Under the pieces are notes generated by a model that was not told the origin of the DNA, did no database searches, and worked only from the letters and a program-made list of their open reading frames with translations. From an uncultured Candidatus Saccharibacteria bacterium (lineage in GTDB: Bacteria; Patescibacteriota; Minisyncoccia; Phycocordibacterales; UBA9973): a stretch of DNA of 64,000 bases. The stretch is from positions 50,722 to 114,721 of the forward strand of contig CAZCXF010000001.1 in NCBI GenBank assembly GCA_964502615.1, written 5' to 3'. Positions 1 through 64,000 of this stretch are shown here, one piece after another (position 1 is the stretch's first letter; each line of letters opens with the position of its first letter). The position numbers were made by a program, and so were the translations under genes.

Positions 1-93
1 TATTGTGCCCAATTGGGTTGTTCAGTACAAAATACGAATTTTTGGAGCGACTTTTCAATTCGTAAAGATATGCAAAGATGGTAAAATTTGTTT

Positions 94-633
94 CTAAATA
101 AGTTTTAGAAACTCTTCTTCAGTTTCTTTGTCTATCTTGTCTGTTACTACTATCATCATCTCTGTTGTAAGACCGAGGTCTTTTTTTATATTTGTAAATA
201 GATTCTCGTATGGGTACATTGAAATCCAAACAGAATTTTTGATACACATAAATCCGGCTTTCTTAAGTAAATAGCGAAGAGCTTCGCGTTCACTTTTCCG
301 ATCTTCTGGAAGATCAAGTAGTATCATTCTCCAATAACCATCCCAATGTGTAGATACAAGGCTACCTTCAGCTTCAAGAGTTATGTTGTTTAATTTTTGT
401 TTACCTAAAGATGTTAAACGGAAATATTGACTATGTTCTGAGTTAAAAGTTTCAACTAGGCCATCTGAAATCATGTTTTTAATAGATCTGTTGATAGCAT
501 AGTCGGGATTTTTACCCTCATATTCGCGTAAAATAGCCTTCTCAGCGGCCTTTTTTACTATATCTACACTAACAGGCTTATTTTCAGAAAAAGCCTTCAA
601 AATAGCCTTTTTTATTGATGTCTTCTTAAACAT
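94..633 (-). CDS. PaaX-like winged-helix transcriptional regulator
   Basis: C-terminal region has the motif WDGYWRMILLDLPEDRKSEREALRYLLKKAGFMCIKNSVWISMYP, which resembles the PaaX C-terminal domain. The N-terminus is a wHTH-like basic region. Confidence 0.5.
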   Translation of the reverse strand: MFKKTSIKKAILKAFSENKPVSVDIVKKAAEKAILREYEGKNPDYAINRSIKNMISDGLVETFNSEHSQYFRLTSLGKQKLNNITLEAEGSLVSTHWDGYWRMILLDLPEDRKSEREALRYLLKKAGFMCIKNSVWISMYPYENLFTNIKKDLGLTTEMMIVVTDKIDKETEEEFLKLI

Positions 634-729
634 ATTGACATTATAACACCTATAAATATAATATCAACATATATTTAGTGACCGCTAAATACTTGTCAAA
701 ATAATATCGTGAGTATATAATGAAAACGT

Positions 730-1248
730 ATGAGGAGATTTTATATAACAGGAGTTTCTGGGACTGGTAAATCTAGCGTTATAGAGGAATTAAATAAAAA
801 AGGAATTTCTGCGATAGATATAGATAGTGTTCCGGATCTGTGCCATTGGATGAACAAAGAAACGAAAGAAAGAGCTAGCTGGCATCCAGGAATAGATGAT
901 GAATGGCACGAAGCACATGGTTGGATATGTGATAAAGATAGATTGATAGATTTGATGAATGAATCAAAAGACGTAGTAGTTGTTGCAGGTGTTGCTGCTA
1001 ATCAATACGAATTCCTAGATTTATTTGATTCAATTTTTATCCTTACTTGTAGCCCTGAAGTTTTTATTGAGCGTATTAATAAAAGAACAAACAATGACTA
1101 TGGTAAGCATGAAGTTGAACAAAAAAGAATTTTGAGTTGGCATGAGAGTTATAAAAAAGAGATGTTAGATCGAGGTGCTATACAAATAGATGCCGAAAAG
1201 CCACTCCATGATGTAGTAGATGAGATTATTAGAAATATTAAAAGTTAA
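730..1248 (+). CDS. P-loop NTPase / nucleotide-kinase-like (AAA_33-type)
   Basis: Walker A motif GVSGTGKSS at the N-terminus. The 172 aa size is typical of small nucleoside/nucleotide kinases. Confidence 0.55.
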   Translation: MRRFYITGVSGTGKSSVIEELNKKGISAIDIDSVPDLCHWMNKETKERASWHPGIDDEWHEAHGWICDKDRLIDLMNESKDVVVVAGVAANQYEFLDLFDSIFILTCSPEVFIERINKRTNNDYGKHEVEQKRILSWHESYKKEMLDRGAIQIDAEKPLHDVVDEIIRNIKS

Positions 1249-1262
1249 TTAAATAAAAATAT

Positions 1263-1529
1263 ATGATAGACCCACAAAAAGTAGATTTCAATCAGTTACC
1301 AAAGAAGTTCGCAGACGGTGCACTAGGTGCATATAGTAAGGGGGCAATAATGTTTGCTGTAACGTCCGGAAATACTTTGGATTCTTTTGCAACAACTCCA
1401 CAAGTAGCTAAAAGTATTGCAATATTCTTCAATCAGCAAATCGAAAAATATGAAAAAGACTATGGAGTTATAGATATGAATGTTCCGCCAATTCCTAGTC
1501 CAATGCAGTCGTCGGATTTAAATAAGTAA
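1263..1529 (+). CDS. hypothetical small protein
   Basis: 88-aa ORF between the kinase-like gene and dnaK. No recognisable motif. Confidence 0.3.
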
Positions 1530-1560
1530 ATTATTATTAATTAATTTTTTAAAAAATAAT

Positions 1561-3450
1561 ATGTCAAAAATAATAGGTATAGATTTAGGTACAACAAATA
1601 GTGCAGTAGCAATTATCGAAGGTGGTCAACCAAAGATCATTGAAAACGTTGAGGGTGCAAGAACAACACCATCAATAGTTGCCATTGGTAAAAATGGTGA
1701 TCGTTTGGTAGGTCTACTTGCGAAGCGTCAAGCTGTTACAAATCCACAAAATACAATCTATGGTATCAAGCGCTTCATGGGCCACATGTTTGAAGATCCT
1801 GAAATCCAGAAATCACAAAAAACAGCTCCATTTAAAATACAAAAAGGTAAAGATGGTGGAGTTGAAGTAAATATTGGTGACAAATGGAACCGTCCAGAAG
1901 AAATTTCTGCGATGATTCTTGCAAAAATAAAAGCAGATGTAGAAGCAAAACTAGGTGAGAAAATCACAGAGGCGATTATTACTGTACCTGCATATTTCAA
2001 TGATGCGCAGAGAAAAGCTACAAAAGATGCGGGTGCAATCGCAGGTCTTGATGTAAAACGTATTATCAATGAGCCGACAGCTGCAGCCCTTGCATATGGA
2101 TTCAATACTAAAAAAGATGAGAAGATTGTAGTGTATGACTTCGGAGGTGGAACCTTCGACGTATCAGTGCTTGAAGTTTCAAACGATGTTATCGAAGTTA
2201 AATCTACTGATGGTGACTCACACATGGGAGGTCGTGATATTGATCAGAAAATTATTTCTTGGATTGCAGATGAATTCAAGAAAAGTTCAGGTGTAGATAT
2301 TACTAAAGACCCACTTGCACTTCAGCGTCTAGATGAAGCAGCTGAAAAAGCAAAGATCGAGCTCTCAACTACCCCAGAAACTGAAATCAACATTCCATTT
2401 ATCACTTCAACAGACGCAGGTCCTCAGCACTTATTGATCAAAATGACTCGCGCAACACTTGAGAGTTTAGCTCAAGAATATATTGATCGTTCTATCGAGA
2501 TCACAAAGCGCGCAATGGAAGCATCACCATTTAAGATGAGTGAAATAAATGAAATCATAATGGTAGGAGGTCAAACTCGTATGCCTGCGATAGTTGAAGC
2601 AGTAAAGAAACTTTTCAATAAAGAACCAAACCGCTCAATCAATCCAGATGAAGTCGTAGCTCTTGGTGCAGCAGTACAAGCTGGAGTACTTCAAGGTGAT
2701 GTTAAGGATGTATTGCTTCTAGATGTTATTCCTCTATCTCTTGGAATTGAAACTCTTGGAGGAGTGGCTACAAAGCTTGTAGAGCGTAATACGACAATAC
2801 CTAGCTCAAAGAGCCAAGTATTCTCAACAGCTGCTGACAATCAGACATCTGTTGAAATCCATATTACTCAAGGTGAACGTCCAATGGCATCTGACAACAA
2901 ATCTCTTGGAAGATTTATCTTAGACGGAATTCCACCTGCTCCACGAGGTATGCCACAAATTGAAGTTACATTTGATGTGGATGCAAATGGAATCCTAAAT
3001 GTGAAAGCTAAAGATAAAGCGTCTGGTAAAGAGCAATCAATTCGTATCGAAGCATCATCTGGACTTACTGATGCTGATATAAAGAAAATGCAAGCAGATG
3101 CAGAAGCTCATGCTGAAGAAGATGCTAAAAAGAAAGCACTTGTAGATGAAAAAAATACTGCAGAAATGATGATATTCTCTGCAGAAAAATCTTTGAAAGA
3201 ATATGGCGACAAGATTGACGCATCACTTAAAACAAGTGTGGAAGAAAAGATTGCTGCTGTAAAAACAGCAAAAGATGGATCAGATATTGAAGCTATCAAA
3301 TCTGCACTCGAAGCTCTTACAACAGAAGTTTCAAAAATAGGTGAAGCTATGTCTAAACAAGGTGATGCAGGTGCAACAAACACAACAGCTGAACCACAAA
3401 GTGAAGAAATAAAGGATGCAGAAACAAAGGAGAATACAGATAATAAATAA
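1561..3450 (+). CDS. dnaK: molecular chaperone DnaK (Hsp70)
   Basis: [13 protein letters not shown] and [10 protein letters not shown] motifs. Full-length 629 aa Hsp70. Confidence 0.97.
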
Positions 3451-3470
3451 AATTATGATAATATAATTTT

Positions 3471-4556
3471 ATGGCAAAAGATTACTACGAAACATTAGGA
3501 GTATCAAAAAATGCTTCTAAAGATGAAATAAAAAAAGCCTTCCACAAGATGGCGCATAAATACCACCCAGATAAAAATAAGGGTGATGATTCGAAGTTCA
3601 AGGAAGTGAACCAAGCCTATCAAACACTCTCAGACGACCAAAAACGGGCTCAATACGATCGTTTTGGAGCAGATGGACCTCAGGGATTCAATCCTGGAGC
3701 GGGAGGTGGATTTGGAGGTTTCGATTTCTCAGGGTTCCAAAATGGAAACGGAGTAGAATTTGATATGGGAGATCTTGGAGATATATTTGGAGATTTCTTT
3801 GGAGGTGGAATGGGTCGCGGTGGAAGCAAGGCTCGCAGAGGAAGAGATATTTCAACAGAAATAGATCTATCATTTGAAGATTCAATCTTCGGAGTTACTC
3901 GCACCATTTTACTTTCTAAGCAATCCATCTGTGATATCTGTAAAGGTTCAGGTGGAAAACCTGGGACAAAGATGGACACTTGTAAGACTTGTAACGGCAA
4001 CGGACAAATTCGCGAAATGAAGCGCTCAATACTTGGAACATTTCAAACAACCAAAACTTGTGATACTTGTCATGGTCAAGGAAAAATTCCAAGTGAAAAA
4101 TGTACTGAGTGTAATGGCAAAGGTGTTCGCAATAAACAGGAAGAAATCGAACTCAAAATTCCAGCAGGTATAAATGCAGGTGAGATGCTCCGAATGACAG
4201 GCGCGGGTGAGGCTATTCAAGGAGGACAGGCTGGAGATCTATATATCAAAGTAAATGTTAAATCTCATCCATTGTTTAAGCGTGATGGGCTAAATCTAAA
4301 TCTAGATATAAAGATAAATCTAAGTGATGCATTACTTGGAATGAATTACAATCTAAAAACTCTTGAGGGCAACACTCTTGAAGTCAAAATCCCAGAGGGG
4401 ATAAATCATGGAGAATTGCTAAGAGTAAAAGGTAAGGGCGTACCATCTAGTCGTGGACGTGGAGATATTATTATCCGAGTACTTATCAAGATGCCAACCA
4501 AGCTTTCTAAAAAATCTAAAGAATTAATCGAGAAATTAAAACAAGAGGGAATATAA
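3471..4556 (+). CDS. dnaJ: co-chaperone DnaJ
   Basis: J-domain with HPD (KYHPDKN), a G/F-rich linker and four CxxCxGxG zinc-finger repeats. It follows dnaK. Confidence 0.95.
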   Translation: MAKDYYETLGVSKNASKDEIKKAFHKMAHKYHPDKNKGDDSKFKEVNQAYQTLSDDQKRAQYDRFGADGPQGFNPGAGGGFGGFDFSGFQNGNGVEFDMGDLGDIFGDFFGGGMGRGGSKARRGRDISTEIDLSFEDSIFGVTRTILLSKQSICDICKGSGGKPGTKMDTCKTCNGNGQIREMKRSILGTFQTTKTCDTCHGQGKIPSEKCTECNGKGVRNKQEEIELKIPAGINAGEMLRMTGAGEAIQGGQAGDLYIKVNVKSHPLFKRDGLNLNLDIKINLSDALLGMNYNLKTLEGNTLEVKIPEGINHGELLRVKGKGVPSSRGRGDIIIRVLIKMPTKLSKKSKELIEKLKQEGI

Positions 4557-4564
4557 GTTTCCAC

Positions 4565-4592
4565 GAAAACACCCTATCGGGTGTTTTCTGTT
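4565..4592 (+). terminator. hairpin after dnaJ (gaaaacaccc/gggtgttttc)
   Basis: Inverted repeat with a weak T-tract immediately after the dnaJ stop. Confidence 0.5.
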
Positions 4593-4603
4593 GATAAAGT
4601 ATT

Positions 4604-5257
4604 GTGTTATTTTCTGTAGGTGATACTATTCATCTTAAATTTCTAACCCATTATCTAATCATTAAATTCTTTGAAATGGCCAAAAAAATATGCCCCGATT
4701 CTATCAGATATCGTCTGGTAACTGATTTTACAAAAGAAAGCATTACAGACCATCTAATAACTTGGTCGGATGCAATACGTAGTAATAGTCAGCATATGAA
4801 ACCCGAAACACCTGAATCATTGCGTAATAACCTAATTTTCGCTGTACTTGCTTTCCATAATGGAATCTTAGTTGGCGCTGGTGGAATTATGTATCCACCT
4901 GAAAAAAAATTATTTTATAACAAACGCAAAGTTGTGGAGTTTCGTTCAGTGTATCATGATCCAAACTACAAGAAATGTGGAATTGCTACCGGCTTGGTTT
5001 TAAGAAGGCTAAAATTCGTTAAGGATAAAAAATTCTTTCCGATAACTCTGACACAGCAACCCGATATGGAACCTATACTTAGGAAAACTGGTTGGGTTTT
5101 AATAGAGGAGCTATTTAGCAAGAAATTAGTCCCTATAAAAAACGGATTGAGAGCCTGCGACTGCCATAGCAACAAAAGACTGCCTTTTGTAGGGGATAGG
5201 TGTTCAGTATGCCCAATGAGAAACAGATTCATATGGATCCATCCTGAATCACTCTAA
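4604..5257 (+). CDS. hypothetical protein, possibly GNAT-family acetyltransferase
   Basis: Central segment VVEFRSVYHDPNYKKCGIATGLVLRRL resembles GNAT motif A. An alternative start is at 4676 (MAKKICPD). The gene sits just upstream of the polyamine genes. Confidence 0.35.
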   Translation: MLFSVGDTIHLKFLTHYLIIKFFEMAKKICPDSIRYRLVTDFTKESITDHLITWSDAIRSNSQHMKPETPESLRNNLIFAVLAFHNGILVGAGGIMYPPEKKLFYNKRKVVEFRSVYHDPNYKKCGIATGLVLRRLKFVKDKKFFPITLTQQPDMEPILRKTGWVLIEELFSKKLVPIKNGLRACDCHSNKRLPFVGDRCSVCPMRNRFIWIHPESL

Positions 5258-5263
5258 GGTTTT

Positions 5264-5311
5264 GCCCAGACATTCACATATTTTATTATTGTGAATGTCT
5301 GGGCTTTTTTA
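5264..5311 (+). terminator. rho-independent terminator
   Basis: 15-bp perfect inverted repeat gcccagacattcaca/tgtgaatgtctgggc followed by a TTTTTT run. Confidence 0.75.
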
Positions 5312-5399
5312 TTAAAAGCTATTTACATATCTCTCTAATCTGCTATTATATTCATATTATTATTTTATTACAGACGCGAGATTCGTCTGGTAAAAAGAA

Positions 5400-6779
5400 A
5401 TGACTAAACGTTCTGTTGCTTCAAAGAAGCTCTGGAAAATTGGTGCCAAAGATTTTAATACTCAATATTTCGATTTCAATAAAGACGGTGACCTAATTAT
5501 TAAAGAAGGTCACAATATTTATAATGTACGATACTTAGCAGATAAGATGGGTACTTCTCTTGAAATACTAATGCCTTTTGTTATTGAAGAGAGACTTGAA
5601 GATCTACTAGATACAGCCCAAGCACTTTCCAAGAAAACTGGATACAAGGGTAAATTTATTTACCATTTTCCAATGAAGGTAAATCAGAATAAAGAGGCCA
5701 TAATGTCTATTGTTGGCGAAGGGGCTCACCTTGAGACTTCCTCATACAATGATCTTTATTTGATAAAAAAGATGCTAGAGCAAGAGTCTTTTAACCCAAA
5801 CATTCGCATACTTTGTAATGGTCCAAAAACTGATAAATACATGAATCTTATCGACGAGCTTCAACACAAAGGAACAAAAATTTTCCCAATTATTGAAGGT
5901 CCAAATGAGTTAAAGCTTCTTCAATATTCAAAATACGATGTAGGTATCCGCCTCGACATGCCAATCAAGGCAGACTCATACTGGAACAAACCAATCGATC
6001 GCTTCGGATTTTCTTCTAAAGAAATTCTAAATATGGGTAAATTTAAGAATCTAAAAATTCTTCATTACCATATTGGTTCTCAAATTGAGAAACTCTCTGA
6101 CGTGATTGTGCCTATAAAATATGCTCTTGATGTTTACTTTAAATTAAAAGAAAAAAATCCATCACTAGATACTCTTGATATTGGTGGAGGAATGCCAATA
6201 CCTTATGAGAGAACAAAAAGTTACCCAGTAGACAAACTTCTTGAAAAAATATTCGAAGTAGTTAAAAAAGAATCAGAGAAGCGTGAAATGCCACATCCAA
6301 ATATTGTCTGTGAATGGGGTCGCTACATTGCTGCACCGGCACAAATAAATATTTATAAAATCATAGATACAAAGAAAATTCATAGCAAAAAAGCTGATGC
6401 TAAGAAATGGTATGTGCTCGACGGTAGTTTTATGAATGATCTTTGTGATACTTGGGCTATAAAACAAAATTGGGCGATTGTTCCTGTAAACAGTAGTAAT
6501 GATAAAAATCTTACAGACGTTTGGCTTGCAGGATCAACTTGTGATTCAGACGATGTTTACAATGGGGTAAATGGTTCTATAACACTTCCTGATTATGAGA
6601 TGGATGAAGGTCATCCAATGTATATAGCAGTATTAGACACAGGAGCTTATGAAGACGCGCTGGTTATGCATCATTGCTTGCTTTCTTCGCCTCTTAAAAT
6701 AATCGTTGAGAACGGTCACGTTGTTATTGCTCGCAAAAGAGAAACCCCTGAAGAAGTTGGTAAAATGTTCGGTTGGTAA
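5400..6779 (+). CDS. PLP-dependent fold-III decarboxylase, SpeA-like arginine decarboxylase
   Basis: FPMKVNQ (PLP-lysine region, matches SpeA YPIKVNQ). A GGG loop and a C-terminal CDSDD-like segment typical of Orn/Arg/DAP decarboxylases. Neighbouring agmatinase supports an ADC assignment. Confidence 0.7.
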   Translation: MTKRSVASKKLWKIGAKDFNTQYFDFNKDGDLIIKEGHNIYNVRYLADKMGTSLEILMPFVIEERLEDLLDTAQALSKKTGYKGKFIYHFPMKVNQNKEAIMSIVGEGAHLETSSYNDLYLIKKMLEQESFNPNIRILCNGPKTDKYMNLIDELQHKGTKIFPIIEGPNELKLLQYSKYDVGIRLDMPIKADSYWNKPIDRFGFSSKEILNMGKFKNLKILHYHIGSQIEKLSDVIVPIKYALDVYFKLKEKNPSLDTLDIGGGMPIPYERTKSYPVDKLLEKIFEVVKKESEKREMPHPNIVCEWGRYIAAPAQINIYKIIDTKKIHSKKADAKKWYVLDGSFMNDLCDTWAIKQNWAIVPVNSSNDKNLTDVWLAGSTCDSDDVYNGVNGSITLPDYEMDEGHPMYIAVLDTGAYEDALVMHHCLLSSPLKIIVENGHVVIARKRETPEEVGKMFGW

Positions 6780-6801
6780 TTATAAGTTAATAAAAAATCA
6801 T

Positions 6802-7821
6802 ATGAATAACAATCTTCCTACATTAGAATTCATTCTAAAAAATTATAAGAACTTCAATGCTCGTGCTACTCGCGACGCTTTAATTGCGTATTGGAGGCAT
6901 ACAGAGAAAGGTGGCAAGATGTTCTGGGCTCTTGCTGGAGCTATGTCTTCAGCACAGTTAGGTATAGTTCTTGCTCCTGCCATTCGTGCTGGACTTATCT
7001 CTGGTATTTCTTCGACTGGTGCAAATATTGAAGAATCACTTTTCCGTCTTGTTGCACATAACTCCTATAAAGATTTCCCAGATTACAGATATTTTACAAA
7101 AGAAGATGACACAAAGATTCTTGAAGACAGAATGCGTCGCGTGACCGATACAAGCATCCCAGAAGACGAAGCATTTAGAGCAGTTGAAAAGCACATTGTT
7201 CCGACATGGAAAGAAGCAACTGAAAAAGGGACACGAATGTTTTGGCATGAATATTTCTATGATCTAATTAAAAAAATAGATAAAGAAGCACACGAAGGGA
7301 AAGCTGAAGAATGTTGGCTTCTCGCAGCAGCTGAGAATAATATCCCAATCGTTGTTCCAGGATATGAAGACTCAACATTCGGTAATATTTTTGCATCTCA
7401 TGTGAAAACTGGTGAATGCAGTGCAAGTATTGTGAAATCTGGTATTGAATATATGGCAACTTGGTATGATCAATATAAAAAACTCTCTGAAGGGGAAGGA
7501 GTGGGATTCTTCCAAATTGGTGGAGGCATAGCAGGGGATTTCCCAATTTGCGTAGTTCCATCTATCAAGTATGACCTTGGTGAAGAAGTAAAACCTTGGG
7601 CTTACTTCTGTCAGATTTCTGACTCTACAACTTCATACGGCTCATATTCAGGTGCTACTCCAAATGAAAAAATCACTTGGGATAAACTCACTAAAGATAC
7701 TCCAATGTTTGTCATTGAATCTGATGCGACAATTGTTGCCCCGCTTATGCTTACAGCGCTCCTTGAAATGAAAGCAAATCCAAAAGAAGCAAATGCTATA
7801 ATAGAAAAATATTCATATTAA
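6802..7821 (+). CDS. deoxyhypusine synthase-like protein (probable homospermidine synthase)
   Basis: DHS-family signature: TAG..GGI.EDL-like region (SSTGANIEESL), QIGGGIAGDFP, and a C-terminus YFCQISDSTTSYGSYSGATPNEKITWDKL that parallels DHS [26 protein letters not shown]. The start was chosen at the Met after the upstream stop (the ORF-track start at 6706 overlaps the previous gene). Confidence 0.8.
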   Translation: MNNNLPTLEFILKNYKNFNARATRDALIAYWRHTEKGGKMFWALAGAMSSAQLGIVLAPAIRAGLISGISSTGANIEESLFRLVAHNSYKDFPDYRYFTKEDDTKILEDRMRRVTDTSIPEDEAFRAVEKHIVPTWKEATEKGTRMFWHEYFYDLIKKIDKEAHEGKAEECWLLAAAENNIPIVVPGYEDSTFGNIFASHVKTGECSASIVKSGIEYMATWYDQYKKLSEGEGVGFFQIGGGIAGDFPICVVPSIKYDLGEEVKPWAYFCQISDSTTSYGSYSGATPNEKITWDKLTKDTPMFVIESDATIVAPLMLTALLEMKANPKEANAIIEKYSY

Positions 7822-7824
7822 TAT

Positions 7825-8013
7825 ATGAAACTTGTTTTTAAAATTATATTTTTCCTTGCATTAACCTATGTTTTTTTCTGGATTATAAATTTTCTAATTT
7901 TTGGTAATAGTCCAATTATTGAGTTTCCACAGATATGTGATGGTCTTAATGTTGGCTACCAATCCTGTGCTCAATATAAGTTTGATAAAATATTACATTT
8001 CAATTTTTTCTAA
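7825..8013 (+). CDS. hypothetical small hydrophobic protein
   Basis: 62-aa ORF. May be spurious. Confidence 0.2.
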   Translation: MKLVFKIIFFLALTYVFFWIINFLIFGNSPIIEFPQICDGLNVGYQSCAQYKFDKILHFNFF

Positions 8014-8017
8014 AAAT

Positions 8018-8047
8018 TAAAATCCCCTATAACGTAGGGGATTTTAA
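8018..8047. terminator. bidirectional hairpin (aaatcccctat/taggggattt)
   Basis: Inverted repeat lying between the convergent DHS-like gene and the agmatinase gene. Confidence 0.6.
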
Positions 8048-8953
8048 TTACTTTAATCTATCTTTAAATTTATTTGCAATAATACTGTAACAAAGTTGCG
8101 CTGCGCCGTATTCGGTCAGAACTGAATCTTTCATAGGGGAGACTTCTACAATATCTGCACCAATAAGATTTTTTTCTTTTACAAGACGAGTTATCAGTTC
8201 CATACCATACCACCATTCAAGTCCGCCTTGCACAGGTGTACCAGTTCCAGGCATATGCGCAGGGTCAAATCCATCAACATCAATAGTTAAATAGACATTT
8301 TTAGTAGTTACTGAGGCAAGTATCTCGTCAATGCTTGGAACTTTATTTCCATTGCCCCATTCAAATACTTTTATATTATTCTTAGGATCAGAGAAATAAT
8401 TATACTCATCAATTGAATATGTACGAATTCCAACTTGAACTAATTTGTAGCCGAGCTCATTACCTCTATGAAGGACACATGAGTGAGCGTATTTTGATGG
8501 GTGAGTGTTATAATCGCCGTCGTTGTCTCGTAGGTCACAGTGGGCGTCGATGTGAAGTATAGTGGTATCTTTAGGATCTACATGCTTCGCAAGAGCTTGG
8601 AATAATCCAAGTGATACTGAATGTTCTCCACCCAATAGAAATACAAATTTACCATCGTTTACTAATTTTTCACATTCCGCTGTGATTTTATTTAGAGCTT
8701 TTTCAGGAGTTAACTTATTTATATTGCCTAAATCTTTTTGAGCAATTTTAACAAAATCATTAACTTCTTTTTTATATGTTCTGTCAAAAAATTCTAACTT
8801 ATTATCTAAGCATTTAAGTATAGCCTTAGGCCCATTTATTGTACCCTTACGGCTAGATGCTGTTTTTTCATATGGAGCAGATACTATTACGACATCTGCT
8901 TTTTCTATATTTTTTTCATTTAAAATTGAATTCATATAAAAACTATAATACAA
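8048..8953 (-). CDS. speB: agmatinase (arginase/ureohydrolase family)
   Basis: Mn-binding motifs HIDAHCDL, DVDGFDP and SGGLEWW of the arginase/agmatinase fold. Confidence 0.85.
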   Translation of the reverse strand: MYYSFYMNSILNEKNIEKADVVIVSAPYEKTASSRKGTINGPKAILKCLDNKLEFFDRTYKKEVNDFVKIAQKDLGNINKLTPEKALNKITAECEKLVNDGKFVFLLGGEHSVSLGLFQALAKHVDPKDTTILHIDAHCDLRDNDGDYNTHPSKYAHSCVLHRGNELGYKLVQVGIRTYSIDEYNYFSDPKNNIKVFEWGNGNKVPSIDEILASVTTKNVYLTIDVDGFDPAHMPGTGTPVQGGLEWWYGMELITRLVKEKNLIGADIVEVSPMKDSVLTEYGAAQLCYSIIANKFKDRLK

Positions 8954-9151
8954 GAATAAGTCGCCTAATGCAATAAAATTATGGCCATGTTACAATATAC
9001 TCATATGGATAGGAAATCCTCAATAATGCTTTTTTTGTTAGTCATTGCAACAATGATATCAATCTATTTTTTGTACCAAAGATCTTACGTTACAAAAGAT
9101 TTTGAAATAATTAATGATAATCTAGATATAGATCAAAGTAACTCTTAATAT

Positions 9152-10087
9152 ATGCATAATAACTGGTTTTTTATAGCTTTAATACCGCCTATTCTCTGGA
9201 GTATTGTTAACCACATAGATAAATATTTACTATCAAAATATTTTAAAGGCAATGGAATTGGTAGTATATTTTTGTTCTCATCACTTTTTTCAATAGTTGT
9301 ATTGCCTTGCATCATAATATTTTCCCCAATATCTTTTTTAGGTATTTCTTTCGGTAAGGCAATTTTCTTATTAATTGTTGGAGTTATAAATGCTCTAGCA
9401 TTTTATTTGTATCTAAAAGCATTGAATGAAGAAGAGACATCTGTTGTTATTCCTCTTTTACAAATGATTCCAGTTTTCGGATACTTCCTAGCATATCCAA
9501 TCTTAGGTGAAGTACTATCTACACAACAAGTTCTGTTTGCTATGGTAGTGTTGCTTGGAATATCAATACTTTCACTTGATTTTGACCTAGATAATCGTAG
9601 AGTTTCAGTGCGTAAAAAAGTTTTATTGTTGGTATTTGCATCCTCATTCCTTTTTGCTCTTCATGATGTCCTCTTCAAAAAAGTAACAAATGAAAGTAGT
9701 TTTTTTGTTTCAGCATTTTGGCAACATGCTGGACTTACTGCTACCGGTATCTTCATGTTTGTTTTTCATAAAAAATACAGACATCAATTTTTGGAGACAT
9801 TTAAAATTAATAAAACCAGAGGTATATCTTTAAATATTATTTCAGAACTTCTTTATATTCTCGGTAATTTAGCTAATAGTTTTGCAACACTTCTTGCTCC
9901 AGTTGCGTTAGTGTTAGTAGTAAGTAGCTATCAACCTTTATTTGTATTTATACTCGGTATATTAATTAGTATTTTATTGCCAAGTGTAAGTACTGAAAAG
10001 ATGGCATTAAAACACTTAATCCAGAAAATATTATCAATAATTATTATAATAATTGGAAGTTACTTCCTATATTCATCATCAAATTAA
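9152..10087 (+). CDS. EamA/DMT-family membrane transporter
   Basis: About 10 predicted TM helices and a two-repeat architecture typical of EamA. Confidence 0.6.
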   Translation: MHNNWFFIALIPPILWSIVNHIDKYLLSKYFKGNGIGSIFLFSSLFSIVVLPCIIIFSPISFLGISFGKAIFLLIVGVINALAFYLYLKALNEEETSVVIPLLQMIPVFGYFLAYPILGEVLSTQQVLFAMVVLLGISILSLDFDLDNRRVSVRKKVLLLVFASSFLFALHDVLFKKVTNESSFFVSAFWQHAGLTATGIFMFVFHKKYRHQFLETFKINKTRGISLNIISELLYILGNLANSFATLLAPVALVLVVSSYQPLFVFILGILISILLPSVSTEKMALKHLIQKILSIIIIIIGSYFLYSSSN

Positions 10088-10090
10088 TAT

Positions 10091-11761
10091 ATGTTATTCT
10101 GCCCATGGGAAAAAGCTTTATATTTTGTTTACTCTAGCAATATACCAACATTATTTTTCTATTCACATATACCTGCGATAATTATTGCTCTGATTTTAGG
10201 TATTTTCATACTGCGTAGTGGGCATAGATCACCCATAAGCATAGCCCTATTTTCTATTACAATATTATTTTCTATTTGGTGTATTTTTGACCTAATATTG
10301 TGGGCTACAAATGACCCAAGGAATGTAATGTTCTTTTGGTCGCTACAAGTTCTAATAGAACCATTGATCTATGCGACATGCATATATATCACTTTTTTAT
10401 TTATAAAAGGCAGAGATATGTTGTTCTTAGGGAAATTATTGATGAGTGTTTTACTACTACCTTTTATTATTTTTCTATCAAATAAGCTAAATCTACTAGG
10501 AGTAAACCTTTCTGATTGTACTGCTGTAGAAGGGCCAGTATCGTTATATTATGCTTATATTTATGAAATAATAAGCGTTATAGTTATCTTAGAAATATTT
10601 GTGAGTGCTTATACAAAAATTACAGATAGTTCTAGAAAAAAAGAAATCACTTACTTTATTATAGGTATGATTATGTTTTTGCTTGCTTTCTCTTGGGGCA
10701 ATTTAATTGGTAGTTTTACAGAGAACTGGACAATAGCTCAAGCAGGATTAATCGGTATGCCAATATTCTTTGCATTTCTTGCATACATTAGTGTAAAATT
10801 TAAAACTTTCAATCTAAAAATATTGGGAGCACAAGTTTTAGTTTTTGCTTTAGGATTTTTAGTGCTGTCCATGTCTTTTGTTAGAAGTATACAAAACATA
10901 AAGATAATAATATTCTTTACACTCGCTTTTGTTATTGCCCTGGGCTATCAACTTATTCGTGGAGTAAAGACTGAAGTAAAACAAAGAGAAAGGCTTGAAG
11001 TTCTAAGACTTAAGCTTGAAGAAACAAATATAAAATTAGAAGACGCAAACGATAAATTGAAAGATTTAGATAAATTGAAAACCGAATTCTTGTCTCTTGC
11101 TTCACACCAACTTCGCTCACCACTAACTGCTATAAAGGGATATACATCAATGGTTCTCGAGGGTGATTTCGGTGAACTTAATGATAAAGCAAAAGAAGCA
11201 ATTGAAAGAGTATTTCAATCAACCATGAATTTAACAAAAGTCGTGGAAGATCTTCTTAATGTTTCTAAAATTGAACAAGGTGGTATGAAATTCGTTATGG
11301 AAGATTTTAGTCTTGTTGAAATTGCAAGAGATATGTCTAAAGACTTATCAATAAGTGCAGAGAAAAAAGGATTGAAACTTACTTTTGAGGGAGATAAAGA
11401 TGAAGATTGTATGGTAAACGGAGACAAGGAGAAACTTCGCCAAGTTGTATTAAACCTTATTGATAACTCTATAAAATATACTAAAGAAGGTAGCGTGAAT
11501 GTTTCGGTTAAAAGAGTCAGTGATAAAGTTGTTTTCTCTGTAAAAGATACTGGTATGGGTATGACTCCCGAAATCAAGGCAACGTTATTCCAAAAATTCT
11601 CAAGAGGGGAAGGATCTCGAATGAATACTGGTGGTTCAGGACTAGGACTCTATCTTGCAAAAGAAATTATGGAAGCTCACAAAGGTACTATTGATGTTGA
11701 TTCAGAAGGTATGGGTAAAGGATCTAATTTCCATTTTGAATTAAATGCTATAAAAAAATAA
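10091..11761 (+). CDS. sensor histidine kinase with polytopic N-terminal membrane domain
   Basis: About 8 N-terminal TM helices, a coiled-coil linker, an H-box FLSLASHQLRSPLTAIKGY, and a HATPase_c G-box GGSGLGLYLAKEI. No response regulator is adjacent. Confidence 0.85.
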   Translation: MLFCPWEKALYFVYSSNIPTLFFYSHIPAIIIALILGIFILRSGHRSPISIALFSITILFSIWCIFDLILWATNDPRNVMFFWSLQVLIEPLIYATCIYITFLFIKGRDMLFLGKLLMSVLLLPFIIFLSNKLNLLGVNLSDCTAVEGPVSLYYAYIYEIISVIVILEIFVSAYTKITDSSRKKEITYFIIGMIMFLLAFSWGNLIGSFTENWTIAQAGLIGMPIFFAFLAYISVKFKTFNLKILGAQVLVFALGFLVLSMSFVRSIQNIKIIIFFTLAFVIALGYQLIRGVKTEVKQRERLEVLRLKLEETNIKLEDANDKLKDLDKLKTEFLSLASHQLRSPLTAIKGYTSMVLEGDFGELNDKAKEAIERVFQSTMNLTKVVEDLLNVSKIEQGGMKFVMEDFSLVEIARDMSKDLSISAEKKGLKLTFEGDKDEDCMVNGDKEKLRQVVLNLIDNSIKYTKEGSVNVSVKRVSDKVVFSVKDTGMGMTPEIKATLFQKFSRGEGSRMNTGGSGLGLYLAKEIMEAHKGTIDVDSEGMGKGSNFHFELNAIKK

Positions 11762-11782
11762 AACCCTATCACGGGGTTTTAT
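11758..11782. terminator. bidirectional hairpin (aaaaccc...ggggtttt)
   Basis: Lies between the convergent histidine kinase gene and cysS. Confidence 0.6.
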
Positions 11783-13137
11783 AATTTAGATATTTTGCTT
11801 CCTCCTTCAATATCTTTAACTTCATAACCAAGTGATTTTATTTTATCTCGCAACTCATCACTTTTTGACCAGTCTTTGTCAATTCTAGCTTGTTCACGTT
11901 CACTAGATAACATTTGTACTTCTTTTGGAATTATTTCTTCTTTTATGTTTTCTAAACCAAATCCAAAAATCTTGTCAAAATCAAGCATTGTAGCTTTCTT
12001 ATTATTTGCTTCTATTTGTGGATTGTGAACTAACTCCCACAACAAGGCTAAGGCTTTAGGTGTATCTAAGTCATCATCCATGTATTCTATTAATCTTTCC
12101 TTATAACTCTCATCAACTATTCCAGTATCAGAATTCATAATAGCCCTATAAGCTTCATAGAGTCTTTTTAAAGCTACCTGGCTTCCATTTACAGCATCTA
12201 GAGTGAAATTAGTCTTAGTTCTATAATGAGCTGTATATATCCAAAGTCTAAAAGCCAACGGTTCTATATCTTTTTCTATTAAATCTCTTAAGGTGTAAAA
12301 ATTACCAGAAGATTTAGCCATCTTTATGCCATCTACCATTAAATGCTCATTATGCATAAAGTATTTAGTAAACGTCTTACCAGTCGCGCATTCTGACTGA
12401 GCTATTTCATTTTCATGGTGAGGAAATATATTATCTACTCCACCAGTATGAAGATCGAAAGTCTCACCAAGTTCGTGCATACTCATAGCGGAGCACTCTA
12501 TATGCCAACCCGGACGCCCTTTTCCAAGAGATGTTTCCCAAAATACATCGCCATCACTTTCATCCCATGCTTTCCATAAAGCAAAATCCTCTGCACTGTC
12601 TTTATCATATTCATCTTTTGCCATTCTCCCTTTTGCGTTTTCTTTTAGATCAGAAATTTTAAAATGGGAAAGCTTGCCGTAGTCTGGGTCTTTATGAATA
12701 TTAAAATACACTGATCCATCTTCTGTTTTATAAGCAAAATCTTTTTCTACTAACGTTTCTATAATTTTAACCATTTCATTTATAAAGTCAGTTGCCTTAG
12801 TGTATTTTTCTGCAGGAACAATGTTTAGCGCATCTCGATCTTTATAAAATTCTTCTGTGTAAAACTCTGTAAGATCACTCAATTTTTTACCTTGTGCTTG
12901 TGAGTCGCGAATAGTTTTGTCATCAACATCAGTTATATTCATGATGTGCTTAACTTTGTATCCACGATATACTAGATATCTTTTTAAAATATCTCCAAAA
13001 ATATAGGCTCTGTAATTTCCAATATGAGGATAGTTGTATACCGTAGGCCCACAAGTATAAAGACCAACCTTATTTTCAGAAATAGGTTTAAACTCTTCTT
13101 TTGCACGGGATAAGGTATTGAATATATTTAGAGCCAT
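11779..13137 (-). CDS. cysS: cysteinyl-tRNA synthetase
   Basis: HIGH motif (CGPTVYNYPHIGN) and a KMSKS-like KMAKSSGN motif. Confidence 0.95.
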   Translation of the reverse strand: MALNIFNTLSRAKEEFKPISENKVGLYTCGPTVYNYPHIGNYRAYIFGDILKRYLVYRGYKVKHIMNITDVDDKTIRDSQAQGKKLSDLTEFYTEEFYKDRDALNIVPAEKYTKATDFINEMVKIIETLVEKDFAYKTEDGSVYFNIHKDPDYGKLSHFKISDLKENAKGRMAKDEYDKDSAEDFALWKAWDESDGDVFWETSLGKGRPGWHIECSAMSMHELGETFDLHTGGVDNIFPHHENEIAQSECATGKTFTKYFMHNEHLMVDGIKMAKSSGNFYTLRDLIEKDIEPLAFRLWIYTAHYRTKTNFTLDAVNGSQVALKRLYEAYRAIMNSDTGIVDESYKERLIEYMDDDLDTPKALALLWELVHNPQIEANNKKATMLDFDKIFGFGLENIKEEIIPKEVQMLSSEREQARIDKDWSKSDELRDKIKSLGYEVKDIEGGSKISKL

Positions 13138-14036
13138 TTTTTATACTTTGAGTAGATAAAAGCTAAGATACTTAGGGCAATCATAACTCCAATTATTGAA
13201 TAGAATTCTCTAGGTTCATGTTTTATAAAACTTGTATCCATTACGAAAATACTTGAAATCAATATAATTGGAGAGGTTAAGAATGTTATAAGTGTAAGCA
13301 ATGTAATAGTTTGAGTACTTTTACTTGCAAGTAGTGAGTCATTTGTATCACGAAGATCATCTAATATTTCCTTATGACTATCTAAAATATCTTGAGTTTT
13401 AGAATACTCACTTATTATAGAAGATAGGTAATAACTAAAGTTTTCACCAAAGAATTTTTTCGCTACAAATTCAAATTGATTCAAGGCTTCTTTATGGAAG
13501 CGCAAAGCTTGGCGGAAATCGATCAGTGTTCGATTTATATTTGATATAGTTATCACCATTTTACTCTCTTGTCCGTCAAAAATATTTTTTTCAGTTTCTC
13601 TGAGGAGAGAATTCATATCATTTAGTTCATATCTTGAGTGTACATATAGAGTCTTTATTAGGTGATAGAACAAAAATCCAGCATGATCAACATCGATTCT
13701 TTTTTCCAGTATTGCATCGACTTCAAATGTCTTTGAAAACTCATGGAGAGATTCAATAAATTCATAATGAGTAGTGATTATGAATTTATTACCAACTATG
13801 AAATCGATTTCTTGCTCCACACCTTTATTTCTGTGGTGTGATATACGAGGGAAATGCATTATCAAGTATATAAAGTTAGGGTACAAATCAACACGAGATT
13901 GTGGGCTTCTATTATGTAGTTCTTCTGAGACTAAAACCGGTATTGAGTATTCTTCCATTATATGGAGCAATTCTTCTTCTGTCGGTGATTCTAAATCAAT
14001 CCATGTTAAACCTTTATAAGTGTACTTTGATATCAT
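13128..14036 (-). CDS. CorA-like divalent cation transporter (non-canonical pore motif)
   Basis: Cytoplasmic N-domain plus two C-terminal TM helices. The loop reads VMD where canonical CorA has GMN. The gene overlaps the cysS start by 10 nt. Confidence 0.55.
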   Translation of the reverse strand: MISKYTYKGLTWIDLESPTEEELLHIMEEYSIPVLVSEELHNRSPQSRVDLYPNFIYLIMHFPRISHHRNKGVEQEIDFIVGNKFIITTHYEFIESLHEFSKTFEVDAILEKRIDVDHAGFLFYHLIKTLYVHSRYELNDMNSLLRETEKNIFDGQESKMVITISNINRTLIDFRQALRFHKEALNQFEFVAKKFFGENFSYYLSSIISEYSKTQDILDSHKEILDDLRDTNDSLLASKSTQTITLLTLITFLTSPIILISSIFVMDTSFIKHEPREFYSIIGVMIALSILAFIYSKYKKWL

Positions 14037-14133
14037 ATACAGCTATTATAGCGTCAGACTTGCTTTTTTCAAAGGTTTTGTGTAATATATGACCTGTGGA
14101 AACTCTGTAATTATAGAGTTTTTTATATAGATT

Positions 14134-14496
14134 ATGGCAACAGCTAAAAAAACAACAAAAAAAGAAAACCCAGAAAATACAGAATTTGCTGTAATTTTTA
14201 CAGGTGGTAAACAGTATAAAGTTGCTGTTGGTGATGTATTGAAAGTTGAAAAAATGGATGGGGAATTCAAAGCAGGAGATAAGATAGTTTTTGACAAAGT
14301 TCTCCTTGTTGATAATGGTACAGATACTACAATCGGTTCACCTTATATCGAGAATGCTAAAGTTGAATCACTATTCCAAAAGGCAGGTAAAGGTAAAACT
14401 GTAAAAGTTGTTAAATTTAAACAGAAGAGTCGCTACCTAAAGCGCAATGGTCACAGACAACCATTTATAGAAGTTAAAATATCAGCAATAAAATAA
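14134..14496 (+). CDS. rplU: 50S ribosomal protein L21
   Basis: FAVIFTGGKQYKVAVGDVLKVEK matches the L21 core. There is a Lys-rich N-terminal extension. Confidence 0.9.
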   Translation: MATAKKTTKKENPENTEFAVIFTGGKQYKVAVGDVLKVEKMDGEFKAGDKIVFDKVLLVDNGTDTTIGSPYIENAKVESLFQKAGKGKTVKVVKFKQKSRYLKRNGHRQPFIEVKISAIK

Positions 14497-14527
14497 AACT
14501 CCTGAAATTCAGGAGTTTTATTTTTTC
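14497..14527 (+). terminator. rho-independent terminator
   Basis: aaactcctgaa/ttcaggagttt hairpin followed by a T-run. Confidence 0.7.
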
Positions 14528-15141
14528 TAAGATCTATTCTTTAATGCATTTTTAATCGTCTCACTGTCTGAGTACTCAAGTTCAGTACCGGTTGAAAGTC
14601 CACGACCTAGTGACACGATATTAAAATTATATTTTTTCTGGAGAGGGAATAATATTTCTCTTAAATATGTATCTGTATGTTCACCTTGAGGATTTAGAGA
14701 TAGAGCAATGATTATTTCTTTTAAGTCATCTTTTTTTGCAGAATTATCTACCTTACTAATTAATTCCTTTGTCCTTACAAAAGTAGGTGTATCCTTAGTA
14801 ACTATTGGCACCAATCCTCCTAAAATAAAATACAAACCACTATAATTTTTACTCCTCCTTATACTTTCAAAGTCAGCATCTTTTTCTACTATCATGATAC
14901 TTGATCTATCTGTCTTTGAATTGCTACATGTATCACACATAGAACCTTTCGTACCTTGGAAAAATAGGAAACAAGAAGGGCATTGGTTGATAGAATTACG
15001 CAGAGCAATAATTTCATCACCAAGTTCTTTTACATAACTTGGATTTTTATGAAGTAAGAAATATACAAAACGCTTTGCTTGGCGTTCACCAATACCTGGG
15101 AACTCTTTAAACATTTCTGCTAATTTTTCAATTGGATTCAT
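14527..15141 (-). CDS. recR: recombination protein RecR
   Basis: HhH N-terminus, a C4 zinc finger (CPSC...CDTC) and a Toprim domain. Confidence 0.93.
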   Translation of the reverse strand: MNPIEKLAEMFKEFPGIGERQAKRFVYFLLHKNPSYVKELGDEIIALRNSINQCPSCFLFFQGTKGSMCDTCSNSKTDRSSIMIVEKDADFESIRRSKNYSGLYFILGGLVPIVTKDTPTFVRTKELISKVDNSAKKDDLKEIIIALSLNPQGEHTDTYLREILFPLQKKYNFNIVSLGRGLSTGTELEYSDSETIKNALKNRS

Positions 15142-16544
15142 TAGAATTGGTCAATATCTCCAACTTCTCGCGCTGAAGATGAGAAATTATTAATATTACT
15201 CTTCTCAATACTCATAAATGTTGTTAACTTTTCATCGAAATACAATTCAACTTTTCCAACTGGACCATTTCTATGTTTTTCAATTAATATTTCTGCTATG
15301 TTTGTTCTTTCTGATTCATCTTTACCCTTATCTTCACGATGGATGAACATAACTACGTCTGCATCTTGTTCGATAGATCCCGAGTCACGAAGATCAGATA
15401 GTCTAGGGCGTCCACCACGGCTCTCTACGGCACGAGAAAGCTGGGAAAGAGCTATTACGGGTACATTAAATTCCTTAGCTAAACCTTTTAAAGAACGTGA
15501 TATTTCGGTAACTTGGTTTACCATACTGTCATAATTTTTAGCAGTAGACATAAGTTGTAAGTAGTCAACAATAATCATACCTATTCCATGCTCTGCTTTT
15601 ATTCTTCTACATACAGATCGCATTCTTACTATAGAGTTACCAGCCATATCATCTACAAAGATTGGAGCGCGAGAAAGTTTGTCCAGTGAGTCTCTAATTT
15701 TTGAGAATTCATTTTCAGCTGATAAGTTACCAGTTCTCAAATTCCAAGCATTAACACGAGATTGAGCAGCGAGCATTCTGTCTACTAGTTGTTGAGTACT
15801 CATTTCGAGTGAAAATATAACTGTTGGAGTTCCATGATTTAATGCTGCCTGACGAGCAATATCAAGAGCAAGGGTAGTTTTTCCCATAGAAGGACGAGCA
15901 GCAAGTATTATAAGATCAGATTTTTGAAGTCCTGATAGGTATTGATCAAGATCATGAAACCCTGTTGGTACACCGCGGAGTTCACCCTTACTTTCATGAA
16001 GTCTCTCAAGGCGTTCCCAAGCTTCAGGTAAACTATCTTTGAGTGATTGAAAAGCATGACCACTAGTACTATTGTTACTAATACCCATCATTCTTTTTTC
16101 TGCTTGGTCTAATATTTCAAAAACGTCCTCTACTTCTTCTTTAAATCCAAGTTCTGATATATCAACTCCAGCTTCGATAATGTTTCTCAGGATATTTTTC
16201 TTAGCAACAATGTCAGCGTAGTGCTTTATGTTTGTTGATGCTGGGACAGAGTTTGTAAGTTCACTTAAATAACTAGTTCCACCCATCTGATCAAGTATTC
16301 CTTTTTCTTTTAATTTATGCGAAACAGATAAAATATCTATAGGTTCACCCTTGCTTGATAACTCAAGCATAGTGCTATAAATCTGACCATGTTTAGTAGT
16401 ATAAAAAGAGTCCACGCTTAAAATATCGCTAACTTCATGAATAGCTTGAGGTCTGAGCATTATTGATCCTAGAACTGCTTTCTCAGAATCTATACTCTGT
16501 GGAGGTATACGAAGATTGTTTTTTCTATCTGCCATGTGAACCAT
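15141..16544 (-). CDS. dnaB: replicative DNA helicase DnaB
   Basis: DnaB N-domain, Walker A GKTTLALDIA, and the IIVDYLQLM motif. Confidence 0.95.
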   Translation of the reverse strand: MVHMADRKNNLRIPPQSIDSEKAVLGSIMLRPQAIHEVSDILSVDSFYTTKHGQIYSTMLELSSKGEPIDILSVSHKLKEKGILDQMGGTSYLSELTNSVPASTNIKHYADIVAKKNILRNIIEAGVDISELGFKEEVEDVFEILDQAEKRMMGISNNSTSGHAFQSLKDSLPEAWERLERLHESKGELRGVPTGFHDLDQYLSGLQKSDLIILAARPSMGKTTLALDIARQAALNHGTPTVIFSLEMSTQQLVDRMLAAQSRVNAWNLRTGNLSAENEFSKIRDSLDKLSRAPIFVDDMAGNSIVRMRSVCRRIKAEHGIGMIIVDYLQLMSTAKNYDSMVNQVTEISRSLKGLAKEFNVPVIALSQLSRAVESRGGRPRLSDLRDSGSIEQDADVVMFIHREDKGKDESERTNIAEILIEKHRNGPVGKVELYFDEKLTTFMSIEKSNINNFSSSAREVGDIDQF

Positions 16545-16639
16545 TGTAGCATAGTTGTAAAATGCTCAAATCTTAATTTTTGGAATAAATATGTGGGTAA
16601 TATGTGCAAAACTAATAGTTTTTTGTTATTATTAAAGCT

Positions 16640-17611
16640 ATGAAAAAACGTTTGCTTTCAGGTGTCAAACCTACCGGAGCTCCACATATTGGAAACTATT
16701 TTGGTGCTATGCGCCAATTTGTTGATCTACAAAAGGATTATGAGGCATTTATAATGATTGCTGACTATCATGCACTCAACTTTATCCAAAATAAGAAAGA
16801 AATGGAGGAAAATATATTGGGAGTAACACTTGATTACTTAGGTATAGGACTTGATCCAAAGAAAGTTGTTATATTCAAGCAATCAGATATTAGTGCTCAT
16901 ACTGAGCTTGCTTGGATTTTCGATACCATAACAACAATGCCTTATCTTATGCGCGCTCATGCTTACAAAGATGCTGAAGCAAAAAATAAAGAAATAAATG
17001 TAGGAACCTTCAATTATCCTATGCTCATGGCTGCTGATATTTTGTTATATGATCCAGAAATAGTTCCGGTTGGTTCAGATCAAAAACAACATGTTGAATA
17101 TGCCCGTGATACTGCACAAAAATTCAATAATCTTTATGGTGAAACTTTTATCATGCCAAAAGAACTAATTATGAAAGAAGTTGCGACTGTCACTGGAACT
17201 GATGGACAAAAAATGAGTAAAAGTTATAAAAATACAATTCCACTTTTTGGGACAGATGAAGAAATAAAAAAAGCAGTTATGAGTATTGTCACAGATTCAA
17301 AGACACCAGAGGAACCAAAAGATCCTGAGACTTGCAATATTTTTGCTTTGCATAAACTTTTCCTAAATCAAGAAAATTTAAATAAACTATCCGATAGGTA
17401 TAAAAAGGGTGGTATTGGTTACAAAGAATCTAAAGATATGCTCCTCCAAGAAATTTTGGAGCTAATAAAACCTATGAGAGCTCGTCGTGAAAAATATGCA
17501 AAGAATCTAAAAAAAGTAAAACAGATATTAAAAAATGGAGGCAAGAAAGCATCTAAAATAGCCGAAAAGAAAATGAAATTAGTACGTAGTAATATCGGAG
17601 TAAATATATAA
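16640..17611 (+). CDS. trpS: tryptophanyl-tRNA synthetase
   Basis: PTGAPHIGNY (HIGH) and KMSKS motifs. Confidence 0.95.
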   Translation: MKKRLLSGVKPTGAPHIGNYFGAMRQFVDLQKDYEAFIMIADYHALNFIQNKKEMEENILGVTLDYLGIGLDPKKVVIFKQSDISAHTELAWIFDTITTMPYLMRAHAYKDAEAKNKEINVGTFNYPMLMAADILLYDPEIVPVGSDQKQHVEYARDTAQKFNNLYGETFIMPKELIMKEVATVTGTDGQKMSKSYKNTIPLFGTDEEIKKAVMSIVTDSKTPEEPKDPETCNIFALHKLFLNQENLNKLSDRYKKGGIGYKESKDMLLQEILELIKPMRARREKYAKNLKKVKQILKNGGKKASKIAEKKMKLVRSNIGVNI

Positions 17612-17614
17612 ATT

Positions 17615-17893
17615 ATGTTTTATCTAATTTTAAGATGGATAATAATTATTGTAGCAATTCTTTTAATTATAAAGAGTGTTAAATTTATACGTGTGATTCT
17701 CACTGTTGCTCTAGGAATAATTTATATACCTATAAACAATTTGAATCTAGCTGTCCAGAAATGGTATTTCGGTATTAGACACAAAGATAAAATACTCTAC
17801 TATCTATTCACACCATTTTACTGGATTATTGTTGGTATAACTTTCCTAATATCTATACCTTATGAGTTTGTTATAGCAATGGATATCCATTAG
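17615..17893 (+). CDS. hypothetical small membrane protein
   Basis: 92 aa with 2-3 TM helices. Confidence 0.3.
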   Translation: MFYLILRWIIIIVAILLIIKSVKFIRVILTVALGIIYIPINNLNLAVQKWYFGIRHKDKILYYLFTPFYWIIVGITFLISIPYEFVIAMDIH

Positions 17894-17904
17894 ACTCTGC
17901 ATTT

Positions 17905-18098
17905 TTTTTGTGATATTATGGATTTACGCCTTTGAACCAGCCGACACTGGGGAGGTAGGGAAAGAAAGCATAAAATGCAAATAGACTCCCTCGTATAAGC
18001 TACGATACAGTTTTAAATGAGTCGAAAAGTAGGGTGGCACCGCGACAAAGATCGCCCCTGCAAATGTATTATTATTAATACGTTTGGAGAGGCGATTT
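17905..18098 (+). promoter_or_regulatory. T-box riboswitch leader (Asp specifier GAC) with intrinsic terminator, upstream of aspS
   Basis: Conserved T-box sequence AGGGTGGCACCGCG at 18021-18034. The variable base C would pair with the G73 discriminator of tRNA-Asp. A terminator helix (atcgcc.../...ggcgat) is followed by TTTTTGTTTT. A candidate GAC-A specifier lies in the 5' stem region (ccgacact). Confidence 0.6.
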
Positions 18099-18123
18099 TT
18101 GTTTTCTCTAAACTCATATAAAT

Positions 18124-19419
18124 ATGAAAAATAGAATTTATATAAAGGATTTAAGTGAGAATATTGGTAAAGAAGTAGTTATCAAAGGTTTTGCTCATAC
18201 AATAAGAGCACAAAGTAAAATTATCTTTTTACTAGTTCGTGATATTACTGGAATTATTCAAACAGTAATTGAGATTTCTAGTGAAGCATTTGAGATTGGC
18301 AAAAATTTATCTACTGAGTCTGTTATATCTTTAACTGGTATTGTTAAAAGTGCACCTCAAGCACCTGGTGGTATTGAGGTTGGAGTTTCAAAAATTGAAG
18401 TTCTGTCAGCTTCAAGTCCAGAACTTCCTATTCCAGTTATTAGTCAAAAAGGTGGTGAGGAAACTGAAGCACCAATACGTTTTGACTATCGTTGGATTGA
18501 TCTAAGAAAACCAGAGAAAGCTAAAATTTTTAAAGTTTGGACTGAACTAGAAAAAGGATTCCGAAAATACTGGGATGAAAATAATTTTATACAACTATAT
18601 CCGCCTAATTTCCTTGAAACTCAATCGGAATCTGGTGCTGAAGTTTTTACGGTGAACTACTTTGATCGAAAAGCATTCTTACCTCAATCGCCTCAATTTT
18701 ATAAGCAAATGGGTATTGCGTCGGGATTTGAGAAAGTTTTCATGGTCGCTCCTGTATTTAGAGCTGAACTTTCCTTTACGACTCGCCACCTAACAGAATT
18801 TACTGGATGGGATTTCGAAATGGGATACGTAGAATCGCATCATGATGTTATGGATGCTGAAGAAGGAATGATTATATCTGGGTTCGAAAGAGTTAAAGAA
18901 AAGTTTCCAGAATTGAATATTAATATACCAACTTCTCCATTTCCTAGAATCACAATGATTAAAGCCAAGGAAATTTTAAAAAATCTTGGAGTAGAAAGTG
19001 GAGAAGAGCATGACCTCTCACCAGAAGAAGAGCGAGCAATTTCCGATTATGTAATGAAAGAAATGAATCATGAATTTGTCTTTATTACTGAATATCACAA
19101 ATCGAAAAGCGCTTTTTACCATATGAGGCTTGAAGAAGGGAGTGATAGATCACGCCGAGCAGATCTTTTATTTAAAGGTCTTGAGATTACAACACTTGCT
19201 CAGCGTGAACATAGGGTTGATAAACTAGAGAAACAAGCTCTTGAAAAAGGAATGTCACTTGAGTCTCTTAAGGATTATATTAATTTCTTCCGCTATGGAT
19301 GCCCTCCTCACGGTGGAGCAGGGATCGGTCCTGGACGTCTAATTATGAAGCTTCTTGATCTTCCAAATGTTCGTGAAGCGACATACTTACCACGTGATGT
19401 TAAAAGATTAAACCCATAA
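18124..19419 (+). CDS. aspS: aspartyl-tRNA synthetase, archaeal/eukaryotic type (likely non-discriminating)
   Basis: Class IIb motifs FRAE, TEFTGWDFEMGY and GGAGIGPGRL. The 431 aa size fits the archaeal-type enzyme. gatB is present in the window. Confidence 0.93.
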   Translation: MKNRIYIKDLSENIGKEVVIKGFAHTIRAQSKIIFLLVRDITGIIQTVIEISSEAFEIGKNLSTESVISLTGIVKSAPQAPGGIEVGVSKIEVLSASSPELPIPVISQKGGEETEAPIRFDYRWIDLRKPEKAKIFKVWTELEKGFRKYWDENNFIQLYPPNFLETQSESGAEVFTVNYFDRKAFLPQSPQFYKQMGIASGFEKVFMVAPVFRAELSFTTRHLTEFTGWDFEMGYVESHHDVMDAEEGMIISGFERVKEKFPELNINIPTSPFPRITMIKAKEILKNLGVESGEEHDLSPEEERAISDYVMKEMNHEFVFITEYHKSKSAFYHMRLEEGSDRSRRADLLFKGLEITTLAQREHRVDKLEKQALEKGMSLESLKDYINFFRYGCPPHGGAGIGPGRLIMKLLDLPNVREATYLPRDVKRLNP

Positions 19420-19421
19420 TT

Positions 19422-19811
19422 ATGGATAATTGTATTTTTTGTAAAATTGTAAAAGGAGATATTCCGGCGTCAAAAGTTTATGAGGACTCTGACTTCGTTG
19501 CTTTCTTAGATATTCACCCAGTATCAAAAGGTCATACTTTAGTTGTTCCTAAAAACCATTTTGAATCGATCGAAAAAACTCCTGACGAAGTGATCATGAA
19601 AACTTTTGTGCTTGCGAAAAAGCTCATTATTAAATTAAAAGAGAGCTTAGGGAGTGATTTTGTTAACTTGGATATTGAAGGTATACAAGTTCCGCATTTA
19701 CATGTGCATCTTATTCCAAGAATGCTAAATGACGGTGTAGTGAAATGGGAGCATACTTCTTATGCGTCGGATGCTGAAAGAAATGAATTCATAAATAAAA
19801 TTAAAATGTAA
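19422..19811 (+). CDS. HIT-family hydrolase
   Basis: Histidine triad HLHVHLIP. Confidence 0.85.
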   Translation: MDNCIFCKIVKGDIPASKVYEDSDFVAFLDIHPVSKGHTLVVPKNHFESIEKTPDEVIMKTFVLAKKLIIKLKESLGSDFVNLDIEGIQVPHLHVHLIPRMLNDGVVKWEHTSYASDAERNEFINKIKM

Positions 19812-20596
19812 TGGATGTAGAACAAAAACAAAATCAATACAAGGTAAAAACTGGTACTTTCGAAGGCCCACTAGAATTACTCATATCTTTGATAGAGCAA
19901 AGGAAACTTTTTGTGAATGATGTTTCAATAGCTCAAGTGACTGATGACTACATTAAATATGTTAGAAGTATACCTGATAGGTCAAATGATACTCACATTG
20001 CAGATGTCTCAAGTTTTTTACTTACTGCTGCAACTTTGATACTTATTAAGTCAAAATCTTTGCTACCTAATCTAACTCTAACAGAAGATGAAGAAGAAAA
20101 AATATCTGACCTAGAAAATCGTTTAAAACTTTATCAAATCATTAAGAATGCAAGTATAGACATTAAGGCAAACTTTGGAACACGCATAATATTTAGACCC
20201 CTTGAAAAAACCTGGAATGAACCTTTATTTTCTCCAGATGAAGCTATTACAATTGAATCGATGCATTCTTGTATTAACGATGTCTTAGCTCATCTTCCTA
20301 AAAAACAAGAAAAATTACCAGAAGTAGAAGTTAGGAAAGTTATAAATATAGAAGAGATTATAAACAGTCTTACTGATCGAATTCAAGATGCGATTAATCT
20401 ATCATTTAAAGATTTTGCTAAAAGTCATAATCCAGAAAGTGAAGTAGAAGCAAAAGTTCATGTTATAGTTTCGTTTCTAGCTATGTTAGAATTAGTTCGT
20501 GAAGGTATTATTGATGTAGTACAGAACAACACATTTGAAGATATAAATATAACTAAACAATCAGTCGAAAAAGGTGGTGAAGAAGAAAATAAATAA
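19811..20596 (+). CDS. scpA: segregation and condensation protein A
   Basis: Kleisin N-terminus FEGPLELLISLIEQRKL. Confidence 0.85.
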   Translation: MDVEQKQNQYKVKTGTFEGPLELLISLIEQRKLFVNDVSIAQVTDDYIKYVRSIPDRSNDTHIADVSSFLLTAATLILIKSKSLLPNLTLTEDEEEKISDLENRLKLYQIIKNASIDIKANFGTRIIFRPLEKTWNEPLFSPDEAITIESMHSCINDVLAHLPKKQEKLPEVEVRKVINIEEIINSLTDRIQDAINLSFKDFAKSHNPESEVEAKVHVIVSFLAMLELVREGIIDVVQNNTFEDINITKQSVEKGGEEENK

Positions 20597-20597
20597 T

Positions 20598-21137
20598 ATG
20601 GAACTGGAATCAAAAATTGAAGGACTTCTTTTTTATAAAGGTGAAGAAATGAGCTCAGCTAAAATTGCTGACGCTTTAAAAGTAAGTGAACCTGAAGTAA
20701 TCGAAGCAATCGGCAGGCTTGAGCAAAATCTAACTCAAAGAGGGTTAGTACTTATAAAAAAAGAAAACTCTATCATGCTTGGTGTCGCCCCTGAACTTGC
20801 ACCAATAATTGAATCTATTAGAAAAGAGGAATTAGTAAAAGATCTTTCAAAAGCTTCTTTAGATACTCTTTCTATTATTCTATATAAGAATGGAGTTTCA
20901 AGAAGTGAAATCGACTATATTAGAGGAGTCAATTCTAGCTTTATTATAAGAAATCTATTAGTTCGAGGTTTAATAGAAAAGGTAATTGATGAAAAAGATA
21001 CTAGGAGAAACCTATATAGACCTTCATTTGATGCTTTATCGTACATGGGAGTTACATCTGTAGAGAATTTACCTAATTTTGAAAATGTAAGGAACGAGTT
21101 AGATAATGTTCTAAAACAAGAAGACAAAAATGATTAA
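20598..21137 (+). CDS. scpB: segregation and condensation protein B
   Basis: ScpB wHTH tandem with IEGLLFYKGEEMS. An alternative upstream start is at 20574. Confidence 0.85.
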   Translation: MELESKIEGLLFYKGEEMSSAKIADALKVSEPEVIEAIGRLEQNLTQRGLVLIKKENSIMLGVAPELAPIIESIRKEELVKDLSKASLDTLSIILYKNGVSRSEIDYIRGVNSSFIIRNLLVRGLIEKVIDEKDTRRNLYRPSFDALSYMGVTSVENLPNFENVRNELDNVLKQEDKND

Positions 21138-22179
21138 TGCATTAAAAATATTACTTCCAGCAGCTATAAGTTTTTTGGTGGGTATAATACTCACGCCTGT
21201 TGCTACGCATTATTTTTATAAATATAAATTATGGCGTCGAGTTTCTCGCTTAGAAAATGTTCCTCAAAGTGAGTTTGCAAAAATAAATGATGGTATTAGT
21301 GAAACTTCAACACCTAGAACAGGAGGAATGATAGTCTGGATTTCTGTTATTATTACAATTTTCATATTCTGGCTAATAAATGTTTTTCTTAATAGCGATT
21401 TTAGCCACAAAATGTATTTTATAAGTCGAGGGCAAACATTACTACCGCTCTTTACTCTTATAACAGCATCAATAATTGGACTTGGAGATGATTTTGTACA
21501 AATATTTGGACAAGGAAAATGGACAACAGATCCTATAAAACTACGTTATATAAAAATATCTATCATAGTTTGTCTTGGGATTATTATCGGATGGTGGTTC
21601 TTTGTTAAATTAGGAATATCAAGTTTATATATACCATGGTTTGGATTAGTAGATCTTGGTTATATTTTTATTCCATTCTTTATTCTGATCATGCTTGGAG
21701 TTTGGTCTACTAGTGTTATCGACGGCATAGATGGTTTATCTGGAGGTGTCTTATCCTCTATATTTGCAAGTTACACTCTAATAGCTTTTTTCCATAATCA
21801 ATTAGACTTAGCTGCATTTTGTGCTGTTATTTCTGGTGGTATACTTGCTTTTCTGTGGTTCAATATACCTCCAGCACGTTTTTATATGGGAGAAACTGGT
21901 ATGATCGGTCTTACTGTGACATTATCGGTCATAGCCTTTTTAACCAACACTGTTTTATTGTTGCCAATAATTGCTTTTCCACTTTTCATAACATCACTCT
22001 CTAGTATTATTCAAATGCTCTCTAGAAGATTTAGGAATGGTAAGAAAGTTTTCCTATTTGCTCCACTACATCATCACTTTGAAGCGCTTGGTTGGCCTAA
22101 ATATAAAGTCACAATGCGTTATTGGATAGTAGGTATTATAACTTCCATGATAGGAGTTATAATATCCCTTATAGATTAA
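21130..22179 (+). CDS. mraY: phospho-N-acetylmuramoyl-pentapeptide transferase
   Basis: Motifs DDFVQIFG, VIDGIDGLSGG and NIPPARFYMGETG. Confidence 0.93.
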   Translation: MINALKILLPAAISFLVGIILTPVATHYFYKYKLWRRVSRLENVPQSEFAKINDGISETSTPRTGGMIVWISVIITIFIFWLINVFLNSDFSHKMYFISRGQTLLPLFTLITASIIGLGDDFVQIFGQGKWTTDPIKLRYIKISIIVCLGIIIGWWFFVKLGISSLYIPWFGLVDLGYIFIPFFILIMLGVWSTSVIDGIDGLSGGVLSSIFASYTLIAFFHNQLDLAAFCAVISGGILAFLWFNIPPARFYMGETGMIGLTVTLSVIAFLTNTVLLLPIIAFPLFITSLSSIIQMLSRRFRNGKKVFLFAPLHHHFEALGWPKYKVTMRYWIVGIITSMIGVIISLID

Positions 22180-23283
22180 ATGAAAAAGGGTAATATTGAT
22201 AGAATTTTTTTAGGTATAGTTATTACACTTATTATTATAGGTGTGATTATGTTTACCTCTGCATCTTTAGGAATTTTAGCCAGAAGTGAAACAAAATTTT
22301 ATAGTGTTATATTTGCTCAATTTGTCTTCGGACTATTTGGAGGTCTTGTTGCTTTGTATGCAGGATTAAAGATACCTTACAAATTTTGGAGAGATTACTC
22401 ATTACCACTTTTTATTATATCAATTGCTCTGACGCTACTTGTTTTCGTACCACAGTTTGGAACCTATCACGGAGGGGCAAGGAGATGGGTAAATATTTTC
22501 GGTTTCTCATTTCAACCAGTTGAGTTCTTAAAAATTGGTTTTATTTTATATTTTGCTGCTTGGCTTTCTTGGGCTAAAAATAGAATAAATGATTTACGGT
22601 TTAGCTTATTGCCTTTAGTGGTGATGCTAGGAGTAATTGCAGTAATACTACTAAAACAACCTGATACAAAAAGTATTATTTTAATAACTGTAACTGGCAT
22701 AACTATGCTATTTGTATCTGGTGTGTCTTGGAAATATATTTTAGGTTTCTTGGGTGTAAGTATTATCGGATTTATAATATTAGTCTCTTTTAAACCATAT
22801 CTTAGAGAGAGAATCGAGACATTTTTTCATCCAAGTCAAAATGGTAGTAGTACTTCATATCAACTTCAACAATCATTGATTGCTGTTGGTTCGGGGGGGA
22901 CTTTCGGTAGAGGTTTGGGTCAGAGTATCCAAAAATTTAATTATCTCCCAGAGCCACAAGGAGACTCTATATTTGCTGTTGTAGGAGAAGAGCTAGGTTT
23001 CTTAGGAGCGACTATTTTGATATTGCTTTATGTAGCTTTCGCTCTTAGGGGTTATCGAATAGCATATCAAGCCCCAGATTCTTTTAGCAAATTACTAGTT
23101 ATTGGTACTATAACGATTATTACAGCTCAATCTTTTATGAATATAGCATCTATAATTGGAGTTTTTCCATTGACTGGAGTACCTCTTGTTTTCATTAGTC
23201 ATGGAGGTACAGCGCTATTTCTTTCTATTGGAATGATGGGCATAGTCCTAAATATATCTAGGAATTATAAAAAGCAACACTAG
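22180..23283 (+). CDS. ftsW: SEDS-family peptidoglycan polymerase FtsW/RodA
   Basis: 10-TM SEDS architecture with a conserved C-terminus GGTALFLSIGMMG. Confidence 0.9.
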   Translation: MKKGNIDRIFLGIVITLIIIGVIMFTSASLGILARSETKFYSVIFAQFVFGLFGGLVALYAGLKIPYKFWRDYSLPLFIISIALTLLVFVPQFGTYHGGARRWVNIFGFSFQPVEFLKIGFILYFAAWLSWAKNRINDLRFSLLPLVVMLGVIAVILLKQPDTKSIILITVTGITMLFVSGVSWKYILGFLGVSIIGFIILVSFKPYLRERIETFFHPSQNGSSTSYQLQQSLIAVGSGGTFGRGLGQSIQKFNYLPEPQGDSIFAVVGEELGFLGATILILLYVAFALRGYRIAYQAPDSFSKLLVIGTITIITAQSFMNIASIIGVFPLTGVPLVFISHGGTALFLSIGMMGIVLNISRNYKKQH

Positions 23284-23318
23284 AATATATAAATAAAATA
23301 CGGTAGAATAAGCTCTAT

Positions 23319-24446
23319 ATGAAGATATTGCTTACAGGAGGTGGCACAGGTGGACATTTTTATCCATTAATAGCCATAGCAGAAGAATTAAACAACTTAG
23401 CTGAGAAAGAAAAAATTATCGATTTAAAGTTGTATTACATGTCCGATGATCCATATGACAAACATATGCTTTTTGAGAATAGAATTACATATGTCCAAGT
23501 ACCTGCTGGCAAAATGCGCACCTATTTTTCAATTAGAAATTTTCTTGATATTTTTCCAACAGCTATAGGAGCATTTTATGGACTCCTTAGTATGTTTTTT
23601 ATTTATCCAGATGTGGTTGTTTCAAAAGGTGGCTATGCAGCATTTCCGGCTTGCTTTGCCGCAAAATTACTTAGAATTCCAGTTATTATTCATGAATCAG
23701 ATTCAAGTCCTGGTAGATTAAACCTATGGGTTGCTAAATTTGCCAAACGTATTGCTGTGTCTTGGGGTGAAGCAGGAGAAAAGTTTCCAAAAGATAAAGT
23801 GGCATTAACTGGCCAACCTATAAGAAAAGCTATAATTCAATCCAATCCTGAAGGTGCGCATGATTTTTTCAAACTCGCTTCAGATTTACCAGTTATATTT
23901 ATATATTGTGGCTCCCAAGGTGCTGACATTATAAATAACACCCTTATCCAAATACTTCCAGAATTACTTTCAAAATACCAAGTAATCCATCAGACTGGTC
24001 CTAAACTCTACGAAGAAGTTTTGGCTCGATCAAAACTTGTACTTGAAAATAACCCAAACATTAGCAGATATAGACCTATTGGTTATTTAAACAATCTAAC
24101 GATTAGAATGGCTTCGGGGGCAGCAAATTTAATTATAGGTAGAGCAGGATCAACAATATTTGAAATCGCTTCTTGGGGTGTTCCATCAATTATAATTCCT
24201 ATAACAAATTCTAATGGTGATCATCAAAGGAAAAATGCTTATTCATATGCCAGAAGTGGTTCGTGTGAAGTTGTCGAAGAGGGTAATCTATCTCCTCATG
24301 TTTTAATGTCTGAGATCGATCGCTTAATGTCAGACCAAAATAAATTAAATGAGATGAAGAAAAATGCTCTAGCTTTTGCAAACCCCAAAGCTGCAGAAAA
24401 AATCGCTCAAGAAGCTATCGATATTGCTCTAACACACGAATCATAA
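23319..24446 (+). CDS. murG: UDP-GlcNAc:lipid I N-acetylglucosaminyltransferase
   Basis: N-terminus LTGGGTGGHFYPLIAIAEEL and a GT28 C-domain. Confidence 0.93.
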   Translation: MKILLTGGGTGGHFYPLIAIAEELNNLAEKEKIIDLKLYYMSDDPYDKHMLFENRITYVQVPAGKMRTYFSIRNFLDIFPTAIGAFYGLLSMFFIYPDVVVSKGGYAAFPACFAAKLLRIPVIIHESDSSPGRLNLWVAKFAKRIAVSWGEAGEKFPKDKVALTGQPIRKAIIQSNPEGAHDFFKLASDLPVIFIYCGSQGADIINNTLIQILPELLSKYQVIHQTGPKLYEEVLARSKLVLENNPNISRYRPIGYLNNLTIRMASGAANLIIGRAGSTIFEIASWGVPSIIIPITNSNGDHQRKNAYSYARSGSCEVVEEGNLSPHVLMSEIDRLMSDQNKLNEMKKNALAFANPKAAEKIAQEAIDIALTHES

Positions 24447-24448
24447 TT

Positions 24449-25930
24449 ATGGATAATAAAAACAAAAAAATTGTTACTCGCTTTGCTCCAAGCCCAACTG
24501 GATATTTACATATTGGTGGAGTTAGAACTGCATTATATGCGTGGGCATATGCTAGGAAACACAATGGTACTTTTATTTTAAGAATCGAAGACACTGATAA
24601 AGAAAGAGAAGTTCCAGGTTCTATTGAACATATAATCGAATCTTTGAAGTGGTTAGGTATTTCGTGGGACGAGGGTCCAGATATTGGTGGTCCAAATGCT
24701 CCATACAAACAATCAGAAAGATTAGATTTGTATAAAAAATATGCACAGATATTAATAGATAAAGGGCTAGCTTATGCTGATCCGTATTCTACAGAAGAAC
24801 TTGAAGAATTTAGGAAAAAAGCTGAGGCAGAAAAAAAACCATTCCTATATAGAAACCATAGACCAGAAAACCCTCCAAAATGGGATGGAACTATGCCGCT
24901 ACGTTTAAAGATAGTAGATATAAAACAAACTGAATGGTTTGATGAAGTTCGTGGAAAACTTACTGCAGGAGAAGAAGCACTGGACGATTTTATACTTATA
25001 AAAAGTGATGGTTATCCTACTTACAACTTTTGTCACATTGTTGATGATTTAGAAATGGGAGTTACACATATTATGCGTTCAGATGAGTTTATTTCATCTA
25101 CACCGAAGTTTTTAGCATTATACGACGCTCTAGGAATTGAAAGACCTCACTTCGCGACATTACCTCCTATAATGGCACCTGATGGGAAAAAGAAGCTTGG
25201 AAAGCGGGATGGAGCAAAAGATATTTTAGATTATAGAGCAGACGGGTATCTACCAGAAGCGATGTTTAATTTTCTGGCATATATCGGTTGGAGTCCAGAA
25301 GACAATAAAGAAATACTGACACCTGAAGAATTCATAAAAGTATTCGAGTTAAATAGAATTCATAAATCTGGTGGTGGTTTTAATGTTGAAAAACTCGATT
25401 GGATAAACAGAGAGTATTTAAAGAAACTTTCTTATGAAGAACAAGAAGAGTATGTAGTTAAATTTATACCTAGTTATATAAAGAATCTTCCAGGATATTC
25501 AAATAGTATAATTCATAATATTACTCCTATAATAATGGAGCGCATAACGAAAGGTGTAGATATAGTAAAGATGGCAGAAGATAAAGAGTTAGATTATTTT
25601 TTCACTAAACCTACTTATGATAAAAATTCTCTTTTCTTTAAATCAAGCAAAATTCCAGAAGAAAATAAATACAAAATTTTATCTGAATATTTAAACAAGG
25701 TTCTACTTATATTAAGTAGTATTGAGGACATAAACTTCAATAAAGAAGTCGTAAAAGAAAAAATCTGGCCTTACACAGAGGAAGTTGGTAGAGGTGATAT
25801 ATTGTGGCCTATGCGATATGCATTATCGGGCTTAGATAAATCTCCGGATCCATTCTTACTTGCAGAAGTTTTAGGAAAGAAAGAAGTTCTTGATAGATTA
25901 ACTAGTGCAATTTTAATATTAGAAAAATAA
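24449..25930 (+). CDS. gltX: glutamyl-tRNA synthetase
   Basis: RFAPSPTGYLHIGGVRTALY (HIGH region) and a KLGKRDG KMSKS-like motif. Confidence 0.95.
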   Translation: MDNKNKKIVTRFAPSPTGYLHIGGVRTALYAWAYARKHNGTFILRIEDTDKEREVPGSIEHIIESLKWLGISWDEGPDIGGPNAPYKQSERLDLYKKYAQILIDKGLAYADPYSTEELEEFRKKAEAEKKPFLYRNHRPENPPKWDGTMPLRLKIVDIKQTEWFDEVRGKLTAGEEALDDFILIKSDGYPTYNFCHIVDDLEMGVTHIMRSDEFISSTPKFLALYDALGIERPHFATLPPIMAPDGKKKLGKRDGAKDILDYRADGYLPEAMFNFLAYIGWSPEDNKEILTPEEFIKVFELNRIHKSGGGFNVEKLDWINREYLKKLSYEEQEEYVVKFIPSYIKNLPGYSNSIIHNITPIIMERITKGVDIVKMAEDKELDYFFTKPTYDKNSLFFKSSKIPEENKYKILSEYLNKVLLILSSIEDINFNKEVVKEKIWPYTEEVGRGDILWPMRYALSGLDKSPDPFLLAEVLGKKEVLDRLTSAILILEK

Positions 25931-25944
25931 GCTATAATAATCTT

Positions 25945-27258
25945 GTGAGAACAAAGATTACTTATATACTTCTATTAATTTTGTTTTGTGGTTCTTTTAT
26001 GCCACAGACGGTATTGGGGCTGACTGCTGAGAGTGTCAACGAAAAGATCAAAGATGTGAATGCTCAGATCGAAGCATTAAATAAAGAAATACAACAATAC
26101 CAAAGTCAGATTTCTGAGACGAACCAACAAGGTAACACCTTAGCTAACTTAATCAAAGAATTAACCCTAACTCGGGATAAACTCTTAAAAGAAACAAAAC
26201 AAACCGAGAAAAAAATTACTGCGACTAATATTGTAATCAATACCTTATCAGATGATATAGCTGAAAAAGAAAAATCAATAAATGTAGGTGAAGATGCTAT
26301 AAATAAAATGATTCGAGATTTACAGTTAAAAGATAGTGACACACTAGTAGAGAAAATTTTATCTAAAAATAATTTAAATGATGCAAATCGTGAATATAAT
26401 AACATCATAACAGTCAACGAGAAATTAAGAACTTTTATTATAGATATAAAAAAACAAAAAGAAGAATTAGAAAATTCTAAAAACCAAAAGCAGACTGAAC
26501 AACAAAAACTTTCTAAATTGAAGAAAAGTTTAATTGAAAAAAAACTAGCAGTTGATATATCAAAAAAAGAAAAAGATACTCTTCTAATAGAGACTAAGAA
26601 TAAAGAATCTAACTACAAAAAGCTTTTAGCGGATAGGATTAAGAAGAGAGATGCGTTCGAAAAAGATTTGGAAAATTACGAAGCCCAATTAAAATTTATA
26701 CTAAATCCAAATCTATTACCAACAGAAGGTTCAGGAATACTTTCTTGGCCACTAGATAACGTATTTGTTACTCAGCTTTTCGGCAAAACAATTTCAGCAA
26801 AAAGGCTATATGTTTCAGGATCTCATAGTGGGGTTGATTTTCGAGCATCTATAGGAACCCAAGTTAAATCTATGGCTGATGGAGTTATAGTTGGTAGTGG
26901 TGATACAGATTTGTATTGTAAGGGTGCATCATTTGGAAAATGGATATTTATAAAATATGACAATGGACTCTCAAGTACATACGGTCACTTGTCTTATATT
27001 TCAGGAGCAACTGGTCAGAAAGTAAGAGCAGGTGATGTTGTAGCACTGTCTGGGAATACAGGACATTCTACGGGCCCACATTTACACGTTACTGTATATG
27101 CTTCTCAGGGAGCAGATGTTAAGACAGTACCATCACTATCTTGTAATGGAAAGACATTTATTATGCCTATTGCTCCAACGAAGGCATATCTCGATCCAAT
27201 GCTTTATTTGCCTAAGTTAGGTACTGGTATGATAAAAAATGACAGCCCCCGTGACTAG
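25945..27258 (+). CDS. secreted coiled-coil M23 metallopeptidase (EnvC-like architecture, catalytic residues intact)
   Basis: N-terminal signal/TM, a ~220-aa coiled coil, and a C-terminal M23 domain with HSGVD and HLH zinc-binding motifs. Confidence 0.85.
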   Translation: MRTKITYILLLILFCGSFMPQTVLGLTAESVNEKIKDVNAQIEALNKEIQQYQSQISETNQQGNTLANLIKELTLTRDKLLKETKQTEKKITATNIVINTLSDDIAEKEKSINVGEDAINKMIRDLQLKDSDTLVEKILSKNNLNDANREYNNIITVNEKLRTFIIDIKKQKEELENSKNQKQTEQQKLSKLKKSLIEKKLAVDISKKEKDTLLIETKNKESNYKKLLADRIKKRDAFEKDLENYEAQLKFILNPNLLPTEGSGILSWPLDNVFVTQLFGKTISAKRLYVSGSHSGVDFRASIGTQVKSMADGVIVGSGDTDLYCKGASFGKWIFIKYDNGLSSTYGHLSYISGATGQKVRAGDVVALSGNTGHSTGPHLHVTVYASQGADVKTVPSLSCNGKTFIMPIAPTKAYLDPMLYLPKLGTGMIKNDSPRD

Positions 27259-27273
27259 TGCTATAATTTATCC

Positions 27274-27696
27274 ATGAACGAAGAAGTCAAAAAAGACTCG
27301 ACGGAACATAAGCATCATAAGATTCGCATAGGTGCTTTGATTGTTGTCGTCCTTCTAGTGTTTATACTTTTTAAGGTTAACTTACGTAAAGCAGTTAATT
27401 CTCCACAATTTAATGACAATGTTTCGTTTATCGAACAAAAAGTAAAAGGTTGGTACGAAAGAGCAACCAAACTTTTTGACGGTATGTTTAAGAACACTTT
27501 AAACAATGGAGTAAATCAACTAAAAACTGGAGGTGGTTTAAATTTTAATGCACCAGTACTTGTCGATCCAAATATCATTGAGAATAAAATTGGCGCAGAC
27601 AGAATCAGGGGATACTTCAATGCTCCGAATGATGAGAATATCGACAAAAAATTTAATGAAGTATATAACCCTATAAGTACTCCTGTATCCAATTAA
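27274..27696 (+). CDS. hypothetical membrane-anchored protein
   Basis: 140 aa with a single N-terminal TM helix. Confidence 0.4.
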   Translation: MNEEVKKDSTEHKHHKIRIGALIVVVLLVFILFKVNLRKAVNSPQFNDNVSFIEQKVKGWYERATKLFDGMFKNTLNNGVNQLKTGGGLNFNAPVLVDPNIIENKIGADRIRGYFNAPNDENIDKKFNEVYNPISTPVSN

Positions 27697-27752
27697 TATC
27701 AATTGTAAAAATTGAAAAAATATGTAATTATAGAACATCGCCCTTTTATTAT

Positions 27753-27837
27753 GCCCGAGTGGCGGAACTGGTATACGCGCACGACTTAAAATCGTGTCTC
27801 GCAAGGGATGTGGGTTCGACCCCCACCTCGGGCACCA
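27753..27837 (+). tRNA. tRNA-Leu (anticodon UAA), type II with long variable arm, CCA encoded
   Basis: Acceptor GCCCGAG/CTCGGGC, anticodon stem-loop CACGA-CTTAAAA-TCGTG, T-arm GTGGG-TTCGACC-CCCAC, and a 13-nt variable arm. Confidence 0.85.
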
Positions 27838-27840
27838 AAT

Positions 27841-29256
27841 ATGTCAAAACAATATTACACAACAATAGGACTTGAAATACACGCAGAACTAAAGACAAAC
27901 TCAAAGATGTTTTGTGGTTGTGTAAATAACCCTGATGAAGAGAAACCGAACGTAAATATATGTCCAATCTGTATGGCTCATCCTGGAACACTCCCAGTTA
28001 TAAACAAAAAGGCTGTTGAGAGTGTTATTAAAGTAGGCCTTGCACTAGGAGCAAATATTGCTGACTTTACAGAATTTGACCGTAAGAATTATTTCTATCC
28101 AGATATCCCAAAAGCTTATCAGATATCTCAATATAAATATCCAATAGTCTCTGGTGGATCTCTCAATGGTGTAGATATTACTCGTATTCATTTAGAGGAA
28201 GACACTGCAAATAATAAACACGATAGGGGTAATTACTCATTAGTAGACTTCAATCGTGCGGGTGTGCCTCTTATGGAACTAGTAACAGAACCAGTAATTC
28301 ACTCTGCGAAACAAGCAGGGGATTTTGGTCGCGAATTACAACTTCTACTACGATACCTAGATGTATCTGAAGCAAATATGGAGAAAGGTGAGATGCGTGT
28401 TGAGCTCAATATTTCAATATCTGAAGACCCAAATAAATTTGGTACTAAAGTCGAAGTAAAAAATATTAACTCATTTAAAGCGGTAGAACGTGCTGCAGAG
28501 TACGAAATCAAACGTATGTCAGCATTACTCGACGAAGGTCGTGGCGCAGAAATAGTCCAGGAGACTCGTGGTTGGGATGAAAACAAACAATCCACTTTCT
28601 CACAGCGCTCAAAAGAAAATGCAAATGATTATCGTTATTTTCCAGATCCAGATTTACCAAAACTATATTTAAGTAGAGCGTTTGATATAGAAAAATTAAA
28701 GTCAGAGTTACCTGAACTTCCTCAAACTAAACGAGCAAGATATAAGAGCGAGTACGGTATTAAAGATGAAGATATAGAGAGTTATGTTGTAGATATTGAA
28801 CTTGGTAAATGGTTTGAACAGGTAGCAAAAGAATTAAAAGATAAAGAAAAGATAAAGGTTGCATCAAACTACATTACTTCAGACTATATAGGCATTAAGA
28901 AATCAAACGAAAAAGCAAATCTACCTTCAGTATCAAATTTTACTGAGCTTATAAATATGCTAACAGATGGCCAAATTTCATCTCGTACAGCGAAAGATAT
29001 ACTTGCTATGATTGTTATTGAAGATGCTTCACCAATGAAAATTGCAACCGAAAAAGATTTAATTCAGAAAAACGATGAAGGAGCTCTAAAAGAAATCGTA
29101 CAGAAAGTTATAGACGCAAATCCTCAGGTTATTACTACTTATAAAGGTGGTAAGGAAAATGCATTAATGTCACTTGTTGGTCAAATAATGAAAGAAACAA
29201 AAGGTTCAGCAAATCCTGGTCTTGTTCAAAAACTTTTGAAAGAATTGATAGGGTAG
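27841..29256 (+). CDS. gatB: Asp-tRNA(Asn)/Glu-tRNA(Gln) amidotransferase subunit B
   Basis: YYTTIGLEIHAELKTNSKMFCGC at the N-terminus. The ORF-track start at 27808 runs into the tRNA, so the start was set at the MSKQYY Met. Confidence 0.93.
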   Translation: MSKQYYTTIGLEIHAELKTNSKMFCGCVNNPDEEKPNVNICPICMAHPGTLPVINKKAVESVIKVGLALGANIADFTEFDRKNYFYPDIPKAYQISQYKYPIVSGGSLNGVDITRIHLEEDTANNKHDRGNYSLVDFNRAGVPLMELVTEPVIHSAKQAGDFGRELQLLLRYLDVSEANMEKGEMRVELNISISEDPNKFGTKVEVKNINSFKAVERAAEYEIKRMSALLDEGRGAEIVQETRGWDENKQSTFSQRSKENANDYRYFPDPDLPKLYLSRAFDIEKLKSELPELPQTKRARYKSEYGIKDEDIESYVVDIELGKWFEQVAKELKDKEKIKVASNYITSDYIGIKKSNEKANLPSVSNFTELINMLTDGQISSRTAKDILAMIVIEDASPMKIATEKDLIQKNDEGALKEIVQKVIDANPQVITTYKGGKENALMSLVGQIMKETKGSANPGLVQKLLKELIG

Positions 29257-29360
29257 AGAATTGACCGCCTAAATAGTTTTTGTTATATTGAAATTAATAC
29301 AAGATATTTCGTCTCTTTTTGAGACACAATCATATTTTTCATATGGCAAGCAATCGTTAA

Positions 29361-29402
29361 GGGGACCCGTTGATTTCTATCAGCTCGTGGGTCCTATTTT
29401 TT
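29361..29402 (+). terminator. hairpin ggggaccc...gggtcct followed by T-run, after gatB
   Basis: Inverted repeat with TATTTTTTA. It lies inside the 5' part of the ORF-track ORF 29288..29647, which argues for the downstream start. Confidence 0.55.
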
Positions 29403-29419
29403 ATGTTAAAATATTAAAT

Positions 29420-29647
29420 ATGGAGACAAATATAAAACCGGGTAAATATAGACATTTTAAAGGAGTAATTCACGAAATTTTGGGTGTCGCAAAACACACA
29501 GAAGATCATAATAAAGAATTTGTAGTATATTATCATCCAGATGAAAATGGAAAGAACCAGCTCTGGGTTAGACCAAAGGAAATGTTTCTAGAACACATAG
29601 ATAGAGATGGCTACAAAGGTCCTAGATTTGAGTATATTGGTGAATAA
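29420..29647 (+). CDS. DUF1653-like small protein
   Basis: GKYRHFKG...VYYHP...WVRP pattern typical of DUF1653. The start was set at METNIK, downstream of the terminator hairpin. Confidence 0.5.
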   Translation: METNIKPGKYRHFKGVIHEILGVAKHTEDHNKEFVVYYHPDENGKNQLWVRPKEMFLEHIDRDGYKGPRFEYIGE

Positions 29648-29663
29648 ATGATATAATTTTCCT

Positions 29664-30707
29664 ATGAAATTATTTAAAAAGGATTCAAAAAAGATTCGAG
29701 TTGCTATTAATGGATTTGGTCGTATAGGTCGCGCTTTTGTAAAAATTGCATGGGATAGACCAGAGCTTGAGATAGTTGCTGTAAATGATCTGGGAACACT
29801 TGATAGTCTTACATATTTACTTAAACACGACACTGTATATCGCAACTGGAACCATGATGTAAAACATGATGGTAAAGATATTTGGATAGATGGCAAGCAA
29901 GTTCACTTTGTATTAGAGAAAGATACTACAAAACTTCCTTGGAAAGATTTAGATATCGATGTTGTAGTTGAGTCTACTGGTTTATTTACTGCATTTGAAA
30001 AAGCAAAATTCCATATAGATGATGGAGCTAAAAAAGTTGTCATTTCTGCGCCTAGTAAAGGTGACGGCAGTGTGCACGGAGAGACAATACTTCTAGGTAT
30101 AAACGAGGAAAAATTTGGTACTTGTGATATAACTTCAAATGCATCTTGCACTACAAATGCAGCTTCACCTTTAATCGGAATCTTGCACGAAGCACTTGGT
30201 ATAGAAAAGGCTGTGCTTTCAACTACTCATGGTTATACTGCAAGTCAATCACTTGTAGATGGGCCTAGCAAAAAAGATCTTCGTGAAGGTCGTGCTGCTG
30301 CTTGTAATATTGTTCCAAGCTCAACAGGTGCGGCTATTGCAGTAACAGAAGCCTTTCCAGACCTTAAAGGACTATTTGATGGTATATCATTACGCGTACC
30401 AGTACCGGCAGGATCTATTGTTGATGTAACATTTATATCCAAGAAAAATACTACAGCTGAAGAAGTAAATGAAATCTTAAAGAAAGCAGCAGGAAGCGAA
30501 AAATGGAGTAAGATTTTTGCAGTTACTGAAGAACCACTTGTATCTAGCGATATTCTCGGTGAATCTCATGGTTCAATAGCTGACCTTGCAATGACTCGAG
30601 TTATCGGTGGCAATCTTGTGAAAGTTCTAGGTTGGTATGACAATGAAATGTCATATACTCACACACTTGTAGATCACGTTATCAAAACTGGGCAAACTAT
30701 AAAGTAA
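29664..30707 (+). CDS. gap: glyceraldehyde-3-phosphate dehydrogenase
   Basis: INGFGRIGR and SNASCTTN motifs. Confidence 0.95.
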   Translation: MKLFKKDSKKIRVAINGFGRIGRAFVKIAWDRPELEIVAVNDLGTLDSLTYLLKHDTVYRNWNHDVKHDGKDIWIDGKQVHFVLEKDTTKLPWKDLDIDVVVESTGLFTAFEKAKFHIDDGAKKVVISAPSKGDGSVHGETILLGINEEKFGTCDITSNASCTTNAASPLIGILHEALGIEKAVLSTTHGYTASQSLVDGPSKKDLREGRAAACNIVPSSTGAAIAVTEAFPDLKGLFDGISLRVPVPAGSIVDVTFISKKNTTAEEVNEILKKAAGSEKWSKIFAVTEEPLVSSDILGESHGSIADLAMTRVIGGNLVKVLGWYDNEMSYTHTLVDHVIKTGQTIK

Positions 30708-30902
30708 ATGAAAGAACAATACATTTTAATATTGATTTTTACATTGCTAATTATTTCTTTATTACCAATAATCCCGAGTGGTATAAAATCAAATGCATAT
30801 CCACCACCAATGTCTGGGTCAGATAACAGACCAGAAATTCGTTGGAATTTATACCAATTTTTTGAATATAAAATTTTAGGCAAAGCTACACCTCTAACTT
30901 AG

Positions 30903-31679
30903 TTATCTAAACTCTCCTTTGAATACACACTTAGCTTCACCTATAAGCCAGATATTTTGATATGTGCCATCTTCTGCTTTCTTAAACATTATAGTCAGAT
31001 CTCCACCAGGCATTTTGATATTACAAATATTGGCTTTTAGTTTACCAAGAGAGTGACAAGCGATAGCAACAGATGTTGCTCCAGTTCCACATGCCCAAGT
31101 TTCATCTTCAACTCCGCGCTCGTATGTACGCACATGATATACTCCATCAATTTCTTCAACAAAGTTTACATTTACTCCATCAGGATCAGCGTTTCTGATC
31201 TTTCTACCAGCTTCAACAACTGGAAAGTTTTTAATATCTGTTATGAAGAAAATATTATGAGGTGTAGTGCCTTGGCAAATAAACGGTAAGTTGTTACGAG
31301 TAGATATTTCTTTTATATCTTGCATTTTAAGCCTAACTTCATCTCCTTTTATTTCTGCTTCATGTTCGCCATCTACTGCAATAAATTTTACTTTACTAGG
31401 ATCCTTAACCATCTTAAGTATATGATGTGCAAAGTGAACAATGCATCTTCCACCATTTCCACACATAGAACCCATACTTCCGTCGTTGTTTATAAAAACC
31501 ATTTTAAAATCATAACCTTTAGCTTCCTTAGCTAAGATCACGCCGTCCGCACCAATACCAAAACGCCTATGGCATAGTAACTTTATCTGCTCCACATCTT
31601 TTACATCAAAATTGCCATTACGATTATCTATCATAATAAAGTCATTCCCAGTACCATGGTATTTATAGAATTTAAGCAT
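30903..31679 (-). CDS. dapF: diaminopimelate epimerase
   Basis: YHGTGNDFIMID and the two catalytic Cys motifs (GSMCGNGGRC, WACGTGATS). Confidence 0.9.
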   Translation of the reverse strand: MLKFYKYHGTGNDFIMIDNRNGNFDVKDVEQIKLLCHRRFGIGADGVILAKEAKGYDFKMVFINNDGSMGSMCGNGGRCIVHFAHHILKMVKDPSKVKFIAVDGEHEAEIKGDEVRLKMQDIKEISTRNNLPFICQGTTPHNIFFITDIKNFPVVEAGRKIRNADPDGVNVNFVEEIDGVYHVRTYERGVEDETWACGTGATSVAIACHSLGKLKANICNIKMPGGDLTIMFKKAEDGTYQNIWLIGEAKCVFKGEFR

Positions 31680-31728
31680 ATGGGCCTATTATAATATGTT
31701 TTAATAAAATGGTATAATTCTCCTACAT

Positions 31729-32166
31729 ATGCATAAGGTATATATCGGATCTGATCACGCAGGATACGAGCTCAAAGAAAAGCTAAGGGTTTATTTAAGT
31801 AGCCTTGGTTATGAAGTTGAAGATAAAGGCGCTTTTTCTTTAAATCCAAACGATGACTATCCTGATTTTATTAAACCAGTAGCTATATCAGTTGTTAATG
31901 ATAAAAATAGTTTTGGGGTAATTCTAGGTGGTTCTGGAGAAGGAGAACAGATGGTTGCAAACAAAGTAGAGGGTGTTCGAGCTGCAGAATATTATGGAGG
32001 GGATTTAGAAATAGTAAGGCTTGCAAGAGAACACAATGATGCAAATATATTATCTTTAGGTGCTCGATTTTTAAAAGAAGATGAAGCAAAAAGCGCGGTG
32101 AAGATATTTTTAGAGACTCCATTTTCAAGAGAAGTTAGACATGAGCGTCGTATAAATAAAATGTAA
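31729..32166 (+). CDS. rpiB: ribose-5-phosphate isomerase B
   Basis: IGSDHAGYELKE. RpiB/LacAB family. Confidence 0.9.
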   Translation: MHKVYIGSDHAGYELKEKLRVYLSSLGYEVEDKGAFSLNPNDDYPDFIKPVAISVVNDKNSFGVILGGSGEGEQMVANKVEGVRAAEYYGGDLEIVRLAREHNDANILSLGARFLKEDEAKSAVKIFLETPFSREVRHERRINKM

Positions 32167-32168
32167 TT

Positions 32169-32858
32169 ATGACAGAAGTAATCCCGGCAATATTAGTTGA
32201 TAATTTTATAGAATTAAAAGAAAGATTGGCTCGAGTTGCTAATCTTGTTAAAACTGTCCAAATTGATATCTGTGATGGTAAATTTGTTCCTACAACATCT
32301 TGGCCTATTGGTAATAACAATATAGATAGTGTTGAATCAATACTAAATGAAGAAGATGGGTTGCCTTTTTGGGATTCAGTTGATTTTGAGTTTGATTTAA
32401 TGGTCACAAATGCTCATTTACAATTTGAATTCTTTACTAGACTCGGTGCAAAAAGAATAATTTTCCATTTAGAAGCAGAAGGGAATATTGATGAGTTCCG
32501 CGAATTTCTAGAAGGTATAGATATGTACACTAGAGAAAATATTGATATCGGTGTAGCTATAAACACAACAACAGATGTGAGCAACTTAGATAGTGTTATT
32601 CGTAACATTGATTTTGTTCAATGCATGGGTATCGAAAAGATTGGACATCAAGGAGAGCCTTTTGATGTGCGAGTCATAAATCAGATAGAAACATTGCGGG
32701 AGAAGTATCCTGAGCTTATAATAAGCGTAGATGGTAGCGTAAACGAAGCTACTGCACCAAGCTTAGTAGAAGCTGGAGCAAACAGACTTGTAGTTGGATC
32801 TGCTTTAATGAACAACTACGATGTCCGTGGAATGATAAAAGAATTAGAAAATTTATAA
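32169..32858 (+). CDS. rpe: ribulose-phosphate 3-epimerase-like TIM barrel
   Basis: IDICDGKFVPTTS, HLE and VDGSVN motifs resemble Rpe metal and phosphate binding sites. Confidence 0.7.
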   Translation: MTEVIPAILVDNFIELKERLARVANLVKTVQIDICDGKFVPTTSWPIGNNNIDSVESILNEEDGLPFWDSVDFEFDLMVTNAHLQFEFFTRLGAKRIIFHLEAEGNIDEFREFLEGIDMYTRENIDIGVAINTTTDVSNLDSVIRNIDFVQCMGIEKIGHQGEPFDVRVINQIETLREKYPELIISVDGSVNEATAPSLVEAGANRLVVGSALMNNYDVRGMIKELENL

Positions 32859-32859
32859 T

Positions 32860-33729
32860 ATGGAAAATCTTACAGATCAAAAAATTAGAGAATTAGAAAT
32901 CAAAGCAAATGATATTCGTGAGAGTATTATAGAAATGCTTCTCGAAGCAAAATCTGGCCATACAGCAGGACCTTTAGGCATGACAGATATTTTTACGCTA
33001 CTTTATTTTCACGCAATGAGACATGATCCTAATAGACCGGATTGGAAGGATCGAGACAGACTAGTACTCTCAAATGGTCATATAGCACCAGTATTGTACG
33101 CAACCATGGCTCATGCTGGGTATATGCCTGTTAAAGAGCTCTTATCTCTACGTAAATTTGGCTCTAGACTCCAAGGACACCCACATCGTGAATTTATGCC
33201 GTGGCTTGAGACATCATCAGGACCGCTTGGTTCAGGACTTTCTCAAGCAGTTGGAATGGCGCTTGCAGACCGAATAGATTACGGTGCAGGTACAGATAAA
33301 ACTATATATGCATTACTTTCTGATGGTGAACATGACGAAGGTAACACTTGGGAAGCTGTAATGCTTGCTGGAAAAGAGAAATTAAGAAATTTGGTAGCAA
33401 TTGTAGACAGAAACAATATTCAAATCGATGGCTATACAGAAAATGTTATGCCACTCGGTGATATGACAAGAAAATACGAAGAGTTCGGTTGGCATGCTCA
33501 AGAAATAGACGGACACAACTTTAGAGATATAAATGATGCGATACAAAAAGCAAAAGCTGTGTACGATAAACCATCAGTAATAATTGCACGCACTATACCA
33601 GGACGTGGAGTAAAAGAATTTGAGCGTGATTATCGCTGGCACGGAAAGGCTCCAAATAAAGAGGAGGCTGAGATGGCGCTTAAAGAACTACGAACACTTG
33701 GAGGAAAAATTAAAAGTGAGCACGAGTAA
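32860..33729 (+). CDS. transketolase, N-terminal (TPP-binding) subunit
   Basis: GHTAGPLGMTDIFTLLYFH and GDGE..EG motifs. Split-type transketolase. Confidence 0.9.
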   Translation: MENLTDQKIRELEIKANDIRESIIEMLLEAKSGHTAGPLGMTDIFTLLYFHAMRHDPNRPDWKDRDRLVLSNGHIAPVLYATMAHAGYMPVKELLSLRKFGSRLQGHPHREFMPWLETSSGPLGSGLSQAVGMALADRIDYGAGTDKTIYALLSDGEHDEGNTWEAVMLAGKEKLRNLVAIVDRNNIQIDGYTENVMPLGDMTRKYEEFGWHAQEIDGHNFRDINDAIQKAKAVYDKPSVIIARTIPGRGVKEFERDYRWHGKAPNKEEAEMALKELRTLGGKIKSEHE

Positions 33730-33734
33730 TTTGT

Positions 33735-34037
33735 ATGGAAAAAGTAGAAATATCAATACCAACAGCAGAGCAATTTGTTGAAAATATAAAGGAGACAGAT
33801 GCTAAAGATATAAAAACTGAGTTCATTGGCCGTATTGTTCTTATTATTATAGCAGGACTTGGTCTTATATCAGTTCTTGCCTGGGATGAAGCAATCAAAG
33901 ATCTATACAAGCACATCGTAGAAGATGCCGAATCTTTATCTGGTAAATTTGGTTATGCAATACTTATAACTCTAATTGGTGTAATCATCTCTATAATACT
34001 TGGAAGAATATTCATAAAACGTAAAACAAAAATTTAG
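33735..34037 (+). CDS. hypothetical small membrane protein (2 TM)
   Basis: 100 aa. Lies between the two transketolase halves. Confidence 0.4.
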   Translation: MEKVEISIPTAEQFVENIKETDAKDIKTEFIGRIVLIIIAGLGLISVLAWDEAIKDLYKHIVEDAESLSGKFGYAILITLIGVIISIILGRIFIKRKTKI

Positions 34038-34038
34038 T

Positions 34039-34314
34039 ATGCAACTATTAGTTGGAATAATAATTGGTTTCATAATTTCAGAAATAATCTCAGGCAGAAC
34101 ACCTGGAAAAAATCGGTTTTATAAAAGTCTTAAATTTAACTTCAAAAATTACTCATTTCATATACATCACTGGATGTGGTCAATTGTTCTTCTTTTGATT
34201 ATAAACTATAATGGATATGTAAATTTTCTTATTGATGGGGTGCTCCTCGGTATATGTATACAAGGTTTAACATACAAAGATTATTCAGAATATTTTAAAA
34301 TCATTAAGAAATAA
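34039..34314 (+). CDS. hypothetical small membrane protein (2 TM)
   Basis: 91 aa. Directly precedes the transketolase C-terminal subunit. Confidence 0.4.
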   Translation: MQLLVGIIIGFIISEIISGRTPGKNRFYKSLKFNFKNYSFHIHHWMWSIVLLLIINYNGYVNFLIDGVLLGICIQGLTYKDYSEYFKIIKK

Positions 34315-34322
34315 ATTAACCC

Positions 34323-35321
34323 ATGCTAAACGATAAATACAAATTAAATCCTAAAATTTTCAATGACGATGTTGAGCAAGTGCCGATTCGCCAAGGTTTT
34401 GGTGATGGACTGCTTCAAGCTGGGATTGAAAATGATAATATCGTAGCACTTTGTGCAGATCTAACTGAATCCACAAAGATGAATATGTTCGCTGAAAAAT
34501 TCCCTAATAGATTCATTGAAATAGGAGTTGCAGAACAAAACCTTGCAACAGTAGCATCTGGTATGGCAGCTATGGGGAAGATCCCATTTATATCTTCATA
34601 TGCTATGTTTTCACCTGGAAGAAACTGGGAACAAATTCGTACTACAATTTGCTACAATGACCGCCCTGTTAAAATCGCAGGTTCACATGCTGGTATTTCA
34701 GTTGGTCCTGATGGAGGAACACACCAAGCTGTGGAAGATATAGCAATTACTCGTGTTATACCTAAAATGGTAGTTATATCTCCATGCGATAGTATTGAAG
34801 CTAAGAAAGCTACTCTTCTATGTGCTAAAACTACAGATCCTACTTACTTACGCCTTGCTCGTGAAAAAACTCCAATTATGACCACAGAAGAAACTCCGTT
34901 TGAAATAGGCAAGGCACAAATTGTATTTATTCCAGAAAACGGTTTAGCTGAGGTGGGAATAATAGCTACAGGTGCGCTACTTTATAGAGCATTAATCGTT
35001 GCAAAAGAATTAGAAAAGAAGGGAACTAAGGTTAAAGTTATGAATCTTTCAACTATAAAACCTCTAGATATTGAATCAATAGTTGCACTTGCAAAAGAAA
35101 CTAGGTGTATAGTTACTGTGGAAGAACACCAAATTAGTGGCGGTATGGGTTCTGCAGTTGCTGAGTGCTTATCTCTATATTATCCAACGCCGATAGAGTT
35201 TGTAGGTGTAAATGACGAATTTGGCCAATCCGGGACGCCAGATGAACTTATAGAAAGATATGGTATGGGTGAAGATGGTATAAAAAAAGCTATAGAAAAA
35301 GTGTTGAAGAGGAAGATATAA
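34323..35321 (+). CDS. transketolase, C-terminal (pyrimidine-binding) subunit
   Basis: GVAEQNLATVASGMA and the transketolase C-domain. Confidence 0.9.
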   Translation: MLNDKYKLNPKIFNDDVEQVPIRQGFGDGLLQAGIENDNIVALCADLTESTKMNMFAEKFPNRFIEIGVAEQNLATVASGMAAMGKIPFISSYAMFSPGRNWEQIRTTICYNDRPVKIAGSHAGISVGPDGGTHQAVEDIAITRVIPKMVVISPCDSIEAKKATLLCAKTTDPTYLRLAREKTPIMTTEETPFEIGKAQIVFIPENGLAEVGIIATGALLYRALIVAKELEKKGTKVKVMNLSTIKPLDIESIVALAKETRCIVTVEEHQISGGMGSAVAECLSLYYPTPIEFVGVNDEFGQSGTPDELIERYGMGEDGIKKAIEKVLKRKI

Positions 35322-35356
35322 AAAAAGCCCGTCGCATCATGACGGGCTTTCAAAAT
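35322..35356. terminator. bidirectional hairpin gcccgtcgcatcatgacgggc
   Basis: Perfect 8-bp stem with flanking A/T runs. Confidence 0.7.
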
Positions 35357-35374
35357 AAATATTCTGCTGGTCAA

Positions 35375-35683
35375 TTACATTGAAAAAAGTTTCTCCTCAA
35401 AAAGACGATCGGCAGGCAATTGGGTTGCAATTCTGTTCTTACAGTAATCTCTTTTTGTGAAATTTCTTTTTAGTTGTTCTTCAACCCGGAGCAAGGGTAT
35501 TTCAGGGCGAACACCTTTTTCCCAGTATGCAGACCAAATTTTAGTCAGCGCATTTATTTGGGTTTCAAAGTAACTTTGCCAATTTTTTAGAACAGAGTAA
35601 TCTCTTGTTCCTTCATAGTTGTTTTGGAGCTGATGATTCTGATTCATAAAAGAAGAATTTTGGGTTAATAAATCTAGACTCAA
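35375..35683 (-). CDS. hypothetical protein
   Basis: 102 aa with no recognisable motif. Confidence 0.3.
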   Translation of the reverse strand: MSLDLLTQNSSFMNQNHQLQNNYEGTRDYSVLKNWQSYFETQINALTKIWSAYWEKGVRPEIPLLRVEEQLKRNFTKRDYCKNRIATQLPADRLFEEKLFSM

Positions 35684-35765
35684 TTTGTTTAGGGTATTAT
35701 AGCAAATAAATTACATAAAGTCAAGTAAAAAGAGCTTACCATATAAGCTCTTTTTACTGTTATAT

Positions 35766-36755
35766 TTATATTTTCTGAATTTTGTAATCTTCCGGTGCTT
35801 TTTGCAAATATTCTTCAATTTTTTCAGAAGTCAGTAGTCCTTTTTGTGCACCTACAAATTGAGTTACAGACATTGCATTGATCGGAGCCCAAGTCAGTGC
35901 TTCAGCTAAAGTTTTTCCCATGGCTAAACATGCAGTTATTGTAGACTCATATGCATCTCCAGCTCCAGTTCGCTCAATAGGAGTGTGGGGGTAAACTGGC
36001 ATAAACCACATATCGCCATTTTCCTCACGAGCATATGCACCCTTTATACCATCTGTCATAACTATAGTCTTTGGACCAAGTGCGTGAAGCATGTCCATTA
36101 ATTTTTTAGGATCCATTTCCGAAGAAGAAAGAATGCGTTGTGCTTCTTCTAGGTTACAATAAAATATCTCAGTTTGAGCATAAATATCTTTTAATTTTTC
36201 AGTTCCAAGTTTTATTTGAAAAGTTCCAGGTTGAAAAGCAAGCTTAGTCTCAGGGTGAGCTTTAAGCCACTCTGCTATTTCATGATGAAAATCTTCAGTA
36301 TTTTCTCCAAGAGAAGATAAGTAAATCCATTTTGGAGGTTTAATATCTTTAAAATGTCTTTCAAATGGTGCGTGATTTACTAAGATAGTTCTCTCTGGCC
36401 CATACCAAAGTACATAATGATAATTTGTAGGGAGTTTTGGATCTGTTTCAATATAATCTAGACTTACATTATTATCAGCTAGTGCTTTCATGCACTCTTT
36501 TCCATAGCTATCATTACCAACCACACCAGAAAGAGCTGAATTTAGACCTAATCTACTTGCAGAAACAGCAGCATTGGCACTATTTCCAACGGCGTAAATT
36601 ATCTCATGAAATTCATAGGGTACTTTATCTCCAAAACGAACACAGAGTTTGCAGTGCTCTTGGTCAAGATCGCAAGTTGCCTCAGCATCCTTTATTCTTA
36701 TAAAATCATCGACAACCAAGTCGCCGATAGCTAAAAAATCAATTTGTTTATCCAT
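35766..36755 (-). CDS. PfkB-family carbohydrate kinase
   Basis: Ribokinase-like fold with a C-terminal GAGDAY anion hole. Confidence 0.8.
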   Translation of the reverse strand: MDKQIDFLAIGDLVVDDFIRIKDAEATCDLDQEHCKLCVRFGDKVPYEFHEIIYAVGNSANAAVSASRLGLNSALSGVVGNDSYGKECMKALADNNVSLDYIETDPKLPTNYHYVLWYGPERTILVNHAPFERHFKDIKPPKWIYLSSLGENTEDFHHEIAEWLKAHPETKLAFQPGTFQIKLGTEKLKDIYAQTEIFYCNLEEAQRILSSSEMDPKKLMDMLHALGPKTIVMTDGIKGAYAREENGDMWFMPVYPHTPIERTGAGDAYESTITACLAMGKTLAEALTWAPINAMSVTQFVGAQKGLLTSEKIEEYLQKAPEDYKIQKI

Positions 36756-36794
36756 ACTACGTGGATTATATCACACTATGATATAATCCTAAAT

Positions 36795-37661
36795 ATGAAA
36801 ACACTGCGGGAAATCATAAAAGAGGCATCAGATAAAAGAGTTGCTGTTGGGCATTTTAATATCTCAAATTTAGAAGGCTTACATGGTATATATCAGGCGG
36901 CAAAAAAACTTGGACTTCCAGTTATTATTGGTGTATCTGAAGGAGAAGAAAAATTTGTTGGACGCGAAGAAGTGGTAGCTCTAATACGCACACTAAGAGA
37001 AAGAGATAATTATCCAATATATTTAAATGCTGATCACCATTCATCATTTGAAAGTGTAAAAGCTTGTATCGATGCCGGTTTTGATATGGCAATAATAGAT
37101 TGTGCAAAATTACCTTTTGAAGACAATGTAAAAATAACAAGAGAATGCGTAGAATATGCAAGAAAAATTACAAAAGAAACAGGGCGAGATATTTTAATAG
37201 AAGCTGAACTTGGGTTCATTGGTTCTGGTTCTGATATTAAAGATACAATACCAGAAGGCGCTGGAATATTAACTACACCAGAAGATGCAAAAAAATATGT
37301 TGAACAAACTGGTATAGATATGTTTGCGCCTTCAGTTGGATCTATACATGGGCTCATTAAAAGTGGTAAACCACATATTGATACAGACAGGGTCAGAGAA
37401 ATAAAAAATGCAGTAGGTATTCCGCTTGTGCTTCACGGTGGATCTGGTCTTCGCGATGAGGATTTTACAAATGCAATTTCTGCTGGAATTTCAGTAATTC
37501 ATATAAATTCAGAGCTTAGACTTGCATATGAGCAAGCTGTTGGAAAATTCATAAAGGAAAATCCAGAAGAGATTGTTCCTGCAAAAATTTTAGCAGGTGC
37601 GGTAGAGGCAATAGAGCAGATAGTAGAGAATAGATTAAAACTTTTTAACAACATTAAATAA
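36795..37661 (+). CDS. fba: class II fructose/tagatose-bisphosphate aldolase
   Basis: HFNISNLEG, DHH and LHGGSG motifs. Confidence 0.9.
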   Translation: MKTLREIIKEASDKRVAVGHFNISNLEGLHGIYQAAKKLGLPVIIGVSEGEEKFVGREEVVALIRTLRERDNYPIYLNADHHSSFESVKACIDAGFDMAIIDCAKLPFEDNVKITRECVEYARKITKETGRDILIEAELGFIGSGSDIKDTIPEGAGILTTPEDAKKYVEQTGIDMFAPSVGSIHGLIKSGKPHIDTDRVREIKNAVGIPLVLHGGSGLRDEDFTNAISAGISVIHINSELRLAYEQAVGKFIKENPEEIVPAKILAGAVEAIEQIVENRLKLFNNIK

Positions 37662-37662
37662 T

Positions 37663-37983
37663 ATGCTGATTTGGATAGCACCATTATCTCTACTAATAGT
37701 TTTTGAAATAGTGGCTGATATTTTTGCAAAAGAGTACTCTTTAAAAGGTAATTGGTTATTTTGGGCTTTATCCATAACGGGCTATATATTGGCAAATATT
37801 TTTTGGCTCTCCGCTATCAAAAATGGTTCCGGTCTTGCAAGAGGTGCTATTATATTTTCAGTGGCATCTGCATTAATTGCAACAATATTAGGTATTTACT
37901 TTTACAACGAGAGTACAAATAAAATCCAAATGATAGGTATGCTTTTAGGAGTTGTTTCTTTAATATTAATTTTTTGGGAATAA
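37663..37983 (+). CDS. SMR (small multidrug resistance)-family 4-TM transporter
   Basis: 106 aa, 4 TM, with a conserved Glu in TM1 (FEIVAD). Confidence 0.7.
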   Translation: MLIWIAPLSLLIVFEIVADIFAKEYSLKGNWLFWALSITGYILANIFWLSAIKNGSGLARGAIIFSVASALIATILGIYFYNESTNKIQMIGMLLGVVSLILIFWE

Positions 37984-38002
37984 ATAATATATAATAATCT
38001 AT

Positions 38003-39721
38003 ATGAAAGATGAGATATTAAAATTTTTTAAGGGGGAAGTAGAAGACAACGAGGAAACACTTCTAAAGTATTCAAAAGATGCGTCACTTCTTGAAGTTAA
38101 ACCAGAACTTGTAGTTTTCCCAAAAAACTCTGAAGATGTAAGGGCTTTAGTTAAATGGGCAGGGGACAATAAAGAAAAATTTCCGAAATTATCTCTAACT
38201 TCAAGATCAGCCGGTACTTGCATGTCAGGTGGTGCTATTGGGGAGTCGATAATTATCGATTTCACTAGGCACATGAATGCTATTGAAAAAATTGAAAATG
38301 TATCACCATTTCAAATAACTCCCAAATATCCAAACGCACACGAGATCACAATCACAGGAGAAGCTATCGTTATGCCGGGTTGCTATTATCGAGATTTTGA
38401 ACCAAAAACATTAGAAAAAGGGCTGCTTTTGCCTTGTTATACTGCATCAAAGAGTCTAAATGCACTTGGAGGTATGGTTGGCAACAATTCTGGAGGTGAG
38501 AAGACTTTAAACTACGGAAAGATGGAAGATTATATAAAAGAATTATCTGTTGTGTTTGCTGACGGCAGAGAATATGTGGTTAAACCATTAACTAAAAAAG
38601 AGTTGTACAGTAAAATTGCTCAAGGTGATTTTGAAGGTGAAATATATAAAAATATTTTTGCATTAATCAATGAGAACAAGGAAGAAATAAAAAAAGCAAA
38701 ACCAAACGTTTCCAAAAATTCTGCGGGTTACTATTTGTGGAATGTCTGGGACGAAGAAAAAGAAATTTTTGATTTAACAAAGTTGATCGTTGGCTCTCAA
38801 GGAACACTAGGAATTGTTACCAAGATAACTCTACATCTAGTTAATGTGAAAAAATCTTCAAAACTCGTAGTTGTTTTTATGAAAGATATAGGAAGACTTG
38901 GTGAATTAGTGGACACCATACTTCCGCATCACCCTGAGAGTCTAGAATCATACGACGATGCTACTATGAAACTTGCCATCAAATTCTTCCCGGATTTTTT
39001 AAAAAAGAAAGGTGTATGGGGAATGATAAAATTTATGTGGAGTTTCTGGCCTGAAGTAATAATGATGAGTACATTTGGCATACCAAAACTCATTTTATTG
39101 GTTGAGTTTGCGGGTGATAGTGAAAAAGAAATAGATAGTAAAGCTCGTGCATTACTCCCTGATCTTAAAAAATTCCCATTTAAAGTCCGCACTACTACAT
39201 CTCAAACAGAATCTGAGAAATATTGGGATATTAGACGCGAAAGTTTTGCTCTCTTACGTAAACATGTCAAAGACAAGCATACTGCACCATTTATAGATGA
39301 CATCATAGTTCGTCCAGAATTTCTGCCTGAATTTTTACCAAAATTAAATAAAATATTAAATAAATATCCAATTACTTATACCATAGCAGGTCATGCTGGA
39401 AATGGAAATTTTCATATAATTCCACTCATGGATTTTGCTGATACTAAAACTGCTCCAATAATAGTAGACCTGTCGAAAGAAGTTTATGATCTAGTGTTTG
39501 AATATAGAGGTTCAACAACTGGAGAACACAATGACGGTATAATCCGTTCGCCATTTTTAGCTCAAATGTTTGGTGACAAGATTTATGCGCTGTTTGAAAA
39601 AACTAAAGAGTTGTTTGATGCTAAAAACATCCTAAACCCAGGTAAAAAAGTGGGTGGAACTATTGAGTACTTAAAATCTCACATAATAAAGGAAGCTCAC
39701 GAACATTCTCATAAGGTATAA
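38003..39721 (+). CDS. FAD-linked oxidase (GlcD / D-lactate dehydrogenase-like)
   Basis: PCMH-type FAD-binding domain (RSAGTCMSGGAIG, GTLGIVTKITL) plus a C-terminal oxidase domain. Confidence 0.85.
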   Translation: MKDEILKFFKGEVEDNEETLLKYSKDASLLEVKPELVVFPKNSEDVRALVKWAGDNKEKFPKLSLTSRSAGTCMSGGAIGESIIIDFTRHMNAIEKIENVSPFQITPKYPNAHEITITGEAIVMPGCYYRDFEPKTLEKGLLLPCYTASKSLNALGGMVGNNSGGEKTLNYGKMEDYIKELSVVFADGREYVVKPLTKKELYSKIAQGDFEGEIYKNIFALINENKEEIKKAKPNVSKNSAGYYLWNVWDEEKEIFDLTKLIVGSQGTLGIVTKITLHLVNVKKSSKLVVVFMKDIGRLGELVDTILPHHPESLESYDDATMKLAIKFFPDFLKKKGVWGMIKFMWSFWPEVIMMSTFGIPKLILLVEFAGDSEKEIDSKARALLPDLKKFPFKVRTTTSQTESEKYWDIRRESFALLRKHVKDKHTAPFIDDIIVRPEFLPEFLPKLNKILNKYPITYTIAGHAGNGNFHIIPLMDFADTKTAPIIVDLSKEVYDLVFEYRGSTTGEHNDGIIRSPFLAQMFGDKIYALFEKTKELFDAKNILNPGKKVGGTIEYLKSHIIKEAHEHSHKV

Positions 39722-39723
39722 GT

Positions 39724-40410
39724 TTGTCAAAAAGTAAATATTATGCTATTATTGCGCCTATGCAAACATTAACATTAACCGCAACAAAGCGAAGTAAGGC
39801 AGACAGGCTAGAAGCTATACGAATTAAAGGTATGATTCCAGCTGTTGTCTATGGCGCTCGAGTGGAAAATACATCTATTTCCGTACCGAGTGTTTCTTTT
39901 GAAAAGACCTTAAAGATGGCCGGAGAATCAAGTACTATAGTGCTTGATATTGAAGGAAGTAAAGTAGATGTACTTATTCATGATGTTCAAGTTGACCCAA
40001 TCAAGGGTTTTCCTATACATATAGACTTTTTAGCTGTCGATATGAACAAACCTGTTGAAGTCGCAGTTCCTCTTGAATTCACAGGAGTATCTCAAGCTGA
40101 AAAAGATGGCCTAGGCTCTCTAGTAAAGGTTCTTCACGAAGTAGAAATAAGAGCCCTTCCAAAAGACCTTCCACATTCAATCATAGTTGATATATCACCA
40201 CTTGTAACATTGGCTGACCAAATACATGTGAAAGATTTGACTGTAGCAAAAGAAATTACTGTTATAACTGATTCAGATGAAGTAGTAGCACTTGTTGCTC
40301 CAGCTAAAGCTGAAAAGGTTGAAGAAGAAGCTCCAGTTGATCTATCAAGCATAGAAGTGGAAAAGAAAGGTAAGAAAGAGGAAGAAGGTGAAGCTACAGA
40401 AGAAAAATAA
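39724..40410 (+). CDS. rplY: 50S ribosomal protein L25 / general stress protein Ctc
   Basis: L25 N-domain (RIKGMIPAVVYG) with the Ctc-type C-terminal extension and an acidic tail. Confidence 0.85.
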   Translation: MSKSKYYAIIAPMQTLTLTATKRSKADRLEAIRIKGMIPAVVYGARVENTSISVPSVSFEKTLKMAGESSTIVLDIEGSKVDVLIHDVQVDPIKGFPIHIDFLAVDMNKPVEVAVPLEFTGVSQAEKDGLGSLVKVLHEVEIRALPKDLPHSIIVDISPLVTLADQIHVKDLTVAKEITVITDSDEVVALVAPAKAEKVEEEAPVDLSSIEVEKKGKKEEEGEATEEK

Positions 40411-40420
40411 ATTTTATATA

Positions 40421-40450
40421 AAAACCCTAGATCACAATTCTAGGGTTTTT
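40421..40450 (+). terminator. rho-independent terminator aaaaccctag...ctagggtttt
   Basis: 10-bp stem followed by a T-run. Confidence 0.7.
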
Positions 40451-40470
40451 ATATGTTATAATAGACCAGT

Positions 40471-41838
40471 ATGGAACGATTGATTCGATATTATTTTCTT
40501 TTTATTCTAGTTTTAGTATTTGTATTTGGTGGATTTGCTCAAAAAACATTATTCGTAGAAGCAGATCAGGCCCTACAAAATGCCCAAGCTGACAAAGCAC
40601 GTCTTGAGAGTGAATTGAGCTCTCTTGAGCAAGAAATAGCTCAAAAACAACAAGAACTAGCAAGTCAAAAAGGTCAATCAGTATCTCTTTCAAGGGATAT
40701 TGCTATTTTGACGACTCAGATAAAAAAATCAAAACTAGATATTCAAGCTAAGAATTTAATTATTAAAAAACTGGGAGGAGAAATAGTTCAAAAAAATAAA
40801 CAAATTGAAACCCTATCAACTAGAATAGAGACAGAAAAAGAAACTTTGGCACAACTAATAAGGAAAGATAGAGAGATTGACGAGAAAACAGTTTTATCTT
40901 TTCTTTTATCAAAAGACAAACTATCTCTTGCATATGGCGATATTGAAACTTTTGCTTCTTTAAAAACAGGTATTAAAAAATCAGTAGATGAGATAAGGGG
41001 TGTTAAAAAAGAGACAGAATCTGAAAAGAAAACACTTGAACAAAAAAAGAACCAGGAAACAGATGTAAAAGTTCAATTAGAAAAAGCAAAGAAAGAGGTG
41101 GAAACAAGTGAGAAGAATAAACAAGAATTATTGTCTATAAGTAAGGACAAAGAAAAAGCTTATCAAAAAATACTTGCAGACAAAGCTAAAAGACGTGCTG
41201 AAATATTGGCTGTATTGTTTAATCTTCGTGACGCATCAGCGATTCCTTTTGGAAAGGCTTTAGAGTTTGCAAAAGAAGCATCAAAATCAACTGGAGTTGA
41301 TGTTGCATTTATACTCGCTATTATTACCCAAGAAAGTAATCTCGGTACTGATCAAGGATCCTGTTATGTAACAAACATGAATACAGGGGAAGGTATAAGC
41401 TCAAAGAGCAATAAGACCTTTAGAAATGTAATGAAACCTGTCCGTGATACACCTATATTTATGGATATAACTCTAGCTCTTGGACGTGATCCTTATAAAA
41501 CTCTAGTATCTTGTCCAATAGCATCAGCTGGAAGTTCAAGTTGGGGAGGAGCTATGGGTCCTGCTCAATTCATACCATCTACATGGAAAGGGATAGCTAA
41601 AAAGGTAGCGAGTTCCTTGGGAGTACAAACTCCAGATCCATGGAATCCTAGAGACGCTTTTACTGCTTCTGCTATGTTTTTAGCTGATTTAGGTGCTGTT
41701 GGTAATAGCTATACGAGCCAGATAAGGGCTGCTTGTAAATACTATGGTTCAGGAGGTTCTACTTGTGCTTATGGAAGAAATGTAATGGCGAAAGCAGCAA
41801 ATATTCAAAAGAACATGCTAGATCCTTTGCAAAATTAG
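40471..41838 (+). CDS. secreted coiled-coil protein with C-terminal MltB/Slt-like lytic transglycosylase domain
   Basis: N-terminal TM, ~230 aa coiled coil, then AIITQESN (catalytic Glu-Ser) and GAMGPAQFIPSTW (GH103/MltB-like motif). Confidence 0.65.
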   Translation: MERLIRYYFLFILVLVFVFGGFAQKTLFVEADQALQNAQADKARLESELSSLEQEIAQKQQELASQKGQSVSLSRDIAILTTQIKKSKLDIQAKNLIIKKLGGEIVQKNKQIETLSTRIETEKETLAQLIRKDREIDEKTVLSFLLSKDKLSLAYGDIETFASLKTGIKKSVDEIRGVKKETESEKKTLEQKKNQETDVKVQLEKAKKEVETSEKNKQELLSISKDKEKAYQKILADKAKRRAEILAVLFNLRDASAIPFGKALEFAKEASKSTGVDVAFILAIITQESNLGTDQGSCYVTNMNTGEGISSKSNKTFRNVMKPVRDTPIFMDITLALGRDPYKTLVSCPIASAGSSSWGGAMGPAQFIPSTWKGIAKKVASSLGVQTPDPWNPRDAFTASAMFLADLGAVGNSYTSQIRAACKYYGSGGSTCAYGRNVMAKAANIQKNMLDPLQN

Positions 41839-41866
41839 CACATGTATGTTAATATAACCCAACATT

Positions 41867-42082
41867 ATGAAAAAAGACATTCACCCAAAATATAATAACA
41901 ATACAGCAGTTACTTGCGCTTGCGGGGCTACTTTTGCTGTTGGTTCTACTATGGACTCTATGAATATTGAAATTTGCAGTCAATGTCACCCTTTCTATAC
42001 AGGTAACGATAAAGTTCTAGATACTGCAGGACGTGTAGATCGCTTTAAGAAACGCGCAGCGGTTGCAAAAGCAAAGAAATAA
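41867..42082 (+). CDS. rpmE: 50S ribosomal protein L31
   Basis: MKKDIHPKY with CxC...CxxCHP zinc-ribbon. Confidence 0.9.
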
Positions 42083-42087
42083 CTCAA

Positions 42088-42117
42088 CCCAAAAAACGCT
42101 CTCACTGGGCGTTTTTT
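42088..42117 (+). terminator. putative terminator hairpin (aacgc...gcgtttttt)
   Basis: Short stem followed by TTTTTT. Confidence 0.45.
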
Positions 42118-43075
42118 GCTGTATAATAAAAACATGAAATTCGATTTAGAAGAATTAAAAAAAGATCACAAGACTAGCTATTTTGCAGGAGAATACGAGA
42201 GGCTTCTTGGTGAAGAAAACAAAGTAAATGAGATGGTTGCTCAAGATGAGTCACTACGCGATTTAGCAGATGAAGAATTACAAAATATCAAACTACAAAA
42301 AGAAGCTATTGAAAGACAACTCGAAGAAATATTAAAGGCAGGTGTTGAGGAAGAAGAATTCCCAAATGAAATCATCCTTGAAGCTCGCGCAGGAGCAGGT
42401 GGAGACGAAGCTTCTTTATTTGCCCAAGAACTCGTACTTATGTATGAAAGATTTGCTGATACAAAGGGTTGGTCTAGTAAGCATTTAGATGAATACACGC
42501 TTGAGATAAAAGGAAAGGATGTATACAAACTTCTCCGATACGAGACGGGTGTTCATCGTGTACAGCGAATACCAGCAACAGAAAAAAATGGACGTATACA
42601 CACTTCTACTGCATCAATCGCAATATTACCAATTCGAAAGAAAAGTAAAATTGAGATCAATCCTGCAGATCTTGATATGGAATATTCACGTTCAGGTGGA
42701 GCTGGAGGGCAAAACGTAAACAAAGTTGAAACCGCAGTTCGACTCATTCACAAACCAACAGGTATAGATGTACGTTCCACTTCAGAGAGAAGCCAGCTGG
42801 GTAATAGAGAAAAAGCTATGAGTATTTTGATTGCAAAACTACAAATGCTAAAAGATGAAGAAGAAGCTAAAAAATATTCAGGGGATAGAAAAGCTCAGAT
42901 AGGTACAGCGGATCGAAGTGAAAAAATCCGTACTTACAACTTTCCCCAAGACAGAGTTACTGATCACCGCATAAAGCAGTCTTGGTCTAACATCCCAGGT
43001 ATTATGGATGGAAATTTAAATAAGATTATTGATGCTATGCAAGCAGGTGTAGTAGGGGATGCAGAAGAGGAATAA
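42116..43075 (+). CDS. prfA: peptide chain release factor 1
   Basis: GGQ motif ([11 protein letters not shown]) and a PAT tripeptide (RF1-type). An alternative start is at 42134 (MKFDL). Confidence 0.93.
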
Positions 43076-43264
43076 TTGCTTATTTGACATAGCTGTGTTA
43101 TCATTTTGGCTAGTAGTTGTCACACGTTTTGGTTATTAGTTTCATATTCGTGCTTTTAAACATTGAGTATGTAAATGAAATCAGGCAGTAAGCGATTACA
43201 TTTATAAATTAGTTTTCTTCAAGTAGGAGTATGAAAGTACCTTACAAGAAGCACATTGTCATAT

Positions 43265-43552
43265 ATGGCAAAAAAGTTATACGTCGGAGGTCTTCCTTAT
43301 AAGACGACTAACGATGAGCTCAAGGCACATTTTGAGCAAGCAGGTCCTGTTGCATCAGCAACTATTATCATGGATAAGATGACTGGTCGCTCAAAAGGCT
43401 TCGGTTTCGTAGAAATGGAAAACGATGCAGATGCCGACAAAGCTATCTCAATGTTTGATGGCAAGGATTACGAAGGTCGTAACCTTACAGTGAACGAAGC
43501 TCGCCCTATGGAAGCTCGCCCACAAAGTGGTGGTTTCCGTGGAAACAGATAG
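43265..43552 (+). CDS. RRM-domain RNA-binding protein with RGG-like tail
   Basis: RNP-2 LYVGGL and RNP-1 KGFGFVEM motifs. Confidence 0.85.
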   Translation: MAKKLYVGGLPYKTTNDELKAHFEQAGPVASATIIMDKMTGRSKGFGFVEMENDADADKAISMFDGKDYEGRNLTVNEARPMEARPQSGGFRGNR

Positions 43553-43679
43553 TTCTCTAGCTTAATTAACAAAAATACTCCTAGAAATAGGGGTATTTTT
43601 GTTTGCAAAATAGAGGTTTTTTTGGTATAGTTTCGGTGACGCTTCGTAAGCGCCTGTTTTTTATTAAGTGAGTATTATG

Positions 43680-43751
43680 CGTGTGTAGTTCAGTGGTAGA
43701 ACGCTGTCCTGATAAGACAGAGGTCGAAGGTTCGATTCCTTCCACACGCAC
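43680..43751 (+). tRNA. tRNA-Ile (anticodon GAU), CCA not encoded
   Basis: Acceptor GCGTGTG/CACACGC, anticodon stem-loop CTGTC-CTGATAA-GACAG, and T-arm GAAGG-TTCGATT-CCTTC. Confidence 0.85.
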
Positions 43752-43775
43752 ACTTCATCATAGTTATGAAGTAAT

Positions 43776-44042
43776 ATGGAAAATAAAGAAAAAGAAGCAT
43801 GGTGGCAAGAAGCGGTAGTTATGTTTGCCAAAGTTTCAGCTTGGGTAGCTATACCTATAGTTGCCGCTTTATTTGTAGGTAAATATTTTGATAAAAAATA
43901 CGACACCTCACCTTGGATATTCATAGGAGCAACAATTATTGCATTTATAATATCTATGATTGCGCTGGGTAAAATTTCACTAGATTATATTCATAAAATA
44001 GATAAAGAATCAAAAGATAAAAAAAATGGAGAATCAAATTAA
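43776..44042 (+). CDS. ATP synthase protein I-like (AtpZ/AtpI) small membrane protein
   Basis: 88 aa, 2 TM, directly upstream of and overlapping atpB. Confidence 0.5.
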   Translation: MENKEKEAWWQEAVVMFAKVSAWVAIPIVAALFVGKYFDKKYDTSPWIFIGATIIAFIISMIALGKISLDYIHKIDKESKDKKNGESN

Positions 44043-44895
44043 TCAACCTCATACTGAAGTAAATCACGAAGTTACACTTTATGCAGAACAAATAACTCAT
44101 ATTGGTCCACTTCCAGTTACAAATTCTTTAATTACTAGTTGGGTAGCAGTTTTCGTTATTGTAGTAATCGCAATAACACTACGCTTAAAGATAAAACAAA
44201 TCCCTAAGGGTATACAAAACTTTTTTGAAATAATGTTAAGCGGAGCCTTATCTCTTTGTGATCAAGTTACGGGTAATCGTAAAATTTCTCAAAAAGTATT
44301 CCCACTTGCGTTTACAATTTTTATGTTTGTCCTTGTAAACAATTGGCTTGGAATACTACCTTTAGGAGGTTTTGGTTTGATTGAGAAGGGAAGTGAAGGT
44401 TCTGCTTTCATACCATTTATACGCTCTGGTACTGCAGATATAAATACAACTCTCGCTCTTTCTCTTATGGCTGTTATAGGAGCAAATATATTTGGAATAA
44501 TATCAATAGGTGTTTGGAAAACTTTTAACAAGTATGTTAATCTAAAATCGCTCGGCAGTATGGTAACTAAAGTTCGCAAAGAACCTACCGTCCTAGTTGT
44601 AGCACCAGTTACATTTTTTGTGGGAGTACTTGAGCTAATCGGTGAATTTGCAAAGATAGCTTCACTTTCTTTCCGTTTATTCGGAAATGTCTTTGCTGGT
44701 GAAGTGTTACTTTTATCTATGAGCGCGTTACTTGCTTACGGTCTTCCAATCCCATTTTTATTCTTAGAAATATTTGTTGGGGTAATTCAGGCTTTTATCT
44801 TTGCAATCTTGGTACTTGTTTACTTTACGATAGCAAGTCAAGATCATGATGAACACGAAGAACATCATAGTGAAGATAAATTAGTAACAGCATAG
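44026..44895 (+). CDS. atpB: F0 ATP synthase subunit a
   Basis: LSFRLFGNVFAGEVLL with the essential Arg. Confidence 0.93.
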   Translation: MENQINQPHTEVNHEVTLYAEQITHIGPLPVTNSLITSWVAVFVIVVIAITLRLKIKQIPKGIQNFFEIMLSGALSLCDQVTGNRKISQKVFPLAFTIFMFVLVNNWLGILPLGGFGLIEKGSEGSAFIPFIRSGTADINTTLALSLMAVIGANIFGIISIGVWKTFNKYVNLKSLGSMVTKVRKEPTVLVVAPVTFFVGVLELIGEFAKIASLSFRLFGNVFAGEVLLLSMSALLAYGLPIPFLFLEIFVGVIQAFIFAILVLVYFTIASQDHDEHEEHHSEDKLVTA

Positions 44896-44987
44896 CGGAA
44901 AATTCCTTTTGCAAATGTCACTTCTGAGACGTTTACAAAAGAAACTTTCTGGTAAAGTTTATTTAAAAAGAAGTCGAAAATTATTAG

Positions 44988-45218
<231 letters not shown>

Positions 45219-45315
45219 CATTTGCTATTTACATCTAGTCAATTGTCTCTATCACAAGTGGCTAGGAGTAAGGAGCTAAAGCCCTTATATTAATTTATAA
45301 TTTATTAAATTTAAA

Positions 45316-45807
45316 ATGGATTCACTAATAACTACATTTCATATAGATTGGAAAATAATTATCGCTCAGGCTATAAACTTTCTTATTGTTTTCTTGGTAT
45401 TGTATTTCTTTGCTCTAAAACCTCTTGGTAAATTAATGAAAGAGCGTGAAAATAAAATAGAGGCAGGACTAGATGACGCAAAAAATAATGCAAAACTCCT
45501 AGAACAAACAAAAAAAGAATATGATGAAGTTTTAGTAAAAGCTCGCAAGGAGGCTAGTGAAATATTCAATAATGTAAAGGCTGAAGCAGAGAACAATCGA
45601 AAAGATATTTTGGCAAAAGCTCAAACTGAAGTTGAATCTATGATAGAGAGCGGTAAGAAAACTCTTGAATCAGAAAAGATAAAAATGGTAGAAGAAGCAA
45701 AAGGAGAAATAGTTTCTTTGGTTGTTAAAGCAACGGAGAAGTTACTAGAATCTCATGATAAAGGTGATTACGAAAGTAAAGTAATAAAGCAGATAAAGAA
45801 AATGTAA
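45316..45807 (+). CDS. atpF: F0 ATP synthase subunit b
   Basis: N-terminal TM plus a long charged helix. Position in the operon. Confidence 0.8.
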   Translation: MDSLITTFHIDWKIIIAQAINFLIVFLVLYFFALKPLGKLMKERENKIEAGLDDAKNNAKLLEQTKKEYDEVLVKARKEASEIFNNVKAEAENNRKDILAKAQTEVESMIESGKKTLESEKIKMVEEAKGEIVSLVVKATEKLLESHDKGDYESKVIKQIKKM

Positions 45808-45816
45808 TTAAATTAT

Positions 45817-46224
45817 ATGGCTAATATTTCAATTAAAAACATAGCAGAAGCAATATACGAATCCGGAAAAGATAAATCTGGGATAGATCTTGCTAATACT
45901 ATGAAAAACGCAACGAAAATACTAGCCGATAAACACCTCCTAGGAAAAACCCCTCAGATACTCGAAAAATTAGAACAAATAATAGACAGTAAAGAAAGTA
46001 TTGTTAGAGCAAAAATAACTTCTGTAAACATATTGTCAAAAAAGGATGCAGAAGAAATAGAGGAACTAATAAAGAAAAGATATAGAGCAAAAGAAGTTGA
46101 GATGAATTTTAGAGAAGATAAAGAATTGCTAGGCGGGATAAAAATTGAAGTCGGAGATGAAGTGATAAATATGACTCTGAGGAACAGGTTAAACAAATTA
46201 CAAGATTATTTAATTAAAAACTAA
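45817..46224 (+). CDS. atpH: F1 ATP synthase subunit delta (short)
   Basis: Position between atpF and atpA and the OSCP-like C-terminus. At 135 aa it is shorter than is typical. Confidence 0.65.
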
Positions 46225-46225
46225 T

Positions 46226-47728
46226 ATGACTAAAAACCACATTGTAGAAAATTTAAGAAAGCAGATTGAAAAATTCCAGGATGACTTGAAAGCCGAAAAG
46301 GTTGGTCATGTCGTAGAAGTTTTCGACGGTATTGCTCGTGTATCTGGTCTCTCTGATTTAAAAGCATCAGAAATGGTTAGTTTTGCATCTGGTGCACAGG
46401 GTGTAGCATTGAACCTTGAAGAAGATTCTGTGGGAGTTATTGTCCTTGGAGATTTCTTTAATATTAAAGAAGGTGACGAAGTTAAAGCGACAGGACAGAT
46501 TCTTTCTGTGCCTGTTTCAGACAAACAAATTGGTAGAGTGCTAAACGCTATCGGTATGCCAATCGACGGTAAGGGCGATATCAAAACAGACAAGAGAAAC
46601 CCTATTGAAAAAGTTGCCTCTGGTGTTATGAGTCGTCAGTCTGTTGACCAACCTATGCAGACTGGTATTAAAGCAATCGATGCTCTTATTCCAATCGGCC
46701 GTGGACAACGTGAACTTATTATCGGTGACCGTCAGACTGGTAAGACTGCAATTGCAATAGACACAATCCTAAACCAAAAAGGTCAAAATATGATCTGTGT
46801 TTATGTTTCAATCGGTCAAAAAGATTCAAAACTTCGTAAACTACAAACTCGTCTCGAAGAAGGTGGAGCGATGGAATATACTGTCATAGTATCTGCTGGT
46901 TCATCAGAACCTGCTTCAATGTCATATATCGCACCTTATACTGGAGTTTCAATTGCTGAATACTTCATGGATCAAGGTAAAGATGTTTTAATTATCTACG
47001 ATGATCTTTCAAAGCATGCTGTAGCGTACCGTGAAATTTCACTTCTTCTTCGCCGTCCACCAGGTCGTGAAGCTTATCCTGGAGATGTTTTCTACTTGCA
47101 CTCAAGACTTCTTGAACGTGCATGTCGTAAAAATCAAGACTACGGTGGTGGATCAATCACAGCTCTTCCAATCATTGAAACTCAAGCTGGAGATATCTCT
47201 GCATATATTCCTACAAACGTTATCTCTATTACTGATGGACAGATATTCCTTGAAACAGATCTTTTCTATAAAGGTGTTCGCCCTGCAGTAAACGTTGGGT
47301 TCTCAGTTTCTCGTGTGGGAGGAAGTGCTCAGATTAAAGCTATGAAGAAAGTTGCAGGTACTTTGAAACTTGACCTTGCGCAATTCCGTGAACTCGAAGC
47401 TTTCTCACAATTCGGATCAGACCTAGATGAATCTACAAAACGTCAACTTGAGCGTGGTAAGCGTGCTGTTGAAATCCTTAAACAACCTCAGTACTCTCCA
47501 GTATCTACTGTTCACCAAGTTGTGACACTTTATGCTCTAGTTAAAGGTTATACAGACGAGGTGCCACTAGATAAAATAAAAGAATTCGAAAAGGGTCTAG
47601 TAGAATACACAGAGAGAAATGCAAAAGATTTCTACAAAGATGTAGAAGAAAAGAAAATGTGGACAGATGAATCTGAGGCAAGTCTAAAGAAAGCAATCGA
47701 GGATTTCAAAAATACATTCGTTAAATAA
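46226..47728 (+). CDS. atpA: F1 ATP synthase subunit alpha
   Basis: Walker A GDRQTGKT. Confidence 0.97.
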
Positions 47729-47733
47729 ATTAT

Positions 47734-48651
47734 ATGGCTGGTACAAAAGAAATTAAACAAAGAATAAAGAGTGTGAAGAACACAAAGAAGATCACAAAAG
47801 CGATGGAGCTTGTGGCTGCTTCGAAGATGAAGCGTGCAGTGTCTCGTGCTCTTTCTTCTCGTCTTTATGCTAGCTATTCTTGGGATTTACTTACATCATT
47901 ATCTAGTCGTCTAGATGAAGTATCACACCCATTCTTTATAGAACAAAAGGGCGATAGGACTCTTCTTGTGCTTATTACCGCAAATGGAGGCCTTTGTGGT
48001 GCATACAATGCTCAGGCTATTAAAAAAGCTTTAAGTTTACTCAAAGAAAAAGGAGCTTCTGAAGTTATAGACATAGTCACTGTGGGTAAAAAGGGTGATG
48101 TCGCAATGCGACGCATCGGGCAAAATATTATTGCTTCATTTACTGAAGTTCCAGACAATAATATTTCTTTAAATGACATTGTTCCATTATCAAAATTAAT
48201 AATGGATGAATATAAAAAATCAAACTATCAACATATTCATGTGATTTATACAGATTTCATTTCAGCACTTACTCAAAAAGCAAATCTAAAAAAACTTCTA
48301 CCAATATCCAAAACTGAAATCAAAGAATTAATAGAAGAAGTAAAGCACATGAGCAAGGAAAGTGGAGAAGAGATCCAAGAAAAAACTACAGATGTCCCTT
48401 ATGTGTTTGATGGAAATATAGAAAGACTCGTTGAATTATTAGCAGAGAAATTAGTCAGGATGCAAATATACCAAATGATCCTCGAATCGAGTGCTTCCGA
48501 ACAATCCTCTCGAATGTTAGCCATGAAAAATGCAAGCGAGGCAGCTGGGGAGATGATAGACGATCTGACTTTAGTATTCAATAAAGCTCGTCAAGCAGGC
48601 ATCACTCAAGAGATATCAGAAATAAGTGCGGGTATGGCAAGTATAAGTTAA
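47734..48651 (+). CDS. atpG: F1 ATP synthase subunit gamma
   Basis: N-terminus IKSVKNTKKITKAMELVAASKM. Confidence 0.9.
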   Translation: MAGTKEIKQRIKSVKNTKKITKAMELVAASKMKRAVSRALSSRLYASYSWDLLTSLSSRLDEVSHPFFIEQKGDRTLLVLITANGGLCGAYNAQAIKKALSLLKEKGASEVIDIVTVGKKGDVAMRRIGQNIIASFTEVPDNNISLNDIVPLSKLIMDEYKKSNYQHIHVIYTDFISALTQKANLKKLLPISKTEIKELIEEVKHMSKESGEEIQEKTTDVPYVFDGNIERLVELLAEKLVRMQIYQMILESSASEQSSRMLAMKNASEAAGEMIDDLTLVFNKARQAGITQEISEISAGMASIS

Positions 48652-48676
48652 AACATTATTAGAAATTATTAATTAA

Positions 48677-50041
<1,365 letters not shown>

Positions 50042-50047
50042 TAAATT

Positions 50048-50491
50048 ATGGCAAAACAATTACAACTTAAAATTGTCACACCAGAGAAACTAATCTTAGA
50101 AGATTTAGTTGAATATGTAGTTGTACCTACGACAGAGGGAGAGATTACAATTCTCCCAGATCATGTACCACTAATATCAGCACTTTCATCTGGTGATATT
50201 GTTGCATATGAAGGCGGTGAACATATTCCGATGGCTGTCGTTGGAGGATTTGTTGAAGTAAAAAATGTTGATGGGAAAACAGAAGTAGCAATCTTGGCAG
50301 ACTTTGCAGAACATGTAAAAGATATAACTGATGATGCTATTAATGTTGCCCGTGCTCGTGCAGAAGAACTAAAAAAACAAGCAGAGAACAAAGAAGTTGT
50401 TGACTTTGAACATTTTGCGACAGAACTTGAAAGATCACTAACTCGTGTAAAAATAGCTGATAAGTGGAAAACAAGAAAATATAGGAAATAA
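50048..50491 (+). CDS. atpC: F1 ATP synthase subunit epsilon
   Basis: Beta-sandwich N-domain followed by a helical C-terminus. Last gene of the operon. Confidence 0.85.
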   Translation: MAKQLQLKIVTPEKLILEDLVEYVVVPTTEGEITILPDHVPLISALSSGDIVAYEGGEHIPMAVVGGFVEVKNVDGKTEVAILADFAEHVKDITDDAINVARARAEELKKQAENKEVVDFEHFATELERSLTRVKIADKWKTRKYRK

Positions 50492-50492
50492 A

Positions 50493-50520
50493 AAAGGTGG
50501 TCAAAACATTGACCACCCAT
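50493..50520. terminator. bidirectional hairpin ggtggtcaa...ttgaccacc
   Basis: 9-bp stem after atpC. It also serves the convergent minus-strand genes. Confidence 0.7.
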
Positions 50521-50550
50521 CTAAACAAATTACATTTTTAGTGATAGAAC

Positions 50551-50925
50551 CTATTTATACAATCTATTGCGTCTTTCTCGTATCTCTCTCATAACCTTGA
50601 GGTTTTTGTGTATAGATACTATGTAAAAAATTGCGGTAATTGCAATCCATACAATGGGCACCACACCAGTAAAACCAGATGAAAAACTTACTATCCATAA
50701 AAAGATTGATAATTTTCCAAGAAAGTCTATTGATGTAAATTCCCGATCGTTTATCCGTACAATACACCACTGAAGTATTGCAACAACAACAGAAAACTTT
50801 AACGCAGACAGGACATCGTCCTTACCTATGAGTACCCATGACCAACATATTATCCCGATAATAATAAAGATAATTACAGGGACCAAAATGTTTTTGGCCT
50901 TTATTTTCATTTCTTTCTCTTTCAT
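50551..50925 (-). CDS. hypothetical 4-TM membrane protein
   Basis: 124 aa. Overlaps its upstream partner by 4 nt. Confidence 0.4.
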   Translation of the reverse strand: MKEKEMKIKAKNILVPVIIFIIIGIICWSWVLIGKDDVLSALKFSVVVAILQWCIVRINDREFTSIDFLGKLSIFLWIVSFSSGFTGVVPIVWIAITAIFYIVSIHKNLKVMREIRERRNRLYK

Positions 50926-51257
50926 AACGAACCAATTTTTTGTTGAATATAATTAGATTTTAAAGCAATGAATATGAATAGCATAAATAAGATCATGGAA
51001 ATTATTTCAGTAAGAATTATTTCCCATTTTTTTATACTATCACTTGAATAGCCAGGCAATTGAGGTATTAAGTCAATTATTGAGAGTGTGATAAGCACTG
51101 GTATCATAAAAATGAATAGTGCCATTACTAACCAGCCAATAAATAAACTATTTAATATTTTTGCCGTATAAAATCCAGTAACAGGTAAGGCTATTGATAG
51201 GAATATAATAATAATCCCTCCAATAAAGCCATTTCTAAGAATTATTTTCCAATTCAT
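50922..51257 (-). CDS. hypothetical 3-4-TM membrane protein
   Basis: 111 aa. Translationally coupled to 50551..50925. Confidence 0.4.
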   Translation of the reverse strand: MNWKIILRNGFIGGIIIIFLSIALPVTGFYTAKILNSLFIGWLVMALFIFMIPVLITLSIIDLIPQLPGYSSDSIKKWEIILTEIISMILFMLFIFIALKSNYIQQKIGSL

Positions 51258-51271
51258 GGTTTTTTATTTTA

Positions 51272-51329
51272 GAGGGTTAAAAAATATCAAAACGTTCAAT
51301 TTTTAAACACTTTGATATTCTTTAACCCT
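51272..51329. repeat. long inverted repeat (18-19 nt arms, 1 mismatch, ~19-nt loop)
   Basis: gagggttaaaaaatatcaaa ... tttgatattctttaaccct. Confidence 0.55.
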
Positions 51330-51410
51330 AACAGAATTTAAACAAAATATATCATAATTTCTCTATCTGTCAACTAAAAAATTAATGCAAAATAAGCTAT
51401 ATTAGTACTT

Positions 51411-52367
51411 ATGCAAGGAGAATACAAAGTAATACTTTTCTACAAATACGTACATATAGACGACCCTAAGGCTGAGCGTGACGCTCAGTTTGAACTTGCA
51501 AAACGACTAAATATGAAGGGTCGTATGATTATCGCTCATGAGGGTATAAATGGCACGTTTGAGGGCACCAAAGAAGCATGTGATGAATATATGAAGATTA
51601 TGAAAGCTGATCCTCGTTTTTTTGATATTCATTGGAAGGTTAGCAATGGTACAAGTGACGGTACTGCTTTCCCGAGGCTTTCAGTAAAAAATAGGAAAGA
51701 AATAGTGTCATTACACTTAGGTGATGAAGCAGATATAGACCCAAATCAAATAACTGGAGTTCATCTCAAACCTGAAGAACTTAGAAAATGGTATGAAGAG
51801 GGCAAGAAATTCCACATCGTAGATATGAGAAATGATTATGAACTTCGTGTGGGAAAATTTGAGGGTACAGTTTTTCCAGATTTAAATAACTTCCGTGATC
51901 TAAAACAAAATATTAAGAAAATTGAAGATTTAAAAGATACTACTGTTCTTACTGTATGTACTGGTGGAGTAAGATGTGAGAAAGCATCAGGACTTCTCGT
52001 ACGAGAAGGATTCAAAGATGTGTATCAGTTAGATGGTGGAATAGTTAGCTATATGGAAAAATACCCTAGTAAAGATTTCAAGGGTTCTCTTTATGTTTTC
52101 GACAAGCGTATAGTTATGAATTTTGATGATCCTGACAAGCACGAAATCATTGGTCGCTGTAGCAAATGCGACAAACCGAGCGAACACTATGTAAACTGTG
52201 CTAATCTCATGTGTCACGAGCATTTTATTTGCTGCGTTGATTGTCTAAAGACAAATGCCGAAGAACACCCACCATATGGCGAAGCATATTGCAATATCTG
52301 GTGCAATCTAAAATGGAAGTGGTACAAATTTAGGAAGGGAATCAAACTTAACTTAGCTAGTAAATAA
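51411..52367 (+). CDS. trhO: rhodanese-domain tRNA U34 hydroxylase TrhO/YceA (UPF0176)
   Basis: FYKY N-terminus, rhodanese active site CTGGVRCEKAS, and a C-terminal Cys-rich zinc finger. Confidence 0.8.
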   Translation: MQGEYKVILFYKYVHIDDPKAERDAQFELAKRLNMKGRMIIAHEGINGTFEGTKEACDEYMKIMKADPRFFDIHWKVSNGTSDGTAFPRLSVKNRKEIVSLHLGDEADIDPNQITGVHLKPEELRKWYEEGKKFHIVDMRNDYELRVGKFEGTVFPDLNNFRDLKQNIKKIEDLKDTTVLTVCTGGVRCEKASGLLVREGFKDVYQLDGGIVSYMEKYPSKDFKGSLYVFDKRIVMNFDDPDKHEIIGRCSKCDKPSEHYVNCANLMCHEHFICCVDCLKTNAEEHPPYGEAYCNIWCNLKWKWYKFRKGIKLNLASK

Positions 52368-52429
52368 ATTGACACAAATCTATCCTCAAAGTACTATTAA
52401 AGTATTAATATTTTATAATTCGAAGTTAT

Positions 52430-52993
52430 ATGGATCCAATAAATCAAAAAAGTGGCGGTTCAAATAAAATGCTTTACATTATTATCGGTATTCTAGTCGT
52501 TATTATCATTGCCTTCTTAATGAGAGGATCATTTGGATCACGTAGTGTGAATATAAACGGCATGAATTTAGATGTAGATAAAAAGATAGATGGTTCTACA
52601 ACTATAAAAAGTGATTATGGCACAACAACTGTAAATCAAAACAAATTACCAGATAATTGGCCAACAGACGTTCCTGCATACGCAAGTGCAACAATCACAA
52701 CAGCAGGATCTACAAACGCTCAAGCCGGGGTAGAAGGTATGGAAGTAATGTTCAATACTAAAGATAGTGCACAATCTGTTCTTAATTTTTATAAATCTGG
52801 ACTAACATCTTCAGGTTGGGCTTCTCTATATCCTGGTAAACCAATCACAGGAACTCAAGTCGGTGCAAACATAAGCCTAATGGCAAAAAAGGACAAGAGA
52901 ACATTAACAGTAAGTATAAGTGACATGGGTATTGAAGGATCAAGAGTAGTGCTAATTGTAGCCTCAATGCCAACTGTCAAAACTGGATTATAA
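52430..52993 (+). CDS. hypothetical secreted/membrane-anchored protein
   Basis: N-terminal TM followed by a Thr/Ser-rich soluble domain. Confidence 0.45.
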   Translation: MDPINQKSGGSNKMLYIIIGILVVIIIAFLMRGSFGSRSVNINGMNLDVDKKIDGSTTIKSDYGTTTVNQNKLPDNWPTDVPAYASATITTAGSTNAQAGVEGMEVMFNTKDSAQSVLNFYKSGLTSSGWASLYPGKPITGTQVGANISLMAKKDKRTLTVSISDMGIEGSRVVLIVASMPTVKTGL

Positions 52994-53000
52994 TTTTAAA

Positions 53001-53038
53001 TAAGAAGCCCCTTATATATAAGGGGCTTCTTATTTTCT
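53001..53038 (+). terminator. rho-independent terminator aagaagcccctta...taaggggcttctt
   Basis: 13-bp perfect stem followed by a T-run. Confidence 0.75.
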
Positions 53039-53058
53039 AGTTATCCACAGATTTTTTC

Positions 53059-53087
53059 TTGACTGTGAACGCTCGTTCACATATACT
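53059..53087 (+). promoter_or_regulatory. sigma70-type promoter TTGACT-N17-TATACT with LexA (Cheo-type) box GAACGCTCGTTC in the spacer
   Basis: -35 TTGACT at 53059-53064 and -10 TATACT at 53082-53087 with a 17-nt spacer. GAAC-N4-GTTC at 53067-53078 sits within the palindrome tgtgaacgctcgttcaca. Confidence 0.65.
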
Positions 53088-53126
53088 ATTTATATAAGTA
53101 ATTAGTAGTAATTTATTAGTAAATAT

Positions 53127-53333
53127 ATGAATAGAGAACAATACATAAAGATAATAGAGAGAGAGCTACAAGCTCTAAATAAGAGGATCGATATGAAGAT
53201 TCTCCAAGGTGTCGAATACAAGCGTGAGGCTCGTGACCACAAAATACTACAAAAGAAAATGATGCAACACTCACGCAAGGGTTTCTTCAATAAATTTCTA
53301 ACCGCAGTGCCTCAATTTATGATATTCTTTTAA
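53127..53333 (+). CDS. small basic protein (68 aa) between the SOS promoter and lexA
   Basis: The ORF occupies the entire gap between the LexA-box promoter and lexA. It has a helical, charged N-terminus and a hydrophobic C-terminal tail. Confidence 0.35.
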   Translation: MNREQYIKIIERELQALNKRIDMKILQGVEYKREARDHKILQKKMMQHSRKGFFNKFLTAVPQFMIFF

Positions 53334-53336
53334 TAT

Positions 53337-53903
53337 ATGCAAAACGATTACAAAGCAAAACTCCAATCTTTCTATGAGCGTGAGAAACGTATGCCTACAT
53401 ACACAGAGATGATGAAACTTTTTGGATTCAAATCCAAAAATGCTGTCGCTCGACTTGTAGATAAATTCATTGATGCTGGTATCGCAACAAAAGACCATCT
53501 TGGTAGACTTATCCCAAGTGGCTCTTTTGATAATATACCTCTCCTTGGTTCTGTTACTGCAGGTTTTCCTGTGGATGTTGAAGAAGAAATGAAAGAAGTA
53601 GTAAATCTAGATAATTACTTAGTAGGCAAGAAAGAAAATACTTTCATGCTTGAAGTGGATGGCAATTCCATGATCGATGCTCATATAGCAGATGGTGACA
53701 TGGTGCTTGTTGAAAAAACAGATAGAGCTCAAGACGGGGACATAGTTATCGCGAATGTAGATGGAGAATTCACTATGAAATATTTTAAAAAAGATGGTAA
53801 CAAAGTTTGGTTAGAACCAGCTAATAAAGACTTCAAGCCAATACATCCTAAACAATATCTACACATCAATGCAGTTGTGAAAGCTGTCATACGAAAGTAT
53901 TAA
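53337..53903 (+). CDS. lexA: LexA repressor (S24 peptidase)
   Basis: N-terminal wHTH, the cleavage-site region, Ser nucleophile GNSM and Lys in TMKYF. Confidence 0.9.
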   Translation: MQNDYKAKLQSFYEREKRMPTYTEMMKLFGFKSKNAVARLVDKFIDAGIATKDHLGRLIPSGSFDNIPLLGSVTAGFPVDVEEEMKEVVNLDNYLVGKKENTFMLEVDGNSMIDAHIADGDMVLVEKTDRAQDGDIVIANVDGEFTMKYFKKDGNKVWLEPANKDFKPIHPKQYLHINAVVKAVIRKY

Positions 53904-53915
53904 GAATTTTGAGTT

Positions 53916-54779
53916 ATGGAAGAAATCGAATATAATAAAATTATGCCAGTCTATATTAAACAACAAAAGCCAAGCAAAATTTTAGCTGATGTTGAACTTA
54001 AACCTTACTTTAAAGACAAAGAATTTGTTTTGTATAATGGGGATTCATTACTACTTTTAGAACAATTACCAGAAAATTCTGTAGATATGATATTCGCAGA
54101 TCCACCCTATAACCTTTCTAATGGTGGTTTTACTGTACATGCTGGGCGTATGGTTAGTGTAAATAAAGGTATTTGGGACATAAGTAATGGATTTGAAAAT
54201 GATTATGCTTTCCATTATAAGTGGCTTGAAGCTTGTAAAAGAGTATTAAAACCAGGAGGTACATTGTGGGTTAGTGGAACATATCATTCGATTTATCAGT
54301 GTGGACATGCGCTCCAGGCACTTAATTATCACATATTAAACGATATTTCATGGTTTAAACCTAATGCATCACCAAATTTAAGTTGCCGATTTTTTACAGC
54401 AAGTCACGAAACAATAATTTGGGCTAGAAAAGAAAAGAAAGCAAAACATACTTTTAATTACAAAGAAATGAAAGAGGGTAATTGGCCAGAGGATAAACTA
54501 AAAAAACCAGGTTTGCAAATGAGATCTGTTTGGTCAATAGGAACTCCAAAACCTAATGAAAAAAAATTTGGTAAACACCCTACACAAAAACCAATAGACC
54601 TACTTAAGAGAATTATTCTTGCAAGTACTAATAAGGGTGATGTGATTATCGATCCATTCACAGGAAGCTCAACTACAGGTATAGTAGCTGCCATGCATGG
54701 AAGGAAATTCATTGGGATAGATACTGATAAGAAATTCCTTGATCTCTCTATTAAAAGATTTAAGAACTTAAATAAATAA
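53916..54779 (+). CDS. beta-class N6-adenine/N4-cytosine DNA methyltransferase
   Basis: Motif IV DPPY (FADPPYN) lies N-terminal to motif I (IIDPFTGSSTTG), the beta-class order. ParB-like/N6_N4_Mtase family. Confidence 0.88.
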   Translation: MEEIEYNKIMPVYIKQQKPSKILADVELKPYFKDKEFVLYNGDSLLLLEQLPENSVDMIFADPPYNLSNGGFTVHAGRMVSVNKGIWDISNGFENDYAFHYKWLEACKRVLKPGGTLWVSGTYHSIYQCGHALQALNYHILNDISWFKPNASPNLSCRFFTASHETIIWARKEKKAKHTFNYKEMKEGNWPEDKLKKPGLQMRSVWSIGTPKPNEKKFGKHPTQKPIDLLKRIILASTNKGDVIIDPFTGSSTTGIVAAMHGRKFIGIDTDKKFLDLSIKRFKNLNK

Positions 54780-54780
54780 A

Positions 54781-55305
54781 ATGAAAGAAAAAGGTATAGG
54801 TGGTGCAAATACTCAAACTGGTATAAAATTTGAAAGAAAAATTAATCTTCTTAGATTTATATCGAGTTTAAAAGGGTATAAAGTTAAGAAAAATAAAATA
54901 TTTTACGAAAATAAAGAAGTTGCTAGAAGTTACGCAAAAAATAGTTTATATAATTACTTAAAAGAAAGTGGTGTAGATTACACAAAAGTACTTTCAAAAA
55001 AACTACTACCTGATGAAGCTATATATGTCATTGTTAATAACACATTGTTTGTAATTGAAATGAAATTTCAAAAAGTTGCTGGTTCTGTGGATGAAAAATT
55101 GCAAACTTGCGATTTCAAGAAAAAACAATATCAAAAACTTATGTCACAAATTAATATAGATGTGCATTATATTTACATACTAAGTGACTGGTTTAAAAAA
55201 CCTCAATATAAAGATACCTTGGACTATATTATTTCTGTTGGGTGTCAATATTACTTTGAATATCTACCATTAAAACAAATAGGTATGCCCGTACCAAAAA
55301 AATAA
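54781..55305 (+). CDS. candidate type II restriction endonuclease (PD-ExK-like)
   Basis: The start abuts the MTase stop by 1 nt. A possible PD...ExK catalytic motif occurs (LPDEAIYVI...VIEMKFQK). Confidence 0.4.
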   Translation: MKEKGIGGANTQTGIKFERKINLLRFISSLKGYKVKKNKIFYENKEVARSYAKNSLYNYLKESGVDYTKVLSKKLLPDEAIYVIVNNTLFVIEMKFQKVAGSVDEKLQTCDFKKKQYQKLMSQINIDVHYIYILSDWFKKPQYKDTLDYIISVGCQYYFEYLPLKQIGMPVPKK

Positions 55306-55333
55306 TTATATAATTTTTGTTAAATTAATTTAC

Positions 55334-55609
55334 ATGAAAAAAGTTAAGGAACTCAGTTTATTTACAGAGAGAGTTTTAAATATAGTTTCTAGTATTAAAA
55401 AAGGGGAGACTATGACCTATAAAGAAGTCGCTACTCGTGCAGGTAGCCCAGGGGCAGCTCGTGCTGTTGGATCTATAATGAAAGCCAATTACAGGCCTAA
55501 TGTCCCATGTCATAGGGTTATTCGCAGTGACGGTGTAATAGGACAGTACAATCGTGGTGGACAAAACGAAAAATACAGAAAGTTGAAAAGAGAAGGTGCT
55601 ATTTTGTAG
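55334..55609 (+). CDS. ogt: minimal O6-methylguanine-DNA methyltransferase (Ogt/MGMT DNA-binding domain only)
   Basis: Active-site PCHRV and HTH TYKEVATRAG. The N-terminal domain is absent. Confidence 0.85.
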   Translation: MKKVKELSLFTERVLNIVSSIKKGETMTYKEVATRAGSPGAARAVGSIMKANYRPNVPCHRVIRSDGVIGQYNRGGQNEKYRKLKREGAIL

Positions 55610-55633
55610 CAAAATGTTTATAATGTATTTGTT

Positions 55634-56182
55634 ATGAAAACAAAATTAATTTCAATCATTATAGGCCTAGTTTTAGTAGCTGGTGTTGGGACACTAGTAT
55701 ACAAAACAAAGCAACCAGTTGTATTGCCTTCTGAAGATATTACAAATAGTGGATCTACTCTAAACAACAATACAAATGACACACAAAATCAATTACCAGT
55801 AAAAAGTACTACCCCAACAACATCTGTTAAAAAATCTTGGTTTGATGACGACGATGATGACGATGAAGAAGATGGTGGTGGTACTGTTAGCACTCCAGTA
55901 GTAACCCCAAAATCTACTACAACTACCACTACAACTACAACAAGCGGTGGTATAACTCTTGCTACTATTGCAAAGCATAACAGTAGATCTAGTTGTTGGT
56001 CAGCCGTAAATGGTGGTGTATATGACCTTACAAGTTGGATTCCAAACCACCCAGGAGGTGAGCAAGCAATACTTTCCATGTGTGGAGTAGATGGCTCAAG
56101 TGGATACAATGGTCAACATGGAAGTAGTAGTAAGCCAGCTAGAATGCTTGCAGGATTTAAAATAGGTACACTTGCAAAATAA
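55634..56182 (+). CDS. membrane-anchored secreted protein with poly-Asp and poly-Thr linkers and C-terminal cytochrome b5-like heme-binding domain
   Basis: N-terminal TM, DDDDDDDEED and TTTTTTTTT low-complexity runs, then HNSRSSCWSAVNGGVYDLTSWIPNHPGG (cyt b5 HPGG motif) and a second His in GQHGSS. Confidence 0.65.
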   Translation: MKTKLISIIIGLVLVAGVGTLVYKTKQPVVLPSEDITNSGSTLNNNTNDTQNQLPVKSTTPTTSVKKSWFDDDDDDDEEDGGGTVSTPVVTPKSTTTTTTTTTSGGITLATIAKHNSRSSCWSAVNGGVYDLTSWIPNHPGGEQAILSMCGVDGSSGYNGQHGSSSKPARMLAGFKIGTLAK

Positions 56183-56579
56183 TATGAAAATAAATCTAAC
56201 AAGACAAGAATTCGGTCTCCACTTACTACGACTAGGACTCGCAGGAGTATTCCTTTGGTTTGGATTCTCTCAATTGATGGATAGTCTACGATGGGTAAGC
56301 ATAGTCCCAGATTGGGCTGTAAGCTTCCTACATCTTCCTCCAGCGATGATTGTCATGGCAAATGGAACATTTGAAGTGGTTATGGCAACACTTCTTGCTA
56401 TGGGCTTTTTTGTACGAATTACTTCATTTGTACTAGGACTCCACTTGCTAGTCATAGCTTTTGATTTCGGCTTCACAGCTACAGGCATCCGTGACTTGGG
56501 TCTTGTCATAGCATCTCTTGCGCTTTCATTTATATTTACTAAACCAAGCACAGAAATAAAAACAATATCTTCTATCTAA
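56172..56579 (+). CDS. DoxX-family membrane protein
   Basis: 4 TM with LLRLGLAGVFLWFGFSQL. Overlaps the preceding gene by 11 nt. Confidence 0.65.
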   Translation: MQNNMKINLTRQEFGLHLLRLGLAGVFLWFGFSQLMDSLRWVSIVPDWAVSFLHLPPAMIVMANGTFEVVMATLLAMGFFVRITSFVLGLHLLVIAFDFGFTATGIRDLGLVIASLALSFIFTKPSTEIKTISSI

Positions 56580-56581
56580 AC

Positions 56582-56809
56582 ATGTTTGTTCATGTGAAAG
56601 TAAGTGCTGGTAGTAAAAAAGAAGAACTCAATCAAAAGAGCGATGACCATTTTGAAGTATCAGTTCGTGAGAAAGCTGAGCGTAATCTTGCAAACAATCG
56701 CGTCATAGAACTCATAGCCAACCACTTTAAACTTCCCAAATCTCACATCCGTATAATCAACGGTCATCATAGCCCCACAAAACTTTTATCTATAAAAGAT
56801 GCCGAGTAA
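56582..56809 (+). CDS. DUF167/YggU (UPF0235)-family protein
   Basis: VHVKVSAGSKKEEL...FEVSVRE...NRVIELIANHFKLPKSHIRIINGHHSPTKLLSI follows the YggU pattern. Confidence 0.6.
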   Translation: MFVHVKVSAGSKKEELNQKSDDHFEVSVREKAERNLANNRVIELIANHFKLPKSHIRIINGHHSPTKLLSIKDAE

Positions 56810-57080
56810 AGAATACAAATTTAAAGCAAAAGTCTGGAAGTGGCCAGGGGATGGACCATGGCATTTTGTTACTTTGGACAAAAAGATGTCAGAGGAGATA
56901 AGAAATAAATACGGCAAGGGTATGATAAAAATTCGCACAACGGTAGGCAAGACTACTTGGGACAATGCTCTTTTTCCACACAAACTTTCTCAATCCTACC
57001 TTCTTGCAATCAAAAAAATAGTCCGCAAAAATGAAGGTATTTTTGAAGGTGATGAGATAAAAATTAGTTTTAAAATATAG
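56799..57080 (+). CDS. DUF1905-like protein
   Basis: WKWPGDGPWHFVTL matches the DUF1905 core. Overlaps the preceding gene by 11 nt. Confidence 0.45.
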   Translation: MPSKEYKFKAKVWKWPGDGPWHFVTLDKKMSEEIRNKYGKGMIKIRTTVGKTTWDNALFPHKLSQSYLLAIKKIVRKNEGIFEGDEIKISFKI

Positions 57081-57127
57081 ATTTGATTTTTCTTCATTTT
57101 ATGGTAAAGTAGCAAAAAAAATTACAC

Positions 57128-57742
57128 ATGAAAAAGAAAGCACAGACTCCTAAGAAGAGTGAACTTACTGCAACACTGCAGTTCCGAAACAAAGTAGATG
57201 GATTAAAGTACAAAGCCATACCGCTTGATGATGTAACCGCTGATATCGTGGAAAAGCGTCGTGTAAGGCCCAAACGAGCCAGCATAGACAACGTTCTGCA
57301 AAATCAATACCAGTACAAATCAAAAACGAAATACTCCAGCAAGATCCTGACCGCAACCAAGGATGGCGTACTCAATGCAACCGGCACCGCCTGGGTCCAT
57401 GTTGTAAATGAAAGAGACGAACTGGTGTGGACCAGGGAGTTTTACAAAAAGGATCTGAAGGGTGTTTTAAAACGTACAGCCATCTATGGCCAGGTTGCAA
57501 AGAACATTGCTGACAACCGGCCAAGCGGAGCCAAACTCGTGGCATTATCAGAAACTGAATATGCCTGGGTGAGCAAGAATGGTAAAAAATACACTGAATT
57601 CAATCTCAACGATTATTTGTACGGATTAACTGATGCCGAAAAAGCATTCGTGCAGAAGCACGAATACGCCCGTGACTACTACCTCATCAACAGCGAAGGT
57701 AAAGTGGTGAACCGTCAGCGGGAAATTCAGAAAAAATGGTAA
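57128..57742 (+). CDS. hypothetical protein encoded by compositionally atypical (higher-GC) DNA
   Basis: 204 aa with no recognisable motif. Local GC is clearly higher (~45%) than the flanks, with ctg/ccg/gcc/acc-type codons. Confidence 0.5.
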   Translation: MKKKAQTPKKSELTATLQFRNKVDGLKYKAIPLDDVTADIVEKRRVRPKRASIDNVLQNQYQYKSKTKYSSKILTATKDGVLNATGTAWVHVVNERDELVWTREFYKKDLKGVLKRTAIYGQVAKNIADNRPSGAKLVALSETEYAWVSKNGKKYTEFNLNDYLYGLTDAEKAFVQKHEYARDYYLINSEGKVVNRQREIQKKW

Positions 57743-57782
57743 TATGATCTTTCAATAAATGGTTGGTTTAGTTTTGGACAAC

Positions 57783-57811
57783 GCCCGGAGTAACATCCGG
57801 GCTATTTTTTT
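57783..57811 (+). terminator. GC-rich rho-independent terminator gcccgga...tccgggc + T8
   Basis: 7-bp GC stem followed by TATTTTTTT. Confidence 0.75.
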
Positions 57812-57829
57812 ACATGCTACAATAGGTAT

Positions 57830-58741
57830 ATGAAAAAACTGCTCATGATTATTGTTGGAATCGCTATTATTTCAGGAATTATTTACATATCTAAACCAAA
57901 GGAGGCACAAGTAAATATTCCTTTGCCTATTGTTGAGAAGCCAACACCAAATCCCTTGAAGCTCTGCTTCTATAGAGATAAAATCGCAGGAAGTGGATAT
58001 CACGATATTTCATGGATCTCAATTAATATCTTGGGTGACAAAGTTAATGGAGAATTCCAAACTCTTCCAGCCGAGAAAGATAAAAAGATTGGTACATATG
58101 AAGGGACAGTTGGTCCAGTCGATAGAGTCGCTATGGCCCGTACAGCAAATGTCTGGTGGAGTTCTATGGCTGAAGGTATGAACAATAAAGAACAACTCAA
58201 AATAGTATTTGGTGAAGGAACAGCGCAAGCAGCATTTGGTGAAATGGTAGATCGCGGTGATGGAGTATATATTTACAAAGATGAGAGCAAGCTCAAGTTC
58301 GGAGAACCAATGACAGATACAAACTGCGATGATATCCCAAGTATGCTTGCTGTTGCAAACATACAAGGAAATACTTGCTATGCATATCATCAAGTAGCCA
58401 CTCCCGATGCACCATACAAAGCTGATGAATACATAAAGCTTACAGTGGCAGGTGATAAAGTAACAGGCACAAAGAAGGGTACGCAATCAGGCCCAGACCT
58501 TACAAACGGCTATACAGGCACTTTAAAAGGGATGATAGATAAAAAGACACTTAGCGTACTATTTTCATACACTGTTGAAGGAGCAAAGAATACTGAGAGA
58601 GAAATCTATACAGTTCTTCCAGCTGGTTTACAAAAAGAGCGGTACCCGTTGATTGAAAATAAAAATGTTCTTGAACCAGATACCAGCAAAACATCTAAAC
58701 CTCAGCTTTATGAAAACGTAGACTGTGGTACTATAAGATAA
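57830..58741 (+). CDS. hypothetical secreted protein with internal tandem duplication
   Basis: N-terminal TM/signal, then two ~90-aa repeats (ILGDKVNGEF...GTYEGTVGPVD versus VAGDKVTGTK...GYTGTLKGMID). Confidence 0.5.
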   Translation: MKKLLMIIVGIAIISGIIYISKPKEAQVNIPLPIVEKPTPNPLKLCFYRDKIAGSGYHDISWISINILGDKVNGEFQTLPAEKDKKIGTYEGTVGPVDRVAMARTANVWWSSMAEGMNNKEQLKIVFGEGTAQAAFGEMVDRGDGVYIYKDESKLKFGEPMTDTNCDDIPSMLAVANIQGNTCYAYHQVATPDAPYKADEYIKLTVAGDKVTGTKKGTQSGPDLTNGYTGTLKGMIDKKTLSVLFSYTVEGAKNTEREIYTVLPAGLQKERYPLIENKNVLEPDTSKTSKPQLYENVDCGTIR

Positions 58742-58808
58742 TGGTTTTAGTTTTAAAAGATAAAAAATTAGGAGTATGAAGAATTTTATAAATAAATAAT
58801 TTGTTTAT

Positions 58809-59027
58809 ATGAGAAATATAAAAAATTCAACTGGAGGATTTATTGGAATACTCATGATACTGATTACTGTTACTGTAATAATATTCATAATGTTTAGAAC
58901 AGATATGTTTGGCGGTAAGAAGGGAAGTAAGAGTGTAATCGAGCAGGATTTAAACGCAGTACAGCAAGCCAAAGATGTAAAAGCTTTACTCGAGAAAAAT
59001 AGTGCTCAATCAATAGACATTAACTAA
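58809..59027 (+). CDS. hypothetical small membrane protein
   Basis: 72 aa with a single TM. Confidence 0.35.
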   Translation: MRNIKNSTGGFIGILMILITVTVIIFIMFRTDMFGGKKGSKSVIEQDLNAVQQAKDVKALLEKNSAQSIDIN

Positions 59028-59195
59028 ATGTTTGACAATAGTATTGATTTGTATCATAAAATTAAACTGTGGATAACTTACTATCTTTAATCCTAAATAG
59101 GAGTACTATGTGTAATGAGTCTCGTAAGTATGACGGATGCGATCGTAAGAGAGTATCTTCAATAGCAATATTGATAGCACTTGTGAGTCTCATAA

Positions 59196-59226
59196 AGAAA
59201 ACCCCGTCAGGGGCTTTTTTTATGCC
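59196..59226 (+). terminator. plus-strand terminator aaaacccc-gtca-ggggcttttttt
   Basis: Short GC stem followed by T7. Confidence 0.5.
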
Positions 59227-59236
59227 TATTTTTAAA

Positions 59237-59275
59237 ATAAAAAACGGTCGCCTTTGAAAGACGACCTTGTAATGC
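59237..59275 (-). terminator. minus-strand terminator for 59297..59668 (ggtcgtctttcaaaggcgacc + T-run on minus strand)
   Basis: Inverted repeat ggtcgcc...gacgacc with a downstream A-run on the plus strand (a T-run on the minus strand). Confidence 0.5.
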
Positions 59276-59296
59276 GCTTGTATGGAGGATTCAATA

Positions 59297-59668
59297 TCAA
59301 TAATTGAAATGGATTGCTTTTCCTTCCAGATGTCCTGTAAAAAGCCACTTAATACAATCCATCTTCAAATGGAGAAATCCTTTTTCAAACCTGCTTTTGA
59401 TTATTTCGTAGAGCGGGTGCTCAACCTTGATATCAATCACCGAGCCACCACTTTCTAACGAAACATGATAGCTCTCAGGTATATAACTTGATTGACCGTC
59501 TGTAGCTATACATGGGGGTATGGAAATAGGAGGGGTTATTTCCAGGGATTTTATATTTCCCTCTACGATTTCTTCTTTGGTGGCGTAGAAACTTGCCAAG
59601 ATTTTAAAGTAAACATAAGCAGCAATGAAGATGGATGGTATTCCAATCCAATAATATAAAGGATTCAT
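59297..59668 (-). CDS. hypothetical membrane-anchored protein
   Basis: 123 aa with an N-terminal TM. Confidence 0.4.
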   Translation of the reverse strand: MNPLYYWIGIPSIFIAAYVYFKILASFYATKEEIVEGNIKSLEITPPISIPPCIATDGQSSYIPESYHVSLESGGSVIDIKVEHPLYEIIKSRFEKGFLHLKMDCIKWLFTGHLEGKAIHFNY

Positions 59669-59775
59669 AAAATGTGCATTTAAATGTGAATAATCCTACT
59701 TGTTACTACTATTTAAGTCCTTTTATTAAACTTTGTCAATGCGATCTAAATATTTGTTATGTTAGAATAGAAACT

Positions 59776-60321
59776 ATGGATATATTGGCACACATGCTTT
59801 GGGCAAATTATGGAGCTCGAGGTTTAAATAAAAAATTAGAAAAAAAGAAGAATAGAACTATCAACCTAAAATGGGTTACATTTTGGGGAGTGTTCCCAGA
59901 CTTATTTGCATTTACAATACCTTTTTGTATAGCTTTCTTCAGCGTTATATTTGGCGGGCAGTCTCTTGGAGCTTTACGCAACCATCACGGTCTTGCAAGC
60001 GGCTTCGATATCGCAAGCTTCTTATATCAGTTTAGTCATAGTCTTGTTATATGGGCGCTTGTATTCATAGTCATATGGATAATATCCAAAAGGCCTAGAC
60101 TCGAGTTATTAGGCTGGTTGCTACACATACTGATCGATATACCATCTCATGCTGCATCTTTTTATCCAACACCATTCTTATTCCCATTATCAGATTATAG
60201 ATTCCTACATGGAGTATCTTGGGGCAATAAGTGGTATATGATAATAAATTACTCATTGCTACTAATTACATCCCTGTATTTCTTCTCTAGGAAAAAGAAG
60301 GTAAACCCTTTACAGAAATAG
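59776..60321 (+). CDS. DUF457/YdjM-like membrane-bound metal-dependent hydrolase
   Basis: FPDL, FSHSLV and LHILIDIPSH parallel E. coli YdjM LPDIDH, FTHSLL and SHILADMLT. The start was set at MDILAH. Confidence 0.55.
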   Translation: MDILAHMLWANYGARGLNKKLEKKKNRTINLKWVTFWGVFPDLFAFTIPFCIAFFSVIFGGQSLGALRNHHGLASGFDIASFLYQFSHSLVIWALVFIVIWIISKRPRLELLGWLLHILIDIPSHAASFYPTPFLFPLSDYRFLHGVSWGNKWYMIINYSLLLITSLYFFSRKKKVNPLQK

Positions 60322-60389
60322 GCATAATTGTGGTATAATAGAGGCATTACTAGTAAACACTTTAACGCTCTAAAAAGGAGCAAAAAATT

Positions 60390-60647
60390 ATGCCAGCAAC
60401 AAAAACATCCGCATTTATGAAGCCAATGACTATCAGTGCTGATTTAGCAGCTGTAGTAGGCAAGGGGCCTATGCCTCGTTCAGAAGTCGTAAAAGCTCTA
60501 TGGGTTTACATCAAGAAGAACAATCTTCAAGACCCAAAGAACAAGCGTAATATAAATGCAGACGACAACCTAAAGAAAGTATTCGGTGGTAAAGGAGTGG
60601 TAAATATGTTCGAAATGACAAAGCTCGTTTCAAAACATCTTTCATAA
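60390..60647 (+). CDS. SWIB/MDM2-domain protein
   Basis: 85 aa. The segment ISADLAAVVGKGPMPRSEVVKALWVYIKKNNLQDPKNKRNINADDNLKKVFG is a typical SWIB fold. A TGn-extended -10 (tgtggtataat) and an AAAGGAG RBS lie upstream. Confidence 0.8.
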   Translation: MPATKTSAFMKPMTISADLAAVVGKGPMPRSEVVKALWVYIKKNNLQDPKNKRNINADDNLKKVFGGKGVVNMFEMTKLVSKHLS

Positions 60648-60671
60648 ATATAAATTAAATTCTATCAACAT

Positions 60672-60702
60672 AAAGACCGCATTCATGCGGTCTTTATGTT
60701 TT
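60672..60702 (+). terminator. rho-independent terminator aaagaccgcat...atgcggtcttt
   Basis: 11-bp stem followed by a T-run. The TTGACA -35 of the next gene overlaps its 3' end. Confidence 0.65.
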
Positions 60703-60759
60703 GACATTAGTAATTACGAAAGTTATTATTAGCTTATATCAATAAGTATAAAGAAGCCT

Positions 60760-61293
60760 ATGGATAGCAACCAAATAGACAACTTTCTTTTACTAAAAAA
60801 TACGGATCATAAGGAGAATCATAAGGAAAAATATATTGATCACTACTTAGAGCAATACCGTATCTACATTCATGTATTCAATAGTCTAAGTGATCGCAGG
60901 CAGAAATCAAATGAATTTTTCCTAGGCTTAAATACAGCTATCATAGGAATGCTCGGATATCTAGAGACTAAAAGTATTAGTCACAACGAATCTATAATAT
61001 TCCTAGTTGCACCATTTGTAGGGATGGGGATATGTCTATGCTGGTATAGACTTATACTTTCATACAAACAATTAAACCAAGCAAAATTTAAAGTGATACA
61101 TCGGTTAGAAACAAGGCTTCCTGCAGCACTATTTGAGACAGAGTGGGAACTTCTAGGTAGAGGTAAGGATATGAAAAAATATAGACCCTTATCTTCAATT
61201 GAAAAAAATATCCCAGCTATATTTATTGTTTTATATATACTGATATTCGTAACTAATTTTGCATTTGATTTTAGTATGATTTTAGACAAATAG
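60760..61293 (+). CDS. hypothetical 2-TM protein (SLATT/DUF4231-like architecture, unverified)
   Basis: A charged helical N-terminus, two central TM helices, a soluble segment and a C-terminal TM. Its own TTGACA-N17-TATTAT promoter is at 60701-60729. Confidence 0.45.
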   Translation: MDSNQIDNFLLLKNTDHKENHKEKYIDHYLEQYRIYIHVFNSLSDRRQKSNEFFLGLNTAIIGMLGYLETKSISHNESIIFLVAPFVGMGICLCWYRLILSYKQLNQAKFKVIHRLETRLPAALFETEWELLGRGKDMKKYRPLSSIEKNIPAIFIVLYILIFVTNFAFDFSMILDK

Positions 61294-61301
61294 ACAAAAT
61301 G

Positions 61302-61332
61302 AAAACGCGAACTCAAGGAGGACGCGTTTTTC
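61302..61332 (+). terminator. terminator aaaacgcg...cgcgttttt
   Basis: Short stem with a large loop, followed by TTTTT. Confidence 0.45.
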
Positions 61333-61359
61333 ATAAAATAAATTGGGATTTTGTGATAA

Positions 61360-61764
61360 CTAAAACAGGAATCTGGTTTTAAATTTGATAAGAAACCAAT
61401 TCTCTATTTTCTTACCTTCCAATTTGTGAGCTGTGATCCCGCCCACGAGGATGCCAATAAGTAATCCGAAGACACTTATGAAGAATGGAATGTAATCCGC
61501 AGAGGTGCCAAAGTAGCCACCTAAGAAGATAGAAATCGCAAAAAGTGCGAACACTCCAACGATGCAATCATTAAACTTGGCTGGTTTAATGATGTGCGAT
61601 TGCAAATCAGAATGGTGTGCGACTATTGAAAGATAGCCAGCTACAACAAAGTGATAAACAAACGCTGTTACCAAAAGCAAAGTATTACTCTCTTTTACTT
61701 TTGATAAAAAGAAACTTGCTGTTAACACAACAGCCAATGTAAAGAACATAGGTACTTTTTTCAT
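61360..61764 (-). CDS. hypothetical 4-TM membrane protein
   Basis: 134 aa, four TM helices. Confidence 0.45.
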   Translation of the reverse strand: MKKVPMFFTLAVVLTASFFLSKVKESNTLLLVTAFVYHFVVAGYLSIVAHHSDLQSHIIKPAKFNDCIVGVFALFAISIFLGGYFGTSADYIPFFISVFGLLIGILVGGITAHKLEGKKIENWFLIKFKTRFLF

Positions 61765-61885
61765 AAAAAGGGTTTTGTGAACAATTACTTATATTATAGC
61801 ATACTATATGCCTATTTGTCAATTAAAATAACCTTATTCTATAAGGGTTTTTTAACTAAAATCATATAAATGCTATAATTACCCC

Positions 61886-62500
61886 ATGAGTAAGCAAACT
61901 AAAAATATAATAAGTGCTATTTGTTTTTTAATATTTATCGGTCTTTTAGTTAGAGGATATATACTAACTAATAACAAAAAGAAAGAATTCGAGAATCTAA
62001 ATAAAAAAACTGAGAGCTACCAAACAACTACAATAGAAAGAATCTCAAAACCAGTTATCAGTCTTCCAGATGATAATAATATTTTAGTTGGGGTGAATAA
62101 TAATATAGGAACTTACAAAATACCAGCACTGAAAAAAGAAGGTATTATCAAGATAAATAACGAATTACTTAAAACAAATTTTATAAGAGGGATAGATGGA
62201 AAAGTTAATCCTAGAGTTGATGCAATAGTACCAATGACAGTAAGCTCAGATTCACTAGGTGGTTCGACATATATACTTCTGTTCTATGATAGGGGAGATG
62301 AAGTTATTGAAAAATCTTATGCTCGTATTGGAAACCTTGATATTAAAATAGGAAGTATTGAAATAATCCCAAAAGATGCATCAGTAAAAGATCAAGAATA
62401 TAAAGTTTCTATAAAATACATATCAAACAACATAGAAAAAGAAACTACTATACCAGTAGTGGATGGACATTTTGATCCTAAGAATACAGTTTCTAAATAA
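61886..62500 (+). CDS. hypothetical secreted/membrane-anchored protein
   Basis: N-terminal TM followed by a beta-rich soluble domain. Confidence 0.45.
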   Translation: MSKQTKNIISAICFLIFIGLLVRGYILTNNKKKEFENLNKKTESYQTTTIERISKPVISLPDDNNILVGVNNNIGTYKIPALKKEGIIKINNELLKTNFIRGIDGKVNPRVDAIVPMTVSSDSLGGSTYILLFYDRGDEVIEKSYARIGNLDIKIGSIEIIPKDASVKDQEYKVSIKYISNNIEKETTIPVVDGHFDPKNTVSK

Positions 62501-62505
62501 ATCGT

Positions 62506-62664
62506 TTATCTTTTCTTCTCCCGCCAATCGTATTCTTCATCTTCATCATCATTTTTATCTACAATTGGAGTTCCACAATTTGCACACGCTTCATCGTATG
62601 AGCGAAGGCCACATCTAGGGCAAATTGGGTCTTTTTTTTCTTGTTGTTCTAATTCTTCTTCCAT
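62506..62664 (-). CDS. 52-aa zinc-ribbon miniprotein (not in ORF track)
   Basis: Minus-strand translation gives MEEELEQQEKKDPICPRCGLRSYDEACANCGTPIVDKNDDEDEEYDWREKKR, which contains CPRC...CANC. Confidence 0.4.
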   Translation of the reverse strand: MEEELEQQEKKDPICPRCGLRSYDEACANCGTPIVDKNDDEDEEYDWREKKR

Positions 62665-62744
62665 AAAAAATATTATACTATATTAATTTATAATAGAAAA
62701 AGTGATACAATAAAAGTATATTATTAATAAAAAATAAAAAACGT

Positions 62745-62807
62745 ATGGCAAAAGGAATGTCTCACAAGAAAGAAGCAAAGAAACCGAAAAAAGCAAAGAA
62801 GAAGTAA
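62745..62807 (+). CDS. 20-aa lysine-rich peptide (speculative)
   Basis: MAKGMSHKKEAKKPKKAKKK, immediately followed by a strong terminator. Confidence 0.2.
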   Translation: MAKGMSHKKEAKKPKKAKKK

Positions 62808-62810
62808 ATA

Positions 62811-62845
62811 CAAAATACCCTCGACCGAAGTCGAGGGTATTTTGT
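62811..62845. terminator. bidirectional terminator aataccctcgac...gtcgagggtatt
   Basis: 12-bp perfect stem. It serves cspA on the minus strand and the upstream plus-strand unit. Confidence 0.7.
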
Positions 62846-62853
62846 TAAGTCGC

Positions 62854-63051
62854 CTATGCGCGCTGTACGTTTACAGCACTAGGTCCCTTTGCAGTTTCTT
62901 CTGTATCGAAAGTAACAGCGTCACCTTCACGTAGTTCGTCGAACTGAACGTTTACAAGAGAGTTACTGTGGAAGAATAAATCCTTCGCAAGTCCTTCTGC
63001 TGTGATGAAACCGAAACCTTTGTCAGTAAGCTTTTTGATTGAGCCAGTCAT
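62854..63051 (-). CDS. cspA: cold-shock protein (CSD)
   Basis: RNP1 KGFGFI and RNP2-like VTFD motifs. A long 5' UTR lies upstream. Confidence 0.93.
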   Translation of the reverse strand: MTGSIKKLTDKGFGFITAEGLAKDLFFHSNSLVNVQFDELREGDAVTFDTEETAKGPSAVNVQRA

Positions 63052-63320
63052 TGATTTTGATTGTTATAAATTGCTAAAAATAAGATAAATGTGTAAAAAA
63101 TCGACTCTTTTCTCGATAGACCTTATGTGCTTACATACTACAATATCTATAATTATTTGTCAAAGTTTATTTAAATAAAACATTGAAAATATTGACAAAA
63201 TAACGGATAGATGCTATTCTTTATTAGTTGAAATACTCCTAAGTGCGTGTATATAAGTGTTTCAATTTTTCGCCTAATCTAAGGCGAATCATTTATTTTT
63301 GAAACACGTAAAATTTAATC

Positions 63321-64000
63321 ATGCCTACATATAGCAAACCAAGCTCTAAGAGAGCTTCATATTCATCTGGTCCTAAAAAGACTAATTCTAGTCGTCCACA
63401 TAGTGGAGGTGCTCATTCTTCGGCTCGCACTTCAAGTTATAAACCTGGAGGAAGACCGAGTTCTAGTGCATCACATAAACCTTCATTTGGAGGAAAACCT
63501 TCATACAATAGTCACCGTCCACACGGAGGAGCCGCACGACCAGCATTTGGTGGTGCTAATCGTAGTAGAAGCGGAGGCGGTAGAAAGAAGAGAGGATCAT
63601 TTGAAAGAATAGATGTTTCTCGATTTATTAGCAAAGCAACAATTATAGAAAAAGAAGAGATATATCTTCCAACTCACACATTTTCTGACTTTGCGATAGA
63701 CGAGCGACTAAAGACTTCAATCGCAAACAAACAATATATTTATCCAAGTCCAATCCAAGACAAATCAATTCCTCATGCACTCGAAGGGCGTGATATTTTA
63801 GGTATTGCAAATACTGGTACTGGTAAAACTGCAGCATTCTTAATACCTATAATTAATAAAATTTTAAAAGATAGTAAGGAAACTGCGATAATAATTGCAC
63901 CTACTCGTGAACTTGCTCTTCAGATTGAAAAAGAGTTTATCGAATTCACAAAGGGTATGAAGATGTGGTCAGTATCTTGTGTGGGTGGTGCTCCAATATT
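63321..64000 (+). CDS. DEAD-box RNA helicase (3'-partial; runs off window) with ~110-aa Ser/Gly/Arg-rich N-terminal extension
   Basis: Q-motif region FSDFAIDERLKTSIANKQYIYPSPIQ, motif I ANTGTGKT and motif Ia PTRELA. The gene is absent from the ORF track because no stop lies within the window. Confidence 0.9.
   Translation, partial: MPTYSKPSSKRASYSSGPKKTNSSRPHSGGAHSSARTSSYKPGGRPSSSASHKPSFGGKPSYNSHRPHGGAARPAFGGANRSRSGGGRKKRGSFERIDVSRFISKATIIEKEEIYLPTHTFSDFAIDERLKTSIANKQYIYPSPIQDKSIPHALEGRDILGIANTGTGKTAAFLIPIINKILKDSKETAIIIAPTRELALQIEKEFIEFTKGMKMWSVSCVGGAPI

Follow-up and report, generated by a model that had tools for sequence, protein, structure and literature searches.

The stretch of DNA analysed here, a window of 64 kb, contains a 230-nt gap between an ORF of 92 amino acids that ends at position 17893 and the aspS gene (18124-19419, + strand), and this gap holds all the leader elements described below. 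The segment directly upstream on the same strand (16640-17893) carries trpS, which ends at 17611, and the membrane-like 92-amino-acid ORF; many members of the clade share the trpS-aspS synteny, whether or not they have the leader. The first-pass annotation had placed a T-box sequence (AGGGTGGCACCGCG) and a terminator 5′ of aspS, and both were confirmed, the T-box sequence at 18031-18044. The product of aspS, a 431-amino-acid AspRS recognized with Pfam and NCBIfam, is of the archaeal type, and the suggestion that it is non-discriminating was borne out: the protein passed both NCBIfam equivalogs for aspartate--tRNA(Asn) ligase (NF003483 with 454.4 bits for a cut-off of 353, and TIGR00458 with 378.2 bits for a cut-off of 368.4) and did not reach the cut-offs that NCBIfam sets for its bacterial aspS and asnS models. 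Its homologues come from the Patescibacteria/CPR (Paceibacteria, Zambryskibacteria, Nomurabacteria and others), and several sources label them aspartate--tRNA(Asn) ligase.

Behind aspS, we recovered with Pfam, NCBIfam and ARAGORN the gene order that had been proposed earlier, namely HIT, scpA, scpB, a mraY-like gene, ftsW, murG, gltX, an M23 peptidase gene, tRNA-Leu and gatB, with an ORF of 140 amino acids between the M23 peptidase gene and tRNA-Leu(taa). The identities of trpS, gltX and gatB were confirmed by NCBIfam. From HIT to gatB (19422-29256, + strand) the genes form a co-directional string that is a candidate for co-transcription; from aspS onwards they overlap or lie 0-56 nt apart, and gatB is found 9.7 kb downstream. 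The tRNA-Leu(taa) gene (27753-27837) is embedded in this string of protein genes and is overlapped by the mechanically called gatB ORF, which begins at 27808; a gatB start at 27841, as annotated in the first pass, fits the NCBIfam alignment. In a custom scan, no strong intrinsic terminator was found between 18105 and about 29396. The next terminator-like hairpin, with a U6 run, is at 29362-29402 (+ strand, -17.6 kcal/mol), 106 nt past the gatB stop codon. This hairpin falls within the 5′ part of a TTG-initiated ORF (29288-29647) that matches DUF1653 from residue 52 on, and the true start of that ORF is probably downstream of the terminator.

A consensus scan of the + strand found a -35-like hexamer, TAGACT (17891-17896), a match to the consensus only, which overlaps the stop codon of the 92-amino-acid ORF, and an extended -10 element, TGaTATTAT (17911-17919), at a spacing of 17 nt from it. 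The transcription start predicted from the -10 element is at about 17926, just 5′ of the first stem of the leader (Stem I). The homologous leaders that we collected (see below) show the same layout: a -10 hexamer with at least five of six matches was found 3-14 nt (observed 6-9 nt) 5′ of Stem I in 10 of 18 leaders, compared with 5.4% of random positions, and a TGn-extended -10 element upstream of Stem I in 8 of 18, compared with 0.7% of random positions. Together with the terminator features described below, the -10 element upstream of Stem I indicates that the leader opens a transcription unit, and that the switch is most likely transcriptional. The span first assigned to the element, 17905-18098, has the -10 promoter element at one end and the beginning of the U-tract at the other, but the functional leader corresponds to about 17926-18105. 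Our custom fold-based scan found no terminator between trpS or the 92-amino-acid ORF and the leader, and transcripts derived from trpS would likewise enter the T-box terminator.

When the window was searched with Rfam at the gathering threshold, no T-box was reported, only two tRNAs. With permissive filters, the T-box model RF00230 gave an end-to-end match at 17923-18062 (E = 3.6e-8 locally, 4.2e-6 over the whole window) with a score of 42.7 bits, far from the gathering score of 93. Alignment to the model succeeds for the K-turn, for Stem II and its S-turn of the GAA/AGUA type, for Stem IIA, for the UGGNACC bulge and for both helices, A1 and A2, whereas 74 model positions of Stem I are reduced to 4 nt and 17 positions of Stem III to 3 nt. 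The low score is due to the absence of these 74 Stem I positions and of the Stem III hairpin, and thus reflects another architecture rather than a false positive. We therefore built a class-specific covariance model, R1, from 12 leaders (139 positions, 25 pairs). The window leader scored 139.5 bits with R1, which had no other match in the 64 kb and which recovered two further divergent aspS leaders. By both the Rfam and the R1 searches, the aspS leader is the only T-box within the window. The homologous leaders of Patescibacteria score only 30.5-45.7 bits on RF00230, and Rfam-based annotation will miss CPR leaders that score 30-46 bits where the gathering score is 93. The description of the T-box as canonical, made in the first-pass annotation, thus failed, given the sub-gathering score, which that annotation had itself named as a ground for refutation, the ultrashort Stem I and the lack of Stem III; nevertheless the match is not spurious, as the R1 score and 20 covarying homologues indicate. 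As far as can be judged from sequence, the aspS leader is a real tRNA-sensing T-box of a stripped-down type that standard annotation misses.

The leader has much in common with the Class I T-boxes of the Bacillus subtilis tyrS type (RF00230): competition between antiterminator and terminator, a UGGN bulge, a K-turn, Stem II, IIA/B and control of a synthetase. The presence of the T-box core, K-turn, Stem II and terminator could suggest a canonical, Firmicutes-type (Class I) T-box, yet we consider this identity extremely improbable. In Class I leaders, Stem I extends over about 90 nt, its Specifier loop is internal and its distal end bears a double-T-loop platform; a Stem III is present, and the basal pair of A2 is G.U. 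Here the long Stem I, Stem III and the A2 G.U are absent or altered, which explains a score of 42.7 rather than 93 bits. The internal Specifier loop and the elbow platform are gone with the contraction of Stem I, Stem III is missing, and all homologues share the short form. A Class I identity with a long Stem I was therefore ruled out by the RF00230 alignment.

In the RF00230 alignment, Stem I is an ultrashort element of 29 nt (17928-17956, + strand, as are all the leader features that follow), and both of its helices covary across the homologues. An outer helix of 3 bp, GCC/GGU (17928-17930 with 17954-17956), is followed by K-turn-like loops, UUUGAA and GGA (17931-17936 and 17951-17953), which align to the K-turn of the model, and then by an inner helix of 4 bp, CCAG/CUGG (17937-17940 with 17947-17950), closed by an apical loop of six bases, CCGACA (17941-17946). 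The GAC specifier codon (Asp) that had been expected in Stem I is present at 17943-17945, followed by the purine A17946, but it is carried by this terminal loop and not by an internal Specifier loop; the stem has neither such a loop nor a distal elbow-binding platform. In all the Patescibacteria homologues, Stem I measures about 29-30 nt and the apical loop 6-7 nt. Although the stems vary, 18 of 20 leaders have GAC at the same position of the loop; the two others are L088, with AAC, and L013, in which the position is unresolved.

The S-turn of Stem II (17957-17991, from the Rfam alignment) sets GAA opposite A-A/G-UAGA, and the lower and upper helices of this stem have double-sided changes at all 8 of their 8 pairs in the model-based alignment. 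The bulged G of the S-turn, which is the G of AGUA in nearly all relatives, close and distant, is replaced by A17981 in the window. The Stem IIA hairpin (17992-18004) is supported by the Rfam alignment and by its covariation, and a IIB pseudoknot, AAGCU/AGUUU, is proposed between 17997-18001 and 18009-18013, with an F-box-like CGAUAC. Most leaders have 4-6 nt of complementarity between the loop and the 3′ segment, which is not individually significant when the 3′ segment is shuffled; because the complementarity of a single leader cannot be separated from chance, we regard the IIA/B pseudoknot only as likely. A purine string, AAAUG, comes next, then AGUCG, a linker of 5 nt that takes the place of Stem III, and then AAAA (18015-18028 in all). 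The Stem III helix is absent from the window leader in the Rfam alignment and, as judged by eye, from about 12 of the 20 leaders, while the RRRxG ... AA purine motif that flanks Stem III, as defined in PMC7583486, is kept.

The antiterminator (18029-18061, -12 kcal/mol) contains AGGGUGGCACCGCG (18031-18044) and consists of helix A1 (18031-18034 with 18056-18059), helix A2 (18042-18044 with 18053-18055) and, between them, the 7-nt T-box bulge UGGCACC (18035-18041). Across 19-20 leaders, pairing is 100% in both helices, and exchanges from AU to GC occur in A1. The A1 variants observed among the leaders (AGGG/CCCU, AAGG/CCUU and GAGG/CCUC) are accompanied by matching changes in the terminator, which indicates that both conformations are under selection. 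The base pair of A2 is G-C in the window leader, as it is in 19 of 20 leaders, in contrast to the conserved G.U that has been described as the 'primary steric sensor' (PMC7583486). One of the Streptomyces aspS leaders discussed below, L078, likewise has G-C at the base of A2, so this feature is not unique to the leaders of Patescibacteria.

The first four bases of the bulge, UGGC (18035-18038), are complementary to a 3′ GCCA end and imply a G73 discriminator. G73 is the discriminator base of bacterial tRNA-Asp. Scanning of the window and of 120 related loci turned up no tRNA-Asp gene, and for this reason the match of both the anticodon and the discriminator of tRNA-Asp to the leader is assumed. 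A tRNA-Asn(GTT) gene, apparently with G73 and without an encoded CCA, does occur in a contig of Patescibacteria without the T-box leader, some 215 nt 5′ of aspS (L033:123-196).

The terminator hairpin (18044-18103) has a G+C-rich core (18052-18095) and a predicted stability of -34.3 kcal/mol (z = -8.76), and none of 200 shuffled sequences folded as well. It is followed by a U-tract, UUUUUGUUUU (18096-18105), and ends 21 nt before the start of aspS. A simple terminator scanner missed this hairpin because of its internal mismatches and the custom fold-based scan recovered it. Since the 5′ arm of the terminator is formed by the 3′ strands of the antiterminator helices, bases 18044-18061 being common to both, the two folds (-34.3 and -12 kcal/mol) exclude each other, as the first-pass annotation had supposed. 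The homologous hairpins range from -23 to -40 kcal/mol, and in the terminator helix of the homologues 9 of 14 pairs show double-sided changes, with 92.8% of the cells paired.

Class III T-boxes are defined by a short Stem I without an elbow-binding motif, an apical loop of five or six nucleotides that holds the Specifier and a requirement for Stem II (PMC10482949), and examples are known from the ileS genes of Nocardia farcinica and Mycobacterium tuberculosis (PDB 6UFM, 6UFG; PMC7583486, PMC10482949). The window leader has the apical-loop Specifier, the short Stem I and the Stem II S-turn of this class, and likely IIA/B as well. However, the Shine-Dalgarno sequestrator usual in Class III is replaced by a terminator with a U-tract. 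The likeness to the Class III ileS leaders thus includes the platform-less short Stem I, the K-turn, the S-turn in Stem II, IIA/B and the A1/A2 bulge; whereas those leaders are actinobacterial, respond to Ile and sequester the ribosome-binding site, the one described here belongs to Patescibacteria, is specific for Asp, ends in a terminator and U-tract, and has a compact form without a Stem III helix.

It could be argued that the leader is a Class III T-box that works at the level of translation, with the hairpin at 18044-18103 acting as a sequestrator and not as a terminator. Classes III and IV are said to be 'mostly' translational (PMC10482949), ultrashort Stem I elements have been assigned to the slower, translational leaders of Actinobacteria (PMC7583486, PMC7778990, PMC11297988), and the link between a short Stem I and translational control recurs in the literature (PMC7583486, PMC10482949, PMC11297988), transcriptional T-boxes being thought generally to need the elbow platform of a long Stem I for fast capture of the tRNA (PMC7583486). 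In addition, the 3′ arm of the hairpin contains a Shine-Dalgarno-like GGAGAGG, and one homologue, L015, has no U-tract. We nevertheless consider translational control unlikely. GGAGAGG is over 30 nt away from the ATG, and when we examined the sequences next to the hairpin in the leaders we found no Shine-Dalgarno motif within its reach. Among the homologues, anything from 9 to 113 nt separates the hairpin from the ATG, and the G+C-rich stem leads directly into a U-run in every aligned leader except L015. Moreover, the same type of hairpin and U-tract marks the ends of ordinary genes in this genome (near 5304, 14494/14520, 35327, 53032 and 62816/62839).

For comparison, we fetched 80 aspS loci from species-representative genomes and 80 from metagenomes, along with 9 loci around the closest AspRS proteins. 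The leader was present in 8 of 35 aspS loci from representative genomes of Patescibacteria and in 13 of 80 metagenome aspS loci. Its distribution is therefore patchy, with roughly one aspS locus in five carrying it and about four-fifths of related loci without it, and the R1 search found none in the Chloroflexi, Solirubrobacterales and other loci examined. All the leaders of Patescibacteria with a parsable Stem I are of the ultrashort form, with an xxGACA apical loop on differing stem sequences. A MAFFT alignment of 19 leaders gave 90% of paired cells for the structure in the antiterminator state, with a covariation score of 0.425; column shuffles gave 0.200, none of 500 reaching the observed score, and slid registers at most 0.18. 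In a model-based alignment of 20 leaders, which is fitted to the structure and hence biased toward it, 20 of 25 pairs had double-sided changes and 91.8% of the cells were paired, again with no shuffle out of 500 scoring as high.

These data also bear on whether the hairpin could be a mere terminator of the trpS and 92-amino-acid ORF unit, next to T-box-like bases that arose by coincidence, as the lack of any other terminator between trpS and aspS might suggest. We find this hardly credible given the Rfam E-value of 4e-6 over the whole window, and a plain terminator would not need Stem I, Stem II and the antiterminator to covary as they do. The element also travels with aspS, and not with trpS, across differing synteny.

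The leader is present in the nearest relatives, with 96% and 89% AspRS identity, and was absent in the relatives examined at 84% AspRS identity or less, despite their conserved trpS-aspS-scpAB synteny. Such a patchy distribution, with many apparent losses, could mean that the window copy is a decaying relic that leaves a leaky or constitutive terminator before aspS, and the A17981 change in the S-turn, the lack of Stem III and the G-C at the sensor pair could be read in the same way. This seems unlikely to us, if slightly less so than translational control. A constitutive terminator of -34 kcal/mol in front of an essential, single-copy synthetase gene would be costly, and the relatives at 96% and 89% identity keep every leader element, with compensatory changes in Stem II and the pseudoknot. 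Furthermore, the form without Stem III and with G-C is the majority across divergent lineages, and is thus under selection.

At one locus (L088:2301-2493, on the metagenome contig Ga0209417_1000014), the apical loop reads CCAACA and the specifier is AAC (Asn); the leader is otherwise intact, with 127 bits on R1 and an unchanged UGGC bulge. One base change would suffice to make tRNA-Asn, which is the other substrate of a non-discriminating AspRS, the target of the switch. A second T-box was observed at the edge of another locus (L025:1-135, Patescibacteria MAG JBAYNC010000005.1). Its bulge reads UGGAACC, A2 has G.U as its basal pair, and both a Stem III hairpin and a terminator with U7 are present; its Stem I is cut off by the end of the locus, and the element precedes an ORF of 593 amino acids whose N-terminus resembles ThrRS by eye only. 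T-boxes of Patescibacteria are therefore probably not limited to aspS.

The best explanation of the leader, to which we give a probability of roughly 80%, is that it is a tRNA-Asp-responsive T-box of minimal plan that controls aspS by transcription attenuation. The sequence elements, the mutually exclusive folds, the covariation in 20 homologues, the Asp codon, the position of the promoter and the enzyme type carry this reading, while the low Rfam score, the lack of Stem III, the G-C at A2, A17981, the failure to find a tRNA-Asp gene in the loci scanned, the role ascribed to the elbow platform in transcriptional T-boxes and the patchy distribution count against it. Binding of the tRNA, sensing of its charging and termination in vivo would be as in established T-boxes. 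Transcription would start at about 17926, and the nascent RNA would fold into the K-turn Stem I that displays GAC, then into Stem II and then IIA/B. By analogy with the Class III ileS leaders, Stem I and the S-turn of Stem II would clamp the anticodon stem-loop of tRNA-Asp (anticodon GUC) without any contact to the elbow. If the tRNA is uncharged, its 3′ GCCA end would pair with UGGC (18035-18038) and stabilize the antiterminator (18029-18061), so that RNA polymerase would read into aspS and probably also into the genes packed behind it. With charged tRNA, the much more stable terminator (18044-18103 and the U-tract) would form, and transcription would stop about 20 nt before aspS.

We further propose, tentatively and at somewhat less than even odds, that Patescibacteria have their own lineage of minimal transcriptional T-boxes of about 135 nt, which would sense charging co-transcriptionally through contacts to the anticodon and the 3′ end only. 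If such T-boxes work, they would be the smallest natural transcriptional T-boxes, and the association of a short Stem I with translational control would be a matter of lineage and not of mechanism. T-boxes rank with the RNA switches that are understood best. A short Stem I joined to a terminator, and conserved with covariation, is a natural test of the kinetic argument for a long Stem I, and it offers a very small scaffold for the engineering of tRNA sensors. Stem III, which these leaders mostly lack, has been described as indispensable (PMC7583486). The truncated-Stem-I model of TBDB was searched only in Actinobacteria and in sequences already detected by Rfam (PMC7778990). Our full-text search, which had incomplete coverage, found no paper linking T-boxes to Patescibacteria, CPR, Saccharibacteria or Parcubacteria, and transcriptional Class III T-boxes may already have been published elsewhere. 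In its general logic the aspS leader is ordinary; what sets it apart, as a well-supported T-box, is the Class III design with a terminator platform, the Asp specificity, the lack of Stem III and a phylum for which we found no T-box report. It would also be among the few specific regulatory devices visible in these reduced and probably amino-acid-dependent organisms.

The aspS leaders of Streptomyces invite comparison, as they too combine a GAC specifier, a UGGC/UGGU bulge and a G-C at A2 with an archaeal-type AspRS (43-46% identical). At seven Streptomyces loci (L046, L050, L051, L052, L067, L075 and L078), the T-box lies about 70-290 nt upstream of a (second) archaeal-type aspS. Their Stem I, however, is long and canonical and displays GAC from an internal loop, and a Stem III is present. 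These leaders score 76 bits on RF00230, which is also below the gathering score of 93, and R1 matches their T-box core only; membership in the same class was rejected on account of their long Stem I. T-box control of tRNA-dependent Asn synthesis has reportedly been described in Clostridium acetobutylicum by Saad et al. (in JBC in 2012 and in PNAS in 2013; cited in PMC4206432), and the leaders in that Firmicute are said to be canonical, with a long Stem I. The case presented here is similar in that a T-box is linked to the indirect Asn-tRNA pathway (non-discriminating AspRS and GatCAB), and in the Asn codon of L088, but differs in that the usual specifier is Asp and that gatB is 9.7 kb away.

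Tight spacing and the lack of a strong terminator mean that read-through from the leader could reach gatB, and T-box control of genes beyond aspS is thus possible on the evidence of gene layout. The leader may in this way couple the charging of tRNA-Asp to the chromosome-segregation and cell-wall genes that stand behind aspS. Only aspS, however, is common to all the leader-bearing loci. Elsewhere the next gene is scpA (in five loci), one with a YbaK-like editing domain or, across a gap, a pilin-like gene, or else the genes that follow are on the opposite strand, and relatives without the leader retain the aspS-scpAB cluster. There is also a good promoter match inside the string, at 27239-27267, so that internal promoters are possible. 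The editing-domain gene (L018:2434-2931) encodes a YbaK/ProX-type aminoacyl-tRNA editing domain (PF04073) and begins 3 nt after aspS in a leader-bearing locus.

Two other sub-threshold matches to regulatory RNA families were observed in the window, both on the - strand. A match to the L20 leader at 50483-50581 (28.5 bits, E = 0.17) is probably due to chance and was judged ordinary; it follows atpC and lies beside a terminator-like hairpin, not near rplT. A match to the cspA thermoregulator at 62811-63207 (29 bits, compared with a threshold of 78) was judged ordinary; it overlaps a real gene for a 65-amino-acid cold-shock protein (62854-63051, - strand) and about 150 nt of the 5′ UTR of this gene, and a bidirectional terminator is found at 62816/62839.

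Follow-up and report, generated by a model that had tools for sequence, protein, structure and literature searches.

A conserved LexA-box promoter ahead of a miniprotein-lexA pair and a predicted mosaic of downstream genes in Paceibacteria

Gene content of the locus

The window (the whole 64 kb stretch of DNA that we analysed) contains a promoter with a LexA operator followed by ten co-directional genes, with gaps of 3, 12, 1, 28, 24, 1, 2, -11 and 47 nt between them. The sequence-only reading of this DNA had described nine or ten genes with 0-47 nt gaps, and our count of ten, with every gap ≤47 nt, agrees with it. Pfam and NCBIfam searches confirmed the gene calls, and only the 68-aa and 204-aa proteins were without a family. 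The features are listed below, with the evidence for each in brackets.

53003-53032 (+): hairpin terminator closing the preceding gene (52430-52993); the lexA control region begins here (sequence, scan)
53040-53050 (+): GTTATCCACAG, which holds the perfect DnaA-box 9-mer TTATCCACA (53041-53049) and ends 9 nt 5' of the -35 (sequence, conservation)
53059-53064 (+): -35 hexamer TTGACT of the lexA-operon promoter (sequence, promoter scan, conservation)
53064-53081 (+): LexA operator, 18-bp perfect palindrome TGTGAACGCTCGTTCACA, filling the 17-nt spacer (sequence, conservation)
53082-53087 (+): -10 hexamer TATACT (sequence, promoter scan, conservation)
53088-53126 (+): AT-rich segment of 39 nt from the -10 box to the miniprotein ATG (sequence)
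53127-53333 (+): miniprotein gene, 68 aa, no annotated family (open-reading frame, homologue comparison)
53337-53903 (+): lexA, 188 aa, with Ala75-Gly76 cleavage site and Ser111/Lys148 dyad (Pfam, NCBIfam, alignment)
53904-55333 (+): inserted restriction-modification (R-M) cassette, ~1.4 kb, low G+C (25-30%) (junction alignment, G+C)
53909-53936 (+): predicted cassette promoter TTGAGT-N16-TATAAT, 6 nt before the in-frame ATG at 53943, leaderless geometry (scan, cassette comparison)
53943-54779 (+): N6-adenine-type DNA methyltransferase, CcrM/HinfI-like beta class (PF01555, CcrM match)
54781-55305 (+): putative PD-(D/E)XK restriction endonuclease, 174 aa, PD...EMK motif (weak profile match, pairing)
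55334-55609 (+): ogt, one-domain O6-alkylguanine-DNA alkyltransferase, 91 aa, PCHR active site (Pfam, NCBIfam)
55619-55624 (+): TATAAT, predicted internal promoter, nine nt before the cytb5 ATG (conservation)
55634-56182 (+): cytb5, membrane-anchored cytochrome b5-like protein (Cyt-b5 domain)
56184-56579 (+): doxX, DoxX-family membrane protein, ATG at 56184 (Pfam)
56582-56809 (+): DUF167 (YggU-like) protein (Pfam)
56799-57080 (+): DUF1905 protein (Pfam)
57128-57742 (+): 204-aa protein, no family, higher G+C (about 45%) (open-reading frame, G+C, homologues)
57783-57811 (+): G+C-rich intrinsic terminator ending the string (sequence, scan)

The LexA-box promoter and its repressor

The promoter TTGACT-N17-TATACT occupies 53059-53087 and has the palindrome TGTGAAC-GCTC-GTTCACA inside it, the core of which, GAAC-N4-GTTC, is GAACGCTCGTTC at 53067-53078. 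The sequence thus confirms the near-consensus promoter with a box in its spacer that had been proposed, and the same architecture was kept in 74 of 74 Paceibacteria species with examinable upstream DNA. These species share a layout of GTTATCCACAG, the -35, GAACGNNCGTTC in the spacer and then TATACT or TATAAT, with a -35 of TTGAC[TA] in 48 of the 74. The LexA box lies at the identical position, exact in 70 species and with one mismatch in 4 more, and its palindrome spans 16-18 bp across related species. In L058, the box-in-spacer design also occurs ahead of a Y-family polymerase and of a RhuM/Fic-like gene.

A rival reading takes GAAC-N4-GTTC as a palindrome that arose by chance in AT-rich promoter DNA, with LexA inactive here. 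In its favour, 13 out of 100 shuffled versions of the window held at least two matches to this loose pattern; the window itself holds two copies in 64 kb against 0.57 expected (the second at 37206, within the open-reading frame 36744-37661). However, the stricter lineage form, GAACGNNCGTTC, occurs once in the window, lexA promoters account for 70 of the 84 occurrences of GAAC-N4-GTTC across 992 kb, and neither the shared position of the box nor the extension of the related palindromes fits chance, which we regard as exceedingly improbable; box conservation effectively refutes it. The comparison shows a genuine LexA-box promoter that about 75 related Paceibacteria species have in common.

The segment between the -10 box and the miniprotein carries an AGTAATT-AGT-AGTAATT repeat, part of which is kept in relatives, and the leader proper would be ~33 nt if transcription starts near 53094. 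A long leader such as that of the miniprotein-lexA mRNA is unusual, the lineage being mostly leaderless.

The repressor has an S24 domain (PF00717, E = 9e-31) and scores 140.7 bits against TIGR00498, above the equivalog cut-off of 110.95 bits, and its residues A75, G76, S111 and K148 are invariant among 20 homologues. The locus combines two hallmarks of a LexA-autoregulated SOS operon, an S24 repressor with cleavage site and catalytic dyad, and a palindromic operator overlapping the lexA core promoter. By the established LexA mechanism, a dimer on TGTGAAC-N4-GTTCACA would exclude RNA polymerase, because the palindrome fills the spacer between -35 and -10; on DNA damage, RecA filaments would trigger LexA self-cleavage at Ala75-Gly76 by Ser111/Lys148, and the miniprotein-lexA operon would be derepressed and would later reset itself. 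In the six-frame translation of the window, neither a RecA nor a UvrA Walker motif turned up, nor any homologue of DinB, which bears out the earlier statement that recA, uvrA and an error-prone polymerase are missing from it.

A DnaA-type box at lexA promoters

Of 74 related lexA promoters, 69 carry the 9-mer TTATCCACA unchanged upstream of the -35 and five carry it with a single mismatch; 70 of its 87 occurrences in 992 kb are at lexA promoters. Its distance to the -35 is 1, 8-11 or 19 nt among the 74 promoters. DnaA is a transcription factor at promoters with TTATCCACA boxes, such as those of dnaA, nrdAB and Bacillus subtilis sda, and a consensus DnaA box at a promoter-proximal position, as expected of a DnaA-regulated promoter, was found here. 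Like those promoters, the lexA promoter has a perfect, promoter-proximal TTATCCACA, here within the 11-mer GTTATCCACAG, and the spacings of GTTATCCACAG to the -35 among lexA promoters (1, about 9 and 19 nt) are set apart by approximately a helical turn. About one helical turn 5' of the -35, GTTATCCACAG may be a second protein-binding site, for which DnaA is the most likely binder, as judged solely by identity to the canonical box. We found no mention of a DnaA box together with a lexA promoter in the literature searched, and the arrangement looks new.

The miniprotein

The 68-aa product is a strongly basic helical hairpin that ends in a tail rich in Phe, Arg and Lys (20% Phe, 16% Arg/Lys). In the 74 Paceibacteria species the corresponding gene encodes 64-72 aa and is followed by lexA, and it lies directly 5' of lexA in 78 of 78 loci with upstream DNA, at gaps of mostly 1-15 nt. 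The protein had no Pfam match, no match at E ≤ 10 in a PDB profile search, and only generic helical hairpins (E > 2) in Foldseek, so that similarity to GIL01 gp7 in sequence or fold was not seen; no transmembrane segment was found in it, the longest uncharged run being 9 residues. A homologue that lacks the tail is encoded on a viral contig, alongside a protein consisting of the LexA DNA-binding domain alone. The family, which is without known relatives, looks new.

The restriction-modification cassette

In the two closest species (L007 and L008) the site of the cassette is occupied by one base, in the arrangement lexA-TAA-T-ATG-ogt, and it is this junction alignment together with the low G+C that identifies the R-M pair as an insertion. 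The longest open-reading frame of the methylase starts at 53916, the likely start being 53943. The methylase matches PF01555 (N6_N4, E = 1e-58) and CcrM (E = 4e-55) and contains ADPPYN. Its partner gave a sub-threshold match to PDDEXK_11 (19.3 bits against a cut-off of 23.7) with a visible PD...EMK motif, had no PDB or characterised relative, and pairs with the methylase at most of 80 metagenome loci. The leaderless promoter geometry recurs in 29 of 53 copies of the cassette in unrelated contexts. The promoter in the window is without the TGn extension found in most copies.

The pair resembles type II R-M systems with a CcrM/HinfI-like methyltransferase in its CcrM match, its methylase-then-nuclease order with a 1-nt gap and its mobility through many genomic contexts, and differs from them in a nuclease without characterised relative and a leaderless promoter. 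It is absent from all 80 species lexA loci. A pair of the same R-M family follows lexA immediately in L122/L124, a different species whose LexA is 68% identical, and stands one gene further on in L089.

ogt and the distal block

Ogt matches PF01035 (E = 7e-27) and scores 74.9 bits against TIGR00589 (cut-off 46.4); VPCHRV is present and the N-terminal domain absent. No -10 box lies at leaderless distance from its gene. In L007 and L008 ogt begins one base after lexA, again with no -10 box, and the alkyltransferase is thus coupled to lexA there. The cytb5-doxX pair is an indel cassette, present in 3 of 80 species loci. The TATAAT before cytb5 has no convincing -35 and is conserved in L008 and L014, the latter with unrelated upstream context and with a convergent gene that separates cytb5 from both lexA and ogt. 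The last gene of the string had been taken as foreign; it is not foreign to the lineage, as L010 and L013 have homologues, 47-49% identical, in the corresponding place.

Transcription units behind lexA

In 162 of 1064 open-reading frame calls a -10-like box stands exactly 6 nt from the ATG, the background being about 15, and only 36 calls have a Shine-Dalgarno core, a rare feature here. As predicted from these counts, the dominant promoter signature in the lineage is that of leaderless mRNA, in which six bases part the -10 box from the ATG. Helicase genes lie 14-27 nt after lexA in 28 species, with a -10 box 5-9 nt before the ATG in 25 of the 28 (24 with extended TGn); here too a gene behind lexA has a predicted promoter of its own and no terminator follows lexA. 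A generic promoter scan of the window found 30 promoters where 24 were expected, barely above shuffled background.

Gene content behind lexA differs among species, 11 of which have a minus-strand gene directly after it. From these comparisons, miniprotein-lexA is the sole invariant unit behind the box, and everything downstream varies.

The sequence-only reading had treated the whole string as a single SOS unit, and part of that claim stands: the box is in a real promoter, LexA has its catalytic residues, and lexA and ogt are coupled in L007/L008. The ten-gene unit is unsupported, given the predicted internal promoters and the variable order. As one SOS operon served mainly by the LexA-box promoter, the string would make the R-M pair, Ogt, cytochrome b5/DoxX and the DUF proteins true regulon members. 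Consistent with this are the short gaps, the lexA-ogt junction of the closest relatives, the recurrence of the R-M family behind lexA, and the outcome of a consensus scan, which, as had been claimed, found no plus-strand terminator-like hairpin between the promoter (53087) and 57783-57802 besides the LexA palindrome. However, genes in the window are as a rule closely packed on one strand (median gap 14 nt), so that a long co-directional string is not unusual here, and complete extended -10 promoters are regularly predicted within gaps of 14-20 nt in this lineage. Both kinds of observation that had been named in advance as speaking against one unit were seen in silico. For 53127-57742, there is no internal terminator but there are -10 boxes before the ATGs at 53943 and 55634, forming predicted leaderless promoters ahead of the methylase and cytb5, and gene order in relatives is conserved for miniprotein-lexA alone, with the convergent gene of L014 breaking the string between ogt and cytb5. 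We consider a single ten-gene operon improbable.

Three transcription units are likely instead, because of the variable downstream genes, the internal predicted promoters and the ordinariness of tight packing. Behind miniprotein-lexA, the R-M cassette inserted between lexA and ogt would form a unit with its own leaderless promoter, on whose transcript ogt probably rides, and the cytb5-doxX-DUF167-DUF1905 block, perhaps with the 204-aa gene, would form another with its own -10 box. As ogt, DUF167, DUF1905 and the 204-aa gene show no -10 signal of their own, their places in these units are ones we infer. Basal expression of the genes behind lexA is predicted to be LexA-independent; with no terminator between the units, the LexA promoter may contribute further transcription by read-through after DNA damage. 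A nested operon of this kind, in which internal promoters give basal expression and LexA read-through makes ogt, and less so the R-M pair and distal block, damage-inducible, has a probability a little short of even. The missing terminator after lexA, the lack of a -10 box at ogt, its direct coupling to lexA before the insertion and the shared design of the post-lexA helicase genes favour it, but in a lineage whose mRNAs are mostly leaderless and seldom have Shine-Dalgarno sites, internal cistrons on read-through RNA may translate poorly. Whichever share read-through has, the genes behind lexA are, on the sequence evidence, a patchwork with predicted promoters of their own and not a designed SOS operon.

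Discussion

We conclude with fair confidence that a two-gene operon, miniprotein-lexA, has its autoregulated SOS promoter at 53040-53087, and that the genes behind lexA would be a mosaic with LexA-independent basal expression. Sanchez-Osuna, Barbe and Erill reportedly described in 2017 a Patescibacteria SOS network with the Gram-positive-type (Cheo) box GAAC-N4-GTTC and autoregulated lexA promoters. Their paper is reference 9 of PMC8565304. The promoter described here resembles these in its promoter-overlapping palindromic GAAC-N4-GTTC operator, self-cleaving S24 LexA and autoregulation, and the network in the further box ahead of a Y-family polymerase. It differs in that lexA is the second gene, after a conserved miniprotein gene, in the extended form of the operator (TGTGAACGNNCGTTCACA), in the invariant DnaA-type box 5' of the -35, and in a leadered operon mRNA in an otherwise largely leaderless lineage.

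YneA, SosA, ChiZ and DivS are lexA-adjacent SOS cell-division inhibitors (PMC6851548). The miniprotein shares with these, and with SidA, a small, lineage-specific product, LexA-box control and a gene adjoining lexA, and such inhibitors themselves have little or no mutual sequence similarity. However, the known genes are divergent from lexA, whereas the miniprotein gene is co-directional, 5' of lexA and would be co-transcribed with it, and the known proteins have one transmembrane segment and an extracellular C-terminus, often with LysM; a LexA-controlled small gene next to lexA is thus present here, but the one-pass membrane topology of the known inhibitors is not. The other comparison is with gp7 of phage GIL01, a small LexA-binding accessory protein (PMC4551915), to which DdrR of Acinetobacter, a corepressor in a LexA-lacking system, is conceptually related (PMC7273328). 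Both gp7 and the miniprotein are small proteins genetically tied to a LexA-type repressor, and the viral contig with its tail-less homologue and LexA DNA-binding-domain protein parallels gp7 with gp6, yet the miniprotein has no sequence or fold match in the PDB, and gp7 is phage-encoded whereas the miniprotein belongs to the host lexA operon. Indirect support for a putative binding of the miniprotein to LexA comes from their co-occurrence, in the lexA operon and on the viral contig. By analogy, a gp7-like role would be modulation of LexA operator binding or cleavage; the alternative is that the miniprotein serves the lineage as its SOS effector, such as a checkpoint protein acting on division or the membrane. 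Rather doubtfully, we suggest that the Paceibacteria SOS repressor operon includes a dedicated, lineage-wide miniprotein of one or other kind and integrates DnaA via an invariant high-affinity box. If this is true, the DnaA box would couple the SOS set-point of these bacteria to the replication initiator's state.

A conserved LexA-box promoter shared across the lineage

The promoter that heads the ten-gene string is built exactly as the sequence-only reading described it, a LexA box within the 17-nt spacer of a near-consensus TTGACT-N17-TATACT promoter:

end at 53032, + strand, hairpin terminator of the upstream gene (hairpin scan)
53041-53049, + strand, DnaA-type box TTATCCACA, the canonical DnaA box (11-mer GTTATCCACAG)
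53059-53064, + strand, -35 TTGACT, 17-nt spacer to the -10
53067-53078, + strand, LexA operator core GAACGCTCGTTC, inside the perfect 18-bp palindrome TGTGAACGCTCGTTCACA
53082-53087, + strand, -10 TATACT (sequence)

The loose form GAAC-N4-GTTC occurs twice in the 64 kb against 0.57 expected, with the second copy (37206) lying within an ORF, and the operator form of the lineage, GAACGNNCGTTC, is present as a single copy in the window. We chose 80 species-representative loci via a LexA alignment, 74 of which had enough upstream DNA for the promoter comparison, and all 74 share the architecture, in the order GTTATCCACAG, -35, GT-GAACGNNCGTTC-AC, then TATACT or TATAAT (the -35 being TTGACT in 29, TTGACA in 19 and TTGCAT in 10). 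Across the relatives' loci and the window together (~992 kb), 70 of the 84 GAAC-N4-GTTC matches are at the lexA promoter. A relative's locus, L058, holds three extra LexA boxes in promoter spacers no more than 6 kb upstream of lexA (640-6500), ahead of a RhuM/Fic-like gene, a secreted peptidase and a Y-family polymerase; in the latter two the -10 box stands 6 nt ahead of the ATG. These three boxes and the 74 lexA promoters indicate that the box in the spacer is the general SOS operator design of the lineage, which LexA homologues place in the Patescibacteria, in the Paceibacteria/Nomurabacteria group. The LexA cleavage site A75-G76 and the catalytic S111 and K148 are invariant in the LexA alignment. 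A generic promoter scan was uninformative (30 matches vs. 24 in shuffles). Autoregulated lexA promoters bearing GAAC-N4-GTTC are a known kind, and a study of the SOS response in Patescibacteria (Sanchez-Osuna et al. 2017) appears as ref. 9 in PMC8565304.

A tight gene string and the base rate for this genome

The ten plus-strand genes do form a tight string (gaps of 3, 12, 1, 28, 24, 1, 2, -11 and 47 nt), a simple scan found no plus-strand terminator before 57783-57802, and no RecA, UvrA or DinB signatures were found in the window, all as first read. Domain searches agree with the gene calls for LexA, a CcrM-like N6-adenine methyltransferase, Cyt-b5, DoxX, DUF167 and DUF1905, describe the ogt product as a one-domain Ogt with PCHR and the 174-aa product as a putative PD-(D/E)XK nuclease, and returned no family for the 68-aa and 204-aa proteins. 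However, 68 of the 86 ORF calls in the window are on the plus strand, with runs of 15, 17 and 15 genes, and the co-directional gaps have a median of 14 nt (49 of 63 are ≤50 nt); a tight co-directional string of ten genes is therefore normal for this genome and is no evidence of an operon.

Gap size is a poor guide here for a second reason. We surveyed leader geometry in 1064 ORF-called genes of the window and its relatives, and in 162 of them exactly 6 nt separate a -10-like hexamer from the ATG, against a background of ~15 at other offsets; 81 of these 162 have an exact TATAAT (exact-hexamer background ~3), and the distribution has a shoulder at 7-9 nt. Leaderless mRNAs have this geometry, and the spacing, with a Shine-Dalgarno core in just 36 of the 1064 genes, implies that initiation in these Paceibacteria would be mostly leaderless or SD-independent. 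Among helicase genes set 14-27 nt behind lexA in relatives, 25 of 28 show a -10 box at 5-9 nt from the ATG, and 24 of these 25 boxes take the extended form TGnTAtAAT. Gaps of 14-20 nt can thus hold full promoters, and operon calls from gap size are unreliable in these reduced genomes. The first gene past the string terminator likewise carries TGcTACAAT at a distance of 6 nt from the ATG, and two such promoters are predicted within the string:

53931-53936, + strand, predicted methylase -10 TATAAT, 6 nt before the in-frame ATG at 53943 (codon 10 of the methylase), preceded by TTGAGT at a spacing of 16 nt
55619-55624, + strand, predicted cytb5 -10 TATAAT, 9 nt before the ATG, kept in the relatives' loci L008 and L014 despite unrelated upstream context

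The miniprotein gene is an exception, its ATG standing 39 nt past the -10 box with an AT-rich, partly conserved leader between. This leader (53088-53126) is unusually long and carries a partly conserved repeat, AGTAATT-AGT-AGTAATT, seen in relatives as AGTTAATTAATAGTAATTA.

Variable genes behind a universal miniprotein-lexA pair

A tblastn search of the window proteins against the 80 loci demonstrated that the only universal unit is the miniprotein-lexA pair, present in 78 of the 78 loci with upstream DNA, with gaps of mostly 1-15 nt. The first gene behind lexA varies: in about 32 species it is an SF1B RecD2/Pif1-like helicase of ~560 aa with its own extended -10 promoter fitted into a gap of 14-20 nt (e.g. 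L010 4740-6410 and L014 7582-9252, with ogt overlapping the helicase stop in both), in 11 species it is a minus-strand gene, and there are many others. The helicase is absent from this position in the window and in L007 and L008, the two closest species, where lexA and ogt are spaced by one base (TAA-T-ATG), and no helicase homologue was found anywhere in the window; a 556-aa ORF (10091-11761) considered as the missing gene proved to be an unrelated protein. An ancestral miniprotein-lexA-helicase-ogt operon was also considered and revised, since 25 of the 28 helicase genes have their own -10 box. Apart from the window, only L008 and L014 have the cytb5-doxX pair, and in L014 a convergent gene lies between it and ogt. 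The 204-aa gene, earlier taken to be foreign, has homologues of 47-49% identity behind DUF1905 in the relatives' loci L010 and L013 and so is not foreign. L002, a near-identical contig with an identical LexA, departs from the window inside DUF1905 (L002 ~4714 vs. window ~57026) and continues into minus-strand PMT_2-like genes in place of the 204-aa gene, a difference that could reflect variation between strains or a chimeric assembly.

The junction alignment shows the R-M cassette to be an insertion: ~1430 bp (53904-55333, 25-30% G+C) stand where L007 and L008 have the one base between lexA and ogt. Relatives of the nuclease (61-80% identity) were found in at least 80 metagenome loci, nearly always with the methylase upstream and with flanking genes that differ between loci. 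In 29 of 53 loci a methylase ATG matching window residues 10-16 or 27 has a -10 box at 6-9 nt, mostly TGn-extended, and because this geometry recurs the cassette probably carries its own leaderless promoter; the most likely methylase start in the window is accordingly placed at 53943 as a prediction. The same cassette family lies directly behind lexA in the loci L122/L124 (3159-4525; LexA 68% identical, gap GAAATGATATAATAGACAT) and one gene behind it in L089 (3178-4552). This suggests that the position downstream of lexA is a recurrent, insertion-tolerant hotspot.

Three transcription units or one

The string was first read as possibly one SOS-controlled unit joining LexA to the R-M, heme and DoxX genes. 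The LexA-box promoter, the short gaps and the lack of a detected terminator fit that reading, but the base rate of tight strings, the predicted internal promoters and the changing gene content behind lexA weigh against it, and we regard a single SOS operon across all ten genes as improbable. What we find is an ordinary autoregulated lexA promoter with neighbours that are probably promoted separately, and an unusual content of the SOS regulon is not supported. We consider it likely that there are three units: miniprotein-lexA, the R-M cassette (with ogt), and the cytb5-doxX-DUF167-DUF1905 block, possibly with the 204-aa gene. LexA bound to its operator would occlude the promoter, and RecA-stimulated cleavage of LexA would derepress miniprotein-lexA; R-M would start at its own promoter, probably carrying ogt along, and the cytb5 block would start at its own as well. 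As no terminator intervenes, damage-inducible read-through that starts at the LexA promoter may contribute to transcription of the downstream genes; the three units leave room for measurable SOS read-through into ogt or R-M, which is a real possibility, if a little short of probable.

A DnaA-type box at the lexA promoter

All 74 lexA promoters have the DnaA-type box, 69 of them as a perfect match and five with a single mismatch, and 70 of its 87 occurrences in the 992 kb are at the lexA promoter. In its flanking bases the 11-mer agrees with E. coli R1. Sixty loci have it 8-10 nt from the -35, three at 1 nt, one at 11 nt and five at 19 nt, and since the spacing classes (1, ~9 and 19 nt) are about one helical turn apart they fit a protein obliged to face RNA polymerase. 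We infer that DnaA binds TTATCCACA at the lexA promoter; no paper mentioning DnaA boxes together with lexA promoters was found in the literature searched. Paired DnaA-type boxes in the locus L079 were considered as an origin of the lineage and rejected, as they lie within a GIY-YIG gene.

A separate conserved, non-coding-looking element of ~150 nt (window 59031-59225, + strand; also in L007, L008, L010 and the relative's locus L020) has a TTGACA promoter, behind it a reverse DnaA-type box CTGTGGATAAC (59067-59077) close to where transcription is predicted to start, ~130 nt of near-invariant sequence with a long stem around two hairpins, and an intrinsic terminator at 59199-59222. No Rfam family was found for ~59040-59225. 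The element is overlapped by a 49-aa ORF that has an AGGAG site and is called as a gene elsewhere; the third codon positions are invariant, so the element looks more like an RNA.

The miniprotein

In an alignment of 67 orthologues of the 68-aa miniprotein N18, I21, D22, K24, I25, Y31, E34 and H38 are invariant. The family comprises at least 893 clusters at 90% identity (308 at 50%), its members all stand-alone, ~60-90 aa, annotated hypothetical and lacking any Pfam domain; an exhaustive HMMER search, which yielded the 308 clusters, found no informative fusions, Pfam, NCBIfam and PHROGs gave no matching family name and a sequence-profile search of the PDB gave zero matches. AlphaFold predicts with confidence a helical hairpin of helices 3-27 and 32-49 (pLDDT 82.5), followed by a low-confidence tail, and Foldseek with this model returned generic helical hairpins only (E > 2). 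Phe makes up 20% of the tail and Arg/Lys 16%, acidic residues are nearly absent, and since its uncharged stretches reach 9 residues at most, the tail is no transmembrane helix; the net charge of the whole protein is +5 to +13. The SOS division inhibitors known from genes next to lexA possess a transmembrane segment and are transcribed divergently (PMC6851548), and the miniprotein does not group with them.

A viral contig, L167 (IMGVR_UViG_3300045921_000069), encodes a tail-less 55-aa homologue of the miniprotein (3001-3168; hhalign 98.2%, E = 3e-14) ~1 kb from a 78-aa protein that is the LexA DNA-binding domain alone (4130-4366; PF01726, 34.8 bits). The pair echoes gp7 and gp6 of phage GIL01 (PMC4551915, PMC6182141). 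The miniprotein has no similarity to gp7. LexA and DnaA boxes near the viral homologue are not above chance. A 211-aa membrane protein carrying a lytic-transglycosylase-like motif has its start overlapped by the viral homologue. A role as a LexA partner, as a membrane or division effector, or another nucleic-acid-binding role are roughly equally likely for the miniprotein.

What is new at this lexA promoter is the invariant miniprotein together with the invariant DnaA box. The fixed, perfect DnaA box suggests that the damage response is directly linked to the initiation of replication, and the miniprotein, which stands before every lexA examined in a large uncultivated clade, is a strong candidate for an SOS component that has been missing from the picture in these organisms of minimal gene set.

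Follow-up and report, generated by a model that had tools for sequence, protein, structure and literature searches.

The LexA/RecA circuit is usually viewed as a two-protein switch, and the small proteins known to be attached to LexA (division inhibitors, DdrR and gp7) are lineage-specific and come mostly from cultivated model organisms. SulA, the SOS-induced cytoplasmic effector of E. coli, which forms a lexA-sulA operon in Pseudomonas, is a protein of about 160-170 aa with an alpha/beta RecA-like fold that is encoded downstream of lexA and binds FtsZ. Sda of B. subtilis is a 46-aa helical hairpin that inhibits sporulation kinases and is not LexA-linked; its promoter has DnaA boxes, and the protein relays replication or DNA-damage status to a cell-cycle decision. 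YnzC, also of B. subtilis, has a helical-hairpin core and a flexible C-terminus and is presumably encoded in the yneA operon, next to lexA.

YnzC carries the name "SOS response protein YnzC" (PMC4143570). In Bacillus, Listeria, Staphylococcus, Mycobacterium and Corynebacterium, the SOS division inhibitor is a small protein whose gene adjoins lexA; these proteins share no homology, and one of them, SosA, is 25-60% identical within one genus (PMC6851548). For YneA, SosA, ChiZ/Rv2719c and DivS, transcription runs divergently from that of lexA. The proteins carry a transmembrane (TM) helix at the N-terminus and often LysM or another extracellular domain, as in YneA and ChiZ; they act outside the membrane, diverge rapidly and each depend on a hydrophobic element to associate with it, and overproduction of YneA/SosA/ChiZ-type inhibitors blocks septation. 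DdrR (with UmuDAb, in Acinetobacter) and GIL01 gp7 (with LexA) bind the repressor and not DNA, and they roughly double the operator binding of their repressor (PMC11332147). When three model bacteria were searched for gp7-like partners of LexA encoded on the chromosome, none turned up (PMC9700832).

Here we analyse a 68-aa ORF (the small ORF, encoding the small protein) that precedes lexA in an AT-rich stretch of 64 kb (34.7% G+C; the window hereafter). YneA, SosA, ChiZ/Rv2719c and DivS are likewise small and lineage-specific, lie under a LexA operator shared with lexA and keep their position beside it (PMC6851548). In contrast to those four, the small ORF precedes lexA within a single operon, and its product is a highly conserved protein predicted to be a cytoplasmic, basic helical hairpin. 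It is like SulA in being SOS-linked and, as in some genomes, co-transcribed with lexA, and like Sda in joining a small, here predicted, helical hairpin to a DnaA-box or DnaA-box-like promoter. With DdrR and gp7 it shares a genetic tie to an S24-family repressor and, by prediction, induction along with it, although binding of the small protein to LexA is hypothetical, and whereas ddrR is divergent from umuDAb and confined to one genus and gp7 is phage-encoded, the small ORF is neither. The nearest analogue in form is YnzC/DUF896 (PDB 2HEP/2JVD/3BHP), which is about 70-77 aa long, SOS-linked and built on a hairpin core; unlike the small protein, YnzC lacks a Phe-rich tail and is not encoded upstream of lexA. 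The small ORF differs from all of these precedents in being at once the upstream cistron of a lexA operon, paired with its neighbor class-wide, and preceded by a DnaA-box-like element in the promoter. Sequence comparison indicates that it resembles the class of LexA-controlled small genes attached to lexA and belongs to no known family of them.

The small ORF, lexA and their shared promoter

A preliminary description of this DNA had placed a 68-aa ORF between an SOS box and lexA, ending 3 nt before lexA, and both its sequence and its coordinates proved exact (Table 1). The trinucleotide TAT fills the 3-nt interval. The downstream ORF scores 140.7 bits against TIGR00498 (LexA; cutoff 110.95) and contains a Peptidase_S24 domain (Pfam, E = 9e-31), and its Ala-Gly cleavage site and Ser/Lys dyad show no variation in the alignment. 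Pfam LexA_DNA_bind matches the product only weakly (E = 0.24), and the HTH of this LexA is accordingly divergent; the winged-HTH plus S24 architecture, the cleavage site, the dyad and a score above the curated cutoff are all found in the 53337-53903 product. The two cistrons share a reading frame in the window, with TAA TAT alone between them; a read-through fusion was considered and rejected, the gaps in relatives (2-26 nt) being mostly not multiples of 3. At the 3' end of the preceding gene (52430-52993), a scan located a hairpin, CCCTTATATATAAGGGG, followed by CTTCTTATTT, and a longer stem, AAGAAGCCCC...GGGGCTTCTT, is visible in the sequence. This terminator-like hairpin is predicted to insulate the small-ORF/lexA unit from transcription of that gene. 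No known RNA families were found at the locus.

Table 1. Positions of the small ORF, lexA and the upstream elements in the window
Feature	Coordinates	Strand	Remarks
Terminator-like hairpin plus T-run	53002..53036	+	3' end of gene 52430-52993
DnaA-box-like element TTATCCACA	53041..53049	+	9 nt 5' of the -35 hexamer
Sigma-70-type promoter TTGACT-17-TATACT	53059..53087	+	10/12 consensus positions
Putative LexA operator, palindrome TGTGAACGCTCGTTCACA, core GAAC-N4-GTTC	53064..53081	.	Fills the -35/-10 spacer
Small ORF, 68 aa, ATG to TAA	53127..53333	+	First cistron, upstream of lexA
lexA, 188 aa	53337..53903	+	Second cistron; TIGR00498 above cutoff, Peptidase_S24, A75-G76/S111/K148 invariant

The sole recognisable promoter of the unit carries the LexA-type operator in its spacer (core GAACGCTCGTTC at 53067-53078), 48 nt from the ATG of the small ORF and about 260-270 nt from that of lexA, and transcription would start near 53094. 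Alignment of 88 distinct related promoters on the operator gave the consensus GTTATCCACAG-N7-8-TTGACA-GTGAACGnnCGTTCAC-n-TATACT, in which the TTGACA...TATACT region is conserved at 90% or more at most positions and GTGAACGnnCGTTCAC is likewise conserved at 90% or more. A palindrome that overlaps the core promoter of lexA's own unit is the arrangement of a LexA-autoregulated promoter, and GAAC-N4-GTTC is the Gram-positive-type LexA motif; because of this position, palindromy and motif, we infer that the operator is bound by the LexA of the window. By established SOS logic, LexA seated on GTGAACG-N2-CGTTCAC would block RNA polymerase until DNA damage led to RecA-stimulated self-cleavage of LexA and opened the promoter; the small protein and replacement LexA would then be made together, and re-accumulation of LexA would shut the promoter off again.

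The site between the promoter hexamers had also been called the only LexA box, some 270 bp upstream of lexA. The distance stands, but the claim of uniqueness does not: a second exact TGAAC-N4-GTTCA occurs at 37205-37218, within a 305-aa ORF (36744-37661), and there is no further exact operator-like site in the window. Two GAAC-N4-GTTC matches per 64 kb are within chance expectation (13/100 shuffles), and the copy at 37205-37218 is probably fortuitous.

Shine-Dalgarno motifs are nearly missing throughout the window (1/52 ORFs of at least 150 aa), so that the lack of one before the small ORF is uninformative. Many window genes have a TATAAT-like hexamer just 5-10 nt 5' of the ATG, which suggests that leaders in this genome are as a rule very short or missing.

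The preliminary description had overlooked a DnaA-box-like element that lies 5' of the -35 hexamer. TTATCCACA is exact in 80 of the 88 related promoters and present with at most one mismatch in 86, it starts 25-27 nt before GAAC in 78, and the element also occurs in the distant loci L028-L031, L114 and L115. TTATCCACA fits the DnaA box 9-mer, for which the reference consensus, TTATNCACA, is E. coli-type; DnaA may therefore bind the element, and its presence suggests that the small-ORF/lexA operon also responds to DnaA, i.e., to replication status. The window contains two exact copies of TTATCCACA. The other one (59068-59076, minus strand) has the same flanks (GTTATCCACAG) and sits in an unusually long intergenic gap (556 nt, 58742-59296) with no Rfam match.

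The element may have a bearing on what the small protein does. Instead of controlling division or modulating LexA, the protein might have some other cellular role (associated with nucleic acid, the ribosome or replication, and possibly linked to the DnaA box) and merely share the lexA promoter; the conserved TTATCCACA suggests a replication-status input besides damage, and B. subtilis YnzC offers a precedent for an SOS-regulated helical hairpin without an assigned function (PDB 2HEP; PMC4143570). Against such a role, pairing of the small ORF with an S24 gene is seen in about 100 independent loci, and with every other neighbor changing, a shared promoter would hardly account for it alone. We consider a separate role improbable.

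Coding constraint and linkage to lexA in relatives

To compare the locus among relatives, which are Paceibacteria-type genomes (Patescibacteria/CPR) and, as the closest ones known here, mark the window as part of such a genome too, we assembled 28 rows comprising 20 species-representative genomes, seven metagenome loci (some of them duplicates) whose small protein is 72-79% identical to that of the window, and the window itself. The annotated frame of the small ORF is the sole open frame in 21/21 species, and the remaining five frames contain a mean of 2-7 stops across these species-level loci; a chance ORF or an antisense gene was rejected, the other five frames being closed in relatives. Variation at codon positions 1, 2 and 3 is 0.16, 0.12 and 0.39, respectively, which makes the third position 2.5-3 times more variable than the first two. 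Across the ORF, pN is 0.21 and pS is 0.79 (synonymous sites saturated), giving a pN/pS of 0.26, and in unsaturated pairs from the same loci the median dN/dS is about 0.12 for the small ORF vs. 0.07 for lexA. Residues M1, N18, I21, D22, G28, Y31 and H38 are invariant among 50 diverse members with identities down to 28%. These measures indicate that the small ORF evolves under purifying selection.

The preliminary description had offered a translated leader as its alternative. In a uORF of this sort the act of translation alone would matter, for example by coupling to or attenuating lexA, and the peptide would be functionless. With lexA 2-26 nt downstream, translational coupling is likely anyway, and the near absence of Shine-Dalgarno motifs noted above means that re-initiation could matter for lexA. 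A leader of this kind would be expected to keep only its length and position, with a dN/dS near 1; the median found here is 0.12, with a pS of 0.79, and the peptide has seven invariant residues, belongs to a family of 237 clusters and receives a confident predicted fold. Moreover, the ORF is kept in loci with gaps of 100-215 nt, where coupling would be lost. On this constraint the leader alternative falls away almost entirely, and we give it hardly any weight.

The small ORF lies directly 5' of lexA in the 20 species genomes and in 11 of 12 metagenome look-ups, the twelfth showing the order lexA, small ORF, umuD-like gene. GAAC-N4-GTTC is found 58-77 nt before the small-ORF ATG in 28/28 rows, the distance from the small-ORF stop to lexA is 2-26 nt in all 27 evaluable rows (L027 was left out because of an N-run), and the gene that follows is 67-86% identical to the window LexA in the 27 evaluable rows. 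Among eight more divergent members (28-44% identity), seven lie directly 5' of a full-length lexA-like Peptidase_S24 gene, and the eighth (L112) lies between lexA and a umuD-like S24 gene. A LexA-centred metagenome scan with 526 hits yielded 80 loci with LexA 63-79% identical; wherever at least 260 nt of upstream sequence made a locus evaluable, a same-strand family member was present upstream of lexA (67/67, of which 66 at E<1e-20). No second operator was found in the wide gaps (100-215 nt) that separate the small ORF from lexA in some loci. The conservation check proposed in the preliminary description (dN/dS and synteny) thus came out in favor of a gene: frame, synteny and promoter spacing are kept in every relative examined, and none of those with the lexA promoter spacing has lost the frame, the outcome that had been named as grounds for dropping the proposal. 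Taken together, the small ORF is very probably a genuine gene, co-transcribed with lexA and under damage-operator control, and the comparison shows that Paceibacteria (Patescibacteria/CPR) conserve the small-ORF/lexA unit together with its operator and the TTATCCACA element.

The order in L112 (1678-3031) is a LexA box, lexA (191 aa), the small ORF (64 aa) and an HTH-less UmuD-like S24 gene (110 aa). This small ORF is of a divergent subfamily in which N replaces G28, and it lacks a separate operator or DnaA box.

Genes 3' of lexA differ among the loci and include those for a PIF1-like helicase, a Y-family polymerase, a DNA glycosylase, an MGMT-like protein or a lipase; by gene order, then, the conserved unit is taken to be the pair of small ORF and lexA. 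In L001, L002, L007, L030 and L114, a same-strand DNA-repair gene follows lexA immediately, and which one it is depends on the lineage: a PIF1-like helicase, a Y-family polymerase (IMS), or a purine DNA glycosylase plus an MGMT-like protein. The LexA-controlled operon may reach into repair functions. In the window, a type II N6/N4 DNA methyltransferase of 287 aa, matched by PADLOC MTase_II at 2e-97, and a PD-(D/E)XK-like ORF of 174 aa occupy 53916-55305 and separate lexA from an MGMT-like DNA_binding_1 gene (55334), and in the relative L005 DNA_binding_1 and the same downstream genes come directly after lexA. The 53916-55305 segment looks like a restriction-modification insertion in the tail of the lexA operon.

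This linkage raises the question of whether the small protein works on LexA itself. As an accessory factor, it would bind its cognate LexA, probably at the S24 catalytic/dimerisation domain, and tune the switch, either by strengthening its hold on the operator, as corepressors do, or by modulating RecA-dependent self-cleavage. A gene order without exception and tight spacing (2-26 nt in most loci) are consistent with such a partnership, as is the persistence of the pairing while LexA diverges to about 50% identity and the genes 3' of lexA vary freely. The constraint on the small protein is near that on LexA, and in L112 the small ORF, off its position upstream of lexA, is still immediately 5' of an S24-only UmuD-like gene. 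Corepressors of S24 regulators are known in DdrR and gp7 (PMC11332147), and the basic small protein (+8) would face a mildly acidic LexA (pI 6.1). On the other side, the small protein has no sequence similarity to gp7 or any PDB chain, its Phe-rich cationic tail behind a variable linker suggests docking to a membrane or peptide rather than membership in a DNA-bound repressor complex, and SOS effectors with no LexA binding are typically encoded beside lexA too (PMC6851548). We regard direct action on LexA as somewhat doubtful, on this genetic and sequence evidence.

The protein family and its predicted structure

A word-seeded search recovered 36 homologue clusters with 70-100% identity, all of 64-68 aa, and a profile search run exhaustively over 1.84 billion representatives extended these to 237 clusters (50% identity level, E<=1e-3), nearly all of 60-75 aa. 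Database names of the homologues are "hypothetical" or "uncharacterized" throughout. The small protein has no match in Pfam (E<=1), NCBIfam, PHROGs or PADLOC, and Pfam searches on 50 family members returned two stray single matches only. A profile search of all PDB chains (E<=10) gave one irrelevant match (E = 6.3), and fold searches with the predicted structure returned generic hairpins only. The gene is thus absent from family databases and annotation, save as "hypothetical protein", with no family model. The JGI name "glutamate mutase epsilon subunit", carried by a 68-aa homologue (P0012), was rejected as a spurious TIGR01503 match (10.9 bits, cutoff 390). By these searches, the small protein founds a large, unannotated family; a comparative study of the SOS network in Patescibacteria was reportedly made by Sanchez-Osuna et al. 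in 2017, and an earlier description in the literature may exist.

AF2, run with a 50-sequence alignment, predicts an antiparallel helical hairpin with helices at 3-27 and 32-59 (mean pLDDT 82.7) and a low-confidence C-terminal tail. In our reading of this model, the invariant residues line the a/d-like face of each helix on either side of the turn at G28. The window protein has a net charge of +8 and a pI of 10.2, and LexA is mildly acidic at pI 6.1. Across 254 members, the family has a basic core (net charge about +4.7), followed by a basic Ser/Arg-rich linker of variable length and a tail of ~14 final residues with a net positive charge, in which Phe makes up 21% and acidic residues about 1%. 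The helical hydrophobic moment of the tail is 0.37 vs. 0.27±0.13 in shuffled tails, a modest rise. We take the tail to resemble the amphipathic membrane-targeting sequences of MinD and FtsA. An uncharged stretch of at least 18 residues (TM length) occurs in 1 of 254 members, and the N-terminal 45 residues are highly charged; a transmembrane protein was rejected on the rarity of TM-length stretches.

The preliminary description had, as one possibility, likened the product to division inhibitors of the YneA/SulA type, and a family relation to either finds no support. As with YneA, SosA and ChiZ, the gene is LexA-controlled and beside lexA, although on the same strand, upstream and in one operon and not divergent; the single N-terminal TM helix of those proteins is missing. 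As for LysM or another extracellular domain, no Pfam domain was found in the window protein or, apart from the two stray matches, in 50 members. Homology to SulA (PF03846) was rejected with no Pfam match at E<=1 and no PDB sequence match at E<=10, and that to YnzC/DUF896 with a score of -0.1 bits for our family HMM against YnzC (HMMER) and PF05979 matches in 0/50 members; as a positive control, YnzC itself matches DUF896 at 6e-31. The PDB profile search showed no match to Sda and no similarity to gp7 (PDB 6N7O); DdrR is without a determined structure.

We tentatively favor, at somewhat less than even confidence, the reading that the small protein is an SOS effector, and not a structural part of the LexA switch, that possibly serves as a peripheral-membrane cell-cycle or division checkpoint protein. 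The hairpin (residues 3-59) would offer a polar/hydrophobic face formed by N18, I21, D22, I25, G28, Y31 and H38 to a conserved cytoplasmic partner, and the variable basic linker would lead to a Phe/Trp-rich, acid-free tail that holds the protein at the inner membrane face. From this position it would hold back a membrane-associated step of the cell cycle, with assembly of the divisome as the most plausible candidate, for as long as repair went on. An SOS effector or division inhibitor is plausible by position because lexA neighbors often encode division inhibitors (PMC6851548). However, the known lexA-adjacent inhibitors are bitopic, divergent from lexA and fast-evolving, and the small protein is none of these: it has no TM segment, and its constraint is almost that of LexA. 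As the first cistron of an autoregulated operon, it would have to be produced even when DNA is intact, and this sits badly with inhibition of division; furthermore, the amphipathicity of the tail is just modestly above that of shuffled controls. The strict pairing with S24 genes, L112 included, fits a physical LexA partnership at least as well. On balance, we place the checkpoint protein slightly ahead of the LexA/S24 accessory factor.

A bolder proposal would give the SOS switch of Paceibacteria a third part, obligate and encoded on the chromosome: the small protein would be the cognate partner of the S24 domain of LexA, serve as corepressor or as a gate on cleavage, and come from one operon in fixed ratio to LexA. 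Two signals would meet in this operon, damage by way of the LexA operator and replication status by way of the DnaA box. We hold this proposal to be unlikely.

Meaning for Paceibacteria and the SOS response

An uncultivated, genome-reduced class keeps a protein of 60-75 aa tied to lexA under a shared operator, and that genomes no larger than about 1 Mb retain it speaks for an important role. Once known, that role may reveal how ultra-small CPR cells couple damage to the cell cycle, or a host-encoded partner added to the LexA switch. With its fixed spacing to the operator, the DnaA-box-like element suggests a link between replication control and SOS, and a family model would let annotation pipelines call the small-protein gene. 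If the small protein does prove to be a LexA partner, it would be the first host-encoded, clade-wide one, because chromosomal gp7-like partners were not found in three model bacteria (PMC9700832).

Follow-up and report, generated by a model that had tools for sequence, protein, structure and literature searches.

Restriction-modification systems of the DpnII/LlaDCHI/MboI group are known from S. pneumoniae, where the gene order is dpnM-dpnA-dpnB, and from pSRQ700 of L. lactis, and both DpnII and LlaDCHI are specific for GATC. Beta-class methylases are likewise represented by the GANTC enzymes M.HinfI and CcrM, the latter a cell-cycle orphan methylase. Methylases of the SsoII/EcoRII/MspI type possess an N-terminal autoregulatory DNA-binding domain, and other restriction-modification systems are controlled by C proteins. 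The insertion of restriction-modification units with a long target duplication was reportedly described by Furuta, Abe and Kobayashi in 2010. In the gonococcus, a methylase homologous to the one described below has been called DpnIIB-like and its locus was assigned to GATC (PMC4269198, PMC6789123). Finally, anti-phage defence under DNA-damage-responsive regulators (WYL-domain and related) is described in two further reports (PMC10693628, PMC12392091).

The window analysed here, a stretch of 64,000 nucleotides from an uncultured Candidatus Saccharibacteria bacterium (contig CAZCXF010000001.1), harbors a methylase gene and a nuclease gene directly downstream of lexA. Positions 53904-55333 quite probably represent an acquired, self-contained Type II cassette that has its own promoter, probably targets GATC and was inserted exactly between lexA and ogt within a LexA-autoregulated operon. 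This reading builds on what the present analysis showed, namely the gene content with its motifs, a predicted fold, the limits of the insert, a promoter conserved across cassettes, a LexA box and a linkage to lexA that recurs. The features of the locus are as follows.

53041..53049, + strand: perfect DnaA box TTATCCACA, 5' of the lexA operon promoter
53059..53087, + strand: predicted lexA operon promoter (-35 TTGACT, spacer of 17 nt, -10 TATACT)
53064-53081, + strand: LexA box TGTGAACGCTCGTTCACA within the promoter spacer, core GAAC-N4-GTTC at 53067-53078
53127..53333, + strand: orf68, conserved small ORF, first gene of the lexA operon
53337..53903, + strand: lexA, 188 aa (TIGR00498, 140.7 bits against a cutoff of 110.95; Peptidase_S24, 8.9e-31)
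53904..55333, + strand: inserted restriction-modification cassette of 1430 bp, consisting of a promoter, the methylase and nuclease genes and a tail of 28 nt
53909..53936, + strand: predicted cassette promoter TTGAGT-16-TATAAT, with ATG 53943 six nt past the -10 element (leaderless start)
53943..54779, + strand: beta-class N6-adenine DNA methyltransferase, DpnA/LlaDCHI-B-like, 278 aa from the conserved start
54781..55305, + strand: PD-(D/E)XK nuclease, 174 aa, probable restriction endonuclease, catalytic candidates E18, D78, E93 and K95
55334..55609, + strand: short Ogt/MGMT-like protein, 91 aa, PCHRV active site, now 3' of the insert
57783..57802, + strand: first strong terminator-like hairpin downstream (terminator scan), 6 G-C pairs and a T run

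The initial annotation of this DNA had named a beta-class DPPY methylase and, one nucleotide later, a 174-aa protein directly downstream of lexA. This arrangement was recovered in full, and an ORF check of the window found all ORFs as described on the + strand. LexA contains the Ala-Gly cleavage site as well as the Ser and the Lys. The longest methylase ORF extends from 53916 to 54779 (287 aa) and matches Pfam PF01555 (1.1e-58) and the PADLOC model MTase_II (2e-97); DPPY (residues 62-65, nt 54099-54110) and motif I (DPFTGSSTTG) are both present, at positions that are invariant in the alignment of methylase homologues. The nuclease ORF begins 1 nt past the methylase stop codon on the same strand. 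LexA and the methylase are separate proteins in the window, lexA ending with TAA and an in-frame TGA following in the spacer.

In the two loci with the closest LexA proteins (L015 and L016, LexA identity 91% and 86%) the order is lexA-TAA-T-ATG-ogt with nothing between, and in the window this T, which alone separates the lexA stop codon from the ogt start codon, is replaced by the insert. Neither this methylase gene nor the nuclease gene was found within 5 kb of lexA in any of the 55 related lexA loci. The GC content drops to 25-28% in the nuclease gene. Homologous pairs are located in unrelated contexts, namely between rpsG and fusA, beside integrases and beside GmrSD. Judged from these sequence comparisons, the methylase-nuclease pair is a horizontally acquired insert, the ogt-like gene is the original coupling partner of lexA, and the repair-gene neighbourhood of the cassette is a product of the insertion and not ancestral. 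Unlike insertions with long target duplication, the insert of the window lacks a duplication, one base being replaced between stop and start codons; no remnant of a duplicated lexA 3' end was found after the nuclease gene.

A distance of 12 nt between lexA and the methylase, as annotated initially, applies only if the first in-frame ATG (53916) is used. The closest methylase homologues (86-89% identity) start at the equivalent of Met10, i.e. ATG 53943, so that the gap probably amounts to 39 nt and would include a promoter-like element. The same homologues, which reside in unrelated contexts, display TTGA(G/A)T-17-TATAAT-6-ATG upstream, and nine other cassettes carry a related TGnTAnAAT-6-ATG. 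Leaderless starts are common in the window. Because promoter-like matches are frequent in AT-rich DNA (30 in the window against 24 expected from shuffles), the case for an internal promoter rests on its conservation across cassettes and not on the scan. This promoter lacks a LexA box.

Upstream of lexA, GAAC-N4-GTTC is found in 49 of 54 orthologous loci, and a DnaA box is kept 26+/-1 nt 5' of the LexA box in 43 of the 54. Nearly all of the 55 related loci have a homologue of orf68 immediately 5' of lexA; profile searches of Pfam and NCBIfam gave no family match for it. The terminator scan detected no terminator-like site between lexA and the methylase gene, as had been claimed, and the operon likely ends at the predicted hairpin at 57783..57802. 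Given that no terminator follows lexA and that ogt, further downstream, lacks a separate promoter-like site, any transcript initiated at the LexA-boxed promoter must also cross the methylase and nuclease genes. A LexA operator at the promoter transcribing the gene, a feature of the SOS regulon, is found for the cassette by way of the operon promoter. SOS-coupled control, as proposed initially, finds partial support: the missing terminator and the operator at the operon promoter are consistent with it, but the 1430-bp insert brings a conserved promoter of its own, which implies basal expression of methylase and nuclease independent of LexA. Considering this promoter and the origin of the pair as an insert, SOS control would at most add read-through to constitutive expression.

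The pairing of the two genes extends well beyond the window. Among 70 sampled nuclease loci with enough upstream sequence, a homologue of the window methylase is found directly upstream in 54; this supports the suggested coupling of methylase and endonuclease as a pair of the Type II kind. Distant nuclease homologues pair with another methylase class, D12. The PD-ExK signature noticed earlier (P77-D78 ... E93-x-K95) is more than a chance match, as 40 aligned homologues all share P77, D78, E93 and K95, and PD...ExK is also kept in the distant homologues from Neisseria and Leuconostoc. The AlphaFold model of 54781-55305 (pLDDT 80.6, pTM 0.77) resembles cap-snatching endonucleases, Hjc and XisH in Foldseek, all of which are PD-(D/E)XK nucleases. 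The predicted active site and fold are those of a nuclease, as expected for the endonuclease of a Type II system. An assignment that had been considered weak has thus gained much strength from the invariant motif, the predicted fold and the methylase pairing kept across unrelated contexts, and on sequence and model it is very probable that the 174-aa protein acts as the restriction endonuclease of the pair.

Its only Pfam match at E <= 0.01 is PDDEXK_11 (19.3 bits, below the cutoff). No NCBIfam or PADLOC model matches, sequence and profile searches of solved structures returned nothing meaningful, and no homologue was found in the phage collection, while 6726 homologues were retrieved at E <= 0.001. 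The family is uncharacterised but very widespread; the kind of system is ordinary. Compared with DpnII/MboI-type endonucleases the window nuclease is sequence-unrelated, with 174 aa and no Pfam match above threshold, whereas the endonuclease annotated on pSRQ700 comprises 304 aa.

Another counterpart of the pair is found in the Neisseria leuS/dam/drg locus (NgoAXI), where the DpnIIB-like methylase (53% identical) precedes a protein that is homologous to the 174-aa nuclease (46% identical) (PMC4269198, PMC6789123). Contrary to the window, both genes are frameshifted there and adjoin Drg, which cuts methylated GATC, and lexA is absent. The nuclease homologue is without an annotated feature in the Neisseria record.

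Such decay elsewhere, together with the lineage-specific nature of the insertion, would fit a remnant with an inactive nuclease or methylase that is carried passively as the downstream ogt genes need transcription through it. This is very improbable for the window, in which both ORFs are intact and retain every catalytic residue and almost all of those that are invariant in the family; moreover, 18 contigs from several samples share one and the same nuclease sequence.

With respect to the target site, the closest described relatives of the methylase point to GATC. Over its full length the enzyme is 52% identical (E 1e-93) to the DpnA-like second methylase of pSRQ700 LlaDCHI and, as mentioned above, 53% to the methylase of the NgoAXI locus, compared to 45-46% for CcrM-like enzymes, a small margin. 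Contrary to the DpnII/LlaDCHI/MboI systems, the window contains no DpnM-like (D12 class) first methylase; some related cassettes (5 of 48) do carry one upstream and thereby match the DpnII gene order. Recognition of GANTC in the manner of HinfI or CcrM is the unlikely alternative. The window methylase shares the beta-class fold and the order of motifs with CcrM and M.HinfI, its best relative of solved structure is CcrM (6pbd, 4.3e-55), and CcrM is also its best NCBIfam match. However, this match (NF050803) reaches 244 bits against a cutoff of 830 and covers model positions 6-250 of 350, and the C-terminal domain of CcrM is absent. The higher identity to the LlaDCHI and NgoAXI enzymes argues against GANTC as well, as do the accompanying proteins, since the partner methylases are DpnM-like and one alternative nuclease is MutH-like, both being GATC families. 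A DpnA/LlaDCHI-like target, GATC rather than GANTC, is accordingly more likely as far as sequence comparison can tell. Base composition is silent on this point, as neither site is avoided in the window (observed/expected 0.89 for GATC and 1.09 for GANTC), which is too short for the site-avoidance test and in which a recent acquisition would leave little trace; the only low site is GGTACC (1 observed, 7.3 expected).

The vicinity of lexA is not confined to the window. LexA is the upstream neighbour in 3 of 48 distinct cassettes, whereas random insertion would yield about 0.05 lexA-adjacent cassettes by our own estimate for a genome of about 1000 genes. At locus L097, the lexA, methylase and nuclease genes follow each other in a different LexA lineage, and the pair lies between two direct copies of 42 bp from the 3' end of lexA, resembling insertions with long target duplication. 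The nearest relatives of L097 (84% LexA identity) exhibit clean empty sites without a cassette. The window methylase and its L097 counterpart cluster with different cassettes, located away from lexA, which points to independent gains. Vertical descent of the three-gene arrangement from a common ancestor of the two was considered and rejected, because closer relatives of each have empty sites and the methylases group apart.

Furthermore, fusions of LexA_DNA_bind, Peptidase_S24 and N6_N4_Mtase domains form at least 120 clusters (90% identity) in bacteria of the candidate phyla radiation, with the Ala-Gly site, the Ser and the Lys conserved in at least 98% of the clusters. An assembly or gene-calling artefact, considered for the fusion ORF of L109, was rejected in view of at least 120 distinct clusters of the same architecture from many samples. 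The fusions carry a repeat operator at their own promoter and, like methylases of the SsoII type, place a repressor DNA-binding domain before the methylase. As the fused module is a complete self-cleaving LexA, DNA damage would release the repression in this case. In the window, contrary to SsoII-type methylases, LexA and methylase are not fused. In L109 and L164 the gene after the fusion encodes a nuclease of the 174-aa family, a MutH-like nuclease takes its place after one fusion, and three of six fusion contexts contain no nuclease before the next conserved gene. Neither a linkage of LexA with restriction-modification nor LexA-methyltransferase fusions were found described in the searchable literature.

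The MutH-family protein at the equivalent position, the fusions without a nuclease partner and the repair genes next to the window pair (lexA, ogt) could also indicate that the 174-aa nuclease serves repair or strand discrimination and that its methylase is essentially an orphan, following a Dam/MutH-like logic. This is improbable: the pair moves as a unit to unrelated sites, including those with GmrSD or integrases, the repair-gene neighbourhood stems from the insertion, and the Neisseria copy decays together with its methylase beside a nuclease for methylated GATC, as a restriction-modification pair would.

More weight has to be given to the possibility, still doubtful, that selection has favored the linkage for its function, LexA being meant to control the pair or, at the least, its methylase. 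RecA activation by DNA damage or phage would then raise methylase and nuclease levels, and the window might, tentatively, represent an early unfused stage of the fixed fusions. The excess of lexA-adjacent cassettes over random expectation, the independent arrangement in L097 with its 42-bp duplication, the separate grouping of the two methylases, the self-cleavage residues retained by the fusions and the nuclease genes following two of them are in favor of such a linkage. On the other hand, the window cassette retains its own conserved promoter, all 120 of the closest methylase homologues are unfused, the nearest ones lying outside lexA contexts, and the cassette is missing from all 55 related lexA loci. 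Fusions without a nuclease may be a lexA gene plus a passenger domain, and a permissive, moderately expressed site could yield the recurrence without regulatory benefit. The recurrence of the link, both as adjacency and as fusion, nevertheless leaves room for a functional coupling to LexA. Defence systems with WYL-type regulators have in common with this idea that defence expression is coupled to DNA-damage sensing, but there dedicated regulators are encoded beside the system, whereas here the genes adjoin the lexA operon of the host itself or are fused to its lexA.

For the preferred reading, the acquired self-contained cassette, we infer the activities of both enzymes, their target site, the starts of transcription and the read-through from the DNA as follows. 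A cassette would have been inserted precisely between the lexA stop codon and the ogt start codon of a tiny Patescibacteria genome that is Paceibacteria/Nomurabacteria-like. Its first gene would encode a DpnA/LlaDCHI-B-like beta-class N6-adenine methyltransferase, translated from a leaderless mRNA that a sigma-70-type cassette promoter would supply from ATG 53943. The nuclease start, 1 nt past the methylase stop, is near enough for translational coupling, and the nuclease would cut the same site, most probably GATC, when unmethylated. Read-through from the LexA-boxed promoter would contribute a DNA-damage-inducible component.

The 174-aa protein represents a very large family that has neither a Pfam, NCBIfam or PADLOC model nor a relative of solved structure; should the protein prove to be a restriction enzyme specific for GATC, a small enzyme not described so far would be added for this classic site. 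Uncultivated Patescibacteria, in which genetic work is hindered by restriction barriers, contain it in abundance. The locus itself offers a clean before/after case of how a restriction-modification unit with a promoter enters an operon to the precision of one base. Beyond that, the recurrent lexA linkage, above all the fusions with their self-cleavage residues, suggests that the SOS regulator may be linked directly to methylation or restriction. It is conceivable, if less than likely, that DpnA-like methylases with or without the nuclease have repeatedly been captured by lexA in bacteria of the candidate phyla radiation through a useful coupling, with the window as the unfused first step; in pneumococcus, which has no LexA, the induction of dpnA by competence is a parallel. 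In that event LexA binding and RecA-stimulated self-cleavage would gate methylation and restriction, cleavage of the fusions would also part the methylase from its DNA-binding domain, and DNA damage, incoming single-stranded DNA or phage would switch the balance between methylation and restriction.

The lexA operon of the window is laid out as follows, every gene from the operon promoter to the first strong downstream terminator-like site of the window scan (57783-57802) being co-directional and separated from the next by a short gap.

53059-53087, + strand: lexA operon promoter (TTGACT-17-TATACT)
53127-53333, + strand: conserved small ORF of 68 aa, first gene of the operon
53337-53903, + strand: lexA (TIGR00498, 140.7 bits, over cutoff; Peptidase_S24, 8.9e-31)
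53909-53945, + strand: probable cassette promoter (TTGAGT-16 nt-TATAAT-6 nt-ATG)
53916-54779, + strand: methyltransferase, longest ORF (PF01555, 1.1e-58; PADLOC Type II methylase, 2e-97)
54781-55305, + strand: 174-aa ORF, starting 1 nt past the methylase stop
55334-55609, + strand: Ogt-like gene, 91 aa, PCHRV active site
55634-56182, within the lexA operon: cytochrome b5-like protein with a long low-complexity linker (D/E/T runs)

The initial annotation had placed a DPPY methylase and, 1 nt on, a 174-aa protein downstream of lexA without an intervening terminator; both ORFs are confirmed on the + strand, and the window scan finds no terminator-like site between lexA and the methylase gene. DPPY occupies methylase residues 62-65, and motif I reads DPFTGSSTTG. 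The 68-aa ORF, an uncharacterised LexA partner without a match in family searches, lies directly 5' of lexA in nearly all of 55 related loci.

The only library match of the 174-aa protein is a sub-threshold hit to PDDEXK_11 (19.3 bits, cutoff 23.7), and neither NCBIfam, PADLOC nor sequence searches of solved structures returned a match. Homologues number 6726 at E <= 0.001. The best 120 share 69-100% identity, belong for the most part to Patescibacteria and bear either no name or the label hypothetical. Across 40 aligned members P77, D78, E93 and K95 are invariant, as are E18 and a GSVDEKLQTCD block. In the AlphaFold model (pLDDT 80.6, pTM 0.77) D78 is positioned just before one strand and E93-x-K95 ends the next, which is the canonical PD-(D/E)XK geometry. 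By motif and model the protein is thus a predicted PD-(D/E)XK nuclease of a very large uncharacterised family, and the signature previously regarded as plausible, with a weak nuclease call, has gained firm ground.

Eighty metagenome loci were retrieved with the nuclease profile, 70 of them with sufficient upstream sequence. A methylase homologue ends less than 200 nt before the nuclease start in 54 of these 70 and lies nearby in 7 more. The surroundings are unrelated and include integrases and a GmrSD-like gene beside the pair. Distant nuclease homologues that retain PD...ExK partner with another methylase class, and on a Leuconostoc plasmid one follows a DpnM-like D12 methylase. In a Levyibacteria genome (L009, 3154-4522) the cassette lies within the str ribosomal-protein operon, with rpsG and fusA as its neighbours. 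Methylase and nuclease genes thus behave as one mobile pair. Because of this pairing and the predicted fold, a restriction endonuclease is by far the best reading of the 174-aa protein, and the proposed restriction-modification pair is now well supported by motif, predicted fold and recurrent pairing. Behind the closest methylase homologues (86-89% identity) an unrelated 204-aa protein replaces the nuclease family (L158, 4365-4979; L161, 4317-4931). TraG-like and MazE-like genes lie in that region, where a swap of the nuclease module may have occurred.

With respect to the target, GANTC would follow from a CcrM-like specificity, CcrM (GANTC) being the best solved relative of the methylase (4.3e-55); against this, the CcrM family score is far under cutoff, the CcrM C-terminal domain is missing, and identity to CcrM-like enzymes (45-46%) is lower than to the second methylase of the LlaDCHI system on Lactococcus lactis plasmid pSRQ700 (52%, full length) or to a Neisseria methylase (53%). 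The Neisseria gene is termed DpnIIB-like, and the NgoAXI/dam/drg locus is assigned to GATC (PMC4269198, PMC6789123); Drg cleaves methylated GATC (PMC4269198). In this locus methylase and nuclease homologue are both frameshifted and adjoin Drg, as in N. gonorrhoeae CP119140 (L071, 3291-4444), where they lie downstream of leuS and drg and the record annotates no feature for the nuclease homologue. CP119140, from a plasmid collection, is a 2.17-Mb record and apparently a chromosome. Five of 48 cassettes carry a DpnM-like methylase ahead of the beta methylase, the gene order of DpnII, and a MutH-family protein takes the nuclease's place after one LexA::methylase fusion. Owing to the LlaDCHI and Neisseria identities, the Neisseria GATC locus, the DpnM-like partners and the MutH-family replacement, GATC is the probable target. 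Restriction-site avoidance within the 64-kb window is uninformative in this respect.

Among the 55 orthologous loci that a LexA scan of species-representative genomes recovered in Paceibacteria, Nomurabacteria and allied lineages, none has this methylase or this nuclease within 5 kb of lexA. The two closest, L015 (91% LexA identity) and L016 (86%), both read lexA-TAA-T-ATG-ogt; farther downstream L016 retains the gene order of the window, including the cytochrome b5-like gene after ogt, while L015 has neither the cytochrome b5 nor the DoxX gene. Judged by these empty sites, the 1430 bp at window 53904-55333 are an insert in place of a single T; before the insertion ogt would have been translationally coupled to lexA. 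GC content drops to 25-28% within the nuclease gene, against ~35-40% around it, and the same arrangement occurs on 18 contigs from several samples.

The 12-nt gap formerly said to separate the methylase from lexA is an artefact of the ORF call. The homologues closest to the methylase (277-278 aa) begin MPV... or MVV..., aligned to window Met10 (ATG 53943), which leaves a gap of 39 nt. In their unrelated contexts without lexA they carry a homologous TTGAAT-17-TATAAT-6-ATG upstream, similarity to the window starting immediately 3' of the lexA stop codon, and TGnTAnAAT-6-ATG is common to the methylase starts of nine other cassettes. A perfect TATAAT 5-7 nt before ATG is found at 8 of 70 long ORFs of the window versus 9 of all 1251 + strand ATGs; leaderless starts with an extended -10 (TGnTATAAT, 5-7 nt, ATG) are frequent window-wide. 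Given the homologue starts, the conserved upstream elements and this common leaderless layout, the methylase most likely comprises 278 aa and the 39 nt most likely are the cassette's own promoter. The location beside lexA is the outcome of precise insertion of a self-sufficient cassette.

The spacer of the lexA operon promoter harbors the 18-bp palindrome TGTGAACGCTCGTTCACA, whose core GAAC-N4-GTTC is the Gram-positive-type LexA box; 49 of 54 orthologous loci have this core ahead of lexA. Since the operon is co-directional up to the terminator-like site at 57783, ogt was formerly coupled to lexA and the promoter scan gives nothing promoter-like for the 28 nt ahead of ogt, transcripts from the LexA-controlled promoter would have to traverse both cassette genes. 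Expression would then be constitutive from the cassette promoter with a DNA-damage-inducible component by read-through, at an unchanged nuclease-to-methylase ratio, since no more than 1 nt separates the two genes. In favour of the SOS coupling originally suggested are the LexA-boxed promoter and the lack of a terminator-like site after lexA, but the cassette is inserted and has its own promoter; being self-sufficient and precisely inserted, it would be under SOS control at most as an overlay. Upstream of the LexA box lies a perfect DnaA box, TTATCCACA (53041-53049); 43 of 54 orthologous lexA loci (including loci among L016-L069) have one at a distance of 26+/-1 nt. This spot accounts for 45 of the 50 perfect DnaA boxes in 478 kb of such loci, which suggests that DnaA feeds into the transcription of lexA in these bacteria.

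Three of 48 distinct cassettes have LexA as their upstream neighbour, far more than random insertion would give in an assumed ~1000-gene genome. In L097 (orf-lexA-M-R), whose LexA lineage is only 68% identical to that of the window, the pair lies between two direct copies, 42 bp long and with 5 mismatches, of the lexA 3' end (3117-3158 and 4518-4559), by their sequence a long duplication of the insertion target. Beyond the right-hand copy the sequence agrees with the junction downstream of lexA in relatives, the nearest of which (84% LexA identity) have a convergent HU gene directly after lexA. The L097 and window methylases each group with cassettes away from lexA, and the two adjacencies look like independent gains.

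In L109 (2524-3993) a 489-aa ORF joins a canonical LexA in frame to the methylase, and a gene of the 174-aa nuclease family comes next. The domain set LexA_DNA_bind, Peptidase_S24 and N6_N4_Mtase is shared by at least 120 clusters defined at 90% identity (P0121-P0240), which rules out an artefact. Such fusions are widespread, occurring in Parcubacteria, Woesebacteria and related groups; the clusters share 60-100% identity with the query and mostly measure 473-504 aa (range 422-610). The self-cleavage Ala-Gly site, Ser and Lys are conserved in at least 98% of fusions, and the linker is variable. Six gene contexts were examined: the nuclease family follows in L109 and L164, a MutH-like protein in L156, and no nuclease-type partner gene in L155, L157 and L167.

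L155 5498-6061, L157 5452-6018, L164 5010-5585, L167 4458-5048, - strand: convergent ~190-aa protein just downstream of the fusion
L109 about 2470-2495, L157 about 3965-3985, also L155, L156, L164 and L167, upstream of the fusion gene: CTTTCGG repeat

The convergent protein is 75-81% identical between loci and has no match in a Pfam search. Fusion-gene promoters contain a DnaA box (L109, L156, L157, L164, L167), and the direct repeat CTTTCGG-N4-CTTTCGG (period 11) adjoins their -10, a candidate operator distinct from the GAAC-N4-GTTC box of the window LexA type.

That the linkage is functional, selected for control by DNA damage, would agree with independent capture and fusion, yet the 120 closest window-methylase homologues listed are all unfused and the window cassette retains its own promoter, both of which count against a designed coupling; the functional reading is less likely than not, and a permissive landing site with fusion afterwards is the alternative to selection. 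On the gene arrangements compared, the same methylase appears to have been captured by lexA independently and fused to LexA across a large candidate-phyla-radiation group. No description of such recurrent capture or fusion was found in the searchable literature, and it constitutes the unexpected part of the analysis.
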